A stretch of 64,000 nt of DNA, taken from NCBI RefSeq assembly GCF_030013205.1, contig NZ_CP122648.1; one strand, given 5' to 3'. The position numbers and the translations under genes are program-made. The notes beneath the pieces were generated by a model. That model saw nothing but the letters and a program-made list of their open reading frames with translations. It was not told the origin of the DNA and ran no database searches. Within the stretch, counting starts at the first letter, position 1; every line of letters starts with the position of its first letter. This DNA comes from Escherichia coli. Lineage in GTDB: Bacteria > Pseudomonadota > Gammaproteobacteria > Enterobacterales > Enterobacteriaceae. Below, piece by piece: positions 1 through 64,000 of the stretch.

Positions 1-115
1 GCAAGACGTTTATTTGAAGATTATCGATATTGTACAGTCACACGGCGCGGACTTTGCCTTCCCCAGCCAGACGCTGTATATGGATAACATTACACCGCCG
101 GACCAGGGTCGCTAA
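1..115 (+). CDS. ynaI: C-terminal fragment of an MscS-family mechanosensitive channel; 5' end lies outside the window
   Basis: Open frame from the window edge to TAA at 113-115 (tail ...[14 protein letters not shown]). Name assigned from its position next to mppA in the recalled K-12 order. Confidence 0.5.
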
Positions 116-165
116 ATCAGACATCACTGGCGTTATCCACAAGGGTAACGCCAGTTCCCATCACA

Positions 166-1779
166 TCAATGCTTCACAATATACATAGTCCGACTGTACG
201 CCACATCTTCCGGGTTATTAATGGGATAACCTTTCAGCCACGGCTTGATTAATCGTCCATTGGTATATTGATAAATTGGTGCAATCGGTGCTTGCTCCAT
301 GAGGATTTTTTCTGCCGTATTGTAATCGGCATTACGCGCTTTAACGGTATTTTCCGTTGATGCCTGGGCCAGTACTTTGTCGTATGCCGGATTGTTAAAG
401 CGTGAAATATTCCCTGAATGCGTTGACGTTAACAACGTAAGGAAAGTGGAGGGTTCATTATAATCCCCTACCCATGAGGCGCGGATAACATCAAAATTGC
501 CGGTGTTACGGCTATCGATATAGGTTTTCCATTCCTGATTCTGCAATTTAACATCTACGCCAAGGTTCTTTTTCCACATCGATGCTACAGCAATCGCAAT
601 TTTTTGATGGTTTTCTGAAGTGTTATACAAAAGCGTCAGCTTCAGCGGTTTTTGCGGACCATAACCAGCTGCGCTCAACAAAGTTTTTGCCTGCGCATTC
701 AGTTCTTCCTGACTCATTTGTTCAAACGGCGAAGGCTCCGGCGTAAAACCGGCAGTAACATCTGGTGTAAAATGCCACGCTGGCTTTTCCCCCGTCCCCA
801 ACACTTTTTCGGTCATCAGGCGGCGATCTATCGTCATACTTAATGCCAGGCGAACACGCTGATCGGCCGTCGGCCCTTTTTGCGTGCTAAACGCATAATA
901 ATAGGTCCCGAGCTGCGGCGGCGTATAAACCTGCCCCGGAATATCCTTCAACAGCTTCTGATACATATTTTTCGGGAAGGATTCGGTGATATCAATATCC
1001 CCCGCGAGATAACGCTTAGTGGCTGCGGATTCCTGATTAATTGGCAGGAAGGTCACTTTTTGCAGTACCGTTTTGGCGTTATCCCAATAATGGGTATTCG
1101 GCACCACGACCAGTTTTTCATTGACTATGCGCTCTTTAAGAACATAAGCGCCATTGCCGATCAGATTTCCGGGTTTCGTCCACTCTTTACTGCTTTCTAC
1201 GTTGGCTTTTTGCACTGGGAAGAAGGCAAAGTTAGCGGTTAAATTCACAAACCACGGCAACGGTTTATCAAGCTGGATTTTCAAAGTATGGGCATCAACT
1301 GCGGTGACGCCAAGCTGGTCAGGCGTGGCTTTACCATCAATAATCGCCTGTGCGTTGTTAATTCCCGCCAGCGCGGCAAACCATGCAAATGGCGACAATG
1401 TTTTTGGGTCCACCAGACGTTGCCAGCTGTAGACAAAATCTTGCGCCGTTACCGGTGTGCCATCCGCCCATTTTGCGTTATCGCGCAGGGTAAAAGTCCA
1501 AATACGGTTGTCATTACTTTTCCACTGAGTCGCAACGCCGGGGACAATCTCCCCTTTCTCGTTCTGATTCACCAGTCCTTCAAACAGATCGCGAATGACC
1601 TGAATCTCCGGCAGGCCCACGGCTTTAGCGGGATCCAGAGACGCTGGCTCATCTTTAATGTGGCGCACCAGCTCCTGCTTCTCTGCCAGTACTGTGCCGC
1701 TCGGAACTTCAGCAGCATACGAAAGAGAAATGCTGCTGACCAACAGCGCACAACACGTGACTGAAACAGAGTGCTTCAT
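166..1779 (-). CDS. mppA: Periplasmic murein tripeptide-binding protein (OppA paralogue)
   Basis: 544-codon ORF in the track; N-terminus MKHSVSVTCCALLVSSISLSYA is a signal peptide. Start placed at the internal Met (MKHSV) to give the recalled 537 aa. Confidence 0.9.
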   Translation of the reverse strand: MKHSVSVTCCALLVSSISLSYAAEVPSGTVLAEKQELVRHIKDEPASLDPAKAVGLPEIQVIRDLFEGLVNQNEKGEIVPGVATQWKSNDNRIWTFTLRDNAKWADGTPVTAQDFVYSWQRLVDPKTLSPFAWFAALAGINNAQAIIDGKATPDQLGVTAVDAHTLKIQLDKPLPWFVNLTANFAFFPVQKANVESSKEWTKPGNLIGNGAYVLKERIVNEKLVVVPNTHYWDNAKTVLQKVTFLPINQESAATKRYLAGDIDITESFPKNMYQKLLKDIPGQVYTPPQLGTYYYAFSTQKGPTADQRVRLALSMTIDRRLMTEKVLGTGEKPAWHFTPDVTAGFTPEPSPFEQMSQEELNAQAKTLLSAAGYGPQKPLKLTLLYNTSENHQKIAIAVASMWKKNLGVDVKLQNQEWKTYIDSRNTGNFDVIRASWVGDYNEPSTFLTLLTSTHSGNISRFNNPAYDKVLAQASTENTVKARNADYNTAEKILMEQAPIAPIYQYTNGRLIKPWLKGYPINNPEDVAYSRTMYIVKH

Positions 1780-1836
1780 AAGTTTCCCTCTAACCGACAT
1801 TAAAATTGATGCGTAATTATTTGTTTCGCCTTAAAG

Positions 1837-1866
1837 AAATGCAAACAACTTCCATCAAAAAAGTGA
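1837..1866 (+). repeat. 30-bp exact direct repeat, copy A (AAATGCAAACAACTTCCATCAAAAAAGTGA), upstream of mppA
   Basis: Read directly from the sequence; identical 30-mer at 5725-5754. Confidence 0.85.
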
Positions 1867-2115
1867 CAAAGGAAGCATCAAATGTTTTAAGTATCAATAT
1901 ATCAAATCAGATTTAGTGTAAATAATAGTCTCCAAAATGCGGTAAAGCACATAGAACTCCGAACACTACGTTCGGGCTTCGCACGTTCAAACCCGTTTTC
2001 GGTATCATAATCAGCATCTGTCGCCATTGTACGAAGAATAAAAAATGACCAAAACGTTGAAAGGAACTGAGAATACGTTAAGAGAAGAATTAAATTAATG
2101 TATCAGCAAGTAGTG

Positions 2116-3015
2116 CTAAACAGCACCTTTATACTTCAGCCTATCTATAAATAATGAGAATGCCGAGCCAGCATGTCGACGGTGTGGATAGTACAGGTGA
2201 TAACCGGGTAAATCTGGTGTGAATTTATCCAAAACACGTATCAGTTTTTATTCTTTAATAGCCCGCTCAACTTGATCATAAGGTAGATACGCCAATCCAT
2301 GCCCATCAATTGCAGCATCAATGATCAGGTCTATCGTATTCAGTAAAAGCTGACCTTCCATGCGAACACGAACTTCACGTCCACCGCGTATTAATCTCCA
2401 GCGATTTGCTGTACCCGATGTGGGAAGATACAAATTAATTGCCTGATGATCTATTAATTGTGACACTGACGTTGGAGCACTTCGACGAGAAAAATAATCC
2501 GGTGAGCCAACAATAGCCATTGGTATATCTGGCCCGATTCGAATGGCGATCATATCTTTATCCATCTCCCCACCCAGACGGACGCCTGCATCAAAACGTT
2601 CAGAAACGACATCGGTCAAACCATAATCAATGGTAAGCTGGATATCAATTTCAGGATGCGATTTCAGGAATGTGCGCATAGCTGGTAACAATATCGTTTT
2701 TGCTGCATGTTCTACAGTAGTAATACGTATTGTCCCGGATGGGCGGTTCTGCAGATCGCTCAGGGATGTCAGGGCAGAATCTATGTCATGCAACATAGGG
2801 CCAAGAACAGACAAAAGATGCTCGCCCGCTTCAGTGGGTACAACGCTGCGCGTGGTTCGCGTCAGAAGCCGCAATCCCAATCGTTCTTCTATACGGCGCA
2901 CTATCTGGCTTAAAGCTGACTGCGCCATGCTCAGGCGGGCTGCTGCGCGAGTGAAGCTACGCTCCTCTGCAACGACGACAAACGCCATCAGATCAGCGAT
3001 TTCTTCACGCTTCAT
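2116..3015 (-). pseudogene. pgrR: LysR-family regulator PgrR interrupted by an in-frame TAA at 2248-2250; expressed ORF 2248-3015 is 255 codons
   Basis: N-terminal LysR HTH (MKREEIADLMAFVVVAEERSFTRAAARL...). Translating past the TAA in the same frame gives KLIRVLDKFTPDLPGYHLYYPHRRHAGSAFSLFIDRLKYKGAV then TAG at 2116-2118, a typical LysR C-terminus. 255 + 1 + 43 = 299 codons, the length I recall for PgrR. Confidence 0.75.
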
Positions 3016-3039
3016 TCAGTATCTCCATACAATCTATTA

Positions 3040-3053
3040 ATCATTTAAATGAT
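3040..3053. promoter_or_regulatory. 14-bp perfect palindrome ATCATTTAAATGAT in the divergent pgrR/ycjY promoter region; candidate LysR-type (PgrR) operator
   Basis: Palindrome read from sequence. Flanked by a direct repeat GGTCTAATCA (3055-3064 and 3073-3082) and a second palindrome GTGATATCAC (3104-3113). Operator assignment is inference. Confidence 0.35.
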
Positions 3054-3152
3054 AGGTCTAATCATAATTTAGGGTCTAATCAACTTAATGATCAATATCT
3101 ATAGTGATATCACCAACCGTCAAAACGAACCGACAACTCCATGAGGAACGGA

Positions 3153-4073
3153 ATGATGAATAATAAAGTCAGCTTCACTAACAGCAATAATCCAACCATC
3201 TCTTTGTCTGCAGTGATCTATTTCCCTCCAAAATTTGATGAAACCCGTCAGTATCCGGCAATTGTGGTATCTCACCCAGGTGGGGGCGTTAAAGAGCAAA
3301 CGGCTGGAACCTATGCCAAAAAACTGGCGGAAAAGGGATTTGTCACTATTGCTTATGACGCATCTTATCAAGGTGAAAGCGGCGGCGAGCCGCGTCAGTT
3401 AGAAAACCCATACATTCGTACTGAAGACGTCAGTGCCGTGATTGATTACCTGACAACGCTTTCTTATGTCGACAATACCCGAATTGGTGCGATGGGAATT
3501 TGTGCCGGTGCAGGATATACAGCCAATGCTGCAATTCAGGATCGCCGCATCAAGGCCATCGGTACTGTTAGTGCGGTCAATATTGGTTCGATGTTCCGTA
3601 ATGGTTGGGAAAACAATGTGAAATCTATTGATGCCCTACCATACGTTGACGCGGGTTCAAACGCCCGAACCAGCGATATTAGTAGCGGAGAATACGCCAC
3701 TATGCCACTGGCACCAATGAAGGAGTCCGATGCGCCGAACGAAGAACTGCGTCAGGCCTGGGAGTATTACCACACCCCTCGCGCGCAGTATCCAACAGCA
3801 CCGGGTTACGCTACTTTGCGCAGCCTTAACCAGATTATTACCTATGATGCTTACCATATGGCGGAAGTGTACCTGACTCAGCCGATACAGATTGTGGCGG
3901 GCAGCCAGGCAGGGAGCAAATGGATGAGTGACGACCTGTACGATCGAGCATCAAGCCAGGATAAACGCTATCACATTGTTGAAGGCGCAAACCATATGGA
4001 TCTTTATGACGGCAAAGTCTATGTGGCTGAAGCAATTTCAGTATTAGCGCCGTTCTTTGAGGAAACTCTGTAA
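3153..4073 (+). CDS. ycjY: Alpha/beta-hydrolase fold protein (dienelactone-hydrolase-like)
   Basis: ORF 3141-4073; start placed at MMNNKV. Recognised as YcjY by sequence recall. Confidence 0.85.
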   Translation: MMNNKVSFTNSNNPTISLSAVIYFPPKFDETRQYPAIVVSHPGGGVKEQTAGTYAKKLAEKGFVTIAYDASYQGESGGEPRQLENPYIRTEDVSAVIDYLTTLSYVDNTRIGAMGICAGAGYTANAAIQDRRIKAIGTVSAVNIGSMFRNGWENNVKSIDALPYVDAGSNARTSDISSGEYATMPLAPMKESDAPNEELRQAWEYYHTPRAQYPTAPGYATLRSLNQIITYDAYHMAEVYLTQPIQIVAGSQAGSKWMSDDLYDRASSQDKRYHIVEGANHMDLYDGKVYVAEAISVLAPFFEETL

Positions 4074-4147
4074 TGAAACATATTCAAATCCGCAATAGTG
4101 ATATGGCCTGGCATATTACTGCCAATAATCTGGGAAAAGTTTCATGA
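4073..4147 (+). CDS. ymjD: 24-codon small ORF (MKHIQIRNSDMAWHITANNLGKVS) bridging ycjY and ymjC
   Basis: ATG overlaps the ycjY stop (TAATG) and its TGA overlaps the ymjC ATG (ATGA); GAGGAA 12 nt upstream. Below the ORF-track length cut-off. Gene name is tentative. Confidence 0.3.
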   Translation: MKHIQIRNSDMAWHITANNLGKVS

Positions 4148-4770
4148 AAAATGTACTGATTCTTGGTGCTGGCGGTCAGATAGCCCGCCATGTGATTAAT
4201 CAACTGGCAGATAAACAAACCATTAAACAAACTTTATTTGCCCGTCAGCCAGCAAAAATCCACAAACCCTATCCCACTAATAGCAAGATTATTATGGGGG
4301 ATGTACTGAATCATGCAGCACTGAAGCAGGCCATGCAGGGACAGGATGTTGTGTATGCCAACCTTACGGGGGAAGATTTAGATATTCAGGCAAATTCAGT
4401 GATCGCTGCGATGAAAGCCGGTGATGTTAAACGTCTGATCTTTGTTCTTTCCCTCGGTATTTATGATGAAGTTCCAGGAAAATTTGGCGAATGGAATAAT
4501 GCAGTTATTGGTGAGCCCCTAAAACCATTCCGCAGGGCTGCGGATGCAATTGAGGCTTCTGGACTGGAATATACAATTCTTCGCCCTGCCTGGCTGACTG
4601 ATGAAGATATTATTGATTATGAGCTTACCTCACGCAATGAACCATTCAAAGGTACGATCGTATCACGTAAGAGTGTCGCTGCATTAATTACAGATATCAT
4701 CGATAAACCTGAGAAACACATTGGTGAGAATATAGGCATCAATCAACCGGTGATGCTGCCAACTTACTGA
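4144..4770 (+). CDS. ymjC: NAD(P)-binding Rossmann-fold oxidoreductase; 3' end altered by IS1 insertion
   Basis: N-terminal MKNVLILGAGGQIARH is a GxGxxG dinucleotide-binding motif. The last 7 codons (PVMLPTY) and the stop are encoded by the IS1 left end; the original 3' end continues at 5526-5559. Confidence 0.6.
   Translation: MKNVLILGAGGQIARHVINQLADKQTIKQTLFARQPAKIHKPYPTNSKIIMGDVLNHAALKQAMQGQDVVYANLTGEDLDIQANSVIAAMKAGDVKRLIFVLSLGIYDEVPGKFGEWNNAVIGEPLKPFRRAADAIEASGLEYTILRPAWLTDEDIIDYELTSRNEPFKGTIVSRKSVAALITDIIDKPEKHIGENIGINQPVMLPTY
4740..4748. repeat. IS1 target-site duplication, left copy (CAATCAACC)
   Basis: Identical 9-mer immediately flanks both IS1 ends. Confidence 0.85.
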
Positions 4771-4803
4771 TTTAGTGTATGATGGTGTTTTTGAGGTGCT
4801 CCA

Positions 4804-5079
4804 GTGGCTTCTGTTTCTATCAGCTGTCCCTCCTGTTCAGCTACTGACGGGGTGGTGCGTAACGGCAAAAGCACCGCCGGACATCAGCGCTATCTCTGCT
4901 CTCACTGCCGTAAAACATGGCAACTACAGTTCACTTACGCCGCCTCTCAGCCCGGTACGCACCAGAAAATCATTGATATGGCCATGAATGGCGTCGGATG
5001 TCGCGCCAGTGCACGCATTATTGGCGTTGGCCTCAACACGATTTTCCGCCACTTAAAAAACTCAGGCCGCAGTCGGTAA
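4804..5079 (+). CDS. insA: IS1 InsA
   Basis: 91-aa ORF with zinc-finger-like CPSCS...CSHC N-terminus; matches recalled InsA. Confidence 0.9.
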
Positions 5080-5501
5080 CCTCGCGCATACAACCGGGCA
5101 GTGATGTGATTGTCTGCGCTGAAATGGACGAACAGTGGGGCTACGTCGGTGCTAAATCACGTCAGCGCTGGCTGTTTTACGCGTATGACAGGATGCGGAG
5201 GACGGTTGTGGCGCACGTCTTCGGTGAACGCACTCTGGCCACACTGGAGCGTCTTCTGAGCCTGCTGTCGGCCTTTGAGGTCGTGGTATGGATGACGGAT
5301 GGCTGGCCGCTGTATGAATCACGCCTGAAGGGAAAGCTGCACGTTATCAGCAAGCGTTATACTCAGCGCATTGAGCGGCATAACCTGAATCTGAGACAAC
5401 ATCTGGCAAGGCTGGGACGGAAGTCACTGTCGTTCTCAAAATCGGTGGAGCTGCATGACAAGGTCATCGGGCATTATCTGAACATAAAACACTATCAGTA
5501 A
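4998..5501 (+). CDS. insB: IS1 InsB (transposase catalytic part, made as an InsAB' fusion by -1 frameshift)
   Basis: 167-aa ORF overlapping insA in the -1 frame; matches recalled InsB. Confidence 0.85.
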
Positions 5502-5516
5502 GTTGGAGTCATTACC

Positions 5517-5525
5517 CAATCAACC
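5517..5525. repeat. IS1 target-site duplication, right copy (CAATCAACC)
   Basis: Identical to 4740-4748. Confidence 0.85.
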
Positions 5526-5577
5526 CGGGACTGATGGTGATAAGACATTCTTCATGTAAATCAATTATATAGCTACC

Positions 5578-5612
5578 ATCGTACTGTACTATGTGCAGTA
5601 CGATTTATTAAA
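5578..5612 (+). terminator. Hairpin (ATCGTACTG / CAGTACGAT, 9-bp stem) followed by a T-rich stretch, downstream of the original ymjC stop
   Basis: Inverted repeat read from sequence; lies about 20 nt past the displaced ymjC stop at 5557-5559. Confidence 0.4.
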
Positions 5613-5724
5613 CTTATTAAGGTGAACTGATCAATCAGATGCGATTAACATGTGTAGAACCAGTAAGAATAAAATACGCCATGTATATAACATTACGACA
5701 ATTCTAATATCTGCACATCAATGA

Positions 5725-5754
5725 AAATGCAAACAACTTCCATCAAAAAAGTGA
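5725..5754 (+). repeat. 30-bp exact direct repeat, copy B, upstream of mpaA
   Basis: Identical to 1837-1866. Confidence 0.85.
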
Positions 5755-5849
5755 TACAAGATCGATAACATAGCGTTGAAGAAAAGGATTTGATAATCCG
5801 CAAAATTTGCACAACACTGCCTGTAATACTTCCTGAACCAGAGACGATC

Positions 5850-6552
5850 ATGACCGTAACTCGCCCACGCGCCGAACGCGGCGCATTTCCGCCCGGAACA
5901 GAACATTACGGACGTTCATTATTGGGCGCGCCGTTAATCTGGTTTCCGGCCCCTGCAGCCAGTCACGAAAGTGGTTTGATTCTGGCTGGCACTCACGGTG
6001 ATGAAAACTCTTCGGTCGTCACGCTCTCCTGTGCTCTGCGGACGTTGACACCGTCTTTGCGCCGCCATCATGTGGTGCTGTGTGTGAATCCTGACGGCTG
6101 CCAGTTGGGGTTACGGGCCAATGCTAATGGTGTGGATTTAAACAGAAACTTTCCGGCGGCGAACTGGAAGGAAGGTGAAACCGTTTATCGCTGGAACAGC
6201 GCCGCTGAAGAACGTGATGTCGTATTGCTGACAGGTGACAAACCTGGCTCCGAACCTGAAACCCAGGCGCTGTGCCAGCTTATACACCGCATTCAACCCG
6301 CCTGGGTGGTCTCATTCCACGATCCGCTGGCCTGTATTGAAGATCCCAGACACAGCGAATTAGGCGAATGGCTGGCCCAGGCGTTTGAATTGCCTCTGGT
6401 AACCAGCGTCGGTTATGAAACGCCTGGCTCTTTCGGCAGTTGGTGTGCAGATCTCAACTTGCATTGCATCACCGCAGAGTTTCCGCCCATCTCCTCCGAC
6501 GAAGCCAGCGAAAAATATCTCTTTGCGATGGCAAACTTGCTGCGCTGGCATC

Positions 6553-6578
<26 letters not shown>
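5850..6578 (+). CDS. mpaA: Murein peptide amidase A (gamma-D-Glu-meso-Dap amidase)
   Basis: ORF 5790-6578; start placed at MTVTRPRAER to give 242 aa. Recognised by sequence recall. Confidence 0.85.
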
Positions 6579-7559
<981 letters not shown>

Positions 7560-7635
7560 ATAGCGTTTGCTGTGTTATTGACAGTTAGCATAAACTAGGT
7601 GTGACGTTAACTATATGTAAACAGGAAAGATAATC

Positions 7636-8142
7636 ATGTCACAAACCGTTCATTTCCAGGGCAACCCGGTTACAGTCGCCAATTCCATCCCGCAGGCGGG
7701 TAGCAAAGCGCAGACTTTTACTCTCGTGGCAAAAGATCTGTCTGACGTCACCCTCGGTCAGTTTGCGGGTAAACGCAAAGTGCTGAACATTTTCCCGAGT
7801 ATTGATACCGGTGTTTGCGCCGCATCAGTACGTAAGTTTAATCAACTGGCAACCGAGATCGACAACACCGTTGTGCTGTGTATCTCTGCCGATCTGCCGT
7901 TCGCCCAGTCTCGTTTCTGCGGCGCAGAAGGTCTGAACAACGTTATCACCCTCTCCACTTTCCGTAATGCTGAATTCCTGCAAGCCTACGGTGTGGCAAT
8001 TGCTGATGGCCCACTGAAAGGTCTGGCAGCGCGTGCCGTTGTGGTTATTGATGAAAATGACAATGTGATTTTCAGCCAGCTGGTGGATGAAATCACCACC
8101 GAGCCGGATTACGAAGCAGCTCTGGCTGTACTGAAAGCATAA
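7636..8142 (+). CDS. tpx: Thiol peroxidase
   Basis: 168-aa ORF; recognised by sequence recall. Confidence 0.95.
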
Positions 8143-8145
8143 GTT

Positions 8146-8180
8146 AATATGCCTGATGGTGTTGCACCATCAGGCATATT
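8146..8180. terminator. Bidirectional intrinsic terminator between convergent tpx and tyrR (16-bp perfect stem, 3-nt loop)
   Basis: AATATGCCTGATGGTG-TTG-CACCATCAGGCATATT sits between the tpx stop (8140-8142) and the tyrR stop (8186-8188). Confidence 0.7.
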
Positions 8181-8185
8181 CGCGC

Positions 8186-9727
8186 TTACTCTTCGTTCTT
8201 CTTCTGACTCAGACCGTATTCCCGCAACTTATTGGCAATCGCGGTATGCGAAACGCCCAGGCGTTTTGCCAGTTTGCGCGTGCTGGGATAATTGCGATAA
8301 AGCTGGGTTAATACCGAGCGTTCAAAACGGCTGGTGATTTCGTCCAGCGAACCTTCCATCGCATCTTCGCCCACGGCTACCGTTGCGGCGTCATAATCCG
8401 GTAACAAAATATCCTGTGGACGCAGCTCATAACCGTCCAGTTGTGTCAGTGCGCGATAAATAGCGTTCTTTAACTGCCGCACATTTCCCGGCCACGCATA
8501 ACGCGTAAGTACAGTATTCAGGTCAGCGGCCAGTTTCGGACGCGGCACGCCCTGCTCGTCGGCAAAGCGGGCGACGAACAGCTCGGTTAACGGCATGATG
8601 TCCTGCGGACAGTCACGTAGCGGCGGCAGATTAAGCGTCAACACGTTCAGACGATAATAAAGATCTTCACGGAACACGCCTTTTTGCACCAGTTCGACAA
8701 GATTCTTCTGCGTCGCGCAAATCACCCGCACATCGACATGCACCTCATGGTCTTCGCCAACCCGACGGAAAGTGCCATCATTAAGGAAACGCAGTAATTT
8801 CGCCTGCATCCGTGGTGACATCTCACCTATTTCATCCAACAGCACCGAACCACCGTTCGCCTGCTCAAAGAACCCTTTCTTCCCTTCCGGAGCATGACCA
8901 AACAGTTCACTCTCGACCGCATCTTCCGGTATAGACGCACAGTTCAGCGCCAGATAGGGTTTGCCCGCGCGTGGGCTTGCCTGATGACAGGCATATGCAA
9001 AGAGATCTTTTCCGGTGCCGGTATCACCGGTTATCAGCAATGGCGCGCTTAGCATCGCCAGTTTCTGCGCCTGTTCGACAACATGCTTCATTTTCGGGCT
9101 GACGGCGACAATTTGACTGAAGGCGCTGACGTCCTGGGCGGCGACATTTTGCAACTGACGACCCATACGAATCGTTGATCGCAACATCACCACCGCACCG
9201 GTCAGGACGTGTTGATCATTTTCATCCTGAAGATAAACAGGCGTAATCTCCATCAGGAAATTCTGTCCATTAATAACGACATGCTCGTTATGGGAATCCT
9301 GCGGTTCGCTTTCCAGCCAGCGTAAAAAATTAAAGCCGTTAATCAATTGCGCGGCGGTATGGTTGCGCAGGCGATCCAATTTTTGCCCAAAAAGCTGACA
9401 GCTCGCCGGGTTCGCCATATCCACTTTGCTTTTCATATCGACAGAGAGCACAGGTTCAGGCAACGCTTCCAGTAACGCGCTCAACGCCAGATGCTCACGT
9501 TCAGAAGGCATCCACGGGACAGTACGGACATCGGTAACACCTGCAATACGGCGTATTTCGGCCATCAGACTGCTGAAACTCTCAAACTCCAGTTCAGCAA
9601 AATTGAGGTAGATTCGCCCAATGGGATCAATCTCAATACCGCGTAAATCAATGCCTCTTAGCACGAGTAGATCGAGTAATTCGCGGGTCAGACCGAGTCG
9701 GTCTTCACAAAAGACTTCCAGACGCAT
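8186..9727 (-). CDS. tyrR: Sigma54-type enhancer-binding-protein-family regulator TyrR
   Basis: ORF 8186-9754; start placed at MRLEVFCEDR to give 513 aa. Recognised by sequence recall. Confidence 0.9.
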   Translation of the reverse strand: MRLEVFCEDRLGLTRELLDLLVLRGIDLRGIEIDPIGRIYLNFAELEFESFSSLMAEIRRIAGVTDVRTVPWMPSEREHLALSALLEALPEPVLSVDMKSKVDMANPASCQLFGQKLDRLRNHTAAQLINGFNFLRWLESEPQDSHNEHVVINGQNFLMEITPVYLQDENDQHVLTGAVVMLRSTIRMGRQLQNVAAQDVSAFSQIVAVSPKMKHVVEQAQKLAMLSAPLLITGDTGTGKDLFAYACHQASPRAGKPYLALNCASIPEDAVESELFGHAPEGKKGFFEQANGGSVLLDEIGEMSPRMQAKLLRFLNDGTFRRVGEDHEVHVDVRVICATQKNLVELVQKGVFREDLYYRLNVLTLNLPPLRDCPQDIMPLTELFVARFADEQGVPRPKLAADLNTVLTRYAWPGNVRQLKNAIYRALTQLDGYELRPQDILLPDYDAATVAVGEDAMEGSLDEITSRFERSVLTQLYRNYPSTRKLAKRLGVSHTAIANKLREYGLSQKKNEE

Positions 9728-9797
9728 GGGAACCTTCACCTGAAAAAAGAACAATTAATATGATGATATGACACTATTTGGATAGCAGGAAGGTTTC

Positions 9798-9815
9798 TGT
9801 CAACAATCATTGACA
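9798..9815. promoter_or_regulatory. Candidate TyrR box (TGTCAA-N6-TTGACA) in the tyrR upstream region
   Basis: Palindrome fits the TGTAAA-N6-TTTACA pattern; tyrR is known to be autoregulated. Assignment of this particular site is inference. Confidence 0.4.
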
Positions 9816-9874
9816 CAAAGACGGAAAAACGGGCACTTCGGCGTAAAGATATCCGGTCAGCACCCGATATTGCA

Positions 9875-10936
9875 TTATTTTTCGCTGGGCGTTTTGCCTT
9901 TTTGCAGAGTTTCTTTCACCTGACCGATAAGCTGACGACGGAAATCCCCGAGGCGTGGCTTGTCATCGTCAATCCACGGCAGCGGGCGGCAAAGCTCCAT
10001 AGCTTTAATCCCCAGTCGTGCCGTCAGAAGTCCTGCACCAATCCCCTGAGCTGCGCGGGTAGACAAACGCGCAGCGAGATCTTGCGACATCCAGTCCATC
10101 CCCACTTCGCGAACCAGTTCGCTGGCTCCGGCGAAAGCGATATTCAGCAATACCAGCTTGAACAGGCGCAAACGGCTGTAATACCCCAGTTCAATGCCAT
10201 ACAGCGTGGCGATGCGATTAATCAAACGCAGATTGCGCCAGGCGATAAATGCCATATCCACCAGCGCCAGCGGGCTAACGGCGATCATTAACGTTGATTC
10301 CGCTGCCGAACGGCTGATTTCGCGCCGTGCCTGGGCATCTAAAACCGGCTGGACCAGATGAGCATACAGGCTGACCACTTCACGATCGTTCTGCGTTTCA
10401 TGGATTGAGGCATACCAGCGTTGCAGCGCCGGATGCGACTGATCAATACCCGCCTGCTGCGCCAGTTTTTCGCAGAATGCACGGCCTTTACCCGTGCCGT
10501 GACTGTGCAACAAATCGCGCGCTTCGTCGCGTTCATGGGCGCGCTGTCGCAAGCGCCATAAGCGCCGCCACTCTGTTACCACAGAACCTACGCCAGCGCC
10601 GATAATCAATGCCCCAGCGGCACATCCACCCAGCGCCACCCAGTCCTGGGTTTGCCAGGCGTTCATTGTCCACTGTACACCCTGCCCGACAACGCTTGCG
10701 CCAAACAGAGCCAACCCGCCCATCACCATTTTGCGCCACAGGCTGCGTTTCGGACGTAACGCTGCATCCATTACCGCTTCAACTTGCCCCTCTTCTTCCT
10801 GCGCTTCATCGAGCGTGGCCGGGGCAAAATTTTGCGCCTGATTTTCGTCAAAGGTCTGCTGCACCCTGAATTTTGGATTCTGATCGACCTCCAGTGGACC
10901 GTCGAAATCAATACGTGGTTTTAACGGTTCGGTCAT
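9875..10936 (-). CDS. ycjF: Inner-membrane protein of unknown function (UPF0283 family)
   Basis: 353-aa ORF with central hydrophobic segments; overlaps the ycjX stop by 4 bp. Confidence 0.85.
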
Positions 10937-12330
10937 CGCAATTTATCTCCTATTAAAAATTCCAGCGCAGCATCAAGGCGAATATGCGGCAGCGGTTTGT
11001 CGACATCCATCACCTGCGGACGAAACGCCTCAAACTGGAAGCCTTGCTTATCCCAGAACGCCTGACCAGGCAAACGTGCGGGAACTTCGCCAGGATAAAC
11101 AGTGAGCGGTGCGCCATCACTGAGTCGATTACCGCGCAGCGCCGGGATTTTCTCACCGTTAACATCAATAATGCCGCTGGTGGTCGCCTGAACTGACGCC
11201 AGCCCCAGGCAGTCCATGCTGATCCCTTCGAACGCCGCATTTTGCCAGGCATCCTGAATTAGTTGTTGCAGTAATGAAACCATATTGGCGTGCTGATCGA
11301 TGGTCACATGGTCTGCTTTAGTCGCAGCAAACAATAGCTTATCGATAACCGGCGAAAACAAACGCCGGAACAGGGTTCGCTGCCCGTAGTGGAAACTTTG
11401 CATCAGCTGCGTCAGCGCCAGACGCATATCATTAAATGCCTGTGGCCCACTGTTGAGAGGCTGCAGGCAATCCACCAGCACAATCTGGCGGTCAAAGCGC
11501 AGAAAATGATTCTTATAGAACCCCTTCACCACCTTCTCGCAATAATAATTAAAGCGCTCGCGCAGCATTCCGGCATTGGTATGCTTATCGGCCTGCGCCA
11601 GTTTGGACTCGCCCCAGGCATCGACATCCGGCCACGGGAAGAATTGCAGCGCGGGTGCTCCTGCCATATCTCCCGGCAAGACAAAGCGCCCAGGCTGAAT
11701 AAAGTGCAACCCCTGCTGTTTGCAGTGGTGGAGATACTCGGTCCAGGCGGCGGCAATGTCTGCCAGCCGGTTTTCGTCGGCAGGCGCTAGCGGGTCCAGC
11801 CCTTCGCACATCATTCGCCATTTCGCCGACCATTCGCCGCGCTGACCATTGAGTAAGCCCGTCATCTGGCGCGACCAGCTTAAATAGTCCTGCGCCAGCA
11901 TCGGCAGGTCGAGCAACCATTCGCCGGGGTAATCCACAATTTCCAGATACAGCGTGGAGGTGTCCTTAAAGTGGCGTAGCAGCGAATCGTTCGATTTAAA
12001 ACGTAACGCCAGGCGAATTTCACTGACGCCGCGCGTAGGCGTCGGCCAGGCGGGAGGATCGCCATATAACTGCGCCAACCCTTCATCATAGGTGAAGCGC
12101 GGAATGCCAAAGTCACGCTGGGGAATGCGTTTTACGCCCAGCAGGCGCTCTTCACGCACCGCACTTAAAAGCGGCAAACGTGCTCCGGCATGAATATTAA
12201 GCAACTGATTAACCATCGCGGTGATAAACGCTGTTTTGCCGCTGCGGCTAAGTCCGGTTACAGCGAGGCGCAGATGTCTGTCGACACCCCGATTCACCAG
12301 CGCATTAAGTTCATTTTTAAGTCGCTTCAT
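10933..12330 (-). CDS. ycjX: P-loop NTPase of unknown function
   Basis: 465-aa ORF; Walker A motif GLSRSGKT near the N-terminus. Confidence 0.85.
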
Positions 12331-12372
12331 TGCTGTCCTGTGGACCAGAAAAAACCATCAGTAATGATATGA

Positions 12373-12400
12373 ATGTGGGGGCCAGGCCATTGATTATCAA
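12373..12400 (-). promoter_or_regulatory. Candidate sigma32 promoter for ycjX-ycjF (-35 TTGATAA, 12-13 nt spacer, -10 CCCCCACAT)
   Basis: Read on the minus strand about 35-70 nt upstream of the ycjX start; fits CTTGAAA-N13-15-CCCCATNT. ycjXF are heat-shock regulon members as I recall. Confidence 0.45.
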
Positions 12401-12473
12401 CTGCCCGTGTTGTCATCGACGGACGAACTCCATAAGATGTGCAACATTCACGTTCGGACGGAGTTCCTGACCT

Positions 12474-13472
12474 ATGCCCCCTACTATTTATGATATTGCC
12501 AGGGTTGCAGGCGTATCAAAATCCACCGTATCACGCGTGCTGAATAAGCAAACCAATATCTCCCCGGAAGCGCGCGAAAAAGTGTTACGGGCCATTGAAG
12601 AATTACAGTATCAACCAAACAAGCTGGCACGCGCGCTGACCTCTTCGGGTTTTGATGCCATTATGGTGATTTCTACCCGTTCGACCAAAACTACGGCGGG
12701 TAATCCGTTTTTCTCGGAAGTTTTACATGCCATCACCGCCAAAGCTGAAGAAGAAGGTTTCGACGTGATATTGCAGACGTCGCACAACCTGGCAGAAGAC
12801 TTACAAAAATGCGAAAGCAAAATTAAGCAGAAAATGATTAAAGGCATTATTATGCTAAGTTCGCCAGCGGATGAGTCATTTTTTGCCCAACTCGATAAAT
12901 ATGATATTCCGGTGGTGGTAATTGGCAAAGTTGAAGGTCAATATGCCCATGTTTATTCTGTCGATACCGATAATTTTGGCGACAGCATTGCGTTGACCGA
13001 TGCGTTAATTGAAAGTGGGCATCAAAATATTGCCTGCCTGCATGCACCGCTTGATGTCCATGTTTCGGTTGACCGCGTTAATGGTTATAAGCAGAGTCTG
13101 GAAGATCATAATATTGCAGTGCGCAATGAGTGGATTGTTGACGGCGGTTATACCCATGAAACAGCCTTGCAAGCCGCACGGCAATTATTAAGCCAGTCGC
13201 CGTTGCCAGAAGCCGTATTTGCCACTGACAGCCTGAAATTAATGAGCATTTATCGTGCGGCAGCAGAGAAAAATATTGCTATTCCGCAGCAGTTAGTGGT
13301 GGTGGGTTATAGCAATGAAACGCTGTCATTTATTTTAACGCCTGCACCGGGCGGCATCGATGTTCCGACGCAGGAGTTAGGGCAACAAAGCTGCGAGTTA
13401 TTATTCCGCTTAATTGCCGGAAAACCGTCACCACAAAATATTACCGTTGCCACGCATATGTCGTTGAAATAA
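12474..13472 (+). CDS. ycjW: LacI-family transcriptional repressor
   Basis: 332-aa ORF with N-terminal LacI-type HTH ([20 protein letters not shown]). Confidence 0.85.
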
Positions 13473-13477
13473 ATGTA

Positions 13478-13509
13478 TGCCGGATTTGGCGCTCGCGCCG
13501 CATCCGGCA
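13478..13509. repeat. REP-like palindromic element between convergent ycjW and ompG
   Basis: Contains CGCCGCATCCGGCA, the reverse complement of the REP core GCCGGATGCGGCG. Confidence 0.45.
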
Positions 13510-13522
13510 ATTTAACCCATTA

Positions 13523-14428
13523 TCAGAACGAGTAATTTACGCCGACACCTGCATAATGGAATTTATCGCTGTCGCCTTCGTCGTGATCCTGCCACTCAAA
13601 CGCGTATTCCAGCGAAACGGAAAGACCATTCTGGAAATCATAACCGTAAAATAACCCCACACGGTTAAAATCATGGCCTTCACGTTCAATATCATCCTGC
13701 CAGTCCCAGTTACTCCAGCGATCCAGCCCAATGCGCGTATACGGCGTCACCGAGTGGTTGCCGAGCGTCAGCGGCAAATAGGCATGAATTTCTTGCGTGG
13801 AAAACTCACCGTTATTGCGACTGTCGTCCATATTGAAGCCGCGCTCGAGATAATAGTTCACTCGCAAAGCAACCGTTTCGTTGAAGGTATATTGCAGACC
13901 TGTTTCCGTTTCGACTCGGGTATCAGCGTAACCGGTCGTGTTCAGATCGTTGGCAAATTTATACATCGATAACCAACCGTTGAAACGTAAATCGTCAGTC
14001 AGTTTCACATCCCAGTCTGGCGCGATTTTCCAGCGCTGCATATTCGCCGTGTCTTTACCCGGTTCATCAACGTAGTGATAACCATAATTACGGAAACCGC
14101 CGGTCAGCCCGAAACTGAAATCATCGCTTTCGAGGAACTGATAATGCACCTCCAGCTCCGGGCGATCAAACCACGTTCCACGTTTACCCGCGCTATAATC
14201 TACCGGCCCTTCCTGATAATAGGCCAGAGAAATTCTCCACGGCCCGTTGGCGGCATTAAAATAGACAGAAGGCTCCGCGAGCCCATCCATATCTTCGCCA
14301 TAACCCTCGACGTTTTCTATTTCGTACATCGCGCCGATATTAAAGTGCCAGTCGTTCTTTTCCTCGGCCTGTGCGCAAGCCATTCCCGCACACATCACCA
14401 GTGCGGTACAAGGTAATAATTTTTTCAT
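13523..14428 (-). CDS. ompG: Outer-membrane porin OmpG
   Basis: 301-aa ORF with signal peptide and C-terminal aromatic residue (...GVNYSF). Confidence 0.9.
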   Translation of the reverse strand: MKKLLPCTALVMCAGMACAQAEEKNDWHFNIGAMYEIENVEGYGEDMDGLAEPSVYFNAANGPWRISLAYYQEGPVDYSAGKRGTWFDRPELEVHYQFLESDDFSFGLTGGFRNYGYHYVDEPGKDTANMQRWKIAPDWDVKLTDDLRFNGWLSMYKFANDLNTTGYADTRVETETGLQYTFNETVALRVNYYLERGFNMDDSRNNGEFSTQEIHAYLPLTLGNHSVTPYTRIGLDRWSNWDWQDDIEREGHDFNRVGLFYGYDFQNGLSVSLEYAFEWQDHDEGDSDKFHYAGVGVNYSF

Positions 14429-14472
14429 TATTGTTCCTTGTATTATCCTGGGGGAATGCCTTCCCCCTGTAT

Positions 14473-15555
14473 TTAGCGAATTGCTATTTCCATTTCTGCA
14501 TCAAAGAAATGACATTTAGTCATATCAAAATGAATAGTGATATTTTCTCCTGCATGATAATCATTTAACGCACCAGCACGGACCACCAGTTCGTGCCCCC
14601 CAACCGTGGTGTAGAGCATAAATTCAGCACCGGTTAATTCTGCCACGCTAATTTTGGCGGAAATGTTATTTTCCTCTTGCGCGTCCGGATGAATATCTTC
14701 CGGGCGTATTCCCATCACGATGGGCTTATGCAAACTTTCCTGTGTTTTCAGAACCGCTAATTTCTCTTCGGGAATGGTTAATTTAAGCGTTTCAGTAACG
14801 AATTTATCGCCATCGATCGTGCCGCGAATAAAATTCATCGCCGGTGATCCAATAAATCCGGCAACAAACATATTCGCGGGTTGGTTATAAACCGTTTTCG
14901 GCGCACCTACTTGCTGAACAATCCCATCCTTCATAATCACAATCCGCGTCGCCATGGTCATCGCTTCGGTCTGATCGTGGGTCACGTAGATCATGGTGGT
15001 GTTCAGTTTCTGATGCAGCTTGCTGATCTCTGCGCGCATTTGTACGCGCAGCTTGGCATCAAGGTTAGAGAGCGGTTCATCCATTAAAAACACGCCCGCT
15101 TCGCGCACAATCGCCCGCCCGAGCGCCACACGCTGGCGTTGCCCGCCGGAAAGCGCCCCCGGCTTGCGTTTCAGGTACTCTCGCAGACCGAGAATTTGCG
15201 CCGCCCAGTTCACCCGCTCATCAATCACCTCTTTGGCGATTTTTTGCATCTTCAGGCCAAACGCCATGTTGTCGTAAACCGTCATATGCGGATACAACGC
15301 GTAGTTCTGGAACACCATCGCGATATTGCGTGCTTTGGCTGGAACGTCGTTCATTCGTTTGCCGTCGATCAACAGATCGCCGCCGCTGATCTCCTCAAGC
15401 CCGGCAATCATGCGCAGGGTGGTCGATTTACCGCAGCCCGACGGGCCGACAAATACGATGAACTCTTTATCGGCAATTTCCAGGTTGAAGTCCTTCACCA
15501 CATGCACCTGGTTATCGTAGATTTTTTGAATATGTTGTAACGAAAGCTGAGCCAT
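14473..15555 (-). CDS. ycjV: ABC transporter ATP-binding protein (MalK-like), intact here
   Basis: 360-aa ORF with Walker A GPSGCGKST and signature LSGGQRQR. Confidence 0.85.
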   Translation of the reverse strand: MAQLSLQHIQKIYDNQVHVVKDFNLEIADKEFIVFVGPSGCGKSTTLRMIAGLEEISGGDLLIDGKRMNDVPAKARNIAMVFQNYALYPHMTVYDNMAFGLKMQKIAKEVIDERVNWAAQILGLREYLKRKPGALSGGQRQRVALGRAIVREAGVFLMDEPLSNLDAKLRVQMRAEISKLHQKLNTTMIYVTHDQTEAMTMATRIVIMKDGIVQQVGAPKTVYNQPANMFVAGFIGSPAMNFIRGTIDGDKFVTETLKLTIPEEKLAVLKTQESLHKPIVMGIRPEDIHPDAQEENNISAKISVAELTGAEFMLYTTVGGHELVVRAGALNDYHAGENITIHFDMTKCHFFDAEMEIAIR

Positions 15556-15568
15556 GTTGATTCCTTTG

Positions 15569-16228
15569 CTATACGTTTTGCCAGAAGGCCGATAACCGCG
15601 GCCAGGTGAGTGATTCCGTTGAGGGCAACAATAATTGCGCCCCGGTTAAGCCTGCGCCGATCCCCACCGAGCGCATACCGCTGGCGTTAATGGCGTCAAT
15701 GCCCGCCTGCGCATCTTCAATGCCGATACATGCCTGCGGCGGCACGCCCAGTCCGGCACAGGCGGCGAGAAAGATTTCCGGGTCCGGTTTCGAGTTTTTA
15801 AGTTGGGAAGCGTCCGCGCAGAAGGTGAAAAACTCACGCAGCTCCAGTGCATCTAAAATCGTCGGCGCATTGAGGGAGACAGAAGCCAGCCCTACCGGGA
15901 TCTGTTGTGCACGGAGATCTGTCAGCAAAGAGCGAATGCCGGGCAGCACAGCATTAACCGTCAGTTCGCGCAATGAATGGACGTAGAGCAGATTTTTGCG
16001 ATACGCCAGTTGCGCCCGTTCCTGTGGGTTAAAATCGCCCTCTTTACCCCCGTGTTGCAGAATGCGGCGCAGAGACTCATCGCGGCTGATCCCTTTTAGA
16101 GTTTCGTTAAACTGCGCATCAATGCTGATGCCAATTTCAGCGGCAATCTGCTGCCACGCCTGGAAATGCAGATGCGCGGTATCGGTGATTACTCCATCCA
16201 GATCGAAAATTACCCCTTGCAGTTTCAT
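15569..16228 (-). CDS. ycjU: Beta-phosphoglucomutase (HAD superfamily)
   Basis: 219-aa ORF with HAD motif I ([10 protein letters not shown]). Confidence 0.85.
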
Positions 16229-18492
16229 TCATTCTCCTGATGCGTGGTAGCGGTCCCATTGAAGGGCAAAATAAAATCACCCAAACAGAAAACAGATTCT
16301 TCAGCCACAGATATAAGCTGCCCGTTCAAACGCAGTGAAACGGGCGCAGAAGTTCGAATCGCAATACGCTGCGCGTCGAGAGTGACCTGTAATTCGCAGC
16401 CCTGCCAGAACAGAGGGAAAGACAACTGTTGCCACTGCACAGGTAACGCCGGATTCAAATTTAATTCACCGTCACGCACGCTCACCCCGGCAAAACCCTG
16501 AATCGCCCCCAGCCAGATAGCGCCAGTTGCGGCAGCATGGATACCGTCGTCGCAGCTATGCGGGTCAGCACCGAGATCGATTTCAGTCCCCTCCCGCCAG
16601 AACTGATAACTTTGCGCCAACAGGCCACAGCGTGCGGCAACAATGCCGTGGATCGCTTTACTCAGTGAAGAGTCGTGAATGGTGCGCGGTTCATAAAATT
16701 GCAGATTGGCAAGACACGATGCCGCTGAGTACTGCTCCGGCAGCATGTAATTGAGCATCACCACATCAGCTTGTTTGAGGATCTGCATCTCGTTCACTTC
16801 TGCGCGTGAATAATCCAGCAGAATGGTTTGCTTCCCCGCCGCCGCTTTGTATTTCGCCAGATTAATCGCTGGTTTCGCCATAAACGAATCATCCTGCGGC
16901 AAAACGCCGTCGGGCTGAATTTCTGGCAGCCGCAGTTCTTTAAGGAACATTTCGGCGCGATGGATAAATGCATCGTCGCTACAGCCAAACTGGCGGGCAA
17001 TACTCAGCGCCTGCTGGACGTTGTAATACGCCATATAGCTGGTGAAGGCGTTATTATTGACATGTTCGGTATATTCGTCAGGCCCAATAACATCATGAAT
17101 TTCCAGACGGTCGTTAACCCTCACCGCGCGGCTAATCCAGAACTTTGCAGTTTCCAGAAGTAGCGCCATGCCTTCATGCGCAATGAAACTTTCATCCCCC
17201 GTGGTCTGCCAGTATTGAATAACCGCCCAGGCGATATCGGCCACCAGATGATGTTCCGCCTGCGCCGAGGCCACTTTTTGCCGCAGCCCGGTGCGAATGT
17301 TAATGGCGGCAAATTCCGGCGTCTCTTCTTCGCCGCTGCGCGCGCTTTCCCACGGAAATAGCGCGCCCTGCCAGCCGTTGCGTCGCGCTTTCTCCTGCGC
17401 GCCTGGCAAGTTGTGCCAGCGATAACGCAGTAAACTTCTGGCAATCGTCGGTTCGCTAAACAGATGGAACGGCAGTAAAAATACTTCCGTATCCCAGAAA
17501 ACGTGGCCTTTGTAGCCTTCCCCGGTCAAACCTTTTGCCGCAATACTGCTGCGCTCGTCGTGAGCAGGCGTCATGATGCGTAGGTGATAAAGCGCATAAT
17601 CTAACGCTTGCTGATCGTGCGCATCGCCACCGTTTACCGTGATACGACGTTTCTGCCACCATTGACGCCAGTTTTCTGTGGATGCTGCAAGAAGTTGGTC
17701 GTAACTCTGCTGTACACACATTTCAAGCTGACGAAGCGACGCACTGCCCCACTCGTCTAAAGCGACGTGCCTGTCATCCCGCCAGTCGATCCACACCAGT
17801 TTTTGCAGCGTCAGCGTTTCGCCTGCGTGAAGTTGCGCACTGGTATGTTGCAGCAAGCGGCGCTCTTTGGCGGTATAGCATTGCTGCACATCACCGCTCA
17901 CCTTACAGCAACAGCTGATGGCCACATCACTGCGCCCATCCTGGGTGGTGTAGATCCCCTGCATCAGATGCTGACCAAATACCCGCACCTGGGTTTCGTC
18001 GAGATGTTGGCGACCGTGGTTGGTTTGCGTGGCGTCAATGCCTGTTGAAATCAGCACTGACGCGTCGGCGTCCAGCGCAGTAATAGTGATTTCCAGTGCA
18101 ATCAGCGGCAGGTGGTCTGCCGAAACAAAGCGACGGCTGGCGATGGTGTAACGCGCGCCGTTGCTGGTACACCAGACAACGTTGCGGCGTAATTCGCCAC
18201 TGGCAAAGTCAAGCTCACGCTGCCATGTTTCGCGGGATAACGAGAAAACCTCACCATTTATGGCAATCTCCATCCCCACGACATCAGGCAGGTTCACCAG
18301 TTCGTTGATTTCACCCTTACCCGCTCGATGATACAGCCCCGCCAGATACATGCCGCGCGTCTGGCGCGTGTAATCTTCTTCATGGCTGGCGCGAAGCCCA
18401 AGATAGCCGTTCCCCTGCGCCATCAGTGAAGCATATTTGTTCAGGGTATGCTGGCTGAAATGGGGTTCTGATAACGTTACTGGCCTGGTCAT
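16225..18492 (-). CDS. ycjT: Glycoside hydrolase family 65 phosphorylase (kojibiose phosphorylase)
   Basis: 755-aa ORF; 4-bp overlap with ycjU and ycjS. Confidence 0.85.
16243..16259. promoter_or_regulatory. 17-bp exact repeat (minus strand ATGGGACCGCTACCACG) 15-31 nt upstream of the ycjU start; candidate YcjW operator
   Basis: Identical 17-mer at 26172-26188 upstream of ycjM. Operator assignment is inference. Confidence 0.35.
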
Positions 18493-19544
18493 AATTCCAC
18501 ACGCGTCCCTGTTTCTGCGGATTGATACAACGCCGCCACCAGTTGCTGGATGATGTATCCCTGCTCGGCGTCGGCTATCATCACGGGCTTGCCCTGTACG
18601 TGATTGATAAAGGATTCCATACTGCGCAGATGACGGTTGTCGTCTGCCATTTCCCGTTGCATCAGCGTCATTAACTCACCGTTGTTATCGGTATAGATAT
18701 GTGCTGGAAACAGCGTTGCACCAGCTTTATCACCACAAAAGCTGACGTTCATAATCGACTGTTCGCGGATGTTGAGTGCAAATGACGTTTCCAGCCACAG
18801 AATGCCGCCGTTATGAAATTCAATGGTGCCAAATAACGAATCTTCGACGCTGTAAGTTGCCGGATCCCACTCGCCAAATTGACCACAGCTCTTTTGTGTG
18901 CCGATCTTTTGAAAGCTATGCGCGGTCACGCTTTTCACCGCCGGAAAGCCCAGTACATACATCGCCGCATCCAGCATATGAATGCCGATGTCGATCAGCG
19001 GCCCGCCGCCCTGCAATTCTTTATTGGTAAAAACGCCCCAGCCGGGAACGCCGCAGCGACGCAGGGCGCGGGCGGTGGTAACGTAAATCTCTCCCAAAAC
19101 GCCGTTGGTCACCTGTTCACGCAGCTGTTGCGTATCGAGTGCAAAACGATGGTGAAAGTCGTAGGCCAGCACCTTGCCCTGTTTGCGCGCGGTATCGCAC
19201 ATTTCCCGCGCCTGTTCTGGCGTCATGGCGGGCGGTTTTTCGCACATCACATGGCAGCCCGCTTCCAGCGCCATCAGGGTATGTTCGTAATGAAAACGGT
19301 TAGGTGAGCAGACGCTAACCACATCAGGTTTCACCGCCAGCAGCATGGCCTGCGGATCGTCCCACACGGATGCATTCCCGTATTTTTCTGCCAGCGCCTG
19401 CGCCTGGGAAAGGCGGCTGTCACAGACAGCCACCAGTTCCAGATCGTTGCGGGTGCAGTAGTACGAAGCATGAACCTTATCCGCCACCTGGCCTGCGCCG
19501 ATTATCGCGACCCGCAGTGGAGAGCTTGTCATTGCACTTTTCAC
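18489..19544 (-). CDS. ycjS: Gfo/Idh/MocA-family NAD-dependent oxidoreductase
   Basis: 351-aa ORF with N-terminal Rossmann motif (VAIIGAGQVA). Confidence 0.85.
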   Translation of the reverse strand: MKSAMTSSPLRVAIIGAGQVADKVHASYYCTRNDLELVAVCDSRLSQAQALAEKYGNASVWDDPQAMLLAVKPDVVSVCSPNRFHYEHTLMALEAGCHVMCEKPPAMTPEQAREMCDTARKQGKVLAYDFHHRFALDTQQLREQVTNGVLGEIYVTTARALRRCGVPGWGVFTNKELQGGGPLIDIGIHMLDAAMYVLGFPAVKSVTAHSFQKIGTQKSCGQFGEWDPATYSVEDSLFGTIEFHNGGILWLETSFALNIREQSIMNVSFCGDKAGATLFPAHIYTDNNGELMTLMQREMADDNRHLRSMESFINHVQGKPVMIADAEQGYIIQQLVAALYQSAETGTRVEL

Positions 19545-19553
19545 AAAGACCTC

Positions 19554-20342
19554 TTAGCAGGTACGCAACCAGGCCAAAGAATCACGGTACGCCTGGGCAG
19601 GATTTTCTGCCCGGATACGCCCTTCATACACCACATAACCCTGATAGTTATCGGCGCGCAGCTGTTCAAACAGCGCGTGGAAATCGAGGGTGCCGCTGCC
19701 CGGCTGGTAACGATGGTTATCGGCAATATGCACATGACCGAGCAGGTCGCGGTTGTCGTGCAGCGCCTGCGCCAGGTTATCTTCTTCGATATTCATGTGA
19801 TAGAAATCGCCGATAATCTGCACATGTTTAAGATCGTTTTCGACGATGTAACGACGAGCATCGGCGAGGGTGTTGATCATGTGATCCTGATAGCGGTTTA
19901 ACGGTTCGAGGTACACCACGGTTCCGGTACGCGCGGCTACCTGTTCCAGCACGCGCAGGGAATCACTCACCATTTTGCGGTCGCCATCCAGGCTGCGCGG
20001 CGAGGTCATCGGCGGTAAACGGAAGGTAAACATGCCCCATGCAGCAGGAACGACGATACCTTTACCGCCCACTTCGGCCAGCGCTTCAAGAATGCGTTCG
20101 ATCTGCTTTAAGCCATTAAGACGACGCTCTTCGATAAAGTCGCCAATCCAACCGTCATAGCCACCGCAGGCGGTGGTCACCGGTAAGCCGGTTTCTTTGA
20201 TTGCCGCTTTGACTTCTTCGATATTGTTGACCAGCAGTTTGCCGTCAATCTCAAAAATATCGAAGCCCATCTCTTTGATATAACGAAATTTCTCCAGAAT
20301 GTTTTCTGGAAAGAACGCCTGATTCTGTGTGCCGATTTTCAT
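19554..20342 (-). CDS. ycjR: Sugar-phosphate isomerase/epimerase (TIM-barrel)
   Basis: ORF 19554-20351; start tentatively placed at MKIGTQ to give 262 aa. Confidence 0.8.
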   Translation of the reverse strand: MKIGTQNQAFFPENILEKFRYIKEMGFDIFEIDGKLLVNNIEEVKAAIKETGLPVTTACGGYDGWIGDFIEERRLNGLKQIERILEALAEVGGKGIVVPAAWGMFTFRLPPMTSPRSLDGDRKMVSDSLRVLEQVAARTGTVVYLEPLNRYQDHMINTLADARRYIVENDLKHVQIIGDFYHMNIEEDNLAQALHDNRDLLGHVHIADNHRYQPGSGTLDFHALFEQLRADNYQGYVVYEGRIRAENPAQAYRDSLAWLRTC

Positions 20343-20360
20343 TTTTATCATTCCTTTGAA

Positions 20361-21413
20361 TTAAAACGTGACGCCCATTTTGATGCTCTGTTCCGGATGC
20401 TGGTCGACATACTGCATGTAACTTTCCGGGCTATTGGCAAAGGTCACCACCGGGTCGATTAAATCTTCACAATTGAGATAACCGTTCATCAGCAGTTCCC
20501 AACAGGTTTCTTCGATACGTTTGCGGCTCCAGCGCGGATAATCCGGGTTCGGCTCGCTGCACGCACGGGAGAAAACAATTTTGGCGTTATTGAAATGGGC
20601 TTCGCGTCCGAGGTTAAAACCTTCGGCAAACGGTTTGGCAAACGCGACATACGAGATGGTGCCGCCATATGCCAGGCCGCGAAGCGCCGATTGCAGCGCG
20701 TCGGCGTAACCGCTGGTTTCGATAATCACATCGGCACCCTGCTTGCCGGTCAGCGTTTTGATCTCTTTGCCTACGTCAGTGCCAATAGGGTTAAGGCAGA
20801 AATCCGCACCGTGTCGACGAGCAATATCACAACGATGGGCAATAGGATCGACGCCAATTACCACCGATGCGCCAGCGCGTTTCGCCAGTTGGATGGCAAT
20901 TTGACCGATCGCGCCAAGCCCTACCACCACGACAAAATCCCCTACGCGCACGTTGGCATCGCGCACGCCGCTCATGGCAAACTGCGCCGGGTCGTAGCAG
21001 ACGGCGTTTTTCCACGAACTGCCTTGCGGCATTTTGCGCAGCTTGTAGTTATTCACCGCGTTAATGATGACCGTTTCGGAAAGCGGGCCGTAGCCGCATA
21101 CGCTGTCGCCCACCGCGTAGTCGGTAACGTCGCTGCCGCACTCGATAATGTCGCCAACCACCATGTTGCCAAGCTGGAATTTGCCAAACTCAATGCCGCG
21201 CGGCGCATCTGCCGGACGCGGGGTAAACATCTGCCATTCGCCGTTAAAGTCTTCATCGATAAACGGGCTGGCGGCGCGGAAATCGACCACTTCCGTTCCA
21301 TGTTTCGGCGCGCCGAAACGCACGCGGATCTTCACTTCATTGGCTAAAATCGCCCGATCTTCATACTCAACCAGCGCAGCTACGCGCGGTGCTGTGGCTA
21401 CTAACTTTTTCAT
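20361..21413 (-). CDS. ycjQ: Zinc-dependent medium-chain dehydrogenase
   Basis: 350-aa ORF with GxGxxG NAD-binding motif (VVGLGAIGQ). Confidence 0.85.
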   Translation of the reverse strand: MKKLVATAPRVAALVEYEDRAILANEVKIRVRFGAPKHGTEVVDFRAASPFIDEDFNGEWQMFTPRPADAPRGIEFGKFQLGNMVVGDIIECGSDVTDYAVGDSVCGYGPLSETVIINAVNNYKLRKMPQGSSWKNAVCYDPAQFAMSGVRDANVRVGDFVVVVGLGAIGQIAIQLAKRAGASVVIGVDPIAHRCDIARRHGADFCLNPIGTDVGKEIKTLTGKQGADVIIETSGYADALQSALRGLAYGGTISYVAFAKPFAEGFNLGREAHFNNAKIVFSRACSEPNPDYPRWSRKRIEETCWELLMNGYLNCEDLIDPVVTFANSPESYMQYVDQHPEQSIKMGVTF

Positions 21414-21443
21414 GTAAAACTCCTTGTAAAGAAACTGGCCGCT

Positions 21444-22286
21444 TTAGCCCTTCACGCCACCGGCGGTCAAACCACTCTTAATAAAACGCTCCGAAAGCGC
21501 ATACATAATCACCACCGGCAATGCGGTCACCAGTGAGGCCGCCATCATCCGTCCCCAGATGTAATCAGGCGTACTGAACAGCGCGTTCAGGCCCACCGGT
21601 AAGGTGAAATTGCTGGCGCTGGAGAGGAAAATCGACGCAAACAGATAGTCGTTCCATGCCACCATAAAGCAGTAGACGAACACGGATATCAGCCCCGACA
21701 TCGCCAGGGGCACGGTGATACGGAAGATGATTTGCAGACGGTTGAGGCCATCCATCATCGCCGCTTCTTCGATCTCATCAGGGATGGTGTCGAAGTAGCT
21801 TTTCAGCATAAACACGGCGGTGGGCAGGGTTTGCGTCACCATGGTAATGATCAGCGCCATCTCGGTGTCGTAAATGCCCAGCGCGGTGATGATTTTGAAC
21901 AGCGGCACCACCAGCAAAATGCCAGAGAACATATACACCGTGTAAAAGCTGGCATTGATGGTCATCCGACCTTTAAAGCGCAGGCGGGAAAGCGCGTAAG
22001 CCCCAAGAATGCCGAGGAATACCGCCACCACGGATGAAACCACCGACACCACCAGACTGTTACGGAAGTAGTCGACAAACGGGAAAATCATCGGGTTAAA
22101 AATGTCGACGTAATGCTCCAGCGTCCACTGCTGCGGCAGCAGCGTAGGATGCAGTGAGATCGCCTCTTTCGCGCCCTTGAACGAGGTCATCAGCATCACA
22201 AAAAATGGAAACAGCGTGATGATGAGAAACAGCGCCAGCCCGCAGTAAAAACCGATGCGACTGAGTGTGCGTTTATTTGTTGCCAT
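21444..22286 (-). CDS. ycjP: ABC sugar transporter permease
   Basis: 280-aa multi-pass membrane ORF. Confidence 0.85.
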   Translation of the reverse strand: MATNKRTLSRIGFYCGLALFLIITLFPFFVMLMTSFKGAKEAISLHPTLLPQQWTLEHYVDIFNPMIFPFVDYFRNSLVVSVVSSVVAVFLGILGAYALSRLRFKGRMTINASFYTVYMFSGILLVVPLFKIITALGIYDTEMALIITMVTQTLPTAVFMLKSYFDTIPDEIEEAAMMDGLNRLQIIFRITVPLAMSGLISVFVYCFMVAWNDYLFASIFLSSASNFTLPVGLNALFSTPDYIWGRMMAASLVTALPVVIMYALSERFIKSGLTAGGVKG

Positions 22287-23154
22287 TGAGGTTCACCCGT
22301 TTCCTGGTCAGCAGAATGACAGCGAAAATAATGATGAAGAGCACCACCGAGATCGCCGCCGCTTTTCCTAAATCATTAAAGGCAAAGGCGGTTTTGTAGA
22401 GATATACACCGAGAATATCGACCTTGGTCGTCAGCAAATAAACATCCGCGAACATGTAGAACATCCAGATGGTGCGCAGGGTCACCACCGTCGCCAGGAC
22501 CGGCATAATCGCGGGCAGCGTGACGATGCGAAACCGTTGCCAGGCATTAGCGCCATCCATCTCTGCCGCTTCGTACAGCGATTTGTCGATGGTCTGCAAA
22601 ATCGCCAGAAACGAGATGAAGGCATACGGGAAGTAGCGCCAGATGGCGAACAGCACCACCAGCACAAAGCTACTGCCCGGATTATCGAACCACAGCGGCG
22701 CCTGCTCGTAGAGATGCAGAAGATCGACGCCGAGGTAGTTCACAATGCCGTAGCCGTTGTTGAACATGTATTTCCAGGCGAACACCAGCGAAATGGACGG
22801 CGTTACGTAGGAGAGGATCACCAGCGAACGCGCGGTTTTGCGCAGGCGGAACTCGCGGTTGAAAAACATCGCCACGGCCAGCCCGAGTACGGTGCTGCCC
22901 GCCACCACCAGCGCCGTATACCAGACCGTCATCCACAGCGAGTGCCAGAAGCCGGGATCGGAGAGAATGCGCACATAGTTACTCACCCCAACAAACGTTG
23001 ACTCGATGTTGGGATTGAGCGGCAGACGTAAAAAACTGATTTCGATATTCGACACCATCGGCCACGCCACCAGACCGCCCAGCAGTAATAAGCTGGGCGC
23101 GAGAAGCAACAGCGCAAAGGGCATATCGGAACGACCTGAAAAAAGCCTGTTCAT
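22273..23154 (-). CDS. ycjO: ABC sugar transporter permease
   Basis: 293-aa multi-pass membrane ORF; overlaps ycjP. Confidence 0.85.
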   Translation of the reverse strand: MNRLFSGRSDMPFALLLLAPSLLLLGGLVAWPMVSNIEISFLRLPLNPNIESTFVGVSNYVRILSDPGFWHSLWMTVWYTALVVAGSTVLGLAVAMFFNREFRLRKTARSLVILSYVTPSISLVFAWKYMFNNGYGIVNYLGVDLLHLYEQAPLWFDNPGSSFVLVVLFAIWRYFPYAFISFLAILQTIDKSLYEAAEMDGANAWQRFRIVTLPAIMPVLATVVTLRTIWMFYMFADVYLLTTKVDILGVYLYKTAFAFNDLGKAAAISVVLFIIIFAVILLTRKRVNLNGNK

Positions 23155-23174
23155 TGCGGATTCCTGTCCTGGGT

Positions 23175-24467
23175 TTAGTGCTGTTCAACCAACTCATCCA
23201 GCTTTTTCTGGCTCGTTTGCAGCGTGGTAGAGAGGTCGGCTTTACCCACGGTGACGTTATGCACCATGGAGCTCACCACGCCAGAACCCGTCACATCGCC
23301 CATGCGGGTAAAATTTTTATCCCCTACTGCGCCAAAGACCTGAATATTTGGCAGTTCGCTGATTAACTGATTTGGCAGCTCACCCAGCGCCTTAATAACG
23401 TCGTTGTCTTTCCAGGTGGCGGTAGTGACAACCGCTTTGTTCACCGGCAGCGCCGCGCCTGGCGACATCATCACCCAGTCGGCAATGTTGTCTGCCTGCT
23501 CCATAAAGGTGACAAATTTTTCAGCCGCTTCGGTCTCTTCAGTCTTTTGCCCGGCGGTAATGGTCAGCGAGGTCAACATGCCGTAGACCGCAGAGTTTTT
23601 CTCCGTTGGCACCACGAAACCGACGTTTTTCGGATCGCCTTCTTTAATCACAGCCGGAAGGATATAGGTGGAGTAAATCGCCATCGGCGCGGTGCCGTTC
23701 ATAAAGGCATCTTTCACTTCCATGATGTCGTTAGAACCCGGCATGGTGTTGGCGGCAAGGTCGCGGTAATAGGTCAGCGCCTGCATCATCTCTGGTGTAT
23801 CAAGGGTGATTTTGCCTTCGGCGTTAAAGACGTTGGCCTGGTTGGATAACGCAAACTGGGAGAAGGATTGTTCCGTCAGCACGCTTTCTGCCGTAGGCAG
23901 CGCAATACCGTATTTTTTATTCGCCGGGTCATTCAGTTTCTGTGCAACGTCCAGCAGCTGTTGCCAGTTTTTCGGCTCCTCCAGCCCCGCTTTTGCCAGC
24001 ACATCTTTGCGATACCAGATGCCGCCAATCCAGGCGCTGACCGGAACACCGGTCCAGGCGCTGCCATCTTCGGTGCGCACAATACGCAGTACGCCATCGT
24101 AGAACGCGCCTTCACCAACGTTGCTGATGACCGTGGCAACCGCTTTACGATCGATAAGCTGCTCTTTGTCCATAACTTTGGCGTAGTCATGGCTGGTTTC
24201 GATCACTTCCGGCAGCGAGCCGCTACGTGACAGGGTTATGACTTTGGTGTTATAGGCATCTTCTTCCACTGGCACTTGTTTAACGGTGATGCCCGGGTTT
24301 TCTTTTTCAAAACGGGCAATCAATTTACTGATAACGGCCTGACGCTCCTGCTCCACCGAAGAATGCATAAATTCGATGGATACATGGGTTTTATTTTCTT
24401 CTTTACAGCCTGAAATCAGGGCGCAGGAAACCAGTGCTGATAACAGCACGATTTTTGATTTAATCAT
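23175..24467 (-). CDS. ycjN: ABC transporter periplasmic sugar-binding lipoprotein
   Basis: 430-aa ORF with signal peptide and lipobox (LISGC). Confidence 0.85.
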   Translation of the reverse strand: MIKSKIVLLSALVSCALISGCKEENKTHVSIEFMHSSVEQERQAVISKLIARFEKENPGITVKQVPVEEDAYNTKVITLSRSGSLPEVIETSHDYAKVMDKEQLIDRKAVATVISNVGEGAFYDGVLRIVRTEDGSAWTGVPVSAWIGGIWYRKDVLAKAGLEEPKNWQQLLDVAQKLNDPANKKYGIALPTAESVLTEQSFSQFALSNQANVFNAEGKITLDTPEMMQALTYYRDLAANTMPGSNDIMEVKDAFMNGTAPMAIYSTYILPAVIKEGDPKNVGFVVPTEKNSAVYGMLTSLTITAGQKTEETEAAEKFVTFMEQADNIADWVMMSPGAALPVNKAVVTTATWKDNDVIKALGELPNQLISELPNIQVFGAVGDKNFTRMGDVTGSGVVSSMVHNVTVGKADLSTTLQTSQKKLDELVEQH

Positions 24468-24481
24468 GAGATGTTCCTTTT

Positions 24482-26161
24482 TTATTTAATCCACATAACC
24501 TGCCAGGGGCGCAGCGTTATTTCATTACCCAATATATCAACTTCACTAATCAGATCCCGACCGTGCAGATCAGTAATATTTATATGCTGAATATTTTCAC
24601 TGACATTAAACAATCCTGTCAGACAATTACCATCCGCGTTGTTTCTTTGAATACGCATTACGGATGAATTAACCGTATCGATGGTAAAATCATTATCCGG
24701 ATGAAACTCGTTATGACTGCAACGAAGTGTAATTAAACGCGACAACTGATGATATACCGCATGCCTTAATGTATCTTCATCGTTCAGTTCTCGGGTTATC
24801 TCTTCATTGTGATATTTTTTACGGTTAATCGCACGGTTATATCCCAGTTTTTCGACACCTGCGTAATCATTACGCGAGCCAAGAATACTTTGAATATATA
24901 TCGCTGGCACACCGGGGAAACTTAACAAAATCGCATGGGCAAGGATAAACCTGGCGCAACGTTCTACATCGCTACTCTCGCGGCGGCTTAACGCATCCAT
25001 ATAGGTGACATTTATTTCATAGGGACTGCGCGTACCGTCGGGATTATTTTTCCAGTTTACTAATGCACCTTCCTGCTGTAATGCCTCGACCAGCGCTAAT
25101 ATTTCGCTTTCGGGTAACAAGCCACGCAGTGGGTTCGGCCCGATGCCATCGTGAGAGGCGAGGAAGTTAAACCAGGTGGTGTTGCTGGAAGGTAGTGTCA
25201 GGTTTTGCGCCCACGCACAAAGCGCCTCAACGTTCTGTTTTTGCACCGCATGCAGCACCAGCGGCGGCAGCGAGAACTGGTACACCATATGTGCTTCGTC
25301 ATCGCCTTCGCCAAAGTAAGCAATGTTGTCTTTATGCGGAACATTGGTCTCGGTAATGATCACTGTGCCTGGCGCGACGTTATCAATAATCGACCGTAAC
25401 AGTTTGATAATCAGATGTGTTTTTTCCAGATGGATGCAGCTTGTTCCCGGCTCTTTCCATATAAAGCCAACGGCATCCAGACGGACGTATTCCGCGCCCT
25501 TTTCCAGATAACACAGCAATACATCCACCATCGCCAGCAACACTTCAGGGCTACGGTAATTGAGGTCAATTTGATCGTCGCTAAAGGTGGTCCATAAATG
25601 GCGCGTGGAATTATCATCCATTTGAAACGGTGTTAATAGCGGTAACGCACGCGGACGGGTGACGGCGCTGAGATCGGTTTGCGGATCAACCGCAATAAAA
25701 AAATCTTCAAAACCTGGATGCTGTTGTAAATAGTTTTTAAACCATTCACTTTTTGCCGACATATGGTTGCAGACAAAATCAAACATTAAATGACTGCATT
25801 CACCGAGTTGCTGAATATCCTGCCACTCCCCCGCTTCACTGGCGACCTGATGATAATCAATTACCGAAAACCCATCATCAGATGACCATGGATAAAAAGG
25901 TAATAAATGAACATGTGAAAAAATGCTTTGCAGCCATTGATGGTAAAACTGATTAAATGTGGGTAGTGGTTTTAAATCATTACTGTGAAATTGATCAGCA
26001 TAGGTAATTAACACGACATCACTTTCATCCCAGTGTTTTTTACGTCGCTGTGTAATTAATCGTTTCGCACTCTCAAGACGCGTTACAAGTTTCTGTAAAT
26101 GAGTTGCGGTAAATGTTCCACCGTAGATTTCGTCCAGGTAATCCGTAATTTTCTGTTTCAT
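24482..26161 (-). CDS. ycjM: GH13 sucrose-phosphorylase-family enzyme (glucosylglycerate phosphorylase)
   Basis: ORF 24482-26188; start placed at MKQKITDY (GGAAAGG 6 nt upstream) to give 559 aa. Confidence 0.85.
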   Translation of the reverse strand: MKQKITDYLDEIYGGTFTATHLQKLVTRLESAKRLITQRRKKHWDESDVVLITYADQFHSNDLKPLPTFNQFYHQWLQSIFSHVHLLPFYPWSSDDGFSVIDYHQVASEAGEWQDIQQLGECSHLMFDFVCNHMSAKSEWFKNYLQQHPGFEDFFIAVDPQTDLSAVTRPRALPLLTPFQMDDNSTRHLWTTFSDDQIDLNYRSPEVLLAMVDVLLCYLEKGAEYVRLDAVGFIWKEPGTSCIHLEKTHLIIKLLRSIIDNVAPGTVIITETNVPHKDNIAYFGEGDDEAHMVYQFSLPPLVLHAVQKQNVEALCAWAQNLTLPSSNTTWFNFLASHDGIGPNPLRGLLPESEILALVEALQQEGALVNWKNNPDGTRSPYEINVTYMDALSRRESSDVERCARFILAHAILLSFPGVPAIYIQSILGSRNDYAGVEKLGYNRAINRKKYHNEEITRELNDEDTLRHAVYHQLSRLITLRCSHNEFHPDNDFTIDTVNSSVMRIQRNNADGNCLTGLFNVSENIQHINITDLHGRDLISEVDILGNEITLRPWQVMWIK

Positions 26162-26171
26162 GTTGCCTTTC

Positions 26172-26188
26172 CGTGGTAGCGGTCCCAT
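26172..26188. promoter_or_regulatory. 17-bp exact repeat (minus strand ATGGGACCGCTACCACG) 11-27 nt upstream of the ycjM start; candidate YcjW operator
   Basis: Identical to 16243-16259. Sits at the head of the ycjM operon, overlapping the ribosome-binding region. Confidence 0.35.
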
Positions 26189-26329
26189 GAAACGAGAGAC
26201 TACTCCGCAGAAAATAAACTGTCAATTGAGCACAAGGGTTTTAGTCACGCAGGAAATCATTTTTTACCAGGGAAAAAGCGTATTTGTGAGCTGACGCAAA
26301 TAATCTATGGGGATGTAAATAAGGTGTGA

Positions 26330-26362
26330 CAGAAAAAGTAAACGGCGCATAAGCGCCGCTTA
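26330..26362 (-). terminator. Intrinsic terminator downstream of pspE (GC stem CGGCGC/GCGCCG then U-tract)
   Basis: On the minus strand the hairpin is followed by TTTACTTTTT, 13 nt after the pspE stop. Confidence 0.6.
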
Positions 26363-26374
26363 GGGTGGATTCTT

Positions 26375-26689
26375 TTAACCTTTGACCTTCGGCATTGCGA
26401 TGTCTTTCAGGCCACCGGCGTTCTCAACGTGGGTATATCCCATCTCGCTAAGGATCTCTTTTGCCTGCCCTGACTGGCGTCCGGCATTGCAATACACTTT
26501 CACGGTGTCGTTTTTATCCGGAACGGCGGTGGCAATGCGCTCTTTTACTTCCTTCAGGGGAATATTGATGGCCCCCTGAACGTGCTCTTGCTGATACTGC
26601 TCTGGAACACGAACATCGATCCAGTGTTCAGCGGCGAAAACGGGCAGTGAAAACACCAGTGTCAGAGCAAGTAAGCCTTTTTTAAACAT
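26375..26689 (-). CDS. pspE: Periplasmic rhodanese (thiosulfate sulfurtransferase)
   Basis: 104-aa ORF with signal peptide and rhodanese active-site Cys. Confidence 0.9.
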   Translation of the reverse strand: MFKKGLLALTLVFSLPVFAAEHWIDVRVPEQYQQEHVQGAINIPLKEVKERIATAVPDKNDTVKVYCNAGRQSGQAKEILSEMGYTHVENAGGLKDIAMPKVKG

Positions 26690-26763
26690 GTAAGCGTCCT
26701 TCTATGGATGAAAATTGCCATCCATAATATGCCTTAGCTTTAACAATTTTTGCGAAACTCCCC

Positions 26764-26985
26764 TCACCTTTTATAACGCTGCGCCAGTTTATTGGCAGCC
26801 CGACTTAACAGCGGTTCCAGCGCCACGGCCAGCAACATTTTCAGTGGTCGGCGAGCAACTGATTTTATCGCCCAGCCAGCTACACCCGCCGGGCCATAGC
26901 GCAGTGCGGTAAGAAGTACCAGCTTGCCTGCTAATTTGAAACCAGGCTTCACCTTTTGCCCGGCCTGTTGCCAGCGAGTATTCAT
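26764..26985 (-). CDS. pspD: Phage shock protein D
   Basis: ORF 26764-26997; start placed at MNTRWQQ to give 73 aa. Confidence 0.8.
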
Positions 26986-26993
26986 AACTTTCC

Positions 26994-27353
26994 TCACAGT
27001 TGACGGAAACGGCTACGTAACGTGAAAGTATCGGAAGTGACATAACGTTCCATCTCGCGTAAACGCGTTTCACTTGCCGCCAGTTCACGGTCGACTTCAT
27101 CCAGCAATTCACTGCTGGAAGGTAGCTGCTCACCAAAGGCCATGTTGTCCGGCATTGGATCAAGCGCAAATGACAAAATGATGTAAGCAACCAGGGTAAA
27201 CAGCGCCAGACCGAAGAAAATCGACAGCACCACCAGGATACGCACCAGTTTTACCGGTACATCAAAATAGTTGGCAATCCCGGCGCAAACGCCGCGTACC
27301 ATGCCCTGCTGCGGAATACGCCATAATTTTTTATTGAGATTAATGCCCGCCAT
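26994..27353 (-). CDS. pspC: Phage shock protein C
   Basis: 119-aa ORF; recognised by sequence recall. Confidence 0.9.
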
Positions 27354-27577
27354 TAGCGATCCCTCCAGTTCGGATGTTCTGCATCAAGAATAGATTCCAG
27401 CGCCTGAATACGTTCGCGCATCCGTTTTGCTTCATCAGCCAGTTGCGCTAATCGCTGCTGCTCACTTTGCGACAATTCACTGCGACCAGAACGATTGCTG
27501 TAATGCAGCCATAACCAGATCGGTAAAACAAACAGCACAAAAATGGTTAACGGAATAGCCAGAAATAGCGCGCTCAT
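27353..27577 (-). CDS. pspB: Phage shock protein B
   Basis: 74-aa ORF; recognised by sequence recall. Confidence 0.9.
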   Translation of the reverse strand: MSALFLAIPLTIFVLFVLPIWLWLHYSNRSGRSELSQSEQQRLAQLADEAKRMRERIQALESILDAEHPNWRDR

Positions 27578-27630
27578 AAGGACTCCTTAGACGATGAGCG
27601 GCGGCGCGTTCGGACGCCGCCTGGATGTTA

Positions 27631-28371
<741 letters not shown>

Positions 28372-28465
28372 TTATCTTTTTGATTTATAAAGATCTGATT
28401 GAAGAATCAACAGCAACATGCCAGGATGAGTTAGCGAATTACACTAACAAGTGGCGAATTTCATC

Positions 28466-29443
28466 ATGGCAGAATACAAAGATAATTTACTCGGTGAGGC
28501 GAACAGCTTTCTCGAAGTGCTGGAACAGGTTTCGCATCTCGCACCGCTGGACAAACCGGTGCTCATCATCGGCGAGCGCGGCACAGGTAAAGAGCTGATT
28601 GCCAGCCGTCTGCATTATCTCTCCTCCCGTTGGCAAGGGCCGTTTATTTCCCTTAACTGTGCGGCGTTAAATGAAAATCTGCTGGATTCCGAACTGTTTG
28701 GTCACGAAGCGGGCGCGTTTACCGGTGCGCAAAAACGTCATCCAGGGAGATTTGAACGTGCCGACGGCGGTACGCTATTTCTTGATGAACTCGCTACGGC
28801 ACCGATGATGGTGCAGGAGAAATTATTGCGCGTGATTGAGTACGGTGAACTGGAGCGCGTTGGCGGCAGCCAGCCATTGCAGGTGAATGTGCGGTTGGTA
28901 TGCGCGACGAATGCCGATCTCCCGGCGATGGTCAATGAAGGTACTTTTCGCGCTGACCTGCTCGACCGGCTGGCTTTCGATGTAGTGCAACTGCCGCCCC
29001 TGCGCGAGCGCGAAAGCGACATTATGCTGATGGCAGAACACTTTGCCATTCAGATGTGTCGGGAAATCAAGCTGCCTCTGTTCCCGGGTTTTACGGAGCG
29101 CGCCAGAGAAACATTGCTGAATTATCGCTGGCCGGGAAATATTCGTGAATTGAAAAACGTGGTGGAACGTTCGGTGTATCGCCACGGCACCAGCGATTAT
29201 CCGCTTGATGACATTATTATTGATCCCTTTAAACGGCGTCCGCCTGAAGACGCTATCGCCGTTTCAGAAACCACCTCGCTTCCAACACTGCCGCTGGATT
29301 TACGTGAGTTTCAGATGCAGCAGGAAAAAGAGTTGCTGCAACTCAGTTTGCAACAAGGGAAATATAACCAGAAGCGCGCAGCTGAATTGCTGGGGTTAAC
29401 CTATCATCAGTTCCGCGCGTTGTTGAAAAAGCACCAGATTTAG
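28466..29443 (+). CDS. pspF: Sigma54-dependent activator PspF (AAA+ enhancer-binding protein lacking a regulatory domain)
   Basis: ORF 28451-29443; start placed at MAEYKDNLL to give 325 aa; contains the GAFTGA motif. Confidence 0.9.
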   Translation: MAEYKDNLLGEANSFLEVLEQVSHLAPLDKPVLIIGERGTGKELIASRLHYLSSRWQGPFISLNCAALNENLLDSELFGHEAGAFTGAQKRHPGRFERADGGTLFLDELATAPMMVQEKLLRVIEYGELERVGGSQPLQVNVRLVCATNADLPAMVNEGTFRADLLDRLAFDVVQLPPLRERESDIMLMAEHFAIQMCREIKLPLFPGFTERARETLLNYRWPGNIRELKNVVERSVYRHGTSDYPLDDIIIDPFKRRPPEDAIAVSETTSLPTLPLDLREFQMQQEKELLQLSLQQGKYNQKRAAELLGLTYHQFRALLKKHQI

Positions 29444-29464
29444 CGAAGTTGGGCAATACAACTT

Positions 29465-29545
29465 GCCGGATGCGGCGTGAATGCTTTATCCGGCATACAT
29501 AATCAATACGTCGTTTGCAGGCCTGATAAGCGCAGCGCATCAGAC
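29465..29545. repeat. Two adjacent REP elements (BIME-like) between convergent pspF and puuE
   Basis: GCCGGATGCGGCGTGAATGCTTTATCCGGC followed by GCCTGATAAGCGCAGCGCATCAGAC. Confidence 0.6.
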
Positions 29546-29562
29546 ATTATTGCGTTGGGCTA

Positions 29563-30828
29563 TTAATCGTTCAGCGCATCCTGCAATATTTTCATTGCCG
29601 CATCGAATTGCGCATCCGGGATGGTCAGCGGATACAGGAAACGAATCACGTTGCCGTATGCGCCACAGGTCAGCAGAAGCAGCCCCTGCGCCAGCGCGCG
29701 TTGCTGGATTTTCTGTGCAATCGCCGCTGACGGCTCGCCCGTTTGCGGATCGTTAAACTCTGCCGCAATCATAGACCCCAGACCGCGTACCGCCGCGATG
29801 GCCGGAACGCTTTCTTTGGCATCAATCAACGTGTTTGTCAGGCGCTGGCCCAGTTGATTCGCGCGTTCACAGAGTGATTCTTTGTCGATAATGTTGAGCA
29901 CAGCGTGCGCGGCAGCCACCGCCAGCGGGTTCCCGGCGTAAGTACCACCCAACCCGCCCGGCGCGGGCGCGTCCATAATATTCGCGTTACCGACCACGCC
30001 CGAAAGCGGCATGCCGCCTGCGAGGCTTTTCGCCATCGTCATTAAGTCCGGCTTATCGGCGTAGTGATCCATGGCAAACAGTTTACCGGTACGCGCAAAG
30101 CCGCTTTGCACTTCATCGGCAATCATCACAATGCCGTGCTCGTCGCACAGGCGGCGAATGGCGGCAACCAGCTCTTTTGGTGCAACGTTGAAACCGCCTT
30201 CGCCCTGCACCGGTTCGAAAATAATCGCCGCCACCTGCTTCGCTTCAATGTCCGATTTAAACAAGCGTTCGATGGCGTCGAGAGAGTCCTGCGTTGAAAC
30301 GCCATGTAAATCTGACGGATAAGGTACGTGATATACCGAACCGGGGAACGGGCCGAAGCCGATTTTGTACGGCGCGACCTTTCCGGTCAGCGCCATGGTC
30401 ATATATGTACGACCGTGGAAGCCGCCGCTAAACGCAATCACGCCAGGGCGTCCGGTATGGGCGCGGGCGATTTTCACCGCGTTCTCCACCGCTTCCGCAC
30501 CGGTGGTGAAGAACGCAGTTTTAGCCTGCCCGCTCACCGGGGCAAGGGCGTTGATTTTCTCCGCCAGGGTGACGTAGCTTTCGTACGGCACAATCTGATA
30601 CGCCGTGTGGGTAAACTGTTGCAATTGCTGCTCCACCGCCGCGACCAGATCAGGGTGGCGATGCCCGGTATTCAGCACCGCAATGCCTGCGGCGAAATCG
30701 ATGTATTCGTTGCCCTCTACGTCCTTCAGCGTAGCGTTTTCTGCCGACTGGGCGAAGAAGTTACACATCACGCCAACCCCGCGTGGGGTAGCAGAAAGAC
30801 GACGCTGATGGAATTCATTGTTGCTCAT
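29563..30828 (-). CDS. puuE: 4-aminobutyrate aminotransferase (PLP-dependent)
   Basis: 421-aa ORF; recognised by sequence recall. Confidence 0.9.
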   Translation of the reverse strand: MSNNEFHQRRLSATPRGVGVMCNFFAQSAENATLKDVEGNEYIDFAAGIAVLNTGHRHPDLVAAVEQQLQQFTHTAYQIVPYESYVTLAEKINALAPVSGQAKTAFFTTGAEAVENAVKIARAHTGRPGVIAFSGGFHGRTYMTMALTGKVAPYKIGFGPFPGSVYHVPYPSDLHGVSTQDSLDAIERLFKSDIEAKQVAAIIFEPVQGEGGFNVAPKELVAAIRRLCDEHGIVMIADEVQSGFARTGKLFAMDHYADKPDLMTMAKSLAGGMPLSGVVGNANIMDAPAPGGLGGTYAGNPLAVAAAHAVLNIIDKESLCERANQLGQRLTNTLIDAKESVPAIAAVRGLGSMIAAEFNDPQTGEPSAAIAQKIQQRALAQGLLLLTCGAYGNVIRFLYPLTIPDAQFDAAMKILQDALND

Positions 30829-30865
30829 GTTTCACACCTTTTGACTCTTCACTGTTAATCGGAAA

Positions 30866-32146
30866 TTAAACGCCCAGACGATCGCGCAGGCTGTAATAAG
30901 CCGCGCCCATCGCGGTAAACGGAACGCGCAGCGTGCGCCCGCCGGGGAACGGGTAATGCGGCAGATTGGCGAAGGCGTCGAAACGCTCGGCGTCACCGCG
31001 CAGCAGTTCAGCAATCAAACGCCCGGCGAGGTGGGTACAGGTGACGCCGTGGCCGCTGTAGCCCTGCATGTAATAGATGTTGGTATCGAGGCGACCGAAC
31101 TGCGGCATCCGTGAAAGGGTCAGCAGGAAGTTGCCCGTCCAGCGATAGTCGATTTTGACGCCCTTCAGCTGCGGGAAGGTTTTCAGCAGTTTCGGCACCA
31201 CAAGACGCTCAACGTCATCCGGGTCTCGCGCGCCGTAGACCACGCCGCCGCCGTACAACAGGCGGTTATCGGCGGTAAGACGGTAGTAATCAAGCAGATA
31301 GTTACAGTCTTCCACGCAGTAGTTTTTCGGGATCAGCGAACGGGCTAAATCTTCCGACAGCCGCTCGGTGGTGATCACCTGCGTGCCGCACGGCATGCTG
31401 CGTTTCGCTAGTTCCGGCTCTACTTTATCGCCCAGATACGCATTCCCGGCGACAATCACATACTTCGCCGTCACCTGACCATTGGCAGTCCGCACCACGG
31501 CTGGCGTGGTGTGCTGGATCTGCGTCACGGCGGAAAGCTCATACACGCGCCCTCCGTTCAGGCGGATGGCATCGGCTTCACCAATGGCGAGGTTTAGCGG
31601 GTGAATATGCCCACCGCTGTGATCCAGAAGCGCACCAGTGTAGCGATCGCTGGCGACCTCGCGGCGAATAGCGTTGGCGTCCAGCAGCTCCAGCTGTTTA
31701 TTGCCGTAGCGTTCCCAGTTCTCTTTCTGCTCTTCGAGTGTGGCGAGCTGTTTATCATTCATCGCCACAAACAGGCCGCCGGGGCGGTAGTCGCAGTCAA
31801 TCTGATAACGTTTGATACGTTCGCGGATGATCTCTCCGCCTTCAAACATCATGCTGCCGAGCATACGGGCGGTGTCCATGCCGTAGCTTTTTTCGATCAC
31901 GTCGATGTCGCGGCTGTAGGAGTTCACAAGCTGCCCGCCATTGCGTCCGCTTGCGCCGAAGCCGATGCGTGAGGCTTCGAGAACCACTACATCAAAGCCC
32001 GCTTCCGCCAGATGCAGCGCGGAGGAAAGTCCGGTATAGCCGCCACCGACCACGCAAACGTCGCAGGAAATCGACTCATTCAGCGTGTCGAATGGCGCGT
32101 ATTTATTCGCACTGGCGGCGTAGTAACTGCTGGTATGTTCGGTCAT
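30866..32146 (-). CDS. puuB: Gamma-glutamylputrescine oxidase (FAD-dependent)
   Basis: 426-aa ORF with FAD-binding motif (VVGGGYTG). Confidence 0.9.
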   Translation of the reverse strand: MTEHTSSYYAASANKYAPFDTLNESISCDVCVVGGGYTGLSSALHLAEAGFDVVVLEASRIGFGASGRNGGQLVNSYSRDIDVIEKSYGMDTARMLGSMMFEGGEIIRERIKRYQIDCDYRPGGLFVAMNDKQLATLEEQKENWERYGNKQLELLDANAIRREVASDRYTGALLDHSGGHIHPLNLAIGEADAIRLNGGRVYELSAVTQIQHTTPAVVRTANGQVTAKYVIVAGNAYLGDKVEPELAKRSMPCGTQVITTERLSEDLARSLIPKNYCVEDCNYLLDYYRLTADNRLLYGGGVVYGARDPDDVERLVVPKLLKTFPQLKGVKIDYRWTGNFLLTLSRMPQFGRLDTNIYYMQGYSGHGVTCTHLAGRLIAELLRGDAERFDAFANLPHYPFPGGRTLRVPFTAMGAAYYSLRDRLGV

Positions 32147-32147
32147 T

Positions 32148-33635
32148 TCAGGCCTCCAGGCTTATCCAGATGGTTTTCAGTTCGGTGAATTTTTCAAGGG
32201 CATGCAGGGATTTGTCGCGCCCGTTGCCGCTCTGCTTATAGCCGCCAAACGGCACGGTCATATCGCCGTCGTTGTAGTTATTGACGAAGACGGAGCCGGC
32301 TTTCAGGCGACGGCTCATGCGGTGCGCGCGGGAGAGGTCGCGCGTCCATACTGCCGCGCCGAGGCCGTACTGGCTGTCGTTAGCAAGCTGTAGCGCCTGT
32401 TCTTCTGATGTGAAACGCGTGACCACCAGCACTGGACCGAAAATCTCTTCGCGGCTTAAGGACGCATTCGGGTCTACATCCACAAAGATGGTCGGGCCGA
32501 TGGCGGCAGCCAGCTCGGCGTTACGGCCATCCAGCAGCAGTTGCCCTTTGCTTTCGCCTTCACGAATAAAGCTATGGACCGAGTCGGCGTGGGCGCAGTC
32601 GATTAAGGTGCCCATGGTGGTTGCGGGATCAAGTGGATGACCCGGCTGCCAGTTTTGCGCCTGCTGTTTTAACAGGGCTAAGAATTCATCGGCGATGCTC
32701 TCTTCCAGCAACAAACGCGTTCCGGCGATGCACACCTGGCCCTGGTTGTAGAAAATGCCTGCGGCGGTGGCGCTTGCCGCCTGTTGCAAATTCGGGCAGT
32801 CGGCGAAAACGATGTTGGCGCTTTTGCCGCCCGCCTCCAGCCAGACGCGTTTCATGTTGCTGTCGCCCGCGTCCTTCAGCAGCTGTTTCCCGGTGCGGGT
32901 TGAGCCAGTAAAGGCAATGGCATCGATATCGTTATGGCGCGAAAGCGCCTGCCCGGCTTCATGACCAAAACCCGTCACCACGTTCAACACACCATCCGGC
33001 AGCCCCGCTTCTTTCGCCAGCCCCGCGAGACGAATCGCACTGAGCGGTGATTTTTCAGACGGTTTTAGAATCACGCTGTTTCCCGCCGCCAGCGCCGGGC
33101 CGAGTTTCCAGCAAGTCAGCAGCAGCGGGAAGTTCCACGGCACGATGGCGGCAATCACGCCGACCGGTTCACGCACGATCATCGCCAGCTCATGGCTACT
33201 GGTGGTCGCCACTTCGCCATACACTTTGTCGATCGCTTCGGCGTACCAGCGAATGGCGCGCGCCGCGCCGGGAATATCATCACGCAGACTGTGACGAATC
33301 GGTTTGCCGGTGTCGAGCGTTTCCAGCAGCGCCAGTTCTTCAGCGTTAGCTTCCATTAAATCGGCGAGTTTATTCAACACCGCTTTACGCTTAGCCGGAG
33401 AAGAGAGTGACCAGTCGCCACGTTCAAACACGCCGCGTGCTGCGCTCACCGCACGGTCGATATCGACGCTCTTGCCGCGGGCAATTTTCGCCAGCGGTGC
33501 CTGGGTGACCGGATCAACGGTTTCAAAAGTTTCATTTTCCGCCGCAGCAGTATATTCACCGTTAATAAATAAGCGGGTTTCAATGGCGAGACTTAACGCT
33601 TTATCCTGCCAGTAAGCCAGATGATGAAAATTCAT
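32148..33635 (-). CDS. puuC: NAD-dependent aldehyde dehydrogenase
   Basis: ORF 32148-33731; start placed at the internal Met (MNFHHLAYWQ) to give 495 aa. Confidence 0.85.
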   Translation of the reverse strand: MNFHHLAYWQDKALSLAIETRLFINGEYTAAAENETFETVDPVTQAPLAKIARGKSVDIDRAVSAARGVFERGDWSLSSPAKRKAVLNKLADLMEANAEELALLETLDTGKPIRHSLRDDIPGAARAIRWYAEAIDKVYGEVATTSSHELAMIVREPVGVIAAIVPWNFPLLLTCWKLGPALAAGNSVILKPSEKSPLSAIRLAGLAKEAGLPDGVLNVVTGFGHEAGQALSRHNDIDAIAFTGSTRTGKQLLKDAGDSNMKRVWLEAGGKSANIVFADCPNLQQAASATAAGIFYNQGQVCIAGTRLLLEESIADEFLALLKQQAQNWQPGHPLDPATTMGTLIDCAHADSVHSFIREGESKGQLLLDGRNAELAAAIGPTIFVDVDPNASLSREEIFGPVLVVTRFTSEEQALQLANDSQYGLGAAVWTRDLSRAHRMSRRLKAGSVFVNNYNDGDMTVPFGGYKQSGNGRDKSLHALEKFTELKTIWISLEA

Positions 33636-33784
33636 TATGACTCCTGTTTCACGTCTATCAGATATATGCAGTTTGTGAACGTCAGGGCGCAGAGATCCCC
33701 GGGCCGTATGCCCGTTTATTTCTGGCGACATTCTTTATAGATTGCCGGGCGCATTGCACTTACCCGGCTTACAGAACAAAAAGA

Positions 33785-34342
33785 TTAAAACGTGGTGGGC
33801 GTATGGGCGCTGATAATTCGGCAAATACCTGCCGACGTATTACTGAAACTGTGCGGGATGCCGGTATTAATGGCATAACTTTGCCCCGCGACGAGGTGGT
33901 AATCCTGACCATTAATCGTCAGAACAATTTCACCTTCCAGTACAGTGCCTATTTCCTCACCCTGATGCTTAATTCTTTCCCCAGTGGTTGTGCCCGGCTG
34001 GTAAGTTTCAAAGATCATCGCCAGCGTGCGATTCGGGTTACCGTTATGAACCAGCTTCATTGACACACCCTGACTGCCCATCTCAATTAAGTCGTCCTGA
34101 TTAATGACGACCTGCGGCTCATCAGGTTTTTCCGGCTCGGAAAAGAATTCCGAGAGTGACAGACCATACACCTTCAGCAGCTTTTGCAGCGTACTGATGG
34201 CAGGGCTGACTTTATCTTGTTCTATCGTACTGATAGCACTGTGAGTCAGCCCGGAGAGTTCGGCGGCACGACGTTGTGAAAGCCCCTGCTGCTGGCGGAT
34301 TTCCGACAAGCGTTTTCCTGGCGCCAGTCCCTCATCACTCAT
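33785..34342 (-). CDS. puuR: HTH (XRE) plus cupin repressor of the puu genes
   Basis: 185-aa ORF; recognised by sequence recall. Confidence 0.9.
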   Translation of the reverse strand: MSDEGLAPGKRLSEIRQQQGLSQRRAAELSGLTHSAISTIEQDKVSPAISTLQKLLKVYGLSLSEFFSEPEKPDEPQVVINQDDLIEMGSQGVSMKLVHNGNPNRTLAMIFETYQPGTTTGERIKHQGEEIGTVLEGEIVLTINGQDYHLVAGQSYAINTGIPHSFSNTSAGICRIISAHTPTTF

Positions 34343-34368
34343 ATTTGCATTTCCTTAAACTGTAGTGG

Positions 34369-35133
34369 TCAGAGTCGCTGTTTTTCAGCGATATGGTGCT
34401 GACAAGCGGTGATAAAGCCCTCGAACAATATACGCGAAAGCGCGTACTCGCTACTGTTCCATTCCGGGTGCCACTGTACGCCCAGCGCAAAAGGATGATT
34501 GATGACGCTAACCGCCTCAACTAAGCCATCCGGCGAGCGAGCTTCAACACGCAACCGTGGGCTAACGACCTTCGCCCCTTGTCCATGCAGAGAGTTTACC
34601 CAAAAGTTGCTACATTCAGGTAACAACGCAGACAGTAATCCCCCCTCTTCAACCTGAACTTCATGCGACGGCGCATATTGCTGCTCCACCGGCAGTTCGG
34701 GATCTTCCCGATGTTCCAGCAATTCAGGCTGTTCGCACAGCTTGCGATGCAACGAACCACCGGTTGCCACCACCAGTTCCTGTAAACCCCGGCAGATGGC
34801 GAAAATGGGGATGCGCCTTTCGAGTGCGGCATTAATTAACGCCATGCTCAGAAGATCACGCCCGGGATCGGCGTCAGGCTCATCGCCGTTTTCACCATAT
34901 AGGTGCGGCTGCACATTGCTGGGACTACCAGGAAGATAAATACCATCGAGTTTCGGCAAAAGTTGTTCAAGTAACGACGGTTCCGCCAGCGCATGTGGTA
35001 GCGCAATTGGCAAGCCGCCTGTGTGGATGATGGCATTCAGGTACTTTTCTTGCAGAGTCTGGGTCGCATGACCCTTAAGCCGGTTCCTGCACATTACGAC
35101 ACCGATAACCGGATTGTTCATTATATTTTCCAT
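34369..35133 (-). CDS. puuD: Gamma-glutamyl-GABA hydrolase (class I glutamine amidotransferase-like)
   Basis: ORF 34369-35145; start placed at MENIMNNPV to give 254 aa. Confidence 0.85.
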   Translation of the reverse strand: MENIMNNPVIGVVMCRNRLKGHATQTLQEKYLNAIIHTGGLPIALPHALAEPSLLEQLLPKLDGIYLPGSPSNVQPHLYGENGDEPDADPGRDLLSMALINAALERRIPIFAICRGLQELVVATGGSLHRKLCEQPELLEHREDPELPVEQQYAPSHEVQVEEGGLLSALLPECSNFWVNSLHGQGAKVVSPRLRVEARSPDGLVEAVSVINHPFALGVQWHPEWNSSEYALSRILFEGFITACQHHIAEKQRL

Positions 35134-35191
35134 GCTCAATCTCACAAAGTGGACTAAATTATCGCCATTACTGCGCTTTAAATGACCTTTA

Positions 35192-35205
35192 TGTTCAATA
35201 TTTTT
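35192..35205. promoter_or_regulatory. Candidate PuuR box in the puuA/puuD divergent region
   Basis: Minus-strand AAAATATTGAACA resembles the recalled PuuR consensus AAAATATAATGAACA. Recall is uncertain. Confidence 0.25.
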
Positions 35206-35286
35206 TCAATCTAGCAGTGGGTTTTCATTTTTGCAAACTCAATTTAACATTTGACAAACATTTAGTTTGCATACAGATTCGAATGG

Positions 35287-35301
35287 TGGTCATTATATTT
35301 T
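35287..35301. promoter_or_regulatory. Candidate PuuR box just upstream of puuA
   Basis: Minus-strand AAAATATAATGACCA, one mismatch to the recalled consensus. Confidence 0.3.
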
Positions 35302-35344
35302 ACGCTTTGATAACGAGCGGAAAACAAACCAAAGGCGAAGAATC

Positions 35345-36763
35345 ATGGAAACCAATATCGTTGAAGTAGAGAACTTTGTTCAGCAGTCAGAAGAGAGGCG
35401 GGGTAGCGCCTTTACGCAGGAAGTGAAACGCTACCTGGAGCGCTACCCGAATACGCAATATGTTGATGTTTTACTTACCGATTTGAATGGTTGCTTCCGT
35501 GGAAAACGTATTCCTGTTTCAAGCCTGAAGAAGCTCGAGAAAGGGTGTTATTTCCCGGCCTCGGTGTTTGCAATGGATATTCTGGGCAACGTAGTAGAAG
35601 AAGCGGGCCTGGGTCAGGAAATGGGCGAGCCGGATCGTACCTGTGTTCCTGTTCTCGGTTCCTTAACCCCTTCTGCCGCCGATCCAGAGTTTATCGGTCA
35701 GATGCTCCTGACCATGGTCGATGAAGATGGCGCTCCCTTTGACGTTGAGCCGCGGAACGTTCTTAACCGCCTGTGGCAGCAGCTGCGCCAGCGCGGATTG
35801 TTCCCGGTCGTAGCGGTAGAGCTGGAGTTCTATTTACTGGATCGCCAGCGCGACGCTGAAGGATATCTGCAACCGCCCTGCGCGCCCGGCACCGATGACC
35901 GCAATACACAAAGCCAGGTTTACTCCGTTGATAACCTCAACCACTTCGCCGACGTGCTCAATGATATTGATGAGCTGGCGCAGTTACAGCTGATTCCGGC
36001 AGATGGCGCGGTCGCTGAGGCCTCGCCAGGTCAGTTTGAAATCAATCTTTACCATACCGATAACGTGCTGGAAGCTTGCGATGATGCGCTGGCACTAAAA
36101 CGCCTGGTGCGTCTGATGGCAGAAAAGCATAAGATGCACGCCACTTTTATGGCGAAGCCGTATGAAGAGCACGCGGGCAGCGGGATGCATATCCATATCA
36201 GTATGCAAAATAACCGTGGCGAGAACGTGCTTTCTGACGCGGAAGGCGAAGATTCGCCGCTGCTGAAAAAGATGCTTGCCGGGATGATTGACCTGATGCC
36301 GTCATCAATGGCGTTGCTGGCACCAAACGTGAACTCGTATCGCCGCTTCCAGCCAGGTATGTATGTACCGACGCAGGCGTCGTGGGGCCATAACAACCGC
36401 ACCGTCGCCCTGCGTATTCCGTGCGGCGATCGCCATAATCACCGCGTGGAATATCGCGTGGCGGGTGCCGATGCCAACCCGTATCTGGTGATGGCGGCGA
36501 TTTTTGCCGGTATTTTGCATGGCCTTGATAACGAACTGCCATTACAGGAAGAAGTCGAAGGTAACGGGCTGGAACAGGAAGGCTTACCCTTCCCGATTCG
36601 TCAGAGCGATGCCCTGGGTGAGTTTATCGAGAATGATCACCTGCGCCGCTATTTAGGCGAACGGTTTTGCCATGTCTATCACGCCTGTAAAAATGATGAG
36701 CTGTTGCAGTTTGAGCGCCTCATCACAGAAACAGAAATTGAGTGGATGTTGAAAAACGCGTAA
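35345..36763 (+). CDS. puuA: Gamma-glutamylputrescine synthetase (glutamine synthetase family)
   Basis: ORF 35267-36763; start placed at METNIVEV to give 472 aa. Confidence 0.9.
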   Translation: METNIVEVENFVQQSEERRGSAFTQEVKRYLERYPNTQYVDVLLTDLNGCFRGKRIPVSSLKKLEKGCYFPASVFAMDILGNVVEEAGLGQEMGEPDRTCVPVLGSLTPSAADPEFIGQMLLTMVDEDGAPFDVEPRNVLNRLWQQLRQRGLFPVVAVELEFYLLDRQRDAEGYLQPPCAPGTDDRNTQSQVYSVDNLNHFADVLNDIDELAQLQLIPADGAVAEASPGQFEINLYHTDNVLEACDDALALKRLVRLMAEKHKMHATFMAKPYEEHAGSGMHIHISMQNNRGENVLSDAEGEDSPLLKKMLAGMIDLMPSSMALLAPNVNSYRRFQPGMYVPTQASWGHNNRTVALRIPCGDRHNHRVEYRVAGADANPYLVMAAIFAGILHGLDNELPLQEEVEGNGLEQEGLPFPIRQSDALGEFIENDHLRRYLGERFCHVYHACKNDELLQFERLITETEIEWMLKNA

Positions 36764-36764
36764 T

Positions 36765-36786
36765 ACCCCTTGCGGGGTTGTTTCAT
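36765..36786 (+). terminator. Short hairpin (ACCCC-TTGC-GGGGT) and T-rich tail after puuA
   Basis: Begins 2 nt after the puuA stop; weak stem. Confidence 0.3.
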
Positions 36787-37065
36787 CGGCCTGAGCGGAG
36801 CCAGGCCTGACATTTGCTGGTAATCCAGACATTTTCCGGATGTCGCGTTATGGAGCGCAGGCGGCAACGGGCTTCCGTTAACGATTAAGACTGTGACGAG
36901 GAAATGAGATGATGCCGATGATTAAATCCCCGCATGGCGAGGGAGGCTGCGTATGCGCCCCTCCTGCTACTGACTGGACTCCGCCCCCTTTGCTTCCCTT
37001 GCTAAACAGGTTTGATTTCAGGTCGACACGACCGCAAACCTTATTACGCAGGGGAGGCAGCAACT

Positions 37066-38451
37066 ATGGCTATTAATTCACCACTAACTATTGCTGCGCA
37101 ATCTGGCAAAACCCGTCTGCGAAAATCACTGAAATTGTGGCAGGTGGTGATGATGGGTCTGGCCTATCTCACGCCGATGACCGTATTTGATACTTTTGGT
37201 ATTGTCTCCGGCATTAGCGACGGTCACGTTCCGGCGTCCTATTTGCTGGCGCTGGCGGGCGTGCTGTTTACCGCTATCAGCTACGGCAAACTGGTTCGCC
37301 AGTTTCCGGAAGCCGGTTCGGCCTATACCTACGCGCAAAAGTCGATTAACCCGCACGTCGGATTTATGGTCGGCTGGTCATCGCTGCTGGATTATCTCTT
37401 TTTGCCAATGATCAACGTTTTATTGGCGAAAATCTATCTCTCCGCCCTCTTCCCGGAAGTGCCGCCGTGGGTGTGGGTGGTAACCTTCGTCGCCATTTTA
37501 ACCGCCGCGAATCTGAAGAGCGTCAACCTGGTTGCTAACTTCAATACCCTGTTTGTACTGGTGCAAATCTCCATCATGGTGGTGTTTATCTTCCTTGTGG
37601 TTCAGGGACTGCATAAAGGAGAAGGCGTTGGCACCGTCTGGTCACTTCAGCCGTTTATCAGCGAGAACGCGCACCTGATCCCGATTATTACCGGGGCGAC
37701 GATTGTCTGTTTCTCCTTCCTCGGTTTCGATGCGGTGACCACGCTTTCGGAAGAGACACCGGACGCCGCACGCGTGATCCCGAAAGCCATCTTCCTGACG
37801 GCGGTATACGGCGGCGTTATCTTTATCGCTGCGTCGTTCTTTATGCAGCTGTTCTTTCCCGATATCAGCCGCTTTAAAGACCCGGACGCCGCACTGCCTG
37901 AAATTGCGCTGTACGTCGGCGGCAAGCTCTTCCAGTCGATTTTCCTCTGCACCACGTTTGTGAACACGTTAGCGTCTGGCCTGGCTTCACATGCCAGCGT
38001 GTCGCGTCTGCTGTATGTGATGGGGCGTGACAATGTGTTTCCGGAGCGCGTGTTTGGCTATGTGCACCCGAAATGGCGGACTCCGGCACTGAACGTCATT
38101 ATGGTCGGGATTGTTGCGCTGTCGGCGCTGTTCTTTGATTTAGTCACCGCGACAGCATTGATTAACTTCGGTGCTCTGGTGGCATTTACCTTCGTAAATC
38201 TGTCGGTGTTTAATCATTTCTGGCGGCGTAAAGGAATGAATAAAAGCTGGAAGGATCACTTCCACTATTTGCTGATGCCGCTGGTTGGCGCGTTGACGGT
38301 GGGTGTGCTGTGGGTTAACCTCGAGTCAACGTCACTGACACTCGGTCTGGTATGGGCTTCGTTAGGCGGCGCATATTTGTGGTATCTGATCCGCCGCTAT
38401 CGCAAAGTGCCGTTGTATGATGGTGACAGAACGCCGGTGAGCGAAACGTAA
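37066..38451 (+). CDS. puuP: Putrescine importer (APC-family permease)
   Basis: ORF 37012-38451; start placed at MAINSPL to give 461 aa. Confidence 0.9.
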
Positions 38452-38584
38452 TAGTCGGATGCGCGGCGCATTATCCTGCCTGAGGGTAATGCACCGCGCC
38501 ATTAACTATAAAAAGATGTATGACCCGGATCACGAGTGCTATCATCCGCCCTTATGCTTAGCGCATTAACCCCAGGGGCAAATA

Positions 38585-38830
38585 ATGAACCACGATATCC
38601 CGCTAAAATATTTTGATATTGCCGATGAGTACGCGACCGAATGCGCAGAGCCTGTCGCAGACGCTGAACGCACACCGCTGGCCCACTACTTCCAGTTACT
38701 GCTCACCCGTTTGATGAACAATGAAGAGATCAGCGAAGAAGCCCAACATGAAATGGCTGCTGAAGCGGGGATTAATCCCGTACGCATTGATGAGATCGCA
38801 GAGTTTTTGAATCAATGGGGTAATGAGTAA
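38585..38830 (+). CDS. ymjA: Small acidic protein of unknown function
   Basis: 81-aa ORF; recognised by sequence recall. Confidence 0.8.
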
Positions 38831-38863
38831 TTATTTCATTGCAGACGCTCGGTCAGTATCGTT

Positions 38864-38894
38864 GCCCGGATAAAGCGTTCACGCCGCATCCGGC
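38864..38894. repeat. REP element downstream of ymjA
   Basis: GCCCGGATAAAGCGTTCACGCCGCATCCGGC. Confidence 0.55.
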
Positions 38895-39142
38895 TAAAAA
38901 TGACACGCACTGCAGCGTGCTTTAATGGGTTTCTCACGATCGTACCGCTCTGCTCCTCGCTAAGTTGTTCTGTGAGTTATAGTTATAGAGAAATCACGGG
39001 TACGAATGTTGAACAGATGGCGACGTCACCTGTTCAACGACCAACCACACGGCCCTCATTACGACCCCTGAACACAAACGGTAATGGCAAATGTCATTAA
39101 ATATTAGTAAGATAGCCTCTTTACATAAAATCCATTAATATT

Positions 39143-40786
39143 ATGCGCCAGGTATTATCGTCTCTTTTGGTGATTGCTGGACTTGTGAGTGGTCAGGCAA
39201 TCGCCGCGCCTGAATCCCCCCCGCATGCTGATATCCGCGATAGCGGTTTTGTCTATTGCGTCAGCGGGCAAGTCAACACCTTTAACCCATCCAAAGCGAG
39301 CAGTGGGTTAATTGTCGATACCCTTGCCGCCCAGTTTTATGATCGACTGCTGGATGTCGATCCCTATACCTATCGCCTGATGCCGGAACTTGCCGAAAGC
39401 TGGGAAGTACTCGACAACGGCGCGACCTATCGCTTCCACCTGCGTCGCGATGTTCCGTTTCAAAAAACCGACTGGTTTACTCCCACTCGTAAAATGAATG
39501 CCGACGATGTGGTGTTTACCTTCCAGCGAATTTTTGACCGCAACAACCCGTGGCATAACGTCAACGGCAGCAACTTCCCCTACTTCGACAGCCTGCAATT
39601 TGCCGATAACGTGAAAAGCGTCCGCAAACTGGATAATCATACGGTTGAGTTCCGACTCGCCCAGCCGGATGCTTCTTTTTTGTGGCACCTGGCGACCCAT
39701 TATGCATCGGTCATGTCGGCAGAATATGCCGGGAAGTTAGAGAAAGAAGATCGTCAGGAACAACTCGACCGTCAGCCGGTCGGCACTGGACCGTATCAGT
39801 TGTCGGAATACCGCGCCGGGCAATTTATTCGCCTACAACGTCATGATGACTTCTGGCGCGGCAAACCGTTAATGCCGCAGGTGGTGGTGGATTTAGGCTC
39901 CGGCGGTACCGGACGTCTGTCGAAACTCCTGACCGGAGAGTGCGACGTTCTGGCCTGGCCTGCTGCCAGTCAGCTATCCATTTTGCGTGACGACCCACGC
40001 TTGCGTTTAACGCTGCGTCCTGGGATGAACGTCGCCTATCTGGCATTCAACACCGCCAAACCGCCGCTAAATAATCCCGCTGTCCGCCATGCGCTGGCAC
40101 TGGCGATTAATAACCAGCGTCTGATGCAATCCATCTATTATGGTACGGCTGAAACGGCAGCCTCTATTTTACCGCGCGCCTCGTGGGCCTATGACAACGA
40201 GGCTAAAATTACTGAATACAATCCGGCGAAATCGCGCGAACAGTTGAAGGCGTTGGGGCTGGAAAACTTAACGCTGAAACTGTGGGTGCCAACACGTTCG
40301 CAGGCGTGGAACCCCAGTCCACTGAAAACCGCCGAACTGATTCAGGCGGATATGGCGCAGGTTGGCGTAAAAGTGGTGATTGTGCCGGTAGAAGGTCGTT
40401 TTCAGGAGGCGCGGTTGATGGATATGAGCCATGATCTGACGTTATCCGGTTGGGCGACGGACAGTAACGACCCGGACAGTTTCTTCCGTCCGTTACTGAG
40501 CTGCGCAGCAATTCATTCGCAGACCAACCTCGCCCACTGGTGCGATCCGAAATTCGACAGCGTGTTGCGTAAGGCGCTCTCCTCGCAGCAGCTGGCGGCG
40601 CGTATTGAAGCCTATGACGAAGCGCAAAGTATTCTGGCGCAGGAATTACCAATATTGCCGCTGGCCTCGTCATTGCGCTTGCAGGCCTATCGGTACGATA
40701 TCAAAGGTCTGGTACTTAGTCCGTTTGGTAACGCCTCCTTTGCTGGGGTGTATCGCGAGAAACAGGATGAGGTGAAAAAACCATGA
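39143..40786 (+). CDS. sapA: Periplasmic substrate-binding protein of the Sap ABC transporter
   Basis: 547-aa ORF with signal peptide; recognised by sequence recall. Confidence 0.9.
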
Positions 40787-41748
40787 TTATCTTCACCTTA
40801 CGCCGCATTTTGTTATTGATTGTCACCTTGTTCCTGCTGACCTTCGTTGGCTTCAGCTTGAGCTATTTCACCCCACATGCGCCGTTACAAGGCGCGTCAC
40901 TGTGGAATGCCTGGGTGTTCTGGTTTAATGGCCTGATCCACTGGGATTTTGGTGTTTCCAGCATTAACGGTCAACCGATTGCCGAACAGTTAAAAGAGGT
41001 CTTCCCGGCGACGATGGAACTGTGCATCCTCGCCTTCGGTTTTGCGCTGATTGTTGGCATCCCCGTGGGGATGATTGCCGGGATTACGCGCCATAAGTGG
41101 CAGGATAACTTGATCAACGCCATCGCCTTACTGGGCTTTTCAATCCCGGTGTTCTGGCTGGCGCTTCTGTTGACGCTGTTTTGTTCACTCACGCTAGGTT
41201 GGTTGCCCGTTTCAGGGCGTTTCGATCTGCTCTACGAAGTGAAACCGATTACCGGTTTTGCGTTGATTGATGCCTGGCTTTCGGACTCACCATGGCGGGA
41301 TGAAATGGTCATGAGCGCAATCCGCCATATGATATTGCCCGTGATCACCCTGTCGGTTGCGCCAACAACTGAAGTGATCCGACTGATGCGTATCAGCACT
41401 ATCGAAGTGTATGACCAGAACTATGTTAAAGCAGCGGCGACCCGCGGTTTGTCGCGCTTTACTATCTTGCGTCGCCACGTTCTGCATAACGCGTTACCTC
41501 CGGTTATTCCTCGCCTGGGCTTACAGTTTTCTACCATGCTGACGCTGGCGATGATCACCGAAATGGTTTTTAGCTGGCCGGGTTTAGGGCGCTGGTTAAT
41601 TAACGCCATCCGCCAGCAGGATTACGCAGCCATTTCCGCCGGAGTGATGGTGTGTGGCTCACTGGTCATTATTGTTAACGTGATTTCTGATATTTTGGGT
41701 GCCATGGCTAACCCTCTGAAACATAAGGAATGGTATGCCTTACGATAG
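40783..41748 (+). CDS. sapB: Sap ABC transporter permease
   Basis: 321-aa membrane ORF; 4-bp overlap with sapA. Confidence 0.9.
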
Positions 41749-42625
41749 CGTATACAGCGAAAAGCGCCCGCCGGGCACGCTGCGTACCGCCTGGCGCAAA
41801 TTTTATAGTGACGCCTCTGCGATGGTCGGCCTGTACGGCTGCGCGGGGCTGGCTGTACTGTGTATTTTTGGCGGCTGGTTTGCGCCTTACGGCATCGATC
41901 AGCAATTTCTCGGTTATCAATTATTGCCGCCGTCATGGTCGCGCTATGGCGAAGTTTCTTTCTTCCTTGGGACTGACGACCTGGGACGCGATGTTTTAAG
42001 CCGTTTACTGAGCGGAGCTGCGCCAACCGTAGGCGGCGCATTTGTGGTGACGCTTGCCGCGACGATCTGCGGCCTGATACTGGGCACCTTCGCCGGCGCG
42101 ACGCACGGCCTACGCTCAGCGGTGCTTAACCATATTCTGGATACCTTACTGGCGATCCCTTCCCTACTGCTGGCAATTATCGTTGTAGCGTTTGCCGGAC
42201 CGAGTTTGTCTCACGCCATGTTTGCCGTCTGGCTGGCGCTGCTGCCTCGTATGGTACGTTCGATTTACAGCATGGTGCATGACGAACTGGAAAAAGAGTA
42301 CGTTATCGCCGCCCGTCTGGATGGCGCATCAACGCTGAATATTCTCTGGTTTGCTGTGATGCCAAACATCACCGCCGGGCTGGTCACCGAGATCACCCGC
42401 GCACTGTCGATGGCAATTCTCGATATCGCCGCGCTGGGCTTTCTCGATCTCGGCGCACAACTCCCCTCGCCTGAATGGGGAGCGATGCTCGGTGATGCGC
42501 TGGAACTGATTTATGTCGCCCCGTGGACTGTCATGCTGCCAGGTGCGGCAATTATGATTAGCGTGCTGTTGGTTAACCTCCTTGGCGACGGTGTCCGTCG
42601 TGCAATTATTGCGGGGGTGGAATAA
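41735..42625 (+). CDS. sapC: Sap ABC transporter permease
   Basis: 296-aa membrane ORF; overlaps sapB. Confidence 0.9.
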
Positions 42626-43617
42626 TGCCATTACTCGATATTCGTAACCTGACCATTGAATTTAAAACCGGTGATGAGTGGGTTAAAGCCGTCGACCGCG
42701 TAAGTATGACCTTAACCGAAGGTGAAATCCGCGGTCTTGTTGGCGAATCCGGTTCCGGCAAGAGTCTGATTGCGAAAGCGATTTGTGGGGTGAATAAAGA
42801 TAACTGGCGTGTTACTGCTGACCGTATGCGTTTTGATGATATCGATTTGCTGCGTCTCTCCGCACGCGAACGGCGCAAGCTAGTTGGTCACAACGTGTCG
42901 ATGATTTTCCAGGAACCGCAGTCGTGTCTTGACCCTTCAGAACGTGTGGGTCGCCAGTTGATGCAAAACATCCCAGCCTGGACCTATAAAGGCCGTTGGT
43001 GGCAGCGTTTTGGCTGGCGCAAACGCCGTGCCATTGAACTGCTGCACCGTGTGGGGATTAAAGATCACAAAGATGCGATGCGCAGTTTTCCCTATGAGTT
43101 GACCGAAGGCGAATGTCAGAAAGTGATGATAGCCATTGCACTGGCGAATCAACCGCGTCTGCTGATTGCTGACGAACCGACAAACTCAATGGAGCCAACA
43201 ACCCAGGCGCAAATCTTTCGCCTCCTGACGCGTCTCAACCAAAACAGCAATACCACTATTTTGCTTATCAGCCATGACTTACAAATGCTTAGCCAATGGG
43301 CGGATAAAATTAACGTGCTTTACTGCGGTCAAACGGTGGAAACCGCGCCAAGTAAGGAATTGGTGACAATGCCACATCATCCTTATACCCAGGCGCTGAT
43401 CCGCGCGATACCAGACTTCGGCAGCGCGATGCCGCATAAAAATCGCCTCAATACGCTGCCCGGCGCTATCCCACTGCTGGAACAGTTACCGATTGGGTGT
43501 CGTCTGGGGCCGCGTTGCCCGTATGCACAACGAGAATGCATTGTGACGCCACGTTTGACGGGGGCGAAAAATCATCTCTATGCCTGTCATTTCCCGCTGA
43601 ACATGGAGAAAGAGTGA
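42625..43617 (+). CDS. sapD: Sap ABC transporter ATP-binding protein
   Basis: 330-aa ORF with Walker A GESGSGKS. Confidence 0.9.
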
Positions 43618-43618
43618 G

Positions 43619-44425
43619 ATGATCGAAACGCTGCTTGAAGTGCGTAATTTAAGTAAAACGTTCCGCTACCGGACCGGCTGGTTTCGTCGTCAGACCGTAG
43701 AAGCGGTAAAACCCTTGAGCTTTACGCTACGTGAAGGCCAGACACTGGCGATCATTGGTGAGAATGGTTCTGGTAAATCCACGCTGGCAAAAATGCTGGC
43801 GGGAATGATAGAACCTACCAGCGGCGAGTTATTGATTGACGATCATCCGCTGCATTTTGGCGATTATTCCTTCCGCAGTCAGCGTATTCGCATGATTTTT
43901 CAGGATCCTTCGACCTCGTTGAATCCCCGTCAACGTATCTCGCAAATTCTGGATTTTCCACTGCGTCTGAACACCGATCTGGAACCTGAACAGCGTCGCA
44001 AACAGATTATTGAAACGATGCGTATGGTTGGGCTGCTACCGGATCACGTCAGTTACTATCCGCATATGTTGGCACCCGGGCAAAAACAGCGTCTGGGGCT
44101 GGCGCGCGCGCTGATATTGCGCCCAAAAGTCATTATTGCCGATGAAGCCCTCGCCTCACTGGATATGTCGATGCGTTCGCAGTTGATTAATCTGATGCTT
44201 GAGTTACAGGAAAAACAGGGCATTTCGTATATTTATGTTACCCAGCATATCGGAATGATGAAGCACATTAGCGACCAGGTGCTGGTGATGCATCAGGGCG
44301 AGGTTGTCGAGCGAGGCAGCACCGCAGATGTGCTGGCATCGCCGCTGCATGAACTCACCAAACGGCTGATTGCCGGTCATTTTGGCGAGGCATTGACGGC
44401 GGATGCGTGGCGTAAGGACCGTTAG
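43619..44425 (+). CDS. sapF: Sap ABC transporter ATP-binding protein
   Basis: 268-aa ORF with Walker A GENGSGKST. Confidence 0.9.
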   Translation: MIETLLEVRNLSKTFRYRTGWFRRQTVEAVKPLSFTLREGQTLAIIGENGSGKSTLAKMLAGMIEPTSGELLIDDHPLHFGDYSFRSQRIRMIFQDPSTSLNPRQRISQILDFPLRLNTDLEPEQRRKQIIETMRMVGLLPDHVSYYPHMLAPGQKQRLGLARALILRPKVIIADEALASLDMSMRSQLINLMLELQEKQGISYIYVTQHIGMMKHISDQVLVMHQGEVVERGSTADVLASPLHELTKRLIAGHFGEALTADAWRKDR

Positions 44426-44432
44426 TGTTTTG

Positions 44433-44469
44433 CACCTCATCCTGACAGGGCCCCCCTCAGGATGAGGTG
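44433..44469. terminator. 13-bp perfect-stem hairpin between convergent sapF and the MFS gene; T-rich on the sapF side
   Basis: CACCTCATCCTGA ... TCAGGATGAGGTG with an 11-nt loop; abuts the MFS stop (44474-44476). Confidence 0.6.
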
Positions 44470-44473
44470 TTCA

Positions 44474-45637
44474 TTACTTTTGATTGTCGATTCTGGTGAG
44501 AGCAACCAGCAATGCCAGCGTATAACACACCGTAATTGCCAGACTCATTTTTAACAGTGTTTCTCCGCCAATTCCCGACAATGGCGCGGCTATACCGCCG
44601 AAGACAAACATGCTCATCCCCATCAACGCAGACGCCGTTCCAGATTCCTGCGTCCCTACTGCACTCATAGCCTCTGCCCCGCCAACAGTGCCGATGCCGC
44701 TACAAAATGCGATGGTGAAAAATAATGCCACCAGTGCCGGAATGGGCAATTGTATCCATGCGCATAAGACCGTGAGCATTGCACACAAAATTGCCGCTAT
44801 CAGGCCACCTCGCAACAATGTCATCGCGTTAATCCGTCGCGCCAGGCGCGAGAAGATCCATGAAGCAATGATAAGTCCGATGCCGTTAAGGCCAAACACC
44901 AGGCTAAATTGCATTGGACTAAAGCCAAATTCCTTCTGCAACACGAACGACGAAGAGCCGATATATGCAAACAAACCGGCCAGCATAAAACTTTGAATCA
45001 GGCAAAAGCGCATAAAACGGCGGTTCTGCACCACGCTTCGTCCGGTTAATAGCAATGATGAGCCCCTTTTATTTTCTGGCAAGGTCTCATTAATAAATAA
45101 CAGGCAGCCCAGCAACAGTACGGTGCTAATTTCAGCCATTACCCAGAATAAAGTGCGCCAGTCAAAAGTGCTGACAATGTACCCGCCCAGCACTGGCGAC
45201 AACACCGGTGCCAGGCCATTCACCGTCATTAACAGCGCAAAAAACTGGGTCAACGTTACTCCCTGATATTTGTCACGAGCAATAGAACGAGAGAGCACCG
45301 AACCACCCGCCCCCGCGATCCCTTGAATAAAACGCCAGACCACCAGCCAGTAAATATTGTTCGTTGTCGCGCACAAAATGGAAGAAACAATAAACAATAG
45401 CAACGACAAGATTAACGGACGTTTACGCCCTATTTTGTCGCTCAGAGGGCCAAATAACAGTTGTCCGACGCCAAGACCGATCAGTGATGCAGTCAGCGTT
45501 AATTGCGTTATGGTCGTGGTTGCCGCCAGTTGCTCAGACATCTCCGGCAAAGCCGGCAAATAAAGATCGGTACACATCGGGCCGATACCGGCTAAAAGAC
45601 CAAGAATCAATGCCCATGAAAGAGAGACTCTAGCCAT
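44474..45637 (-). CDS. MFS (DHA1, Bcr/CflA-like) efflux transporter; last gene of the efflux cluster
   Basis: 387-aa polytopic membrane ORF with MFS signature GPLSDKIGRKRP after the first helices; starts 8 nt after the OMF stop. Confidence 0.8.
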   Translation of the reverse strand: MARVSLSWALILGLLAGIGPMCTDLYLPALPEMSEQLAATTTITQLTLTASLIGLGVGQLLFGPLSDKIGRKRPLILSLLLFIVSSILCATTNNIYWLVVWRFIQGIAGAGGSVLSRSIARDKYQGVTLTQFFALLMTVNGLAPVLSPVLGGYIVSTFDWRTLFWVMAEISTVLLLGCLLFINETLPENKRGSSLLLTGRSVVQNRRFMRFCLIQSFMLAGLFAYIGSSSFVLQKEFGFSPMQFSLVFGLNGIGLIIASWIFSRLARRINAMTLLRGGLIAAILCAMLTVLCAWIQLPIPALVALFFTIAFCSGIGTVGGAEAMSAVGTQESGTASALMGMSMFVFGGIAAPLSGIGGETLLKMSLAITVCYTLALLVALTRIDNQK

Positions 45638-45645
45638 ATTATTCC

Positions 45646-47019
45646 TTACTTGAGTGATGACATGCCGCCGTCCAGCGACTGCCAGAGCGTGATTCGGTTT
45701 GTAAAATCAGTCAGTTGTAGTGCCAGCAGCGCCTGCTGTGCGCTCCACAAGCTGCGCTGCGCCGTCAACACGGTCAGGTAATCACCAACACCCGCCTGAT
45801 AGCGACGCAAGCCAACATCGACCGTTTGTTGCTCAGCTTTAACATACTGGCGCTGTGCATCCAGTTGCTCTTCAAGCGTGGTCCGCCGCGCCAGTGCGTT
45901 AGCGACATCTTTAAATGCGCTCTGAACGGTTTTTTCATAGGTGGCAATGAGTCCACGCTTTTGTGCTTCTGCGTAACGAAGCTGCGCCAGATTACTTCCG
46001 CCAGTGAACAGCGGTAATGTGACCGATGGCGTAAATGACCAGATCTGCATTCCGTGGCTGAACAACGACGACAATGCGTCACTGCCAACACCAGCGCTGG
46101 CAGTCAGCGAAATCGTCGGAAAAAAGTTAGCCCGCGCCGCGCCAATATCGGCATTGGCGCTCTTCAAATTATGTTCCGCTTCCTGGATATCCGGGCGACG
46201 CAGCAGAACGTCAGATGACACTCCCGCAGGAACCAGACTTATCATTTGTTCCGGCAGGCTTTCCAGTGTTCCCGGTAGCAGATTTTCCGCAAGCGTTGTA
46301 CCTGCCAGTAAGTTCAGCGCATTTTTATCCTGCATCACTTGTGTCTGATAGCTGGCAACGCTGGCGCGCGCTTGCTGATAAACACTCATCGCCTCACTGA
46401 CATCTGTCGCTGCCGCCGTGCCAACCTGTTGCTGGCGCTGGATAATTTTCAATGAGTTTTCTGCACTGGCCATCGTTTCTTTTGCCAGGGCCAGGTTGCT
46501 GTTATCAGCCGCCAGTGTCAGCCAGGCGGTGCTGATTTCAGCAATCAGCGTTAAACGAGTGTTCTGGGCTGTAAATTCACTGGCAAGCCAGGTTTCCCGC
46601 GCCGCCCGAGATAAACTCTGATTACGACCAAACAGATCTAACGTAAAACTGGACACCGTGCCGTCAGCCTCGGCAGTGGTTTCCGTACCATTCGCCAGCG
46701 AACGACTGCGGGTTGAACTTAAGGCCGCATTCACCGTCGGGAATAACGACGCATTAGTTTGCCCATAGAGCGCCCGTGCTGAGTCAATATCAGCAATCGC
46801 TTTTTGCACATCGCGGTTACTGTTCAGTGCAATAGTCACCACCTGCTGCAATCGGGGATCGTGGATCACCTGCTGCCAGTCATGGCTGATTGCCTTTCCC
46901 TGGCCCTGTGCTCCCGGCAAGGTCGCCGGGATTGGGGATTCAGGCGTGCTGTAGTGGGGCTCGAGCGAGACACATCCCGCACTCAACAGCACCAGAAAAA
47001 TAAGAGAACGACGCAACAT
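45646..47019 (-). CDS. Outer-membrane efflux lipoprotein (OMF, NodT/OprM family)
   Basis: 457-aa ORF with lipoprotein signal peptide (LLSAGC) and the long coiled-coil-rich body typical of OMFs. Confidence 0.8.
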   Translation of the reverse strand: MLRRSLIFLVLLSAGCVSLEPHYSTPESPIPATLPGAQGQGKAISHDWQQVIHDPRLQQVVTIALNSNRDVQKAIADIDSARALYGQTNASLFPTVNAALSSTRSRSLANGTETTAEADGTVSSFTLDLFGRNQSLSRAARETWLASEFTAQNTRLTLIAEISTAWLTLAADNSNLALAKETMASAENSLKIIQRQQQVGTAAATDVSEAMSVYQQARASVASYQTQVMQDKNALNLLAGTTLAENLLPGTLESLPEQMISLVPAGVSSDVLLRRPDIQEAEHNLKSANADIGAARANFFPTISLTASAGVGSDALSSLFSHGMQIWSFTPSVTLPLFTGGSNLAQLRYAEAQKRGLIATYEKTVQSAFKDVANALARRTTLEEQLDAQRQYVKAEQQTVDVGLRRYQAGVGDYLTVLTAQRSLWSAQQALLALQLTDFTNRITLWQSLDGGMSSLK

Positions 47020-47022
47020 AAC

Positions 47023-50000
47023 TTACTCCTGACGGCGCGGTTTACCGGCAAACAAACGTTTCACCAGTACAAAAAACAGAGGAACAAAGAAAATAGCCAG
47101 CAACGTAGCGGTCAGCGTACCGCCAATAATGCCCGTACTAATGGCGATGCGGCTGTTCGCCCCTGCGCCGGTTGCTATCGCCAGCGGCATTACCCCCGCA
47201 ATAAACGCCAGCGAGGTCATGATGATTGGGCGTAAACGAGTCTGCGCCGCGCGTAATGCCGCACGACTCAAGGAATAGCCCTCTGCAACCGCCGCTTCAG
47301 CAAATTCCACAATCAGAATGGCGTTTTTCGACGACAAGCCGATAGTGGTTAATAGCGCCACCTGGAAGTAAACATCGTTGTTTAAATCACGCATCCAGGC
47401 CGCCAGCGCCGCGCCAAGAAGCCCCAGAGGGATCACCAGAATGACCGAGAACGGGACTGACCAGCTTTCGTACAGTGCTGCAAGGCAGAGGAAAACCACC
47501 AGAATAGAAACTGCATACAGACTCAATGCCTGACCGCTGGCCAGTTTCTCCTGCAATGACAAACCACTCCAGGCCCAGGTTGTTCCCGCAGGAAGACTGT
47601 TTGCCAGTTCCTCCATTTTTGTCATTGCATCGCCGGAACTAAAGCCAGTCGCATTTTCCCCCTGAATTTCATAGGCTGCCGAGCCGTTGTAGCGCACCAG
47701 TCTTTCCGGTCCATACAGCCAGCGGGTGGTCGCAAAAGCAGAGAATGGTGTCATGGCGTTATCGCTGCCGCGCACAAACCATTTACCTAAGTCTGACGGC
47801 GCGGAACGAAATTCGCTGTCGCCCTGAATGTAGACTTTTTTCACACGACCACGGTCAATAAAGTCATTCACATAAGTACCGCCCCACGCACTGGACAGGG
47901 TGTCGGTGACATCATTCAAACTCAACCCTAATGACACCACTTTATTGCTATCAATATCTACCTGCAATTGCGGCATTTGTGGCAAATCATTGGCGCGTAC
48001 AGAATGTAACTCCGGACTTTGATTCGCTTTTTCTATCAACTGATTACGCATTTGCAGCAGTGTTTCACGATCGGTTCCACCGTTAGCTAACAATTCAAAC
48101 GTAAAACCATTGCTTTGCCCCAGCCCATCAACGGCTGGCGGCGTCATCGCAAATACCGTGGCATCACGAATTGTGCCCAGCTCTTTGGTTGCCCGTAGGG
48201 CGATAGCCTGGGCGGTGTTTTCTGCCCCTTTACGTTGAGACCAGTTTTTCAACGAAACAAACGCCATCCCGGTGTTCTGTCCGCTGCCGCTAAAACTGAA
48301 ACCATCAACGGTAAAGATGACATCGGTATTTGCTTTCTCGTTAATCAGGAACCAGTCAACAATCTGGCGATTCACTTCTGCTGTACGGGCAGCGGTCGCC
48401 CCGGCCGGCAGCGTGTACTGCACCATGATTTCGCCCTGGTCTTCAGTGGGTAAGAAACTGCCCGGCAGTTTCCACATCATCAGGGCCATTCCACCACCCA
48501 GTACGACATAAAGCCCCATCGTTCGAGCAGCACGGCGCAGGACATAAATTACGCCTCGCTGATATTTATCTTCAGTACGGCGGTAAAAGCGGTTAAATGC
48601 GCCAAAAAAGCCTTTTTTATGTGGCGGAACATGCTGGAGGACGGAACCGCACAGGGCGGGAGTCAAGGTCAATGCCACTACCACGGAAAGCAGCATTGCG
48701 GAGATAATGGTTATCGAAAACTGACGATAAATTACCCCCGTAGATCCCCCAAAGAAGGCCATAGGCAGGAATACGGCTGACAACACCAGCGCAATGGCAA
48801 CCAGTGCGCCAGAAATCTCGCCCATTGATTTTTCCGTGGCTTCACGCGCGGGCAACCCTTCGTCACGCATAATGCGTTCGACGTTCTCCACCACCACAAT
48901 GGCATCGTCCACCAGCAAGCCGATCGCCAGCACCATTGCAAACAACGTCAGGGTATTAATCGAATAGCCAAACAACGCAAGAACGCCGAATGTGCCCAGC
49001 AAAACGACGGGGACAGCTAACGCCGGAATCAGTGTGGCACGCAGGTTTTGCAGGAATAAATACATCACGCAAACCACCAATACGATGGCTTCAAACAGCG
49101 TCTGAATTACGTCCTCTACAGAGATTTTAATAAATTCAGTGCTGTCTTTCGGGTATGCGATGTCGTATCCCTGCGGCATGTTCCGCTGGAATTCGGCAAT
49201 CTTATCCTTGACCAGCGTCGCCGTATTCAGCGCATTCGCACCGGGCGAAAGCATTACAGCAACCCCGGCAGACGGGTGACCGTTAAGTTTGCCGATAGCG
49301 GTATAATCTTCACTGCCCATCTCAACGCGAGCCACATCTTTTATACGAACAACTGCGCCGTCTGACTGGCTTTTCACGATAATATTTTTGAACTGATCCA
49401 CCGTCTGCAAGCGAGACTGCGCACGTACCGTTGCGGTCAGTTGCTGAGTATTCGGTGAAGGCAATGCCCCTATTTTCCCGGCAGTAACCTGCACGTTTTG
49501 CGCTTCAATAGCACTTTGCACGTCTGAAGGCATTAGCGAGTAAGACGCCAGTTTGGCCGGGTCAAGCCAGATGCGCATAGCGTATTCCGCGCCAAAGACT
49601 TGCAGACTCCCCACACCTTCAACACGCGCCAGCGGGTCCTGAACGTTACTAACCAACCAGTCGGCGATATCCGAACTGGAGGCTTTGTCAGTGGTGTCAT
49701 ACACGGCAGCAATCAGCAAAAAGTTGCTTTGTGATTTCTCCACCGTAACACCCGTTTGCTGCACTTCGCTGGGTAGGCGCGACTCCGCCTGCTGAATTTT
49801 ATTCTGCACCTGAACCTGTGCAGTATCTGGATCGGTACCTTGTTCAAAGGTCACATTAATACTGACCGAACCATCAGAGCTGCTGGTTGAGCTGAAATAG
49901 AGTAAATTATCAAGCCCAGTGAGTTGTTGCTCGATAACCTGAGTCACGCTGTTCTCCAGCGTTTCGGCAGAAGCACCAGTATAAGTGGCTGAAATTTTAA

Positions 50001-50130
50001 TGGTCGGTGGCGCAACGTCAGGATATTGTGCGACGGGCAATGTGCGAATAGCCAGAATCCCCGCCAACATAATCAAAATGGCGATAACCCAGGCAAAGAC
50101 CGGGCGGCGAACAAAAAAGCGCGAAAACAT
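47023..50130 (-). CDS. RND (HAE1, AcrB/MexB-like) inner-membrane efflux pump
   Basis: 1035-aa ORF with strong recalled similarity to AcrB blocks (MFSRFF..RPVFAWVIAI..., VQVQNK..., GLLVDDAIVVVENVER, NDVYFQVALLTTIGLS). Start overlaps the MFP stop (TGATG). Confidence 0.85.
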   Translation of the reverse strand: MFSRFFVRRPVFAWVIAILIMLAGILAIRTLPVAQYPDVAPPTIKISATYTGASAETLENSVTQVIEQQLTGLDNLLYFSSTSSSDGSVSINVTFEQGTDPDTAQVQVQNKIQQAESRLPSEVQQTGVTVEKSQSNFLLIAAVYDTTDKASSSDIADWLVSNVQDPLARVEGVGSLQVFGAEYAMRIWLDPAKLASYSLMPSDVQSAIEAQNVQVTAGKIGALPSPNTQQLTATVRAQSRLQTVDQFKNIIVKSQSDGAVVRIKDVARVEMGSEDYTAIGKLNGHPSAGVAVMLSPGANALNTATLVKDKIAEFQRNMPQGYDIAYPKDSTEFIKISVEDVIQTLFEAIVLVVCVMYLFLQNLRATLIPALAVPVVLLGTFGVLALFGYSINTLTLFAMVLAIGLLVDDAIVVVENVERIMRDEGLPAREATEKSMGEISGALVAIALVLSAVFLPMAFFGGSTGVIYRQFSITIISAMLLSVVVALTLTPALCGSVLQHVPPHKKGFFGAFNRFYRRTEDKYQRGVIYVLRRAARTMGLYVVLGGGMALMMWKLPGSFLPTEDQGEIMVQYTLPAGATAARTAEVNRQIVDWFLINEKANTDVIFTVDGFSFSGSGQNTGMAFVSLKNWSQRKGAENTAQAIALRATKELGTIRDATVFAMTPPAVDGLGQSNGFTFELLANGGTDRETLLQMRNQLIEKANQSPELHSVRANDLPQMPQLQVDIDSNKVVSLGLSLNDVTDTLSSAWGGTYVNDFIDRGRVKKVYIQGDSEFRSAPSDLGKWFVRGSDNAMTPFSAFATTRWLYGPERLVRYNGSAAYEIQGENATGFSSGDAMTKMEELANSLPAGTTWAWSGLSLQEKLASGQALSLYAVSILVVFLCLAALYESWSVPFSVILVIPLGLLGAALAAWMRDLNNDVYFQVALLTTIGLSSKNAILIVEFAEAAVAEGYSLSRAALRAAQTRLRPIIMTSLAFIAGVMPLAIATGAGANSRIAISTGIIGGTLTATLLAIFFVPLFFVLVKRLFAGKPRRQE

Positions 50131-51251
50131 CAGGCGTTGCCTCCATTAGCCTGAACTTCAACAGCCTTGACGGTCTGCCCTGAAGTGACTTTGGCAGAAC
50201 CTTCAACAATCAGTCGGTCGCCGTTGTGCAGGCCGTTCAGCACCAGCCATTTATCACCATACGTTTCTCCCGTTTCGAGCGTTCGCTGCTCTACTTTATT
50301 GTCTTTATTCACCACCAGCGCAGTTGCATTGCCTTTAGCATCGCGCGTGACGCCCTGTTGCGGCGCGAGAATAGCGTCTTCCATCACGCCTTCATCGACA
50401 CGAGCGCGAACAAACATTCCCGGTAATAACTGCTGTTGTGGATTGGGGAAAATCGCCCGTAATGTCACCGAACCGGTAGACTCATCTACAGCGACTTCGG
50501 TGAGTTCCAGACGCCCTTTTTCGCTGTAGGTTGTGCCATCTTCCAGAATAAGTGAGACGCTCATGGTGTCACTGTTGGTCGCCAGTGACTGTTTACGCAG
50601 ACGTAATAAATCGACACTGGAGCGAGTGAGGTCGACATACATTGTCTCCAGACCACGAATAGTCGTTAACGCTGTATCTTGCGACGCGGTCACCAGTGCG
50701 CCAGGGGTTACCGACGAAATGCCAATTCGCCCTGAAATCGGTGCGGTTACCGTGGTCCAGTCAAGATTAATGCGCGCAGTTTCCAGCGCGGCTTTTTTCG
50801 CCTCTACACTGGCTTTATCTTGTGCACAGGTAGACTGAGCATCATCAGCATCCTGTTGTGAAACACCGTTCTCTTTCACCAGTCGGGCATAACGCTGCGC
50901 TTTCTGGCAATCGGCTTTTACCAGTGCCTGTGCTTGTTGTAATGCTGCCCGAGCTTCATTCCATGCAGCCTGATAACTGGCCGCATCAATCTGGTAGAGA
51001 GGCTGTCCAGCCTTGACCAGATCCCCTTCCTTAAATAAGCGTTTCTGGATAATTCCCCCAACCTGCGGACGTACTTCAGCACTGAGCGCAGCACTGGTGC
51101 GTCCGGTTAATTCACTGACTACCGAGACCGGTTGAGATTTGACTGTAACAACGCCGACTTCTGTTTCTGACGGGGATGAATTGTTACTTTGCGTATTATC
51201 ACAACCAGATAAGAGCAGCATTGCCACTACAGATGTTGCTATATACTTCAT
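50130..51251 (-). CDS. Periplasmic membrane-fusion lipoprotein (AcrA/MexA family)
   Basis: ORF 50130-51284; start placed at MKYIATSVVAMLLLSGC (lipobox, GGAG 8 nt upstream). Confidence 0.8.
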   Translation of the reverse strand: MKYIATSVVAMLLLSGCDNTQSNNSSPSETEVGVVTVKSQPVSVVSELTGRTSAALSAEVRPQVGGIIQKRLFKEGDLVKAGQPLYQIDAASYQAAWNEARAALQQAQALVKADCQKAQRYARLVKENGVSQQDADDAQSTCAQDKASVEAKKAALETARINLDWTTVTAPISGRIGISSVTPGALVTASQDTALTTIRGLETMYVDLTRSSVDLLRLRKQSLATNSDTMSVSLILEDGTTYSEKGRLELTEVAVDESTGSVTLRAIFPNPQQQLLPGMFVRARVDEGVMEDAILAPQQGVTRDAKGNATALVVNKDNKVEQRTLETGETYGDKWLVLNGLHNGDRLIVEGSAKVTSGQTVKAVEVQANGGNA

Positions 51252-51278
51252 TATTTTCTCCAGGGTGAGAAATACCCT

Positions 51279-51298
51279 CCTCATTAAAATTAATGAGG
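51279..51298. promoter_or_regulatory. Perfect inverted repeat CCTCATTAA-aa-TTAATGAGG 28-47 nt upstream of the MFP start; candidate operator
   Basis: Read from sequence; 9-bp arms, 2-bp spacer. Confidence 0.35.
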
Positions 51299-51335
51299 AT
51301 ATGTCAGGGATATTCAGTTATAACGAACCCGCATC

Positions 51336-51351
51336 GCGAAATGAATTTCGC
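51336..51351. promoter_or_regulatory. Perfect inverted repeat GCGAAAT-ga-ATTTCGC between tetR and the MFP gene; candidate operator
   Basis: Read from sequence; 7-bp arms, 2-bp spacer. Confidence 0.35.
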
Positions 51352-51361
51352 AATGAAATAA

Positions 51362-51379
51362 GGGGGATTAATATCCCCC
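51362..51379 (-). terminator. GC hairpin (GGGGGA-TATTAA-TCCCCC) followed by a U-rich tract on the minus strand, 20 nt after the tetR stop
   Basis: Minus strand reads hairpin then TTATTTCATT; candidate terminator or attenuator between regulator and pump genes. Confidence 0.4.
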
Positions 51380-51399
51380 GCTATTGGTTAATTCTGTTC

Positions 51400-51966
51400 T
51401 TATTTATTTATCAACATACTAACAATATCCTGATATATTTCCTGCAGATGTTGTGGATCGCTTTTTTGCGGTGTTAAACGACGATAAACCGTACCTTCCA
51501 TCATGGTAGCAAACACTTCAACGCAGCAACGAATGTGCTCGTCGCTAAGATGGGGATGCATTCTTTTCATATGTGCACAACCGTTAGCGAACATTCTGGC
51601 GTCAGCTTCTTCAAGCATTGCCATAACCCGCGGGTTGCGTGTGGCTTCTGCAGCCACTTCCAGCATCAGCGCGTCGTCGTCCTCATTTAAGGATTTACGC
51701 AAGGCAAGGACTTCCGGGAAGTGATCGGTACGCGCGTCAATGTCCATTTGGGCAATACGAAAGTCGATGATACGGCGAACCATCTCTTCAATAATGGCGT
51801 CTTTGTTGGCGAAGTAACGATATATCTGACCCACGCTAAGCTGAGCTTCGCTGGCAATTTGCGACATACTGGCGGCATGAAACCCGCAGCGACGAAAACA
51901 CCGACGGGCGGCGTTAATGATTTCATCCTGACGCTGTTTGTGGCGTATCTCCAGCTTGCTGGTCAT
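51400..51966 (-). CDS. TetR/AcrR-family transcriptional regulator, co-oriented with and upstream of the pump genes
   Basis: ORF 51400-52065; start placed at MTSKLEIRHK (AGGAGA 5 nt upstream) so the HTH (AARRCFRRCGFHAASMSQIASEAQLSVGQIYRYF) sits at the usual N-terminal position. The longer 221-codon version would read through the palindrome at 51992-52009. Confidence 0.75.
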   Translation of the reverse strand: MTSKLEIRHKQRQDEIINAARRCFRRCGFHAASMSQIASEAQLSVGQIYRYFANKDAIIEEMVRRIIDFRIAQMDIDARTDHFPEVLALRKSLNEDDDALMLEVAAEATRNPRVMAMLEEADARMFANGCAHMKRMHPHLSDEHIRCCVEVFATMMEGTVYRRLTPQKSDPQHLQEIYQDIVSMLINK

Positions 51967-51991
51967 TTCTGTCTCCTGGCCTATCACTTGG

Positions 51992-52009
51992 TGAGAATGA
52001 TCGTTCTCA
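51992..52009. promoter_or_regulatory. 18-bp imperfect palindrome TGAGAATGATCGTTCTCA 26 nt upstream of the proposed tetR start; candidate autoregulatory operator
   Basis: Two mismatches from perfect dyad symmetry. Confidence 0.35.
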
Positions 52010-52443
52010 TTTTTGCTGATTATACGTTTCTCCAAAGTAATGGAAAGTATTTTTATCTTATTCATGGTGCATATTCTGATAATGAAGAGATTGTGGAGAT
52101 TATGTGAAGATAGTTGACAATATTAAGTTGGGGTCAATTCATCAGAAAGGCTGCTACTTGTTGTCGCCAGTTCTGTTTTCATCATCAAACTTATCGGAGC
52201 TAATACGAATAGTTTCAGAGTCAGATTCTATAAGATATTCCCCCAACCTACCCCTTGCAGGCGTCAAGAGTAGATAACGCAAAATGCTCTGTACCGCAGC
52301 TTCTCTCCGGTACAGAAAGCGCAACTATAGCCACCCACAGCCAGGTTGATTATAATAACCGTTTATCTGTTCGTACTGTTTACTAAAACGACGAATCGCC
52401 TGATTTTCAGGCACAACAAGCATCAACAATAAGGATTAAAGCT

Positions 52444-53232
52444 ATGGGTTTTCTTTCCGGTAAGCGCATTCTGGTAACCGGTGTTGCCAGCAAACTGTCC
52501 ATCGCCTACGGTATCGCTCAGGCGATGCACCGCGAAGGAGCTGAACTGGCATTCACCTACCAGAACGACAAACTGAAAGGCCGCGTAGAAGAATTTGCAG
52601 CTCAATTGGGTTCTGACATCGTTCTGCAGTGCGATGTTGCCGAAGATGCCAGCATCGACACCATGTTCGCTGAACTGGCGAAAGTTTGGCCGAAATTTGA
52701 CGGTTTCGTACACTCTATTGGTTTTGCACCTGGCGATCAGCTGGATGGTGACTATGTTAACGCCGTTACCCGTGAAGGCTTCAAAATTGCTCACGACATC
52801 AGCTCCTACAGCTTCGTTGCAATGGCAAAAGCTTGCCGCTCCATGCTGAATCCGGGTTCTGCCCTGCTGACCCTTTCCTACCTTGGCGCTGAGCGCGCTA
52901 TCCCGAACTACAACGTTATGGGTCTGGCAAAAGCGTCTCTGGAAGCAAACGTGCGCTATATGGCGAACGCGATGGGTCCGGAAGGTGTGCGTGTTAACGC
53001 CATCTCTGCGGGTCCGATCCGTACTCTGGCGGCTTCCGGTATCAAAGACTTCCGCAAAATGCTGGCTCATTGCGAAGCCGTTACCCCGATTCGCCGTACC
53101 GTTACCATTGAAGATGTGGGTAACTCTGCGGCATTCCTGTGCTCCGATCTCTCTGCCGGTATCTCCGGTGAAGTGGTCCACGTTGACGGCGGTTTCAGTA
53201 TCGCTGCAATGAACGAACTCGAACTGAAATAA
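52444..53232 (+). CDS. fabI: Enoyl-ACP reductase (NADH)
   Basis: 262-aa ORF; recognised by sequence recall. Confidence 0.95.
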
Positions 53233-53375
53233 TCGTTCTGTTGGTCAAGACGGGCGGCGTTCTGCCGCCCGTTATCTCTGTTATACCTTTCTGATATTTG
53301 TTATCGCCGATCCGTCTTTCTCCCCTTTCCGCCTTGCGTCAGGATAACGATTTCCTTTACGACCAAGGAGCGCCC

Positions 53376-54503
53376 ATGGAACAACGCCACATCACCGGCA
53401 AAAGCCACTGGTATCATGAAACGCAATCCAGTACTGCGGAGAATGACGTTCTGCCTCTGGTCCCGGAAGCCGCAAAGGTTAGCGATCCCTTTCTGCTCGA
53501 CGTGATCCTTGATGAAAAAACGCTGGCCCCCTTCCTTTCATGGCTGGACCCTGCGCGCGTTCTTGCAGCGGAGTTATTCCCTGACCAGCTTACCGTGACC
53601 CGTTCACAGACCTTCACCGCTTATGAACGCTTGTCGACGGCCCTGACGGTTGCTCAGGTTTGCGGCGTCCAACGGTTATGTAACTACTATTCGGCGCGAC
53701 TTACGCCGCTCCCCGGGCCTGATTCCTCCAGGGAAAGTAATCATCGGTTGGCACAAATCACGCAATATGCCCGCCAACTGGCTAGCTCGCCTTCTATTAT
53801 CGACAACCGATCGCGCCAGCATCTGAATGACGTCGGTCTTACTGTCTGGGACTGTGTGATCATTAATCAAATCATTGGTTTTATTGGCTTTCAGGCGCGG
53901 ACCATTGCGACATTTCAGGCTTATCTCGGGCATCCGGTACGCTGGTTACCCGGTCTGGAGATACAAAACTATGCCGACGCGTCACTGTTTGCTGATGAAT
54001 CAATACGCTGGCGAAGCAGCTATGATGTGGAAAAACTACCTGAAGAGTACACAAAAAGTTCAACTACAGAACTTTGCCAACTGGCCGAAACACTCTCTCT
54101 CCACCCTATTTCACTTTCCCTTCTCGAAAAGTTGTTAAACAGCACACGGGTTAATACACAGCCGGATAATCAGCTTGCGGCGTTGATATGCGCGCGGATA
54201 AATGGCAGTCCTGCTTGTTTTGCCGCCTGTATGGATTCATCAAATGAATATAAAAAAATCAGCCCCCTTCTGCGCAAGGGCGAAAATGAAATTAACCAAT
54301 GGGCTGACCGTCATTCTGTTGAGCGCGCTACCGTTCAGGCGATACAATGGCTGACCCGAGCACCCGATCGCTTTAGCGCCGCCCAGTTCAGCCCTTTACT
54401 CGAACACGAAAAATCATCAACGCAGATTATTAATCTGCTGGTATGGAGCGGGCTGTGTGGCTGGATAAATCGCTTAAAAATCGCGTTGGGTGAGACATAT
54501 TAA
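53376..54503 (+). CDS. yciW: CMD-domain protein of unknown function
   Basis: ORF 53298-54503; start placed at MEQRHITG to give 375 aa. Confidence 0.75.
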
Positions 54504-54570
54504 CCTTGCCGCGTCAGACAGATTCGCGTAAAACTGTCAGCCGCTCTAATGGCCACCAAAATAGACAATT

Positions 54571-56505
54571 ATGTTTCAGGACAACCCGCTGCTAGCGCAG
54601 CTTAAACAGCAACTGCATTCCCAGACGCCACGCGCTGAAGGGGTGGTAAAAGCCACAGAAAAAGGCTTTGGCTTCCTGGAAGTCGACGCGCAAAAAAGTT
54701 ATTTCATTCCGCCGCCGCAGATGAAAAAAGTCATGCATGGCGACCGAATTATCGCGGTTATCCACAGTGAAAAAGAACGTGAATCCGCAGAGCCAGAAGA
54801 ACTGGTTGAACCGTTTCTGACTCGTTTCGTGGGTAAAGTTCAGGGCAAAAATGACCGTCTGGCCATCGTTCCTGATCATCCACTCTTAAAAGACGCCATT
54901 CCTTGCCGCGCAGCCCGTGGCCTGAACCACGAGTTTAAAGAAGGCGACTGGGCGGTTGCCGAAATGCGCCGTCATCCGCTGAAAGGCGATCGTTCTTTCT
55001 ATGCTGAACTAACACAATACATCACTTTTGGTGACGACCACTTTGTACCGTGGTGGGTTACCCTTGCGCGCCATAATCTGGAAAAAGAAGCACCAGACGG
55101 CGTCGCTACCAAAATGCTCGATGAAGGTCTGGTTCGTGAAGATCTGACCGCGCTGGATTTTGTCACCATCGACAGTGCCAGCACAGAAGATATGGATGAC
55201 GCCCTTTTCGCTAAGGCGTTGCCGGATGACAAACTTCAGCTGATTGTGGCGATTGCCGATCCAACCGCGTGGATTGCTGAAGGCAGCAAGCTGGACAAAG
55301 CCGCGAAAATTCGCGCATTCACCAACTATCTGCCTGGCTTCAACATCCCTATGCTGCCTCGCGAGCTTTCTGACGATCTCTGCTCACTGCGCGCCAATGA
55401 AGTCCGCCCGGTACTGGCATGCCGCATGACGCTCTCCGCTGATGGCACCATTGAAGATAATATCGAATTCTTTGCTGCCACCATCGAATCCAAAGCGAAG
55501 CTGGTGTATGACCTGGTTTCTGACTGGCTGGAAAATACCGGTGACTGGAAGCCTGAAAGTGAAGCAATTGCCGAACAAGTCCGTTTGTTAGCGCAAATTT
55601 GCCAACGCCGCGGCGAGTGGCGTCATAACCACGCACTGGTATTTAAAGATCGCCCGGATTACCGCTTTATTCTCGGTGAAAAAGGTGAAGTGCTGGATAT
55701 CGTCGCCGAGCCTCGTCGCATTGCCAACCGTATCGTCGAAGAAGCGATGATTGCCGCTAACATTTGTGCGGCCCGCGTACTGCGCGATAAGCTCGGTTTT
55801 GGTATCTATAACGTGCATATGGGCTTTGATCCGGCAAATGCCGACGCGCTGGCAGCGTTGCTGAAAACGCACGGTCTGCATGTCGATGCCGAAGAAGTGC
55901 TCACGCTGGACGGTTTCTGCAAACTGCGTCGTGAACTGGATGCGCAACCAACTGGTTTCCTCGACAGCCGCATTCGTCGCTTCCAGTCATTTGCTGAAAT
56001 TAGCACTGAACCCGGTCCTCACTTTGGCCTCGGTCTGGAGGCATACGCCACCTGGACTTCGCCGATCCGTAAATATGGCGACATGATCAACCACCGTCTG
56101 CTGAAAGCGGTTATCAAAGGCGAAACTGCGACGCGTCCGCAGGATGAAATCACTGTCCAAATGGCCGAGCGTCGCCGTCTCAACCGAATGGCAGAACGTG
56201 ATGTTGGCGACTGGTTATACGCACGCTTCCTGAAAGACAAAGCCGGGACCGACACCCGTTTCGCGGCGGAAATTGTCGATATCAGCCGTGGTGGCATGCG
56301 TGTGCGTTTGGTTGATAACGGCGCTATCGCCTTTATTCCGGCACCTTTCTTACACGCTGTGCGCGATGAACTGGTTTGCAGCCAGGAAAACGGCACTGTA
56401 CAAATTAAAGGTGAAACGGCTTACAAAGTGACTGACGTTATTGACGTCACCATTGCCGAAGTCCGCATGGAAACCCGCAGCATTATTGCGCGCCCGGTCG
56501 CGTAA
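54571..56505 (+). CDS. rnb: Exoribonuclease II
   Basis: 644-aa ORF; recognised by sequence recall. Confidence 0.95.
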
Positions 56506-56738
56506 TCTCCTTTCACGGCCCATTCCTCATGAATGGGCCGTTTATTTCCCCGCTCCACCTTCGTCATATCCCGGCAGATTTTTAACTGACTTTCGTTTGA
56601 AAACTGGCGTTTTTCCAAAACTGGATTACAAATAAATATATAAAAAAACAATGCGTTTAGCCGCCGTTAATTTCATGTAAGTCATGTTGTTCCTTTTATT
56701 TAACCGCGGACTCCGCTGTTAACCGGAGGATATGCATC

Positions 56739-58724
56739 ATGAAAACCGTTAGGGAGTCCACAACGTTGTACAACTTTCTCGGATCGCACAATCCATACTG
56801 GCGGTTAACGGAAAGCAGCGATGTTTTGCGCTTTTCTACCACCGAAACCACAGAACCTGAACGTACGTTGCAGTTATCTGCCGAACAGGCTGCTCGCATC
56901 AGGGAAATGACGGTCATCACCTCCAGCCTGATGATGAGTCTGACCGTCGATGAAAGTGATCTTTCTGTACATCTGGTAGGACGAAAAATCAATAAACGGG
57001 AATGGGCTGGCAACGCGTCTGCATGGCATGACACACCAGCAGTTGCTCGTGATTTATCACACGGGCTTTCCTTTGCTGAGCAGGTAGTTTCTGAAGCACA
57101 TTCCGCAATAGTGATTCTCGACAGCCGGGGGAATATCCAACGCTTCAATCGGTTATGTGAAGATTACACAGGGTTGAAAGAACATGACGTCATTGGGCAA
57201 AGCGTGTTTAAACTGTTTATGAGCCGTCGTGAAGCTGCGGCATCCAGGCGCAATAACCGTGTATTTTTTCGAAGCGGCAATGCATATGAAGTCGAACTGT
57301 GGATACCAACACGTAAAGGCCAGCGGCTGTTTCTGTTTCGCAATAAATTTGTCCACAGCGGCAGTGGCAAGAACGAGATTTTTTTAATCTGTTCCGGCAC
57401 CGACATTACCGAAGAGCGCCGCGCTCAGGAGCGACTGCGTATTCTGGCAAATACCGACAGTATCACCGGACTGCCGAATCGTAACGCAATGCAGGAGTTA
57501 ATCGATCACGCCATTAATCAGGCAGATAACAATAAAGTTGGGGTTGTGTATCTTGATTTGGATAATTTTAAAAAGGTCAACGACGCTTATGGGCATTTGT
57601 TTGGTGACCAGCTATTACGCGACGTGTCATTGGCCATTTTAAGCTGTCTCGAACATGATCAGGTGTTGGCGCGTCCAGGTGGCGATGAGTTTCTGGTACT
57701 GGCATCCAATACCTCACAAAGCGCGCTGGAAGCAATGGCATCACGAATTTTGACTCGCTTACGACTCCCCTTCCGCATTGGTTTAATTGAAGTTTATACC
57801 AGCTGTTCAGTGGGTATTTCACTCTCTCCCGAACATGGTTCGGACAGCGCGGCTATTATTCGTCACGCCGACACAGCAATGTACACAGCGAAGGAAGGCG
57901 GACGAGGACAATTTTGCGTTTTTACTCCAGAAATGAATCAGCGGGTATTTGAATATCTCTGGCTGGATACCAACTTGCGTAAAGCACTGGAAAACGATCA
58001 GTTGGTTATTCACTATCAACCGAAAATCACCTGGCGTGGCGAAGTGCGCAGTCTGGAAGCACTAGTACGTTGGCAGTCACCTGAACGTGGGTTGATTCCA
58101 CCGTTGGACTTCATTTCCTACGCCGAAGAGTCAGGGCTAATTGTGCCTTTAGGCCGTTGGGTGATTCTCGATGTCGTACGCCAGGTGGCAAAGTGGCGGG
58201 ATAAAGGTATTAACCTGCGAGTGGCGGTAAACATTTCTGCACGTCAGCTCGCCGATCAAACCATTTTCACCGCCCTGAAACAGGTTCTCCAGGAACTCAA
58301 TTTTGAATACTGCCCTATTGATGTTGAACTGACGGAGAGCTGCCTGATTGAGAATGATGAACTGGCACTTTCTGTTATTCAACAATTTAGCCAACTAGGT
58401 GCGCAAGTGCATCTGGACGATTTTGGTACCGGCTACTCTTCACTTTCGCAACTGGCGCGCTTTCCGATCGATGCCATCAAACTTGACCAGGTTTTTGTTC
58501 GAGATATTCACAAACAACCTGTCTCGCAGTCACTGGTCCGGGCGATCGTCGCTGTGGCCCAGGCATTGAATCTTCAGGTGATCGCTGAAGGAGTGGAGAG
58601 TAAAAAGGAAGATGCTTTTTTAACCAAGAACGGGATCAATGAGCGGCAAGGATTTTTGTTTGCCAAACCGATGCCCGCCGTCGCCTTCGAACGTTGGTAT
58701 AAACGCTATCTGAAGCGCGCATAA
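56739..58724 (+). CDS. pdeR: Cyclic-di-GMP phosphodiesterase with PAS, GGDEF and EAL domains
   Basis: 661-aa ORF; EAL motif (EALVRWQ) present. Confidence 0.9.
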   Translation: MKTVRESTTLYNFLGSHNPYWRLTESSDVLRFSTTETTEPERTLQLSAEQAARIREMTVITSSLMMSLTVDESDLSVHLVGRKINKREWAGNASAWHDTPAVARDLSHGLSFAEQVVSEAHSAIVILDSRGNIQRFNRLCEDYTGLKEHDVIGQSVFKLFMSRREAAASRRNNRVFFRSGNAYEVELWIPTRKGQRLFLFRNKFVHSGSGKNEIFLICSGTDITEERRAQERLRILANTDSITGLPNRNAMQELIDHAINQADNNKVGVVYLDLDNFKKVNDAYGHLFGDQLLRDVSLAILSCLEHDQVLARPGGDEFLVLASNTSQSALEAMASRILTRLRLPFRIGLIEVYTSCSVGISLSPEHGSDSAAIIRHADTAMYTAKEGGRGQFCVFTPEMNQRVFEYLWLDTNLRKALENDQLVIHYQPKITWRGEVRSLEALVRWQSPERGLIPPLDFISYAEESGLIVPLGRWVILDVVRQVAKWRDKGINLRVAVNISARQLADQTIFTALKQVLQELNFEYCPIDVELTESCLIENDELALSVIQQFSQLGAQVHLDDFGTGYSSLSQLARFPIDAIKLDQVFVRDIHKQPVSQSLVRAIVAVAQALNLQVIAEGVESKKEDAFLTKNGINERQGFLFAKPMPAVAFERWYKRYLKRA

Positions 58725-58871
58725 GTAGATGAATATATATACTTAGCGATATATTCCGTAATTATATATCGTATTCCCGGATGATAATTAGCCGTTGCTG
58801 TTAAACACTTCTCTTTTAGCGGCAATTTTTGCATTATTCATTTTCCCACTTTTGCTATAAGGATGTCCTTG

Positions 58872-59045
58872 ATGTCTGAATTTGATGCCCAGCGCGTTGC
58901 CGAACGTATTGATATTGTGTTAGATATCCTTGTGGCAGGCGATTACCACTCTGCGATCCATAATCTCGAGATACTTAAAGCAGAACTCTTGCGCCAGGTT
59001 GCTGAATCTACGCCAGACATCCCGAAGGCACCGTGGGAGATTTAA
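58872..59045 (+). CDS. yciZ: Small protein of unknown function (UPF0509)
   Basis: ORF 58863-59045; start tentatively placed at MSEFDAQ. Confidence 0.6.
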
Positions 59046-59134
59046 CAATCGTGCCTTCAGGTTTTCCTATTTGAGGATGCCCGGCGCGTCAGTATTTTTT
59101 TATTTAGTATTATAACGTTATAAGAATTACAGCG

Positions 59135-59884
59135 ATGAATTCCCGACAACAAACTATTCTACAGATGGTCATTGACCAGGGTCAGGTTAGCGTAACCGAT
59201 CTGGCAAAAGCCACTGGAGTTTCTGAAGTTACCATTCGCCAGGATCTCAACACCCTCGAAAAACTGAGTTACCTCCGCCGTGCACATGGTTTTGCAGTTT
59301 CGCTTGATAGTGATGACGTCGAAACCCGTATGATGAGCAACTATACGCTGAAGCGTGAACTCGCCGAGTTTGCCGCGTCACTGGTTCAACCGGGCGAAAC
59401 CATCTTTATCGAAAATGGCAGCAGCAATGCCCTGCTCGCCCGGACTCTGGGCGAGCAGAAGAAAAATGTCACGATCATCACGGTCAGCAGCTACATCGCG
59501 CATTTGCTGAAAGACGCGCCTTGTGAAGTCATTTTGCTCGGTGGCGTGTACCAGAAAAAAAGCGAAAGTATGGTTGGTCCTTTGACACGCCAGTGCATCC
59601 AACAGGTGCATTTCAGCAAAGCATTTATTGGTATTGATGGCTGGCAACCTGAAACTGGGTTTACCGGTCGCGATATGATGCGTACCGATGTGGTCAATGC
59701 CGTGCTGGAAAAAGAGTGCGAAGCGATAGTCCTGACTGACAGCTCGAAATTTGGTGCTGTACATTCATACTCCATCGGCCCCGTTGAGCGATTCAATCGC
59801 GTGATTACCGATTCGAAAATACGCGCCAGCGATCTGATGCATCTTGAGCACAGTAAACTCACCGTTCACGTCGTTGACATTTAA
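59135..59884 (+). CDS. yciT: DeoR-family transcriptional regulator
   Basis: 249-aa ORF with N-terminal DeoR HTH. Confidence 0.85.
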
Positions 59885-59901
59885 CCATTTCCCTTCTCTA
59901 C

Positions 59902-59929
59902 GGATGATTTGCTGTTTTGCAAATCATCC
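59902..59929 (+). terminator. 11-bp perfect-stem hairpin (GGATGATTTGC / GCAAATCATCC) after yciT; weak U-tract
   Basis: Starts 18 nt after the yciT stop. Confidence 0.4.
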
Positions 59930-60152
59930 GCTCTAAGATGATTCCTGGTTGATAATTAAGACTATTTACCTGTTATTAACACTCTCAAGATATAAAATTA
60001 TTATCAGCGATATAACAGGAAGTCATTATCACCTGCGTGATATAACCCTGCGCGCGAGCGGATTTCACGGAATAATTTCACCTGGCTTATTCTTAGCTAT
60101 TATAGTTATAGAGAGCTTACTTCCGTGAATCATAAATTCAGGAGAGAGTATT

Positions 60153-60371
60153 ATGTTTGTAACGAGCAAAAAAATGACCGCGGCTGTTCTGGCAATTACC
60201 CTGGCAATGTCTCTGAGTGCCTGTTCTAACTGGTCTAAACGGGACCGCAACACCGCAATCGGTGCAGGTGCAGGGGCATTAGGCGGTGCAGTACTGACCG
60301 ATGGCAGTACGTTGGGTACATTAGGTGGTGCAGCCGTCGGTGGTGTTATTGGTCACCAGGTCGGTAAATAA
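60153..60371 (+). CDS. osmB: Osmotically inducible lipoprotein B
   Basis: 72-aa ORF with lipobox (LSAC) and glycine-zipper repeats. Confidence 0.95.
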   Translation: MFVTSKKMTAAVLAITLAMSLSACSNWSKRDRNTAIGAGAGALGGAVLTDGSTLGTLGGAAVGGVIGHQVGK

Positions 60372-60467
60372 TCGTAAATAAATGTCGATTATCGACTCGC
60401 AATTATAATACGCTTGATTCTGTTCAGTACGAAATAACTGAATAATACACACAGTAAAATATTCGAA

Positions 60468-60495
60468 AGCCACGGATATATCCGTGGCTTTTTAT
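60468..60495 (+). terminator. Intrinsic terminator after osmB (AGCCACGGA-TATA-TCCGTGGCT then TTTTAT)
   Basis: Perfect 9-bp stem followed by a T-tract; ends 2 nt before the yciH stop. Confidence 0.75.
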
Positions 60496-60496
60496 G

Positions 60497-60823
60497 TTAG
60501 CCGCCTGCGAGTTTTACCTTCATCCCTTTCGCTTCAAGCAGTGATTTTAATAAATCACGCTTATCGCCCTGGATTTCAATAATTCCATCTTTAACTGCTC
60601 CGCCGCAGCCGCATTTTTTCTTCAGTTCCGCTGCCAGTTTCGTCAGTTCGGCATCATCGAGATCGACACCGGTAATCAGGCAAACGCCCTTACCTTTACG
60701 TCCACTGGTCTGACGCTGAATACGCACCACACCGTCGCCTTTAGGGCGTACAGGGGCCGCTTTTGGCTCATCAATACGTCCGGTTTCCGTTGAGTAGACC
60801 AGACGGCTGTTGGAATCACTCAT
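60497..60823 (-). CDS. yciH: SUI1/eIF1-family translation factor homologue
   Basis: ORF 60497-60826; start placed at the second Met, overlapping the pyrF stop. Confidence 0.85.
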   Translation of the reverse strand: MSDSNSRLVYSTETGRIDEPKAAPVRPKGDGVVRIQRQTSGRKGKGVCLITGVDLDDAELTKLAAELKKKCGCGGAVKDGIIEIQGDKRDLLKSLLEAKGMKVKLAGG

Positions 60824-61560
60824 CATGCACTCCGCTGTAAAGAGGCGTTGATCGCTTTCAGCGTCTGCGCTGGATCTACCGATTGCGTTACCGGGCGACC
60901 AATCACCATATAATCAACACCAGCCGCCAACGCCTGTTCTGGCGTCATAATGCGGCGCTGGTCACCTGCTTCACTCCCCTGCGGACGAATGCCCGGTGTA
61001 ACCAGTTTGAACTCCTGACCGAATACCTGTTTAAAGCGCACAGCTTCCTGAGCAGAACACACCACACCATCAAGGCCACATTTTTGCGTCAGTGCCGCCA
61101 GACGTTCTGCATAATCTGCAGGTGACAGTGTCACGCCAAGATCGGCCAGGTCGCTGGCTTCCATGCTGGTCAATACTGTCACCGCAATCAAAAGCGGTGC
61201 ATCTTTGCCAAACGGAACCAGTGCCTCACGCGCTGCGGTCATCATACGCGCCCCACCGGAGGCGTGAACATTCACCATCCACACGCCTAAGTCAGCTGCA
61301 GCAGCGACAGCGTGCGCTGCAGTGTTGGGAATATCGTGAAATTTCAGGTCGAGGAAGATATCAAAACCACGCTGTTGAAGTTCGCGTACAAATTGAGGTC
61401 CAAACAGCGTAAACATCTCTTTGCCGACTTTCAGACGACAATCGCGTGGGTCGATCTTGTCGACAAAGGCCAGCGCGGCATCACGATTATGATAATCAAG
61501 GGCAACAACCACAGGAGAATTCGTAACAGCGCGGGAAGAAGATGAAGCAGTTAACGTCAT
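60823..61560 (-). CDS. pyrF: Orotidine-5'-phosphate decarboxylase
   Basis: ORF 60823-61620; start placed at [11 protein letters not shown] to give 245 aa. Confidence 0.9.
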
Positions 61561-61750
61561 GACCAGACCTTCTTGATGATGGGCACCGGAAGTGGCGCGA
61601 AACAGGTAAACGGCGAGCATTCTACCCGTGGAAATAAAAAATTAACAGTTGCGATTTCTCCCCTGGCAGGCTTTTCTGCGCCCGAGTTACCGGAGCACAA
61701 TGAACATTAATTATTAGTATGTTGTAACTAAAGTCGGATTTTTTTAAAAA

Positions 61751-62920
61751 TTACAGGCCGTCAAGACCGCGAATCGGTTTAATGGTTGACCAGGCCCGAC
61801 AAGACGGACAATGCCAGTAGAGGGTGTATGCGGTAAAACCACATTTCTGGCAGCGATAACGAGGCTTACTACGCACCTTCTCGCCAACCATGTCACGCAG
61901 CACCATCAGACTCTCTTTGGCACGCCCTTCTTCCGCTTCATTTAAGTGGTAATCCATAAGCTTATGGAACACACGCATGGTCGGATGACGCTGAAGCTGA
62001 CGCGTAATATAGACCTGTGCGGCCTCACTACCGTCGCGCGCTTCGATGATGTCCGCAAGCATCAGTTCAGCATCGGCACCGGTGTTCTCTTCCACCGCGC
62101 GCTGCAGGAACTCTGCCCATTCGGCAGTTTTACCCAACTGCTGGTAGCAGGTTTGCAGCATTTCCAGCGTTTCGCTGACCAGTTCTCTGTCCTGGGATAT
62201 CACGCGTTGCAGACTTTCGACGGCTTTGGCGTATTCTCCTTTCGCCATAAATACGCGTCCCATCATGATGGATACGCGGGCGCTGTTTTTATCTGCCGCC
62301 GCACCTTTTTTTAACAAGGCCATGGCACGATCGAGATCGTCGCTGGCCATATGCTGCAGGGCTAACTCACAGTAGAAATGGGCAATTTCGACGCGCTGTT
62401 TATCTTTACCCAGCTTCACCAGGCGTTCGGCAACATCAATTGCTTTCTGCCACTCGCTGGTAGCCTGGTAGATTTGTAGCAACTGTTGCAGCGCGCCAAT
62501 GCGGAAGTCAGTTTCATCGGTCAGCTGATTGAACATGTCTTCCGCGCGGTCGTATAACCCGGCGGCCATGTAATCACGCCCCAGTTGTTGAATCGCCAAC
62601 AGACGCTGTTCATAGGTCAGCGAGGCGCTTTCCATTAGGGTCTGATGGATGCGAATAGCGCGATCAACTTCGCCACGCGAACGGAACAGGTTTCCGAGCG
62701 TAAGGTGGGCTTCAACGGTACCCGTATCCTCTTTAAGCATATCGAGAAACAGGTCTACCGCTTTATCCTGTTGATTACTAAGCAGGAAGTTAACCCCCGC
62801 TACGTAATCACGCGACAAGCGGTTGGCTTCATCTTGCTTGTTTTGTTGCGCACTTCTGCGGCCCATATACCAGCCATAGGCAGCGGCTACAGGCAAAAGC
62901 AGAAACAACAACTCCAGCAT
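61751..62920 (-). CDS. lapB: LPS assembly regulator LapB (TPR repeats plus C-terminal rubredoxin-like CxxC pairs)
   Basis: 389-aa ORF; C-terminus has CQKCG...CPSC. Confidence 0.9.
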   Translation of the reverse strand: MLELLFLLLPVAAAYGWYMGRRSAQQNKQDEANRLSRDYVAGVNFLLSNQQDKAVDLFLDMLKEDTGTVEAHLTLGNLFRSRGEVDRAIRIHQTLMESASLTYEQRLLAIQQLGRDYMAAGLYDRAEDMFNQLTDETDFRIGALQQLLQIYQATSEWQKAIDVAERLVKLGKDKQRVEIAHFYCELALQHMASDDLDRAMALLKKGAAADKNSARVSIMMGRVFMAKGEYAKAVESLQRVISQDRELVSETLEMLQTCYQQLGKTAEWAEFLQRAVEENTGADAELMLADIIEARDGSEAAQVYITRQLQRHPTMRVFHKLMDYHLNEAEEGRAKESLMVLRDMVGEKVRSKPRYRCQKCGFTAYTLYWHCPSCRAWSTIKPIRGLDGL

Positions 62921-62926
62921 AGAAAG

Positions 62927-63235
62927 TTATTCCTTCGCCGCTGACGAATGCGGCGCTACAGCCACGTCAGTCGCGGGTGAAAGCTGGTTTTCCAGTCGCT
63001 TTATTTTACGTTCAGCGCGCGCCAGGGAAACACGAACTCGCAGCCAGAACAGACCGCAAATCAGCCAACCGATAGCAAACCCCGCAGCAAACAATACCGC
63101 CAGCAATGTGGAAATACGGTACTCCCCTTGCGCTAACAGATAATTAAACGTCACCTGTTGATCGTTCTGCGCACCTAACGTGACCGAAATCACGAAGATC
63201 GCTAACACCAGTAAGAAAATGAGTAAATATTTCAC
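62927..63235 (-). CDS. lapA: LPS assembly protein LapA (small inner-membrane protein)
   Basis: 102-aa ORF with two hydrophobic helices. Confidence 0.85.
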   Translation of the reverse strand: MKYLLIFLLVLAIFVISVTLGAQNDQQVTFNYLLAQGEYRISTLLAVLFAAGFAIGWLICGLFWLRVRVSLARAERKIKRLENQLSPATDVAVAPHSSAAKE

Positions 63236-63383
63236 ATTACTTCCCGTTATGTGGTTAGAGCGAATAAATTATGGTCAACTTACCGCAATAGCCCTTTAAA
63301 GTACCATTTTCGCGCCGTCTGCGAAATGGCATCCACGCGCATTGTTGATGATTTAAGGGCTAAATTCGGAAAATCAACCAGCG

Positions 63384-64000
63384 TTAACTTTCTTGTTCTC
63401 GTTGTGCAATTTCGCGATTTTCTTCCGCAGGTGGTGTTAATGGCCCACAAATTCGTTGCGCAAGCCACGTTGCCACCGCCACCAGCGCCCACGAAATCAA
63501 CGTAGCTACCACCAGATCGCGTGGCCAATGCATCCCGAGCAGCAGGCGGCTTCCCATGACTCCCGTTGCCCAGACCAACAAGATAGCAATGGTTAATGTT
63601 CGCCGACGCGGCCACAGCAAACCAACGGCCAGCAGCGCCCAACTGGCAGCAAACATCGTGTGACCGGAAGGAAAGGCAAACCCAGTCTCTTTCTGCCAGT
63701 GTGAACGCAAATATTGTGGGATGTTTTTCTCTTCAGCCAACTGTTCTTTCACTAGATTTCCGCGTTCTGCTCGCTTTAAAGTGTAGAACTCATCAACCGG
63801 AATATGATGTGTTTTTTCCAGCCAGATAACAAAAGGTCGTGGTTCCTGGACTTTGTCTTTGATCCAGGATTTAACGCCTTGTCCCACAAGAATTGCCGCC
63901 GCCAGAATGGCAAATAACATAATGGCAGCCTTAATGCGAAAACGCAGACACCAGAGAAACCAACCGAATAAAATCAAATGTGTAATGACGCCCCAGGGCT
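63384..64000 (-). CDS. pgpB: Phosphatidylglycerophosphatase B (PAP2 family), 5' end beyond the window
   Basis: ORF runs off the window edge; C-terminal 197 aa match recalled PgpB. Confidence 0.85.
   Translation of the reverse strand, partial: PWGVITHLILFGWFLWCLRFRIKAAIMLFAILAAAILVGQGVKSWIKDKVQEPRPFVIWLEKTHHIPVDEFYTLKRAERGNLVKEQLAEEKNIPQYLRSHWQKETGFAFPSGHTMFAASWALLAVGLLWPRRRTLTIAILLVWATGVMGSRLLLGMHWPRDLVVATLISWALVAVATWLAQRICGPLTPPAEENREIAQREQES

Follow-up and report, generated by a model that had tools for sequence, protein, structure and literature searches.

Among ATP-binding subunits of solved structure, the one closest to YcjV is MsmX of B. subtilis (6yir), which aligns over the full length including the regulatory barrel (E=8e-148), followed by other sugar-importer ATPases with the E. 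coli MalK structures among them (E~1e-100). The regulatory domain of MsmX, residues 236-365, folds into one mixed barrel built from 3 helices and 11 strands, and YcjV and MsmX share 64% identity (PMC7658222). According to the supplement of the same study (Leisico et al. 2020), the ycjV gene of K-12 was repaired by insertion of a G in codon 320, which restored a 360-aa reading frame. The main text describes the repaired 360-aa YcjV as accumulating and keeping its ATPase activity (PMC7658222).

The passages of PMC6599011 considered here report that deletion of ycjW derepresses the operon, that YcjW gives two ChIP-seq peaks, the second of them 'between ycjT and ycjU', and that kojibiose as sole carbon source supports no growth of MG1655, which ycjW deletion does not help; those of PMC11543891 report that YcjN showed no binding to any sugar in the screen, which included kojibiose. 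In these passages, and in those of another YcjN study, YcjV is named as the NBD and the K-12 frameshift goes unmentioned. Metabolic-engineering papers choose 'the pseudogene ycjV locus' for integration, treating it as a neutral site, and re-sequencing tables list ycjV as a pseudogene, and our literature search for ymjB, the name given to its detached 3' part, returned nothing useful about the pseudogene. Here, we analyse ycjV in a 64-kb stretch of E. coli DNA, which we refer to as the window.

Results

An intact ycjV within a complete importer operon

The first-pass annotation had claimed a full 360-codon ORF at 14473-15555 with Walker A, signature and Walker B motifs, and this holds throughout: the frame runs uninterrupted from ATG to TAA and all three motifs can be read directly in the sequence. 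Its coordinates and length were right; the strand, which it had omitted, is minus. Its further suggestion of a complete ABC importer with its own ATPase gene is likewise supported, as ycjN, ycjO, ycjP and ycjV are all intact and are accompanied by ompG. The cluster is arranged as follows:

12474-13472, plus strand: ycjW, divergent, LacI-family repressor of the cluster (annotation; role from PMC6599011)
13523-14428, minus strand: ompG, monomeric outer-membrane porin, the operon's last gene
14450-14467: GC-rich stem-loop with a 7-bp stem within the 44 nt separating ycjV and ompG, reading GGGGGAA-GGCA-TTCCCCC on the operon strand (terminator-like scan)
14473-15555, minus strand: ycjV CDS, 360 codons plus TAA, a CUT1 / MalK-UgpC-MsmX-type ABC ATP-binding subunit (ORF list, Pfam, NCBIfam)
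15556-15568, minus strand: ycjU-ycjV spacer of 13 nt in which AAGGA, a Shine-Dalgarno-like sequence, stands 7 nt before the ATG (sequence reading)
15569-16228: ycjU (pgmB), which precedes ycjV
15569-21413, minus strand: ycjQ, ycjR, ycjS, ycjT and ycjU (pgmB), intact genes for sugar-converting enzymes between the permease genes and ycjV
21444-22286, minus strand: ycjP, permease, 0 aa differences from K-12 (ORF, annotation)
22273-23154, minus strand: ycjO, permease, 0 aa differences from K-12 (ORF, annotation)
23175-24467, minus strand: ycjN, lipoprotein substrate-binding protein, 5 aa differences from K-12 (ORF, annotation)
24482-26161, minus strand: ycjM, glucosylglycerate phosphorylase, the operon's first gene

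Apart from ycjV, all of these genes (ycjM, N, O, P, Q, R, S, T and U, ompG and ycjW) are intact and equal in length to their K-12 counterparts. ycjV lies ~6 kb downstream of the permease genes, on the same strand and not adjoining them, and YcjN, YcjO and YcjP are the presumed partners of its product. The ETEC1748 annotation has WP_063085945.1 as ycjV at identical coordinates, the exact protein is recorded on 291 contigs, and the members listed of both YcjV clusters are nearly all 360 aa long, one partial entry having 351 aa.

A scan for sigma-70 promoters over 13300-16700 yielded fewer matches than shuffled controls and none upstream of ycjV on the operon strand, and we therefore propose no separate ycjV promoter. 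Terminator-like matches were not above shuffled expectation. The stem-loop between ycjV and ompG was rejected as a classic intrinsic terminator because the operon strand carries no T-tract; it may act in mRNA stability or processing.

Within ycjV, the domains and motifs are located as follows, the motifs being verified by translation:

15070-15495, minus strand: ABC_tran domain (PF00005), aa 21-162, E=1.2e-31, 110.5 bits against a cut-off of 25 (Pfam)
15424-15447, minus strand: Walker A, GPSGCGKS, aa 37-44
15307-15315, minus strand: Q-loop, VFQ, aa 81-83
15139-15153, minus strand: signature, LSGGQ, aa 135-139
15073-15093, minus strand: Walker B, VFLMDEP, aa 155-161
15058-15069, minus strand: D-loop, SNLD, aa 163-166, just downstream of ABC_tran
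14974-14982, minus strand: H-switch, THD, aa 192-194, just downstream of ABC_tran
14503-14850, minus strand: C-terminal regulatory domain, aligning end to end with that of MsmX and composed of OB_MalK (aa 236-288, E=1.6e-14, 54.9 bits against a cut-off of 27) and TOBE_2 (aa 282-351, E=5.1e-10, 39.8 bits against a cut-off of 21) (Pfam)

Among the NCBIfam models, the UgpC-type subfamily NF008653 scores 483.6 bits, above its cut-off of 432, and these domain and subfamily matches exclude a chance ORF. The MalK equivalog NF008233 reaches 430.5 bits, below its cut-off of 568; we accordingly rejected YcjV as MalK proper and regard it as a paralogue. The domain score and the presence of all six motifs identify YcjV as an ABC_tran nucleotide-binding subunit, and its place in CUT1 follows from the MalK-type OB and TOBE regions after the NBD, the curated family score, and the substrate-binding protein and two permeases that are co-encoded with it.

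The K-12 allele lacks one G of a run of six

That ycjV is a pseudogene in K-12 had been stated in the first-pass annotation, which also proposed a check against the K-12 locus. Both the annotation of NC_000913.3 and our alignment confirm the statement: the K-12 allele is frameshifted, neither intact nor equivalent. In NC_000913.3 the gene appears as two abutting pseudogene pieces, ycjV (b1318, 1380821-1381789) and ymjB (b4524, 1381789-1381902), and in DH5alpha PGAP flags ycjV as 'frameshifted'. Pairwise alignment of the window with the MG1655 gene (NC_000913.3) shows 26 substitutions and one gap, corresponding to 97.5% nucleotide identity. The gap falls into a homopolymer near the 3' end of the gene:

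14596-14601, minus strand: G6 run (CCCCCC on the plus strand), gene positions 955-960, codons 319-320 (alignment with NC_000913.3)
14476-14598, minus strand: codons 320-360, the 41 residues missing from the K-12 product, which persist out of frame as ymjB (frame translations)

Where the window has GGGGGG, K-12 has GGGGG and is missing one G; the K-12 frame ends with ...TTVGG-TS-stop, giving a 322-aa product. A K-12-type G5 allele in the window is excluded by the G6 run and the open frame. The frameshift cuts the TOBE_2 match at aa 319 and takes away roughly half of the TOBE barrel, and because the cut splits the region homologous to the single barrel of MsmX, the K-12 regulatory domain should not fold.

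Against the frame-repaired K-12 gene, the window differs by 24 synonymous and 2 non-synonymous substitutions (A232S, M355T; dN/dS = 0.022), the two 360-residue proteins thus differing at 2 positions, and 3' of the frameshift we counted 4 synonymous and 1 non-synonymous differences. This low ratio, together with a synonymous excess even downstream of the lesion, indicates that ycjV was strongly constrained until very recently; the K-12 lesion is too recent for subsequent decay of the gene. Both the lesion and its repair have already been published, so that the intact allele of the window correctly reproduces a strain difference already on record.

The intact gene had also been offered as further evidence that the window is not from K-12, a conclusion that stands, and the evidence for it is much stronger than ycjV by itself would provide: besides the divergence of ycjV, it comprises near-complete identity to ETEC1748 and genes absent from K-12. 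Over 24 kb around ycjV, the window matches a group of porcine ETEC / O139:H1 genomes with 100% identity, and the entire window corresponds to positions 2754695-2818694 of NZ_CP122719.1 (ETEC1748, porcine ETEC) with zero mismatches and one base missing.

Other features of the window

Over 64 kb, the missing base is all that separates the window from ETEC1748, and it lies in ycjG (L-Ala-D/L-Glu epimerase; 6553-7559, minus strand), which is frameshifted in the window by an indel at ~7087: where ETEC1748 reads GCGCCTGCC, the window reads GCGCTGCC, lacking one C, and the 321-aa frame present in ETEC1748 and K-12 is divided into two 161-aa ORFs at 6553-7038 and 7074-7559. The indel represents a very recent mutation or else an assembly error. 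A shortened frame was also seen for pgrR (ycjZ; 2115-3015, minus strand), the LysR-type repressor beside mppA, whose ORF in the window has 255 aa compared with 299 aa in K-12. In ETEC1748, where the sequence is identical, the annotation gives pgrR as a pseudogene interrupted by an internal stop.

Between sapF and fabI, where K-12 has only ycjD (DUF559), the window contains a five-gene efflux cluster (44474-52065) consisting of an MFS transporter, an outer-membrane factor, an RND permease (1035 aa), a periplasmic adaptor and a TetR/AcrR regulator. Between ycjY and mpaA (4144-5500) there is an intact gene for a 208-aa SDR-family oxidoreductase followed by IS1 (~4803-5500); the corresponding site of K-12 contains just the small ymjC/ymjD ORFs, possibly remnants of the SDR gene. 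The convergent spacer between ycjW and ompG (13473-13522) measures 50 bp in the window and 110 bp in K-12, the ~60 additional bases of K-12 looking REP-like, GC-rich and palindromic.

The six-G allele is the species norm

To place the two alleles within the species, we surveyed 5,426 complete E. coli genomes by exact matches to an allele-specific 35-mer for G6 and a 34-mer for G5. The counts refer to the G-run alleles alone. The G6 35-mer was found exactly in 4582 of the 4981 genomes holding the stretch, the G5 34-mer in 374 of 4959, and ~8% of the complete genomes had no match to the ycjV stretch. Intact ycjV, as judged from the G run, is therefore the species norm (~92% of the complete genomes holding the stretch), and K-12 is the exception.

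Among the matches listed, the G5 genomes are nearly all laboratory derivatives of K-12 (MG1655, DH5alpha, C600, J53, DH1, NCM3722 and others). The G5 allele also occurs in at least three non-K-12 strains, 2014C-3051, 95-3192 and 08-00022, all annotated as frameshifted:

1571-2652 in the loci of 2014C-3051, 95-3192 and 08-00022: G5 frameshift of ycjV, on three distinct non-K-12 haplotypes

Common descent of the non-K-12 alleles was rejected, as the four G5 alleles (K-12 and the three strains) are separated pairwise by 5-23 substitutions. The non-K-12 cases reflect either recurrent slippage in the G run or homopolymer errors in those assemblies.

Lesions of other kinds were seen in two further loci. 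In CFSAN018748 (4826-7093), ycjT has an internal stop although ycjV is identical to that of the window, and in FEX669 (7068-11023) a deletion joins a truncated ycjT to ompG with the loss of ycjU and ycjV, and ycjR contains an internal stop. With these lesions and the ~8% of genomes lacking a ycjV match, the cluster is not universally kept, which suggests that selection for the system is conditional.

Candidate YcjW operators lie upstream of the operon and of its distal part

By comparing the ycjM and ycjU regions with each other, we found a shared 17-mer, ATGGGACCGCTACCACG, with the core TGGGACCGCTACCA and a central CG, in two places:

16243-16259, minus strand: 17-mer within the final ycjT codons, 15 nt before ycjU begins
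26172-26188, minus strand: second copy of the 17-mer, preceding the start codon of ycjM by 11 nt

A central CG is a feature of LacI-type operators. The core occurs in only these two copies within the window, and by our arithmetic the chance expectation for an exact 17-mer shared by regions of 260 nt and 450 nt is < ~1e-5. A screen near ycjM and ycjU for LacI-type palindromes with <=2 mismatches to perfect palindromy returned nothing. The two positions coincide with both YcjW ChIP-seq peaks as these are placed in the passages of PMC6599011 considered here. The 17-mers are probably YcjW operators, one of them embedded in the coding sequence of ycjT, and their location at the ChIP peaks, together with the derepression of the operon that those passages describe for the ycjW deletion, suggests that ycjU, ycjV and ompG are co-regulated with the permease genes.

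Discussion

We conclude, with a probability that we put at roughly 0.8, that the ycjV gene of the window is an ordinary functional allele encoding the cognate ATPase of a YcjN-YcjO-YcjP importer and that K-12 carries a recent loss-of-function variant. In the mechanism we propose, OmpG would let an alpha-glucoside-type substrate enter the periplasm, the lipoprotein YcjN would capture it there, and a YcjV dimer, by homology with MalK and MsmX, would dock on YcjO/YcjP and drive uptake through ATP hydrolysis, with the OB/TOBE domain presumably acting as a regulatory and dimer-contact module. In K-12, one G has slipped from the G6 run at codon 319/320, with loss of the last 41 residues. YcjV would energise YcjNOP, a function that the truncation in K-12 would abolish. 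Counting against this reading are the ~6 kb between ycjV and the permease genes, the failure of YcjN to bind any sugar screened (PMC11543891) and the incomplete retention of the cluster among E. coli genomes.

The main competing explanation is that MalK or UgpC can energise YcjOP, in which case YcjV would be dispensable and the K-12 frameshift effectively neutral. UgpC and MalK of E. coli are exchangeable (Hekstra and Tommassen, as cited in the passages of PMC7658222 considered here), YcjV scores well against the models of both, and K-12 has retained the G5 allele, which at least three unrelated strains also carry. The same citation, however, describes the exchange as less efficient than the native pairing, and neither YcjV nor MalK can replace MsmX in B. 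subtilis, which argues that cross-energising is not general (PMC7658222). The dN/dS of 0.022 moreover points to strong constraint on the gene itself, retention of intact ycjV by ~92% of genomes would be unexpected of a redundant gene, and K-12 strains live under laboratory conditions, in which the operon is repressed. We therefore consider dispensability of YcjV improbable.

More doubtful still is the idea that the 322-aa product of K-12 is a working ATPase subunit and that 'pseudogene' overstates the difference from the window. It is true that the catalytic domain (aa 1-235) with all motifs lies upstream of codon 319, that the regulatory domain alone is clipped and survives in part, and that older K-12 records such as BAA14893.1 still annotate a 322-aa protein; yet the frameshift interrupts the TOBE_2 barrel midway, the loss of 41 residues should block folding, and RefSeq and PGAP flag the G5 alleles as frameshifted or pseudo in the annotations we examined. 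A single-base difference in a G5/G6 run is also the classic site of a long-read assembly error, and 2014C-3051, 95-3192 and 08-00022 may, we presume, be long-read-only assemblies, in which homopolymer errors are common. For the intact frame such an explanation is excluded, with G6 present in 4582 independent complete genomes and the 360-aa protein on 291 contigs, and the K-12 G5 has been reproduced in hundreds of independent re-sequencings; sequencing error is a possible explanation for the three non-K-12 G5 cases alone. The K-12 allele was, furthermore, encountered at the bench during cloning of the gene, and Leisico et al. repaired the frameshift before protein work (PMC7658222), while the lack of growth of MG1655 on kojibiose, as given in the passages of PMC6599011 considered here, also speaks against a working K-12 subunit.

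With window ycjV as a functional allele and K-12 ycjV as a lost one, it is a reasonable idea that the K-12 lesion may contribute to the negative kojibiose and substrate results. A stronger version, in which the frameshift is the hidden cause of the missing ycj growth substrate and the G6 run is in addition a recurrent inactivating slippage hot spot, is rather unlikely in our estimation. On that version, G6 carriers, this ETEC lineage among them, would import the real substrate and grow on it. The occurrence of G5 on at least four different haplotypes means that the run may be such a hot spot; slippage there would then switch the importer off in independent lineages. Work on the ycj genes has been done almost entirely in K-12, whose ycjV is frameshifted, which calls for caution, and work on the substrate of the importer is best done in a strain with G6 or in K-12 after repair of the gene. 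For the interpretation of the genome at hand, the window shows only a non-K-12 E. coli with the species-typical ycjV allele.

Comparison with known ATPases

YcjV shares with MsmX the architecture of a RecA-like, a helical and a regulatory domain. The genetic settings differ: msmX is an orphan gene whose product serves several importers, whereas ycjV belongs to an operon with its own permeases. At four positions where the multitask ATPases have charged residues (D77, R104, E110 and K154), YcjV has N77, Q104, V110 and G154, in agreement with PMC7658222, and it fails to complement an msmX null mutant (PMC7658222). Because YcjV is operon-encoded, differs in these charged residues and does not complement msmX, we rejected it as a 'multitask' ATPase of the MsmX / MsmK type. 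The likeness to UgpC lies in NF008653, which is the best-scoring NCBIfam model for YcjV and describes a subfamily, not an equivalog, and the K-12 fragment is even called 'UgpC' in some databases; the context of UgpC, however, is ugpBAECQ, an importer of sn-glycerol-3-phosphate, whereas that of ycjV is a glucoside-catabolic operon. With MalK (1q12 / 2r6g), YcjV has the NBD and the OB/TOBE region in common (E=6e-100 over residues 1-352). YcjV is not known to share the regulatory interactions of MalK with MalT and EIIA-Glc. Both are operon-encoded, MalK being the dedicated ATPase of a CUT1 sugar importer, and where MalK partners MalEFG, YcjV would partner YcjNOP.

Follow-up and report, generated by a model that had tools for sequence, protein, structure and literature searches.

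The two YcjW operator sites of the Escherichia coli ycjM–ompG operon and the possible role of the internal site

The ycj locus and its repeated 17-mer

The window analyzed here is a 64-kb stretch of Escherichia coli DNA that includes the carbohydrate operon running from ycjM to ompG and, adjoining ompG, the gene for the LacI-family repressor YcjW. Gene positions were taken from an E. coli record of 100% identity, as annotated by RefSeq. From the promoter end of the operon, the relevant features are:

26172–26188, minus strand: O_M, the YcjW operator at ycjM (exact match; the centre of EMSA probe LL58)
24482–26161, minus strand: ycjM, which encodes glucosylglycerate phosphorylase and opens the operon (annotation)
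16225–18492, minus strand: ycjT, kojibiose phosphorylase (annotation), with O_U encoding its final N-G-T-A-T-T
16243–16259, minus strand: O_U, the internal YcjW operator within the 3′ end of ycjT (exact match; ChIP-exo)
13523–16228, minus strand: the distal genes 3′ of O_U (annotation), comprising the next three entries
15569–16228, minus strand: ycjU/pgmB (annotation)
14473–15555, minus strand: ycjV (annotation)
13523–14428, minus strand: ompG (annotation)
12474–13472, plus strand: ycjW, LacI-family repressor, adjoining ompG (RefSeq annotation)

The ycjV gene is intact in this strain, whereas it is a pseudogene in K-12. The 332-residue YcjW protein matches the Pfam LacI HTH domain at residues 4–49 (E = 3e-20) and the periplasmic-binding-protein fold (Peripla_BP_1/3) at residues 74–323.

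The 17-mer ATGGGACCGCTACCACG has two exact matches in a scan of the window, at 26172–26188 and 16243–16259, both on the minus strand as the preliminary description of this DNA had reported. O_M ends 10 nt before the ycjM ATG (26161) and O_U ends 14 nt before the ycjU ATG (16228), which places them 11–27 and 15–31 nt upstream of their respective genes; the RefSeq starts agree with the distances originally given. The ycjU copy had also been located inside the 3′ end of ycjT, and the annotated ycjT stop (16225–16227) bears this out, with O_U falling within the last 11 codons. Both copies had further been described as overlapping the ribosome-binding region. They do lie near both ribosome-binding sites, but the Shine–Dalgarno sequences (GGAAAGG from 26172 for ycjM and AGGAG at 16238–16234 for ycjU) abut the 17-mers and are not contained within them. 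The 17-mer also contains an ATG in frame with ycjM (26188), and a start there would give a 568-aa ORF. We rejected this alternative as not conserved, since other genera have the upstream codon in another frame or follow it with a stop. The distance between O_M and O_U is 9,929 bp.

No third match to ATGGGACCGCTACCACG is present in the 64-kb window, even when three mismatches are allowed, and none of 100 shuffles gave two matches. A repeat of this length is nevertheless not significant by itself in 64 kb. At least one exact 17-mer repeat occurred in 28 of 40 simulated 64-kb windows (70%; first-order Markov), which justifies the caution on chance matches voiced in the preliminary description, and the real window holds five further exact 17-mer repeats that are unrelated to ATGGGACCGCTACCACG. 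We have therefore left the repeat out of the evidence, and the case for operators rests elsewhere.

The conserved unit is a 14-bp core, TGGGACCGCTACCA, located at 26174–26187 in O_M and at 16245–16258 in O_U. The core is an imperfect palindrome with half-sites TGGGAC and TGGTAG flanking a central CG, in which five of seven positions are symmetric. Written as TGGGAC C|G CTACCA, it has the form of LacI/GalR operators, which are pseudopalindromes of 14–20 bp with a central CG. Perfect matches to TGGNANCGNTNCCA occur in the 64 kb only at O_M and O_U. At no more than one mismatch, no additional YcjW box turned up in the rest of the ycj cluster or ahead of ycjW, so the motif offers no hint that the E. 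coli repressor regulates its own gene. The 17-bp identity is specific to this strain. In K-12 MG1655 the ycjU copy reads ATGGGACCGCTACCAaa, and relative to K-12 a CG replaces AA just 3′ of the O_U core, making the exact repeat 17 bp here and 15 bp there. Every base of the O_M region is the same as in K-12 and in the EMSA probe.

YcjW binding and conservation of the sites

The K-12 operators of YcjW map to the same two loci and contain the same 14-bp motif. Luhachack et al. (2019; Nat Commun 10:2868, PMC6599011) observed YcjW ChIP-seq peaks before the ycjM start codon and between ycjT and ycjU, and defined a 14-nt YcjW motif. Their 50-bp ycjM EMSA probe, LL58, was shifted by YcjW (the EMSA probes used were ycjM, narP and cyaA only; PMC6599011). 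Sequence comparison shows that LL58 equals window positions 26208–26159, with the 17-mer in its centre. Deletion of ycjW derepresses ycjM, ycjT, ycjU and ompG, and kojibiose releases YcjW from DNA (Luhachack et al. 2019, PMC6599011). A second study, by ChIP-exo (Gao et al. 2021; NAR 49:9696, PMC8464067, Dataset S4), reports signal/noise values of 1665 at ycjU and 840 at ycjM, the remaining 62 of the 64 YcjW sites having values of 120 or less (PMC8464067). In both the ChIP-seq (PMC6599011) and the ChIP-exo (PMC8464067) data, no YcjW site in the genome ranks above the ycjM and ycjU loci. YcjW is not named in the main text of Ravcheev 2014.

We compared the ChIP-exo intervals with the two boxes, as had been suggested in the preliminary description, after converting coordinates from NC_000913.2 to NC_000913.3 (a 1,977-bp conversion, its offset calibrated on ycjU, narP and cyaA). 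The interval 1378133–1378162 (NC_000913.2) encloses the O_U core and extends 8 bp beyond it at either end, and the narP and cyaA intervals are centred on their motifs. At ycjM, the ChIP-seq peak and the EMSA shift agree with O_M, but the ChIP-exo interval does not. That interval, 1368320–1368355 (NC_000913.2), lies inside ycjM, displaced from O_M by about 107 bp in the downstream direction, and this 107-bp displacement persisted when we attempted to reconcile it with O_M through the ycjU, narP and cyaA calibration.

The 14-mer is present at both the ycjM and ycjU positions in about 45 Enterobacteriaceae genomes. The core is found 24–27 nt from the ycjM start in every Enterobacterales locus that spans the region, a few genera having an orientation or variant form. 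A 14-mer box lies 23–28 nt before ycjM in all 49 Enterobacterales loci listed, and 48 Enterobacteriaceae loci have one 21–38 nt ahead of ycjU. Among distinct Enterobacterales sequences, the 14-mer is identical in 37 of 47 ycjM sites and 33 of 48 ycjU sites, and the non-identical boxes are variants that preserve the palindrome. Information content falls sharply beyond the 14-bp core, where the flanks are variable. Within the species, about 92–93% of the 5,426 complete genomes contain, for each site region, a 40-mer with an identity of 90% or more. Outside the Enterobacterales, a variant box occupies the same position before ycjM in most Bacillaceae loci. The second site, at ycjU, is wholly absent from Firmicute loci and from Chimaeribacter. 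Almost every locus that extends far enough to cover ycjW carries the gene together with the boxes.

Each copy is situated in the 5′ leader of a gene or around its ribosome-binding site, and this placement, together with the frequency of exact 17-mer repeats in simulated windows, might suggest a chance match or an RNA-level element, such as a hairpin or translational operator, in place of a DNA operator. Such an origin is extremely improbable given the retention of the 14-mer across genera at both positions and the published YcjW binding. The palindrome, with two internal mismatches and a 4-nt centre, would also make a poor hairpin. RNA structure at both leaders was rejected as a candidate feature, as the leader RNAs fold no more stably than shuffled sequences (z = −0.42 and +0.74).

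The two 17-mers are almost certainly two operators of YcjW. The preliminary description had proposed that the copies are operators of the neighboring repressor, one of them internal to the operon, and the published ChIP-seq, EMSA, ChIP-exo and derepression results uphold this. All of this was already known: a 2019 publication described both sites, their motif, YcjW itself, its inducer and the operon under its control, and independent confirmation followed in 2021. Recovery of the sites thus carries little weight as a discovery; reading of the DNA alone did recover a real regulatory pair. The present analysis adds the trimming of the element to its 14-bp core, the conservation of both sites across the Enterobacteriaceae and of the promoter-proximal site also in Bacillaceae, and the maintenance of O_U at the DNA level inside ycjT.

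The ycjM promoter region

Two further features lie upstream of O_M:

26197–26225, minus strand: predicted sigma-70 promoter of ycjM (read from the sequence and its conservation)
26285–26300, minus strand: CRP-like site TTTGCGTCAGCTCACA, with two mismatches to TGTGA-N6-TCACA

The predicted promoter consists of a −35 hexamer TTGACA (26225–26220), a 17-nt spacer and a −10 hexamer TAGTCT (26202–26197). Nearly all Enterobacterales loci retain TTGACA and TAG(T/A)(C/T)T, with 37–38 nt from the start of the −35 hexamer to the operator core. Consensus promoter and terminator scans around O_M found nothing; we regard this as a false negative for the ycjM promoter, since its −10 hexamer matches only three of six consensus positions. 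Transcription is predicted to start at about 26188–26190, so that O_M would span roughly +2 to +15, in agreement with the published statement that the ycjM site lies after a predicted TSS (Luhachack et al. 2019, PMC6599011).

The CRP-like site TTTGCGTCAGCTCACA is centred at about −102 relative to the predicted ycjM start. It is kept in most Enterobacterales loci at 64–65, 53–54 or 31 nt from the −35 hexamer, spacings that differ by about whole helical turns. We consider it a candidate activator site, CRP being the inferred protein.

YcjW, probably acting as a dimer, binds the 14-bp core and keeps the 11 genes of ycjMNOPQRSTUV-ompG silent until it is released by a kojibiose-like sugar. Judging from the promoter–operator geometry, YcjW bound at O_M would sterically block either the binding of RNA polymerase or its escape from the promoter, as at lacO1. 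O_M resembles lacO1 in being pseudo-palindromic with a central CG, and in lying just downstream of the predicted transcription start, about 25 nt ahead of the initiation codon of the first gene; YcjW, like LacI, is released by a sugar. The YcjW core differs in being 14 bp long, O_M has no auxiliary operators within looping distance, and YcjW is probably a dimer lacking the tetramerisation tail.

Possible roles of the internal operator

O_U is positioned 9.9 kb downstream of O_M, and its most likely role would be that of a second, independent lock on ycjU-ycjV-ompG. The box always occupies the same ycjT reading frame (tail translations of 22 loci), and its third-codon positions are invariant while the rest of the YcjT tail is unconserved. 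Variant O_U boxes change the encoded residues from GTAT to GSGT, and in Atlantibacter the ycjT ORF ends before the box. Together, the invariant third positions, the residue-changing variants and the Atlantibacter ORF indicate that the constraint acts on the DNA and not on the protein.

One way in which O_U could act is as a pure roadblock, stopping polymerases that arrive from PycjM, from the psp promoter or from spurious intragenic promoters, so that phosphoglucomutase, ABC ATPase and OmpG, a porin with a large pore, stay off despite upstream leak. We give this mechanism an even chance. O_U lies 9.9 kb from the only conserved promoter, PycjM, and a consensus scan of the 500 bp upstream of O_U found no promoter- or terminator-like site. 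Direct reading of the upstream sequence likewise reveals neither a −35 match nor an extended −10 and, unlike at O_M, no CRP-like site. The box has also been retained within coding sequence at the cost of four fixed codons. Roadblocks formed by LacI-family proteins are known, for example PurR at purB and CcpA at intragenic cre sites, and they too count in favor of a roadblock at O_U. Counting against the roadblock, the release of ycjU and ompG on deletion of ycjW might follow from loss of repression at PycjM alone. Site-directed mutants of O_M or O_U were not found in the YcjW literature.

Alternatively, O_U may repress a weak internal promoter for ycjU-ycjV-ompG located in the last 40 nt of ycjT. 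The −10-like sequence TATTTT is found exactly 9 nt upstream of the O_U core, the same spacing as in TAGTCT-N9-core at O_M, and about half of genera have TATTTN at this position. Several other genera have TCTTGC or CTTTGC instead. TATTTT is accompanied by neither a −35 element nor a TG extension, and since it shares bases with the conserved D-F-I-L codons of YcjT, its conservation may reflect coding. With the consensus scan empty as well, we view an internal promoter as possible but rather unlikely; no internal ycjU promoter came to light in a search of the literature.

A third arrangement, cooperation between O_M and O_U by DNA looping in the manner of lac O1, O2 and O3, is suggested by the two identical high-affinity sites bound by one LacI-family protein in a single operon, yet several properties of the system make it highly improbable. 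The sites are separated by 9,929 bp. The sugar-binding fold of YcjW continues to residue 323 of 332, leaving no room for a C-terminal tetramerisation helix of the LacI type; YcjW thus lacks the C-terminal oligomerisation helix that characterizes tetrameric repressors, and it is modelled as a dimer (Gao et al. 2021, PMC8464067). The complete absence of the second site from Chimaeribacter and Firmicute loci also argues against looping.

Returning to the roadblock, we tentatively propose, at somewhat less than even confidence for the combined statement, that O_U is an Enterobacteriaceae-specific, DNA-level insertion in the ycjT tail that acts as a roadblock and splits the operon into two independently locked modules, ycjM-T and ycjU-V-ompG. 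If so, O_U would be both a conserved operator that dictates four codons of an enzyme (G-T-A-T) and a roadblock at an internal gene junction; we found no discussion of either role in the published accounts of YcjW.

Like the sites used by PurR at purB and by CcpA at cre, O_U is a high-affinity intragenic site far from the operon promoter. The putative roadblock at O_U differs from these in occupying a junction between genes, not the first gene, and it would create two gated modules. Mutations in ycjW have been selected repeatedly in the mouse gut, and this, together with the large pore of OmpG, lends some relevance to the contribution of O_U to ycjU-ycjV-ompG silencing.

The two YcjW operators

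The 17-mer ATGGGACCGCTACCACG has exactly two exact matches in the 64-kb window by pattern search, both on the minus strand: 26172–26188 at O_M, the operator upstream of ycjM, and 16243–16259 at O_U, the internal operator before ycjU. No third match occurs in the window at up to three mismatches. The preliminary description placed these copies 11–27 nt 5' of the ycjM ATG and, within the end of ycjT, 15–31 nt 5' of the ycjU ATG, and both distances agree with the RefSeq annotation of one record identical to the window region, from which the gene coordinates are taken. Several swine ETEC chromosomes share the segment 13400–28400 at 100% identity, and all but three of the 5,426 complete E. coli genomes (5,423) match it.

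Genes of the ycj region (RefSeq annotation of the identical record)
12474–13472, plus strand, ycjW
13523–14428, minus strand, ompG
14473–15555, minus strand, ycjV
15569–16228, minus strand, ycjU/pgmB
16225–18492, minus strand, ycjT
between ycjT and ycjM, minus strand, ycjS, R, Q, P, O and N
24482–26161, minus strand, ycjM
upstream of ycjM, minus strand, pspE

The ABC ATPase gene ycjV is an intact 360-aa ORF here (compared with locus L081, 11822–12903); in K-12 MG1655 it is an annotated pseudogene, split into ycjV and ymjB. An alternative ycjM start at the ATG inside the 17-mer (26161–26188) is in frame and corresponds to the 568 aa of the ORF list versus the annotated 559. It was rejected because the extension is not conserved, being out of frame or stopped in other genera.

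The bare 17-bp repeat is no more than expected by chance. Five more repeated 17-mers, unrelated to ATGGGACCGCTACCACG, are present in the window, and first-order Markov simulation of it gave at least one in 28 of 40 runs, so that the initial caution about the match was justified and the operator argument must stand on other evidence. The MG1655 ycjU copy is ATGGGACCGCTACCAaa, with 15 bp of identity between the two copies in K-12; the 17-bp identity is thus a feature of this strain, and what counts is the 14-bp core. This core, TGGGACCGCTACCA, is an imperfect palindrome with a central CG, as is characteristic of operators of the LacI family. In the 64 kb only O_M and O_U match the degenerate palindrome TGGNANCGNTNCCA perfectly, and no other box within one mismatch is found in the ycj cluster or before ycjW. 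YcjW itself contains a LacI helix-turn-helix (residues 4–49) followed by a periplasmic-binding-protein fold.

Both sites coincide in locus, motif and repressor with those published for K-12 (PMC6599011, PMC8464067), which supports their proposed identity as YcjW operators; the pair itself is already known. Luhachack et al. 2019 (PMC6599011) performed ChIP-seq with FLAG-tagged YcjW, found a 14-nt motif common to the bound regions, and showed by EMSA that YcjW shifts a 50-bp ycjM probe. They also report that YcjW is freed from DNA by kojibiose, but not by sucrose or trehalose. The probe in their supplementary primer table, GAGTAGTCTCTCGTTTCATGGGACCGCTACCACGGAAAGGCAACatgAAAC, corresponds by sequence comparison to window positions 26208–26159, with the 17-mer in its centre. 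Among the 64 YcjW ChIP-exo sites of Gao et al. 2021 (PMC8464067, Dataset S4), ycjU and ycjM have signal/noise values of 1665 and 840, about an order of magnitude above all others. After conversion of the intervals to NC_000913.3, the ycjU interval brackets the O_U core with 8 bp on either side, and the narP and cyaA intervals are likewise centred on their motifs. The tabulated ycjM interval (NC_000913.2 1368320–1368355), by contrast, lies ~107 bp downstream of O_M, inside the gene (window ~26080–26045, codons ~27–39), with no motif-like sequence under it. A weaker peak inside ycjN (signal/noise 38) is similarly placed.

What remains new is the putative mode of action of O_U and the position of this operator within the coding tail of ycjT, together with the comparative evidence from box conservation and DNA-level constraint in ycjT.

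Conservation of the boxes

A YcjT scan with one genome per species yielded 79 loci with the cluster. Enterobacteriaceae retain the gene order ycjM-N-O-P-Q-R-S-T-U-V-ompG / ycjW, and all Enterobacterales loci covering the region have a YcjW box 23–28 nt 5' of the ycjM start. In Escherichia, Citrobacter, Salmonella diarizonae, Enterobacter, Leclercia, Lelliottia, Buttiauxella, Siccibacter, Atlantibacter and others, a second box is found 21–38 nt 5' of the ycjU start. Among distinct sequences, the identical 14-mer accounts for 37 of the 47 boxes at ycjM and 33 of the 48 at ycjU; the remainder, for example TGGGAGCGGTACCA, vary in ways that preserve the palindrome. Beyond the core, information content falls away sharply, save for a 3' GGA that is the Shine-Dalgarno sequence. 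Within E. coli, a 40-mer with 90% or higher identity to the O_M region is present in 5,029 of 5,426 genomes, and one matching the O_U region equally well in 4,977. The internal box is degenerate in Budvicia and absent from the Chimaeribacter and Firmicute loci, and therefore looks like an Enterobacteriaceae acquisition.

The Firmicute loci (L044–L079; Bacillaceae, Listeria, Paenibacillus) contain most of the ycjMNOPQRST and ycjW cluster. Their proteins are unusually close to those of E. coli (YcjQ 72–79%, YcjO up to 78% identity), which points to horizontal transfer. The interval separating ycjW from the divergent ycjM holds two to five tandem boxes (TGGGAGCGGTACCA), mostly ~33, 42–43 or 54 bp apart (e.g. 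L058 2006/2060/2114/2169; L044 2068/2111/2153/2199), and the proximal box is 24–26 nt 5' of the ycjM start in the majority of the Firmicute loci.

Proposed mode of action at O_M and O_U

The predicted ycjM promoter, PycjM, consists of TTGACA (26225–26220), a 17-nt spacer and TAGTCT (26202–26197), both hexamers being conserved across genera with constant spacing to the box. The consensus promoter scanner did not detect PycjM because the −10 element is weak. Transcription would begin at ~26188–26190, placing the box at ~+2 to +15. This anatomy matches lacO1 and implies that YcjW at O_M would sterically repress initiation or promoter escape; O_M has the character of a promoter-proximal LacI-family operator. 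The published placement of the site after a predicted start (PMC6599011) agrees with this geometry. A CRP-like site (TTTGCGTCAGCTCACA; 26285–26300, minus strand; two mismatches to TGTGA-N6-TCACA) is centred at ~−102 from the predicted start. Twelve of its 16 bases are the same as in the lac CRP site. It is kept in most Enterobacterales loci, where its distance to the −35 hexamer is 64–65, 53–54 or 31 nt, spacings that differ by roughly whole helical turns. This suggests that the promoter, whose −10 is weak, is activated in the class-I manner.

The O_U box always occupies the same frame of ycjT (x-G-T-A-T-x), and the rest of the tail is unconserved. Variant boxes alter the encoded residues (G-S-G-T) and the Atlantibacter ycjT ORF ends 5' of the box, which argues that the constraint is on DNA, not protein. 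An RNA-level role of the boxes is unlikely, as neither leader folds more stably than shuffled sequence. Consensus scanning near O_U found neither promoter nor terminator, and neither a −35 element nor a CRP-like site is present there. These absences favour O_U acting as a transcriptional roadblock, to which we give about an even chance, over a model in which it represses a weak internal promoter. The latter reading, which we consider possible but doubtful, draws on a TATTTT (weak −10) 9 nt 5' of the box, a spacing equal to that at O_M; however, the hexamer lies over conserved D-F-I-L codons, which means that protein coding alone may account for its conservation, and it has no −35 partner. Looping between O_U and O_M is unlikely given the 9.9 kb between them and a YcjW fold that reaches residue 323 of 332, leaving no tetramerisation tail. 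As a putative roadblock, O_U would resemble intragenic LacI-family operators such as that of PurR at purB.

Other features of the window

A direct repeat, exact over 30 bp and 92% identical over 37 bp, AAATGCAAACAACTTCCATCAAAAAAGTGA, occurs at 1837–1873 and 5725–5761, upstream of mppA (minus strand) and mpaA (plus strand). Since mppA and mpaA both function in the uptake and recycling of murein tripeptide, the repeat may be a common regulatory site. In the closest record the nearby regulator gene pgrR contains an internal stop and is annotated as a pseudogene. An IS1 copy occupies 4749–5516, directly 3' of an annotated SDR-oxidoreductase ORF and between ycjY and mpaA; its inverted ends are GGTGATGCTGCCAACTTACTGAT, and its transposase has a programmed frameshift. 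Feature coordinates in the closest record, NZ_CP122719.1, are 1 bp off the window below ~6578 and not above 7636, a one-sided shift that implies that window and record differ by a single-base indel, outside the ycj region.

Follow-up and report, generated by a model that had tools for sequence, protein, structure and literature searches.

In the puf operon of Rhodobacter capsulatus (pufBA versus pufLMX), hairpins that follow the promoter-proximal cistrons yield a short, stable mRNA and fix the proportions of the proteins in a membrane complex. The hairpin between pspA and pspB considered here resembles that arrangement by analogy only; the organism and the sequence differ, and the puf operon carries several hairpins versus one. 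A second precedent is the malE-malF stabilizer (Newbury et al. 1987, as cited by Dar and Sorek, PMC5927463), with which the psp element shares its placement, that of an intra-operon hairpin 3′ of the first and most abundant cistron, and the proposed sequence of events, in which an endonucleolytic cut and a stalled 3′ exonuclease leave an excess of the first-gene mRNA. The malE-malF element is built from REP repeats, of which the genome holds hundreds, whereas the psp hairpin is genome-unique and unrelated in sequence, and the malE-malF element was tested by deletion, whereas the role of the psp hairpin rests on correlative data. Dar and Sorek (PLoS Genet 2018, 14:e1007354; PMC5927463) looked for differential mRNA decay in 390 E. 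coli operons and interpreted the protective 3′ hairpins that emerged with the malE-malF model of an endonucleolytic cut followed by a 3′-to-5′ exonuclease stall. As a class, these hairpins have no uridine tract and give no sign of termination sensitive to bicyclomycin (Rho), gene pairs with an internal promoter, a terminator signature, or Rho termination having been excluded before listing; the paper also links differential decay to ribosome density. The psp hairpin is one of the 26 E. coli sites in their set, with the same sequence, the same −16.8 kcal/mol fold energy, a 3′ end directly after the stem, and no U-tract. Inasmuch as 17 of the 26 sites lie inside the downstream ORF, it belongs to the minority found in intergenic spacers (PMC5927463).

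We analyzed a 64,000-nt stretch of E. coli chromosomal DNA (the window), in which pspABCDE occupies the minus strand and pspF is divergent from it on the plus strand. The coding sequences of pspA (28299..27631) and pspB (27577..27353) are supported by both the ORF list and the RefSeq annotation, and those of pspC (27353..26994), pspD (26997..26764), and pspE (26689..26375) were taken from the ORF list. A 221-nt query covering the pspA-pspB junction was found in 5,419 of 5,426 complete E. coli genomes, where RefSeq annotates pspA and pspB, and strain 118UI matches it at 100% identity. On the minus strand, the junction reads ...CAA UAA UAA CAUCCA GGCGGCGUCCGAACGCGCCGCC GCUCAUCGUCU AAGGAG UCCUU AUG. 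The tandem in-frame pspA stop codons UAA UAA (27628..27633, minus strand) end 6 nt upstream of the stem, and TAATAA also closes pspA in most of the orthologous spacers that we extracted. At the other end of the spacer, the pspB Shine-Dalgarno sequence AAGGAG (27583..27588, minus strand) lies 11 nt 3′ of the stem and 5 nt before the AUG; it is strong and forms an invariant column block in our alignment of orthologous spacers (A1, described below). The whole spacer is 53 nt long and holds the hairpin inside the operon, directly 3′ of pspA.

An earlier note made from this DNA had pointed to an inverted repeat without a U-tract between the pspA stop and the pspB ribosome-binding site, and the hairpin is indeed real and conserved. 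It lies at exactly 27621..27600 on the minus strand and has the form GGCGGCGU/CCGAAC/GCGCCGCC. The dimensions given in that note, 7 pairs around an 8-nt loop, need correction, since RNAfold returns 8 pairs (7 G-C plus a closing U·G), a 6-nt loop, and −16.8 kcal/mol. A gap of 9 nt separates the first pspA stop codon from the stem, and another of 22 nt separates the end of the stem from the pspB AUG. Downstream of the stem, the 8-nt tail GCUCAUCG holds 2 U and begins with G and C, and a terminator scan returned no intrinsic terminator call at the hairpin on the minus strand. The fold is more stable than expected from its composition (z = −2.85), with 1 of 200 dinucleotide shuffles being equally stable. 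In a sliding 30-nt fold across the whole 64-kb window, we counted about 20 single hairpins at or below −17 kcal/mol on the minus strand, approximately one per 3 kb, so that, on the single sequence, the hairpin exceeds chance only modestly, a 53-nt spacer having about a 2% likelihood of holding one. A cmscan search of 26000-29000 gave no relevant Rfam match at E values up to 10, the one hit being at chance level and elsewhere.

Two independent Term-seq studies have mapped the 3′ end of the pspA transcript to this hairpin. Dar and Sorek report an end at genome position 1363039 with a fold energy of −16.8 kcal/mol (S6 table), and the upstream sequence that they print finishes ...AGGCGGCGTCCGAACGCGCCGCCGCT, that is, ...CGCCGCCGCT (PMC5927463). 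By sequence identity, this end falls 3 nt after the stem, at window position 27597. Adams et al. (eLife 2021, 10:e62438; PMC7815308, supplementary file 1) list an end at MG1655 1368782 (+) with 1,943 reads and class it as the "primary" 3′ end of pspA. This end, the 51st nucleotide of the printed string, maps by sequence identity to the C 4 nt after the stem, window position 27596; the register of the 61-nt strings was checked on the sgrS row (PMC7815308). The two published ends (27596..27597, minus strand) are thus 1 nt apart, and the 3′-end mapping across the junction that the earlier note had proposed is already in print. We note that Adams et al. (PMC7815308) list pspA in a single condition sheet, which is probably LB at OD 0.4 judging from its position in the file, and that Term-seq records processed and terminated 3′ ends without distinguishing them.

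The abundance and stability of the two messages differ across the same junction. In the S3 table of Dar and Sorek, pspA is the stabilized upstream member of the pspA/pspB pair, with a half-life ratio of 2.12 that derives from a single external data set (Moffitt et al. 2016) and carries no standard deviation (PMC5927463). The steady-state pspA/pspB mRNA ratio is 2.72 ± 0.16 in E. coli (S3) and 3.95 ± 0.26 in Salmonella SL1344 (S5), where a Term-seq end likewise follows the homologous hairpin, of −16.1 kcal/mol (S5, PMC5927463). These measurements come from uninduced LB cultures with low psp expression, and the published evidence on the pair is genome-wide and correlative. Neither the E. aerogenes conservation table (S4) contains pspA/pspB, nor do the RNase E site table (S7) or the kasugamycin tables contain pspA (PMC5927463). 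The expectation that pspA is expressed above pspBCDE therefore holds in both species; equal transcript abundance on the two sides of the hairpin is not what the ratios of 2.72 and 3.95 describe. Between the two effects that the earlier note had offered, a stabilized pspA message is favored by the half-life ratio and by the 3′ ends just after the stem, while reduced read-through is not specifically supported, since a U-tract is missing and this class of sites showed no effect of Rho.

Taken with its position, these data suggest to us that the hairpin is probably an intercistronic 3′ stabilizer of the malE-malF type that blocks 3′-to-5′ exonucleases and so protects the pspA segment. In the sequence of events that we propose, pspABCDE would be made as a single RNA from the sigma-54 promoter and would be cut downstream of the hairpin by an endonuclease, presumably RNase E, either in the pspB leader or in the U-rich start of pspB. 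A 3′-to-5′ exonuclease, likely PNPase or RNase II, would then degrade the RNA until it stalls at the base of the 8-bp GC stem. The pspA-only mRNA left by this process, ending 3-4 nt after the stem, would live about twice as long as the pspBCDE part, of which pspB is the first cistron, and the outcome would be two- to four-fold more pspA than pspB message. We infer that the hairpin is the cause of the stability difference. RNase E motifs (RN|WUU) occur at 2.0 per 100 nt downstream (pspBCD) versus 1.5 in pspA, a difference too slight to be informative. PspA, which assembles into large oligomers, is the bulk effector of membrane repair and in addition inhibits the activator PspF, and the membrane sensors PspB and PspC are present in low copy. 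A surplus of pspA message fits the bulk need for an oligomeric effector and anti-activator relative to two low-copy sensors. If it arises post-transcriptionally from one promoter, as proposed, this excess would help to explain what sets the PspA:PspBC stoichiometry and, through it, how strongly the negative feedback acts.

The hairpin invites comparison with intrinsic terminators, with which it shares an 8-bp GC-rich stem, a short loop, and an RNA 3′ end a few nucleotides after the stem. Unlike them, it has no U-tract and lies inside an operon, 22 nt before the next start codon, and the genes downstream are still expressed from the same transcript, the true terminator being located after pspE. 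Intrinsic termination needs a weak rU:dA hybrid. Such a hybrid is absent over the U-poor, G- and C-initiated tail GCUCAUCG, and intrinsic termination at this hairpin is unlikely because of that G/C-rich, U-poor tail. It might still be argued that the hairpin is a leaky terminator at which a fraction of polymerases stop after pspA without a U-tract, perhaps aided by NusA or NusG, thereby lowering transcription of pspBCDE. A strong GC hairpin with an in vivo 3′ end 3-4 nt beyond it is a terminator-like pattern too, the "primary" filing of the pspA end by Adams et al. (PMC7815308) agrees with it, and 6 of 80 orthologues carry 4-5 T in the 8 nt after the stem; leaky termination and stabilization are also not mutually exclusive. 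Weighing on the other side are the silent terminator scan, the 74 of 80 orthologues whose tails hold at most 3 T, the longer pspA half-life, which termination alone does not explain, and the removal by Dar and Sorek of pairs with terminator signatures or bicyclomycin-sensitive termination before pspA/pspB was listed (PMC5927463). We consider partial termination unlikely as the explanation in E. coli.

The canonical terminator of the operon lies after pspE (26339..26362, minus strand), where the scan calls a 10-bp stem followed by a T-run and where Adams et al. map a 3′ end (PMC7815308). Its tail in this window is GTTTACTTTTTCTG, compared with GTTTTTTTTTCTG in MG1655 as printed by Adams et al. 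(PMC7815308), a difference showing that the window does not come from K-12. The pspD-pspE spacer (26690-26763, minus strand) served as an in-operon control; it contains an AU-rich 10-bp hairpin, UAUGGAUGG...CAUCCAUA, that is not significant against its shuffles (z −1.6).

Comparative analysis provides the strongest argument that the pspA-pspB hairpin is a selected structure. The orthologue set comprised 80 loci from a PspA scan, one genome per species, drawn from Enterobacteriaceae, Erwiniaceae, and Pectobacteriaceae; from each locus the spacer between the pspA stop and the pspB start was extracted, and the best single hairpin was sought in it. A hairpin of −11.5 kcal/mol or lower is present in 79 of the 80 spacers, with stem sequences that differ. 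The median distance is 8 nt from the stop to the start of the hairpin and 23 nt from its end to the pspB AUG. Among these hairpins, we found 34 distinct loop-proximal arm sequences as well as variable loops, and 57 of the 76 unique spacers have a fold more stable than 95% of the dinucleotide shuffles made from them (median z −2.2). In a MAFFT alignment of 70 spacers (alignment A1), 89.6% of the cells in the E. coli 8-pair helix are paired, and compensatory changes on both sides occur in 6 of the 8 pairs; the pair at columns 40-54, for example, is AU in 32 sequences, GC in 30, and GU in 5. None of 500 shuffles reached the observed pairing or covariation score, and sliding the 3′ arm by 1-3 columns reduced the pairing to only 24-67%. 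On the raw MAFFT alignment of the 70 spacers, RNAalifold recovered only 4 inner pairs because the long-stem genera (the Cedecea/Buttiauxella group) are out of register; the pair counts given here for A1 were made for the stated 8-pair structure instead of the RNAalifold consensus. From the alignments, the predicted structure rather than the sequence is what is conserved in the relatives, and we regard this comparative evidence for the hairpin as strong and as decisive over the single-sequence statistics. The lack of conservation in the loops suits a purely structural role and argues against a sequence-specific protein or sRNA partner. The median distance of 8 nt from stop to stem suggests that terminating ribosomes would come up nearly to the stem, so that little of the RNA between the ORF and the hairpin would be bare.

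The relatives also include several departures from the E. coli arrangement. The six loci with T-rich tails (L059, L065, L072, L073, L075, and L080; 4-5 T in 8 nt after the stem) belong to Dryocola, an Enterobacteriaceae MAG, a record labeled "C. freundii M-21", Atlantibacter, and two Erwinia. Judged by its tail, the hairpin in these loci resembles a true, if weak, intrinsic terminator within the operon, and termination may accordingly play a part in those lineages. Pantoea coffeiphila (L074), with a spacer of 35 nt, is the sole orthologue of the 80 without a stable hairpin, and it offers a natural loss-of-element comparison. Expanded spacers with extra structured inserts occur in six loci (L055, L062, L063, L051, L077, and L079), their lengths including 164 nt in Kluyvera intermedia, 146 and 139 nt in Raoultella, 104 nt in an Enterobacteriaceae genome, and 101 nt in Pectobacterium. 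The conserved GC hairpin adjoins pspB in Raoultella, and it adjoins the pspA stop in Kluyvera and in L051.

The copy number of the hairpin bears on whether it is a dispersed repeat of the REP/BIME kind or an inverted repeat that arose by chance and has no function. REP elements are GC-rich hairpins that also stabilize upstream mRNA, several are present in the window, and hairpins of this stability are not very rare there. The psp hairpin nevertheless gives one match in the window when up to 3 mismatches are allowed and has a median of one place per genome across the 5,419 E. coli genomes, and about 5,090 records carry its 34-nt core at 100% identity; being single-copy, it is not a REP/BIME repeat, and the Rfam search was negative as well. 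Chance is excluded by the conservation with compensatory changes across genera. Copy number and covariation together led us to reject both readings, to which we assign next to no probability. The REP-like hairpins in the window lie at 29465-29494, 38865-38894, and 13479-13508 (GCCGGATGCGGCG...CCGGC) and are unrelated in sequence to the psp hairpin. The first of these is located between pspF and the downstream aminotransferase gene.

The spacer immediately 3′ of the GC hairpin has a folding potential of its own. A second, weaker hairpin is predicted at 27572..27599 on the minus strand (GCUCA..UAAGG AGU CCUUA UGAGC, −8.9 kcal/mol), which would pair both the pspB Shine-Dalgarno sequence and the AUG, and the published pspA 3′ ends at 27596/27597 fall within its 5′ arm. 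Among the orthologues, GCUCAU/AUGAGC pairing is shared by Escherichia, Citrobacter, Salmonella, and Pluralibacter only, and one arm of this helix is fixed by coding sequence. As modeled, it is possible that the second hairpin contributes to lower pspB translation. This raises the question of whether the junction acts on translation in the first place, with the GC hairpin insulating pspB initiation from ribosomes that terminate on pspA, or setting a low level of pspB translation together with the SD/AUG helix, and with the mRNA difference being secondary to lower ribosome cover. The fairly constant distance from the hairpin to the pspB start (median 23 nt), the capacity of the next 28 nt in E. 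coli to pair the SD and the AUG at −8.9 kcal/mol, and the link between differential decay and ribosome density drawn by Dar and Sorek (PMC5927463) are in line with such a role. Against this, the SD/AUG helix is confined to one clade, the GC hairpin itself touches neither the SD nor the AUG, the pspB AAGGAG is strong and invariant, and a discrete 3′ end at the base of the stem is left unexplained. We therefore rate a primary effect on translation as very unlikely.

The same helix enters a more elaborate proposal, in which the hairpin would be a U-tract-independent attenuator, modulated by a factor or by stress, whose read-through shifts on Psp induction, with the GCUCAU/AUGAGC helix coupling the fate of the junction to pspB translation. 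Were this true, the PspA:PspBC ratio would be actively retuned and would not simply follow from a passive exonuclease stop. We hold this attenuator to be decidedly improbable.

The consensus scan does list one site at the junction on the opposite strand, at 27606-27628 (plus strand) with the tail TATTATTGAT, as would be expected if the hairpin served to terminate antisense transcription entering the psp operon. The stem behind this call is shifted and weaker, having 3 GC pairs, and the call is probably a pattern artifact because its T-rich tail complements the pspA UAAUAA stops. Within the psp operon, the upstream side holds no plus-strand gene or promoter-like site except one weak consensus match, and the supplementary table of Adams et al. 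places a 3′ end on the psp coding strand only (PMC7815308). We rejected an antisense terminator on the grounds of the weak, shifted stem, the stop-codon-derived tail, and the coding-strand-only 3′ end, and regard it as almost certainly incorrect.

With the stabilizer as the preferred reading, the hairpin is an ordinary member of a described class, already cataloged in two published 3′-end mapping studies. The text of Dar and Sorek never names psp, the junction being named only in their supplementary tables (PMC5927463). Our literature search, which did not reach early work on psp such as Brissette et al. 1991 and Model et al. 1997, found no explicit earlier description of a pspA-pspB stem-loop, no Term-seq text that names pspA, and no experiment in which the hairpin was deleted or weakened. 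The hairpin opens no new question, and it is useful as an uncomplicated intergenic, single-copy case on which to test the differential-decay model. What our analysis adds to the known picture is modest, namely the structural conservation across Enterobacteriaceae, Erwiniaceae, and Pectobacteriaceae and the travel of the element with the plasmid-borne psp operon. As to the latter, 41 matches to the hairpin in E. coli assemblies sit on plasmids. On the one plasmid that we inspected, pCUVET25-1155.1 (L081), a complete pspF-pspABCD block occupies positions 679-3369 between qnrB4 and blaDHA-1. Its pspA-pspB hairpin, at about 2501-2522, is of the Citrobacter type (GGCGGUGC CCGAAC GCGCCGCC), which indicates that the element moves with the mobilized psp operon on qnrB4/blaDHA-1 plasmids.

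Follow-up and report, generated by a model that had tools for sequence, protein, structure and literature searches.

Two boxes in the puuA-puuD spacer of Escherichia coli as probable members of a four-site PuuR operator array

Two sequence boxes in the spacer between the divergent puuA and puuD genes of Escherichia coli are very probably two of four operators of the repressor PuuR, all in one orientation, through which puuA on one side and puuD-puuR on the other are repressed until putrescine relieves the repression. This reading is drawn from the match to a reported consensus, the location of the boxes in the spacer near puuR, their conservation across genera and their scores with position-specific matrices, and on these grounds both boxes are supported as PuuR operators. 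The PuuR sites of the puuA-puuD spacer are curated in EcoCyc/RegulonDB. Because the PuuR system was described in 2012, such control through spacer sites counts as already known, in the literature and in regulon databases, and its discovery value here is small. The operator palindrome, the array geometry and the constraint on puuD codons described below are modest refinements, which the 2012 paper or the regulon databases may already note.

The window, by which we mean the whole 64-kb stretch of DNA that was analysed, holds the E. coli puu locus for putrescine utilisation around the boxes, arranged as follows:

33785-34342, minus strand: puuR, the repressor gene, second gene of the puuD-side operon (open reading frame, Pfam)
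34369-35133, minus strand: puuD, gamma-glutamyl-GABA hydrolase, first gene of the leftward operon (open reading frame, annotation), whose first codons carry site 4
35134-35344: puuA-puuD spacer, 211 bp, 66% A+T
35345-36763, plus strand: puuA, glutamate-putrescine ligase, first gene of the rightward puuA-ymjE-puuP unit

This gene map agrees with the divergent puuA/puuD region in which the original prediction had placed the boxes. The 185-aa PuuR combines an HTH_3 domain of the Cro/C1 type (Pfam, 6e-15) with a Cupin_2 domain (6e-19) and matches its K-12 counterpart at 100% identity along the aligned part, while a domain search identifies PuuD as a peptidase C26 and PuuA as a glutamine-synthetase-type ligase. 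Several swine E. coli chromosomes match a 2.5-kb query centred on the boxes at 100% identity, and in these chromosomes puuR and puuD (leftward) and puuA (rightward) are annotated. A stretch of 301 bp, 35090-35390, is identical to K-12 MG1655, so that the published K-12 PuuR sites carry over base for base; the K-12 RefSeq annotation of the same stretch has no binding-site features. The puuR-puuD-puuA segment (34300-36800) was found in 4373 of 5426 complete E. coli genomes and the adjoining sapB/sapC segment in 5421, which means that about one-fifth of complete E. coli genomes are without this part of the puu cluster. The puuD start codon at 35133 is kept in orthologues and the internal Met5 is not. 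A GTGAG(G) motif on the minus strand (35139-35143), kept across genera 6-10 nt 5′ of the puuD ATG, is likely the puuD ribosome-binding site, and its conservation confirms the annotated start over Met5.

Nemoto et al. (J Bacteriol 194:3437) reportedly gave, in 2012, a 15-bp PuuR consensus, AAAATATAATGAACA. Matches to it with zero, one and two mismatches occur three times within 187 bp, all on the puuD-encoding strand, and elsewhere in the 64 kb only scattered three-mismatch matches are found. Together with a degenerate fourth candidate, the predicted sites are:

35287-35304, minus strand: PuuR operator site 1, nearest puuA (15-mer at 35287-35301, AAAATATAATGACCA; 18-bp frame CGTAAAATATAATGACCA)
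35192-35209, minus strand: PuuR operator site 2 (15-mer at 35192-35206, AAAAAATATTGAACA; 18-bp frame TTGAAAAAATATTGAACA)
35150-35167, minus strand: candidate PuuR site 3, degenerate in E. coli (TGGCGATAATTTAGTCCA), with the TGG-N12-CCA frame kept
35115-35132, minus strand: PuuR operator site 4, the best site (TGGAAAATATAATGAACA; the 15-mer at 35115-35129 is the exact consensus)

In K-12 (NC_000913.3) the 15-mers of sites 1, 2 and 4 correspond to 1360952-1360966, 1361047-1361061 and 1361124-1361138, respectively, and the 18-bp frame of candidate site 3 to 1361086-1361103. Sites 1-3 lie within the spacer; site 4 extends over codons 2-6 of puuD and the TG of its start codon. The first of the two boxes originally proposed, on the minus strand at 35287-35301, reads AAAATATAATGACCA exactly as claimed. 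The sequence of the second is also present, with its range off by one base on the minus strand: 35192-35205 spans 14 nt (AAAAATATTGAACA), the claimed 13-mer AAAATATTGAACA lies at 35192-35204, and the box in its full length of 15 nt spans 35192-35206. Their proposed likeness to the PuuR consensus holds, at one and two mismatches respectively and beyond what chance produced in shuffles. The two-box picture was incomplete, missing both the degenerate site 3 and the strongest site, site 4, which falls outside the interval of 35192-35301 that had been singled out.

Composition-preserving controls bear on how far such matches could arise by chance. When the 211-bp spacer was shuffled 5000 times with its dinucleotide composition preserved, two matches with at most two mismatches never appeared together, and one match appeared in 0.5% of the shuffles. 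In a test that makes no use of the consensus, three direct 15-mers differing pairwise at no more than three positions appeared in none of 1000 shuffles of the 301-bp region, and a pair differing at no more than one position in 0.6% of 1000. The exact 15-mer at the puuD start supports the consensus as given above, although that consensus was presumably itself derived from these sites; the consensus behind the original prediction proves sound.

Matrices built from aligned boxes give a similar ranking. With a 15-mer matrix, the three E. coli sites score 20.5-21.8 bits and the next position in the window 12.7. An 18-mer matrix trained exclusively on loci with a PuuR below 97% identity to that of E. 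coli, with Escherichia left out altogether, ranks sites 4, 2 and 1 first to third in the 64 kb, at 25.6 bits (zero mismatches to AAAATATAATGAACA), 23.2 bits (two) and 22.9 bits (one), respectively, the next position reaching 15.2 bits. That next position, the best match outside the spacer, is CGTTAACAATAATGACCA at 41663-41680 on the minus strand (15.2 bits with the asymmetric matrix, 12.7 with the symmetrised one), within sapB, some 55 bp before sapC begins. The annotation of SapBCDF as a putrescine exporter makes a functional link curious; the match is probably due to chance.

The conservation of the sites was followed with PuuR as the query, in one genome per species. This gave 80 loci with PuuR 76-100% identical, from Escherichia, Klebsiella, Raoultella, Enterobacter, Citrobacter, Pluralibacter, Trabulsiella, Cedecea, Buttiauxella, Franconibacter, Hafnia, Erwinia, Pantoea, Serratia and Rahnella. 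Most of these loci have a puuA-puuD spacer of 210-215 bp. An alignment was made of 50 distinct spacers, and conservation was scored on the 21 that are less than 90% identical; site 1, site 2, the puuD-start box and a small number of further blocks form islands, conserved across about 20 genera, in a spacer that otherwise varies. When up to three mismatches are allowed, the control regions of the 80 loci contain 3.34 consensus matches per kb and the other 637 kb contain 0.027 per kb, a 125-fold enrichment over flanking DNA, with the reservation that orthologous sites are non-independent samples and such counts therefore overstate the statistical weight. Site 1 is found at a fixed position in orthologous loci, its conservation beginning at 35304 and stopping at 35286/7, in agreement with the 18-bp frame, and site 2 is kept across genera as AAAATATTGAAC(G/A).

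The arrangement of the sites is conserved along with their sequence. Scored upstream of puuR with the symmetrised matrix, the centres of the four-site array lie at about -172, -77, -35 and 0 relative to the last site. The resulting centre spacings of about 95, 42 and 35 bp are kept from Escherichia to Serratia, the 95-bp spacing in nearly all loci, and the same geometry recurs in second Serratia loci that contain a puuA-like gene and puuR without puuD; in Rahnella, clear conservation is limited to the last site. Spacings of 95 and 42 bp correspond approximately to whole helical turns, and that of 35 bp does not.

Several lineages depart from the common layout in ways worth recording. Many Serratia genomes have a second PuuR locus (L058, L059, L062, L064-L066, L068, L070-L075), in which the operator array is situated roughly 100-400 bp upstream of puuR and which in some cases retains a remnant that looks like the start of puuD (ATGGGCAATATATTT...); both Serratia PuuR copies share 83-87% identity with the E. 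coli protein. In Rahnella (L076, L077, L079-L081) the puuA-puuD spacer measures 370-400 bp by alignment extrapolation. An ATG about 30 nt 5′ of where the aligned PuuD begins is overlapped there by the strong palindromic operator, a hint that the N-terminus of PuuD is longer. Two assemblies are likely mislabelled or contaminated: L025 (CACSKA010000001.1), whose title names Chryseobacterium sp. 18061, contains a puu locus typical of enterobacteria, with a PuuR 94.6% identical to that of E. coli, and L004 (DXKH01000083.1), a metagenome bin named 'Citrobacter sp.', has a PuuR 100% identical to it.

Outside Escherichia, the consensus of the sites, TGKnnAATATATTGnMCA, is nearly self-complementary, with TGGTCAATATATTGACCA as its symmetrised form, and the 15-bp consensus occupies positions 4-18, the 3′ part, of this 18-bp frame. 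Distant loci carry a near-perfect palindrome, TGGGCAATATATTTTCCA, that scores on both strands; it sits at the start of puuD or, in loci lacking that gene, upstream of puuR. As judged from these comparisons, the PuuR operator is likely an 18-bp imperfect palindrome, TGKnnAATA/TATTGnMCA. We grade it as likely, short of proven, because the E. coli sites themselves are self-complementary at only 8-10 of 18 positions; in site 4 the left arm coincides with the ATG. A symmetric site would suit a dimeric helix-turn-helix protein, and a PuuR dimer may be what binds the palindrome. A PDB search returned no PuuR-DNA complex, its best hits covering the HTH domain only (E of about 1e-5).

Site 4 imposes itself on the coding sequence of puuD. 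For Ile at codon 4, 58 of 59 orthologues use the rare ATA, a triplet that makes up 10% of the Ile codons in the rest of puuD; for Asn at codon 3, 52 of 52 use AAT, whose share in the rest of the gene is 29%; and codon 2 always begins with G, even though it encodes E, G, V or D. At codons 7-9, synonymous positions vary freely across orthologues. The 18-mer type of site 4 also persists in loci without puuD, in two of them in another reading frame. Frozen synonymous positions and persistence in the absence of the gene together imply a constraint at the DNA level, as expected for an operator, and make site 4 a clean case in which the choice among synonymous codons is shaped by a transcription-factor site. 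For this site alone, the conservation could instead come from the coding of puuD or from the needs of translation initiation, with no operator in the DNA. Such an origin would fit the position of the site within codons 1-6, the general preference for AT-rich codons near starts and the fact that the TG of its left arm belongs to the puuD start codon. It is nevertheless very unlikely, given that the DNA positions matching the motif stay fixed even where the encoded residue changes, as it does at codons 2, 5 and 6, that the rare ATA is nearly invariant next to freely varying codons, that Serratia loci without puuD keep the 18-mer, two of them in a different frame, and that site 4 exactly matches an operator consensus common to two non-coding sites.

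The identity of the remaining site is less clear-cut. At 35150-35167 the E. coli sequence scores poorly, at 2.8/7.3 bits, the higher value being that of the symmetrised matrix, which still makes it the fourth best position in the spacer, and it forms a strongly conserved block in the spacer alignment. At this position, 35±1 bp from site 4, canonical boxes that face either way and score 14-20 bits are present in Serratia, Trabulsiella, L064, L072 and L078. The conserved position points to 35150-35167 as a putative PuuR site 3. Being the only candidate at which other lineages carry strong canonical boxes, it was preferred as the fourth site to three others: plus-strand 35235-35249 and 35246-35260, with five mismatches each, and 35232-35249, with 4.3 bits. 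The candidate would bring the number of sites to the four motifs counted in the literature and may be the published fourth site. It could also, or instead, provide a proximal puuD promoter with its -10-like element, CGATAAT.

How these sites could act depends on where transcription starts. The open literature yielded no paper giving PuuR site coordinates or puuA/puuD start points, and the Rhizobium PuuR papers used the RegulonDB matrix and did not print it. From the sequence, the following elements are predicted:

35251-35279, plus strand: predicted puuA promoter, with -35 TTGACA (35251-35256), a 17-nt gap and -10 CAGATT (35274-35279)
35208-35236, minus strand: predicted puuD promoter, with -35 TTGCAA (35236-35231), a 17-nt gap and extended -10 TGcTAGATT (35216-35208)
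35245-35260, minus strand: ArcA-box-like direct repeat, TGTTTGTCAAATGTTA, with TGTT twice at 11-bp spacing, overlapping the predicted puuA -35

In the puuA promoter, TTGACA is invariant across genera, and within CAGATT only A2 (35275) and T6 (35279) are strongly conserved. Transcription of puuA would then begin near 35286, placing site 1 at about +2 to +16. The blocks of the puuD promoter, GTTTGCAAA and CTGCTAGATTGA, are conserved across genera; this promoter matches 8 of 12 hexamer positions, and the scan tool has a threshold of 9 of 12. Its predicted start, near 35201, would fall within site 2. The only promoter-like site that the scan tool reported, at 35120-35147 on the minus strand (TTGTGA-16-TATAAT, 10 of 12), takes the TATAAT of site 4 as its -10. 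We rejected it as the puuD promoter because transcription would begin inside puuD, and the operator sequence probably gives rise to it incidentally. Inspection of the spacer by eye revealed no correctly spaced -24/-12 element of a sigma-54 promoter.

The most conserved block of the spacer, the near-invariant 35240-35262 (AAATGTTTGTCAAATGTTAAATT), holds no PuuR box. It contains the TGTT repeats and, on the plus strand, the perfect TTGACA. An ArcA box consists of two direct repeats whose centres lie 11 bp from each other (Park et al. 2013, PMC3798270), and ArcA directly represses puuA and puuDR. The repeat at 35245-35260 may be an ArcA box; its match at 35245-35259 has three mismatches to GTTAATTAAATGTTA, weak when taken alone, and is the only ArcA-like match in the spacer. 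The block 35240-35262 probably couples ArcA repression to the puuA -35. ArcA thus resembles PuuR in acting on the same spacer and the same genes, but its candidate box, at 35245-35260, is a separate element and neither of the two boxes first proposed.

These observations also bear on the idea that the boxes bind a regulator other than PuuR, such as ArcA, FNR or a nucleoid protein (IHF, H-NS or Fis). ArcA and FNR do control puu genes, sites for both have been described in the spacer, the repression of puuA and puuDR by ArcA is direct, and AT-rich DNA attracts nucleoid proteins. Even so, we regard this as extremely unlikely: sites 1 and 2 fail to match the ArcA box, the ArcA-like repeat lies apart from them in its own conserved block, the spacer has no match to the FNR consensus with two or fewer mismatches, and the exact 15-mer of the PuuR consensus occurs here. 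Global regulators, moreover, would have many sites, and the motif is confined to the neighbourhood of puuR in 668 kb of related loci and occurs nowhere else in the 64-kb window. Least probable of all is that the boxes are ordinary AT-rich promoter sequence, with -10-like TATAAT and UP-element-like A tracts that resemble one another by composition and serve no dedicated repressor, for although the spacer is rich in A+T, the consensus contains TATAAT, the scan tool uses that of site 4 as a -10 and site 3 contains GATAAT, composition-preserving shuffles never yield the pattern, the boxes have conserved G/C-containing arms 12 bp apart, the element follows puuR into loci with another gene arrangement, the TATAAT of sites 1 and 4 faces away from, or sits in, the gene served, and PuuR binding is reported here (PMC9951944).

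With the boxes read as PuuR operators, a simple circuit can be proposed. At low putrescine, PuuR would occupy the four-site array, where site 1 covers the predicted puuA start and site 2 the predicted puuD start, so that PuuR bound to both would exclude RNA polymerase from the two promoters by occlusion. Sites 3 and 4, in the puuD leader and at its start codon, may act as roadblocks to elongation or as stabilisers of a higher-order complex of several dimers. Putrescine would free PuuR and allow both operons to be transcribed, puuR included, and ArcA would add oxygen control via the central conserved block. The location of puuR in the puuD operon makes this an autoregulated circuit, from gene order and established knowledge. 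A fuller version, in which dimers read the 18-bp palindrome, the fixed array assembles a single repressing complex over both promoters and site 4 dictates puuD codons, is offered tentatively, as a possibility that falls somewhat short of an even chance; if true, site 4 would couple repression to the very start of the puuD coding sequence.

Published work agrees with the operator reading. According to PMC9951944, which cites Nemoto 2012, PuuR binds the puuA-puuD spacer at four DNA-binding motifs and is released by putrescine, and reporters containing these sites respond to PuuR and putrescine (PMC9951944). A review describes repression of puuAP and puuDRCBE by PuuR and places FNR and ArcA sites in the spacer as well (PMC9397018). 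When the primers of the PuuR biosensor paper are mapped onto the window, the boundaries of the promoter constructs bracket exactly the four-site array. The 'full-length' puuD promoter construct runs from 35344 to 35096 and deliberately includes 12 puuD codons, and hence site 4; the 'full-length' puuA promoter construct begins at 35109, just outside site 4; and the short puuD promoter construct, from 35277 to 35134, is without sites 1 and 4. In Corynebacterium supplied with PuuR, the on/off ratios were 36 for the full and 6.9 for the short puuD promoter, and 2.2 for the full and 1.95 for the short puuA promoter. The outer sites 1 and 4 seem to add to puuD repression, since it falls from 36-fold to 6.9-fold without them, removed as they were together with other sequence and in a foreign host. 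For those who build PuuR-based putrescine biosensors, the array geometry, the likely 18-bp operator and site 4 suggest which bases and sites to keep.

Comparison with known systems places the puu array among familiar designs. Pseudomonas PauR has been named an orthologue of PuuR (PMC12645834), and both PauR and the Vibrio cholerae HTH_3-cupin protein 1Y9Q share its two-domain architecture. In repressors that join an XRE-type HTH to a cupin, the ligand is sensed in the cupin barrel and the N-terminal Cro/C1-type HTH reads the DNA; for an HTH of this type, dimer binding to inverted repeats is expected. Repression through several operators, one of them in the first structural gene, is known from lac O2 inside lacZ and from gal OI. 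The puu array resembles the lac and gal systems in having several operators at fixed spacing, one of which lies downstream of a start codon, but its sites share one orientation and serve two promoters, and looping or cooperativity of PuuR is putative only. The closest counterpart is the set of K-12 PuuR operators themselves (Nemoto et al. 2012), with which the present case has in common the organism, identical DNA, the genes, the repressor and the four motifs. Nothing of substance sets the two apart, and what is added here is the 18-bp palindrome, the conserved geometry and the site within the puuD codons.

Follow-up and report, generated by a model that had tools for sequence, protein, structure and literature searches.

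The five-gene efflux cluster between sapF and fabI in an Escherichia coli genome is most probably the published eefRABCD operon

We propose, at a probability of roughly 0.93, that the five-gene cluster lying between sapF and fabI in the window (the whole 64,000-nucleotide stretch of E. coli DNA that was analysed) is the published eefRABCD drug-efflux operon of this species, in which EefR autorepresses, EefABC forms a tripartite exporter and EefD is an MFS pump. The operon was described in ATCC 25922 by Pugh et al. (bioRxiv 2024 / Microb Genom 2026; PMC12817139), and that of ATCC 35218 was characterised by Shen et al. (Virulence 2025; PMC12482432). The first-pass annotation of this DNA observed the cluster correctly, yet the cluster is already known, since the near identity to a characterised pump that would remove the novelty was found here, at 98.25-100% versus ATCC 25922. 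At the amino acid level this identity is 100% for EefR, which shares the accession WP_000202113.1 with the ATCC 25922 protein, 99.2% for EefA (3 substitutions), 99.8% for EefB (2), 98.25% for EefC (8) and 99.7% for EefD (1). The residues quoted in both papers are all present (20/20) with unchanged numbering, among them D206, G412, L415, T416, L418 and T419 of EefC, R120, L124, S131 and D136 of EefA, and V45 and R50 of EefR. The layout eefR-eefA-eefB-eefC-eefD between fabI and sapF is the same in ATCC 25922, and the five genes, their order, the sapF-fabI site and the operator are all shared with the ATCC 25922 and ATCC 35218 operons. The window comes from a swine O139:H1-type phylogroup D strain, unlike the B2 reference; the strains nearest to it are O139:H1 ST1 of phylogroup D, which fits the published eef distribution in phylogroups B2, D, E, F and G.

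The interval holds five intact minus-strand genes, for a regulator of the TetR family, the adaptor and the pump of an RND system, an outer-membrane factor and an MFS transporter, and these co-oriented reading frames are all present where the first-pass annotation had placed them. The features are as follows.

43619-44425: sapF, flanking gene
44432-44470, no strand: sapF/eefD hairpin, long and perfect, fold -28 kcal/mol
44433-52293, no strand: strain-variable segment of 7,861 bp, replaced in K-12 by 633 bp with ycjD
44474-45637, minus strand: eefD, 387 aa, Bcr/CflA (DHA1) subfamily MFS transporter, last gene of the operon
45646-47019, minus strand: eefC, 457 aa, NodT/OprM-type outer-membrane factor lipoprotein, lipobox LSAGC
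47023-50130, minus strand: eefB, 1035 aa, HAE-1 RND inner-membrane pump
50130-51251, minus strand: eefA, 373 aa, periplasmic adaptor lipoprotein, lipobox LLSGC
51252-51399, minus strand: eefR-eefA spacer, 148 nt, with hairpins HP1, HP2 and HP3
51400-51966, minus strand: eefR, 188 aa, TetR-family autorepressor
51992-52009, minus strand: EefR operator TGAGAACGATCATTCTCA, 18-bp palindrome matching the published site exactly
52019-52046, minus strand: eefR promoter-like site, -35 TTTCCA, 16-nt spacer, -10 TATAAT
52444-53232: fabI, flanking gene

The eefA and eefB genes overlap by 1 nt, the other two gaps measure 3 nt and 8 nt, and eefR stands 148 nt from eefA, in agreement with the tight packing noted earlier. 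The longest eefA reading frame extends to 51284 and the longest eefR frame to 52065, the latter being the end coordinate that had been given for the cluster. Since the -10 hexamer and the operator fall inside this longer eefR frame, the real eefR start is 51966; the RefSeq starts are identical in a strain with the same sequence over the region, and the published length of EefR is 188 aa. The hairpin between the convergent stop codons of sapF and eefD is likely to be a bidirectional terminator.

The family assignments made at first pass (TetR, MFP, RND, OMF and MFS) were upheld by curated profile scores, that of the TetR regulator by PF00440. EefB scored 1548 bits against the HAE1 RND profile TIGR00915 (cutoff 940) and carries the proton-relay residues D408, D409, K935 and T972, while EefA scored 274 bits against the MFP profile TIGR01730 (cutoff 95). 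EefC scored 366 bits against the NodT outer-membrane factor profile TIGR01845 (cutoff 210), its N-terminus MLRRSLIFLVLLSAGC including the lipobox cysteine, and EefD scored 283 bits against the Bcr/CflA profile TIGR00710 (cutoff 201). The TetR_N domain of EefR was precomputed for its nearest cluster representative (99% identical), and with this N-terminal HTH domain and a palindromic operator beside the regulated genes EefR has the hallmarks of the TetR family. The proteins stayed below the NCBIfam equivalog cutoffs for the named pumps: EefB for AcrB (1374 vs 2150), AcrD (1404 vs 1854) and OqxB (840 vs 2200), EefA for MexA (400 vs 750) and AcrA (388 vs 765), EefC for TolC (54 vs 495), and EefD for TcaB (316 vs 475), Bcr, EmrD and MdfA; likewise EefR reached the cutoff of no NCBIfam equivalog (AcrR, BetI, RutR and others).

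Among solved structures, AcrB and MexB come closest to EefB (~1280 bits) and OprM to EefC (E=1.8e-99). For EefR, the best PDB matches are TetR-family structures with UidR the nearest (E=1.4e-12), as was also reported by Shen et al. (PMC12482432). The HAE-1 RND tripartite architecture and the proton-relay residues are common to Eef, MexAB-OprM of Pseudomonas aeruginosa and AcrAB-TolC of E. coli, but EefB is only ~57% and EefA 50-54% identical to its counterparts in these systems (PMC12817139). Unlike AcrAB-TolC, the eef operon encodes its own outer-membrane factor rather than relying on TolC, and it has an additional MFS gene. EefD belongs to the same TIGR00710 subfamily as the exporters Bcr, TcaB and EmrD but misses their equivalogs, and, unusually, its gene closes an RND operon.

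The operator TGAGAACGATCATTCTCA, validated by EMSA as the EefR site (PMC12482432), is found without mismatch at 51992-52009, a short way downstream of the best-scoring promoter-like site; with up to one mismatch allowed, ~0.17 matches per window would be expected by chance. That promoter-like site is the top sigma-70-like site of the region (10/12 matches); the operator begins 9 nt beyond its -10 hexamer and so covers the expected transcription start. Among Enterobacteriaceae loci with called gene starts, the operator lies 21-24 nt upstream of eefR and is exact in 7, with one mismatch in K. aerogenes, and the loci that lack called starts keep it at the same relative position. A second candidate EefR site at 51266-51283 (1 mismatch), 15 nt 5' of the eefA ATG, was rejected as a chance match, no other species having it at up to 2 mismatches. 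In the EMSA of Shen et al. a 148-bp fragment downstream of eefR served as the non-competing control (PMC12482432); since the eefR-eefA spacer is also 148 nt, this fragment was probably the spacer.

Repression of the operon by EefR and efflux on derepression have been demonstrated experimentally in ATCC 35218 (PMC12482432), and co-transcription, ethidium efflux and a multidrug MIC rise on over-expression in acrB-null cells have been published (PMC12817139, PMC12482432). By analogy, EefR in the window's strain would bind the 18-bp palindrome, which overlaps the point where transcription from its own promoter is expected to start, and this binding would keep eefR and the four downstream genes nearly silent. 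On loss or release of EefR, the genes of the operon would be transcribed together, EefA, proton-driven EefB and the OprM-type channel EefC are predicted to assemble into a tripartite exporter, and EefD would export over the inner membrane.

What the pump exports in nature is another matter, and the two experimental papers conflict on phenotype: Pugh et al. found antibiotic MICs unchanged, with effects only on ethidium and rhodamine 6G (PMC12817139), whereas in the work of Shen et al. the MICs in an acrB-null host rose 8- to 32-fold (PMC12482432). We give an even chance to the view that the operon is expressed but that its physiological task is the export of endogenous metabolites, or of compounds from the host, the diet or plants, that matter for gut colonisation, while over-expression yields the antibiotic effects as a by-product. 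Knock-outs and pET expression left antibiotic MIC unchanged, and selection was achieved with sanguinarine, a plant alkaloid. Pugh et al. state that K. pneumoniae deleted for eefA colonises the gut less well and tolerates acid less well (PMC12817139). Strong purifying selection on the genes, although AcrAB-TolC covers the same drugs, points the same way. On the other hand, pBR322-eefABC raised the MICs of six unrelated drugs in the acrB-null host (PMC12482432), and natural isolates with IS-disrupted copies exist.

The full cluster was found in 2,037 of 5,426 complete E. coli genomes and the K-12-type ycjD segment in 3,377, consistent with the first-pass description of a strain-variable module in place of ycjD; the K-12-type locus does hold only ycjD in this interval, no YcjD-like sequence was found in the window by tblastn, and the order of the flanking genes is otherwise unchanged between cluster and ycjD genomes, all as had been stated. 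By blastn, homology to the K-12-type locus ends at 44432 and resumes at 52294. Remnants of eef genes in the K-12 interval, hinted at by Fig. 3 of Pugh et al. (PMC12817139), were not recovered by local blastn at E<=0.1. The only trace left in K-12, at the left junction, is the 15-nt 5' arm of the sapF/eefD hairpin, CACCTCATTCTGACA.

Outside E. coli, the cluster lies between sapF and fabI in four more Escherichia species (E. albertii, E. whittamii and two others) at 93-98% amino acid identity, and the five genes give dN/dS values of 0.024-0.101 against E. albertii. The shared site together with the low dN/dS suggests ancestral genes lost in some lineages rather than a recent island, and we infer that the ancestor of the genus already had the eef cluster, and that the lineage from which phylogroups A, B1 and C descend lost it. 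The term "accessory" used at first pass therefore holds in the sense of strain-variable, but not if taken to mean recently acquired.

That the cluster is instead a genomic island recently acquired by horizontal transfer seems to us very improbable. Such an origin would accord with its presence in only ~38% of E. coli genomes and with the other chromosomal sites of the operon in other genera, and Pugh et al. suggest lateral acquisition, EefABC being closer to MexAB-OprM than to the E. coli paralogues (PMC12817139). However, not only the insertion site but also the junction genes are the same in the four non-coli Escherichia species, and the GC content of the segment (0.507) shows no anomaly against that of the window (0.512). 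Neither the annotation nor the reading frames showed an integrase, a transposase, a tRNA or direct repeats at the flanks. Furthermore, eef dS versus E. albertii (0.31-0.65) is within the range of the core genes fabI (0.34) and sapF (0.72), and the terminator-hairpin arm left over in K-12 looks like a deletion scar. The examined records labelled "plasmid" hold sapABCDF, fabI, rnb and pdeR with no replicon or relaxase typing, so that these eef copies carry a chromosomal neighbourhood; the cluster thus has neither the mobility genes nor the genuine plasmid location of a mobile island or plasmid module. Shen et al. cite five "plasmid" assemblies (PMC12482432); the chromosomal context of the "plasmid" copies examined here was not found in PMC12817139 or PMC12482432.

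Least credible of all is that the cluster is a decaying, functionless relic persisting in some lineages, as its silence in laboratory conditions, its loss from phylogroups A, B1 and C as well as ST69 and ST182, and the IS insertions in several genomes might suggest, since dN/dS across the E. coli-E. albertii divergence (0.02-0.10) largely refutes it, the window's five reading frames are intact, of 2,043 genomes in which any eef DNA occurs 2,037 retain at least 80% of it, and the operator and leader structure are conserved across genera. In ETEC4068, a sister strain of the window's lineage, eefA carries an IS2 and eefB is frameshifted, and the operon is therefore dispensable in this lineage.

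EefABC of Klebsiella (Enterobacter) aerogenes and the eefRABC(D) operons of Klebsiella, Raoultella, Kluyvera, Kosakonia, Enterobacter and Cronobacter are orthologous to E. coli eef, with identities to the window of 84-88% for EefB, 73-82% for EefA, 73-77% for EefC and 59-72% for EefR. The distance from operator to eefR and the structured leader are as in E. coli, whereas outside Escherichia none of these operons lies between sapF and fabI. The E. cloacae and Cronobacter operons are without eefD, and K. aerogenes lacks HP1, its contig ending within eefC. The Enterobacter operon was termed "not homologous" by Pugh et al. (PMC12817139), but homology is indicated by the operator, gene order and leader that it has in common with E. 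coli eef. A form of just two genes, eefR-eefD, occurs in Erwinia and Pantoea; it was not found in PMC12817139 or PMC12482432.

The eefR-eefA spacer contains a terminator-like hairpin, HP1 (51362-51379; GGGGGAT-ATTA-ATCCCCC then a T-run), followed by HP2 (51332-51355) and HP3 (51279-51298), and the eefA ATG is preceded by the conserved sequence TTCACCCTGGAGAAA. The spacer RNA folds at -47.8 kcal/mol (z=-3.99), and HP2 and HP3 covary, with compensatory changes from Escherichia to Klebsiella, Cronobacter and Phytobacter. It matched no Rfam family; the lone Rfam hit in spacer and operon, Bcj14 inside eefA, is below threshold (32 bits, gathering score 59) and was set aside as chance. Also rejected were a leader peptide, MRVRYN, which is unconserved (E. 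albertii has ATG TAG and E. cloacae no ATG), and an internal promoter, no -10/-35 pair being conserved across genera. The conserved terminator-like hairpin and the two covarying hairpins were not found in PMC12817139 or PMC12482432. Since a conserved terminator-like hairpin stands between eefR and eefA, the model of one promoter and one transcript may be incomplete. Tentatively, and with more doubt than confidence, we suggest that the spacer is a conserved cis-regulatory RNA leader, with an intrinsic terminator directly after eefR plus HP2 and HP3, and, linked to this, that the eefR-eefD pair, as it occurs in Erwinia and Pantoea, may be the older unit, in which eefABC is nested.

That the efflux repertoire of pathogenic E. 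coli lineages is incompletely represented by K-12, and that a silent seventh RND pump can be activated by single eefR mutations, is already in the literature. To this the present analysis makes modest additions, namely an independent count in complete genomes, the exact K-12 junctions, evidence of ancestry and purifying selection, the chromosomal context of the examined "plasmid-borne" copies, and a conserved leader as a possible extra control point. If the leader is what we suggest, it would be a second, post-initiation checkpoint over pump expression besides EefR, and could help to explain both the cryptic nature of the pump and the conflicting laboratory phenotypes.

The five-gene cluster flanked by sapF and fabI is eefRABCD, a system already known and experimentally characterised by others. 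All five minus-strand genes described in the first-pass annotation, with their 1-nt overlap and gaps of 3, 8 and 148 nt, were found in the ORF list:

44474-45637, minus strand: eefD ORF, 387 aa
45646-47019, minus strand: eefC ORF, 457 aa
47023-50130, minus strand: eefB ORF, 1035 aa
50130-51284 (annotated start 51251), minus strand: eefA ORF, 373 aa
51400-52065 (annotated start 51966), minus strand: eefR ORF, 188 aa

The Bcr/CflA MFS, NodT OMF, HAE-1 RND permease and RND adaptor assignments all exceeded the curated NCBIfam cutoffs, EefR was a TetR-type protein without an NCBIfam equivalog, and both EefA and EefC carry an N-terminal lipobox. With ATCC 25922 (“FDA strain Seattle 1946”), whose genome was present in the collection, as the identity reference, amino acid identity was 100% for EefR, 99.2% for EefA, 99.8% for EefB, 98.25% for EefC and 99.7% for EefD. 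Furthermore, all 20 residues quoted in the two papers on the system are present in the window with the same numbering (EefR V45, R50; EefA R120, R123, L124, V125, S131, D134, D136, Q221; EefB D408, D409, K935, T972; EefC D206, G412, L415, T416, L418, T419). Whether the pump was a described one had been left open, and this near-identity to a published system removes its novelty. What is new is small: the leader structure, an eefR-eefD core form and a re-reading of plasmid records.

Pugh et al. (PMC12817139; bioRxiv 2024) named the cluster eefRABCD, sited it between sapF and fabI, and found it in phylogroups B2, D, E, F and G, with ycjD instead in A, B1 and C. In their hands antibiotic MICs were unchanged by eef knock-outs or pET expression, the sole effects, confined to an acrB-deleted host, being on ethidium and rhodamine 6G (PMC12817139). 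Shen et al. (PMC12482432) showed that the five genes are co-transcribed, that EefR (188 aa) represses its own promoter and binds the palindrome TGAGAACGATCATTCTCA, and that deletion of eefR raises eefA-D mRNA 27- to 83-fold. In the same study pBR322-eefABC gave 8- to 32-fold higher MICs in acrB-deleted DH5alpha cells for six drugs: sanguinarine, chloramphenicol, erythromycin, tetracycline, clindamycin and fusidic acid (PMC12482432).

The published operator has an exact match at window 51992-52009. It lies 9 nt downstream of the TATAAT in the promoter-like site that scored best and 25 nt ahead of the eefR start codon, a geometry in keeping with repression by EefR at the transcription start. Within 50500-52500 the GC content drops to 0.46-0.47 over eefR, the eefR promoter and the spacer on the fabI side, against about 0.51 elsewhere; this AT-rich control region could be a candidate H-NS target, and eefABC of K. 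aerogenes is reportedly targeted by H-NS. A one-mismatch copy of the operator (TGAGGAGGGTATTTCTCA, minus strand) lies at 51266-51283, 15 nt ahead of the eefA start codon. As a second EefR site it is probably due to chance, since the copy is not conserved in other species and no competition was seen in EMSA from a 148-bp fragment that lies downstream of eefR and is probably the eefR-eefA spacer (PMC12482432).

That spacer (51252-51399) contains three hairpins and, ahead of the eefA ATG, the conserved sequence TTCACCCTGGAGAAA:

51362-51379, minus strand: HP1, terminator-like, with a GC-rich 7-bp stem and T-run directly after the eefR stop
51332-51355, minus strand: HP2, hairpin
51279-51298, minus strand: HP3, hairpin

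The predicted fold of the window spacer has -47.8 kcal/mol (z = -3.99). Most genera keep HP1, though the stem sequences differ, and RNAalifold recovered it along with HP2 from a nine-sequence alignment. With a covariance model built on HP2 and HP3 the element was located in 14 loci. Besides the window, the hairpin-bearing spacer was noted in L005, L007-L013 and L018-L022, and across genera the pairing of HP2 and HP3 is maintained by compensatory changes. In the 14-locus alignment, which was fitted to the model so that its pairing figures are biased towards structure, 81.3% of cells were paired (shuffles 66.6%, slid controls 40-50%), with changes on both sides in 15 of 18 pairs; HP2 was 92% paired, with nine of its ten pairs compensatory. 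The U-G wobbles occur on the sense strand of eef, so the structure would be one of RNA from that strand. In Escherichia sp. MOD1-EC7003 (L006 ~4112-4236) a 125-nt insertion, presumably akin to an ERIC/IRU repeat, separates the eefR stop from HP1. No Rfam family matches the spacer, and neither PMC12817139 nor PMC12482432 mentions a terminator or hairpin there. We tentatively predict an attenuating terminator followed by a structured leader, a reading to which we give about three chances in ten.

EefR homologues (59-72% identity) are widespread in Enterobacterales, and none of the eef loci of other genera is located between sapF and fabI. Five-gene eefRABCD loci occur in Klebsiella sp., Raoultella, Kluyvera, Kosakonia, Phytobacter, a Pseudocitrobacter MAG and one Salmonella-labelled record, and four-gene eefRABC loci in E. 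cloacae and Cronobacter; in K. aerogenes eefR-eefA-eefB-eefC is seen on a contig that ends within eefC. EefR (62-64% identical) is coupled directly to EefD, with no RND genes between, in Erwinia toletana (L015 9001-10772) and Pantoea sp. (L016 9001-10772), where the genes overlap by 4 nt and EefD is 48-49% identical, and in Pluralibacter gergoviae (L020 9001-11026), where a 274-nt spacer separates them. The eefA leader retained in the Pluralibacter spacer marks a secondary loss of eefABC there. All Enterobacteriaceae loci carry the operator at a matching position ahead of eefR, with no more than one base changed (21-24 nt from eefR in loci with called gene starts). This conservation speaks for true orthology of the Enterobacter and Klebsiella operons with eefRABCD, whereas Pugh et al. 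regard them as not orthologous (PMC12817139).

Among 5,426 complete E. coli genomes, the eef-specific segment had matches in 2,043 and was at least 80% covered in 2,037, versus 3,377 for the K-12-specific segment; since the two alleles jointly account for 5,420 of the 5,426, the site has two alternative alleles, and the cluster is indeed strain-variable, as had been proposed. A few eef-positive genomes carry IS2, IS1203, IS5 or ISEc23 in the region. By megablast against these genomes, swine ETEC and O139:H1 strains, K_EC180 among them, were 100% identical, and to the K_EC180 record the remainder of the window is 99.986-100% identical; O139:H1 ST1 belongs to phylogroup D (PMC11052496). In the sister strain ETEC4068 (NZ_CP122681.1; L025) IS2 interrupts eefA at its 5' end and the annotation gives eefB as frameshifted, so the operon is dispensable in the swine lineage; ETEC4075 gave the same hit pattern. 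Elsewhere in the window, an internal stop divides pgrR into stop-free runs of 255 and 43 codons and an IS1 copy adjoins a truncated SDR gene (~2116-3015 and 4803-5500); ycjW and ycjM are intact here, although the nearest annotated record marks both as frameshifted.

Five plasmid-borne eef copies have been reported, from which a transmission risk was inferred (PMC12482432). PLSDB holds three E. coli records with the cluster (NZ_CP141085.1, CP054253.1 and NZ_CP134663.1). One is a mislabelled 4.9-Mb chromosome; in the others, of 252 kb and 385 kb, sapABCDF-eef-fabI-yciW-rnb-pdeR is present, with fabI an essential gene, and both are typed as non-mobilizable, with neither a replicon nor a relaxase type. 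These two look like fragments of chromosome rather than vehicles of spread, and the PLSDB records give no support to a spread of the operon on plasmids.

In the K-12 derivative DH1, the DUF559 gene ycjD stands alone between sapF and fabI, as stated in the first-pass annotation, and no YcjD-like sequence was found in the 64-kb window. Alignment of the interval placed the exact junctions: by blastn, homology with K-12 ends at 44432, 7 nt past the sapF stop, and restarts at 52294, so that 633 bp of K-12 and 7,861 bp of the window occupy the same site. Nothing in the K-12 633 bp is locally similar to the eef segment except one 15-nt stretch, CACCTCATyCTGACA, the 5' arm of a long sapF-eefD hairpin (44432-44470); in K-12 this arm is CACCTCATTCTGACA (L002 1954-1968) and the rest of the hairpin is absent. 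The K-12 interval thus looks like a replacement with a small scar and not like scattered eef remnants.

When one genome per species was scanned with EefD, the fabI-sapF five-gene cluster was also found in four other Escherichia genomes (E. albertii, E. whittamii, Escherichia sp. MOD1-EC7003 and one further own-species representative) at 93-98% protein identity. YciW (window 53377-54503) is 54-59% identical to that of E. whittamii, E. albertii and one further Escherichia genome (L007, L008, L009), the adjoining FabI being 99% identical, and would be either a strongly divergent allele or a replaced gene. Between the window and E. albertii, dN/dS was 0.024 for eefR, 0.101 for eefA, 0.039 for eefB, 0.052 for eefC and 0.062 for eefD, and 0.010 and 0.009 for the flanking core genes fabI and sapF, with dS of the eef genes in the range of these two. 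Since the GC content of the eef segment is also neutral (0.507, window 0.512), no mobility genes were found in it and K-12 retains the hairpin-arm scar, the evidence supports the already published view that the cluster is ancestral in origin and was later lost, and is not a recent island.
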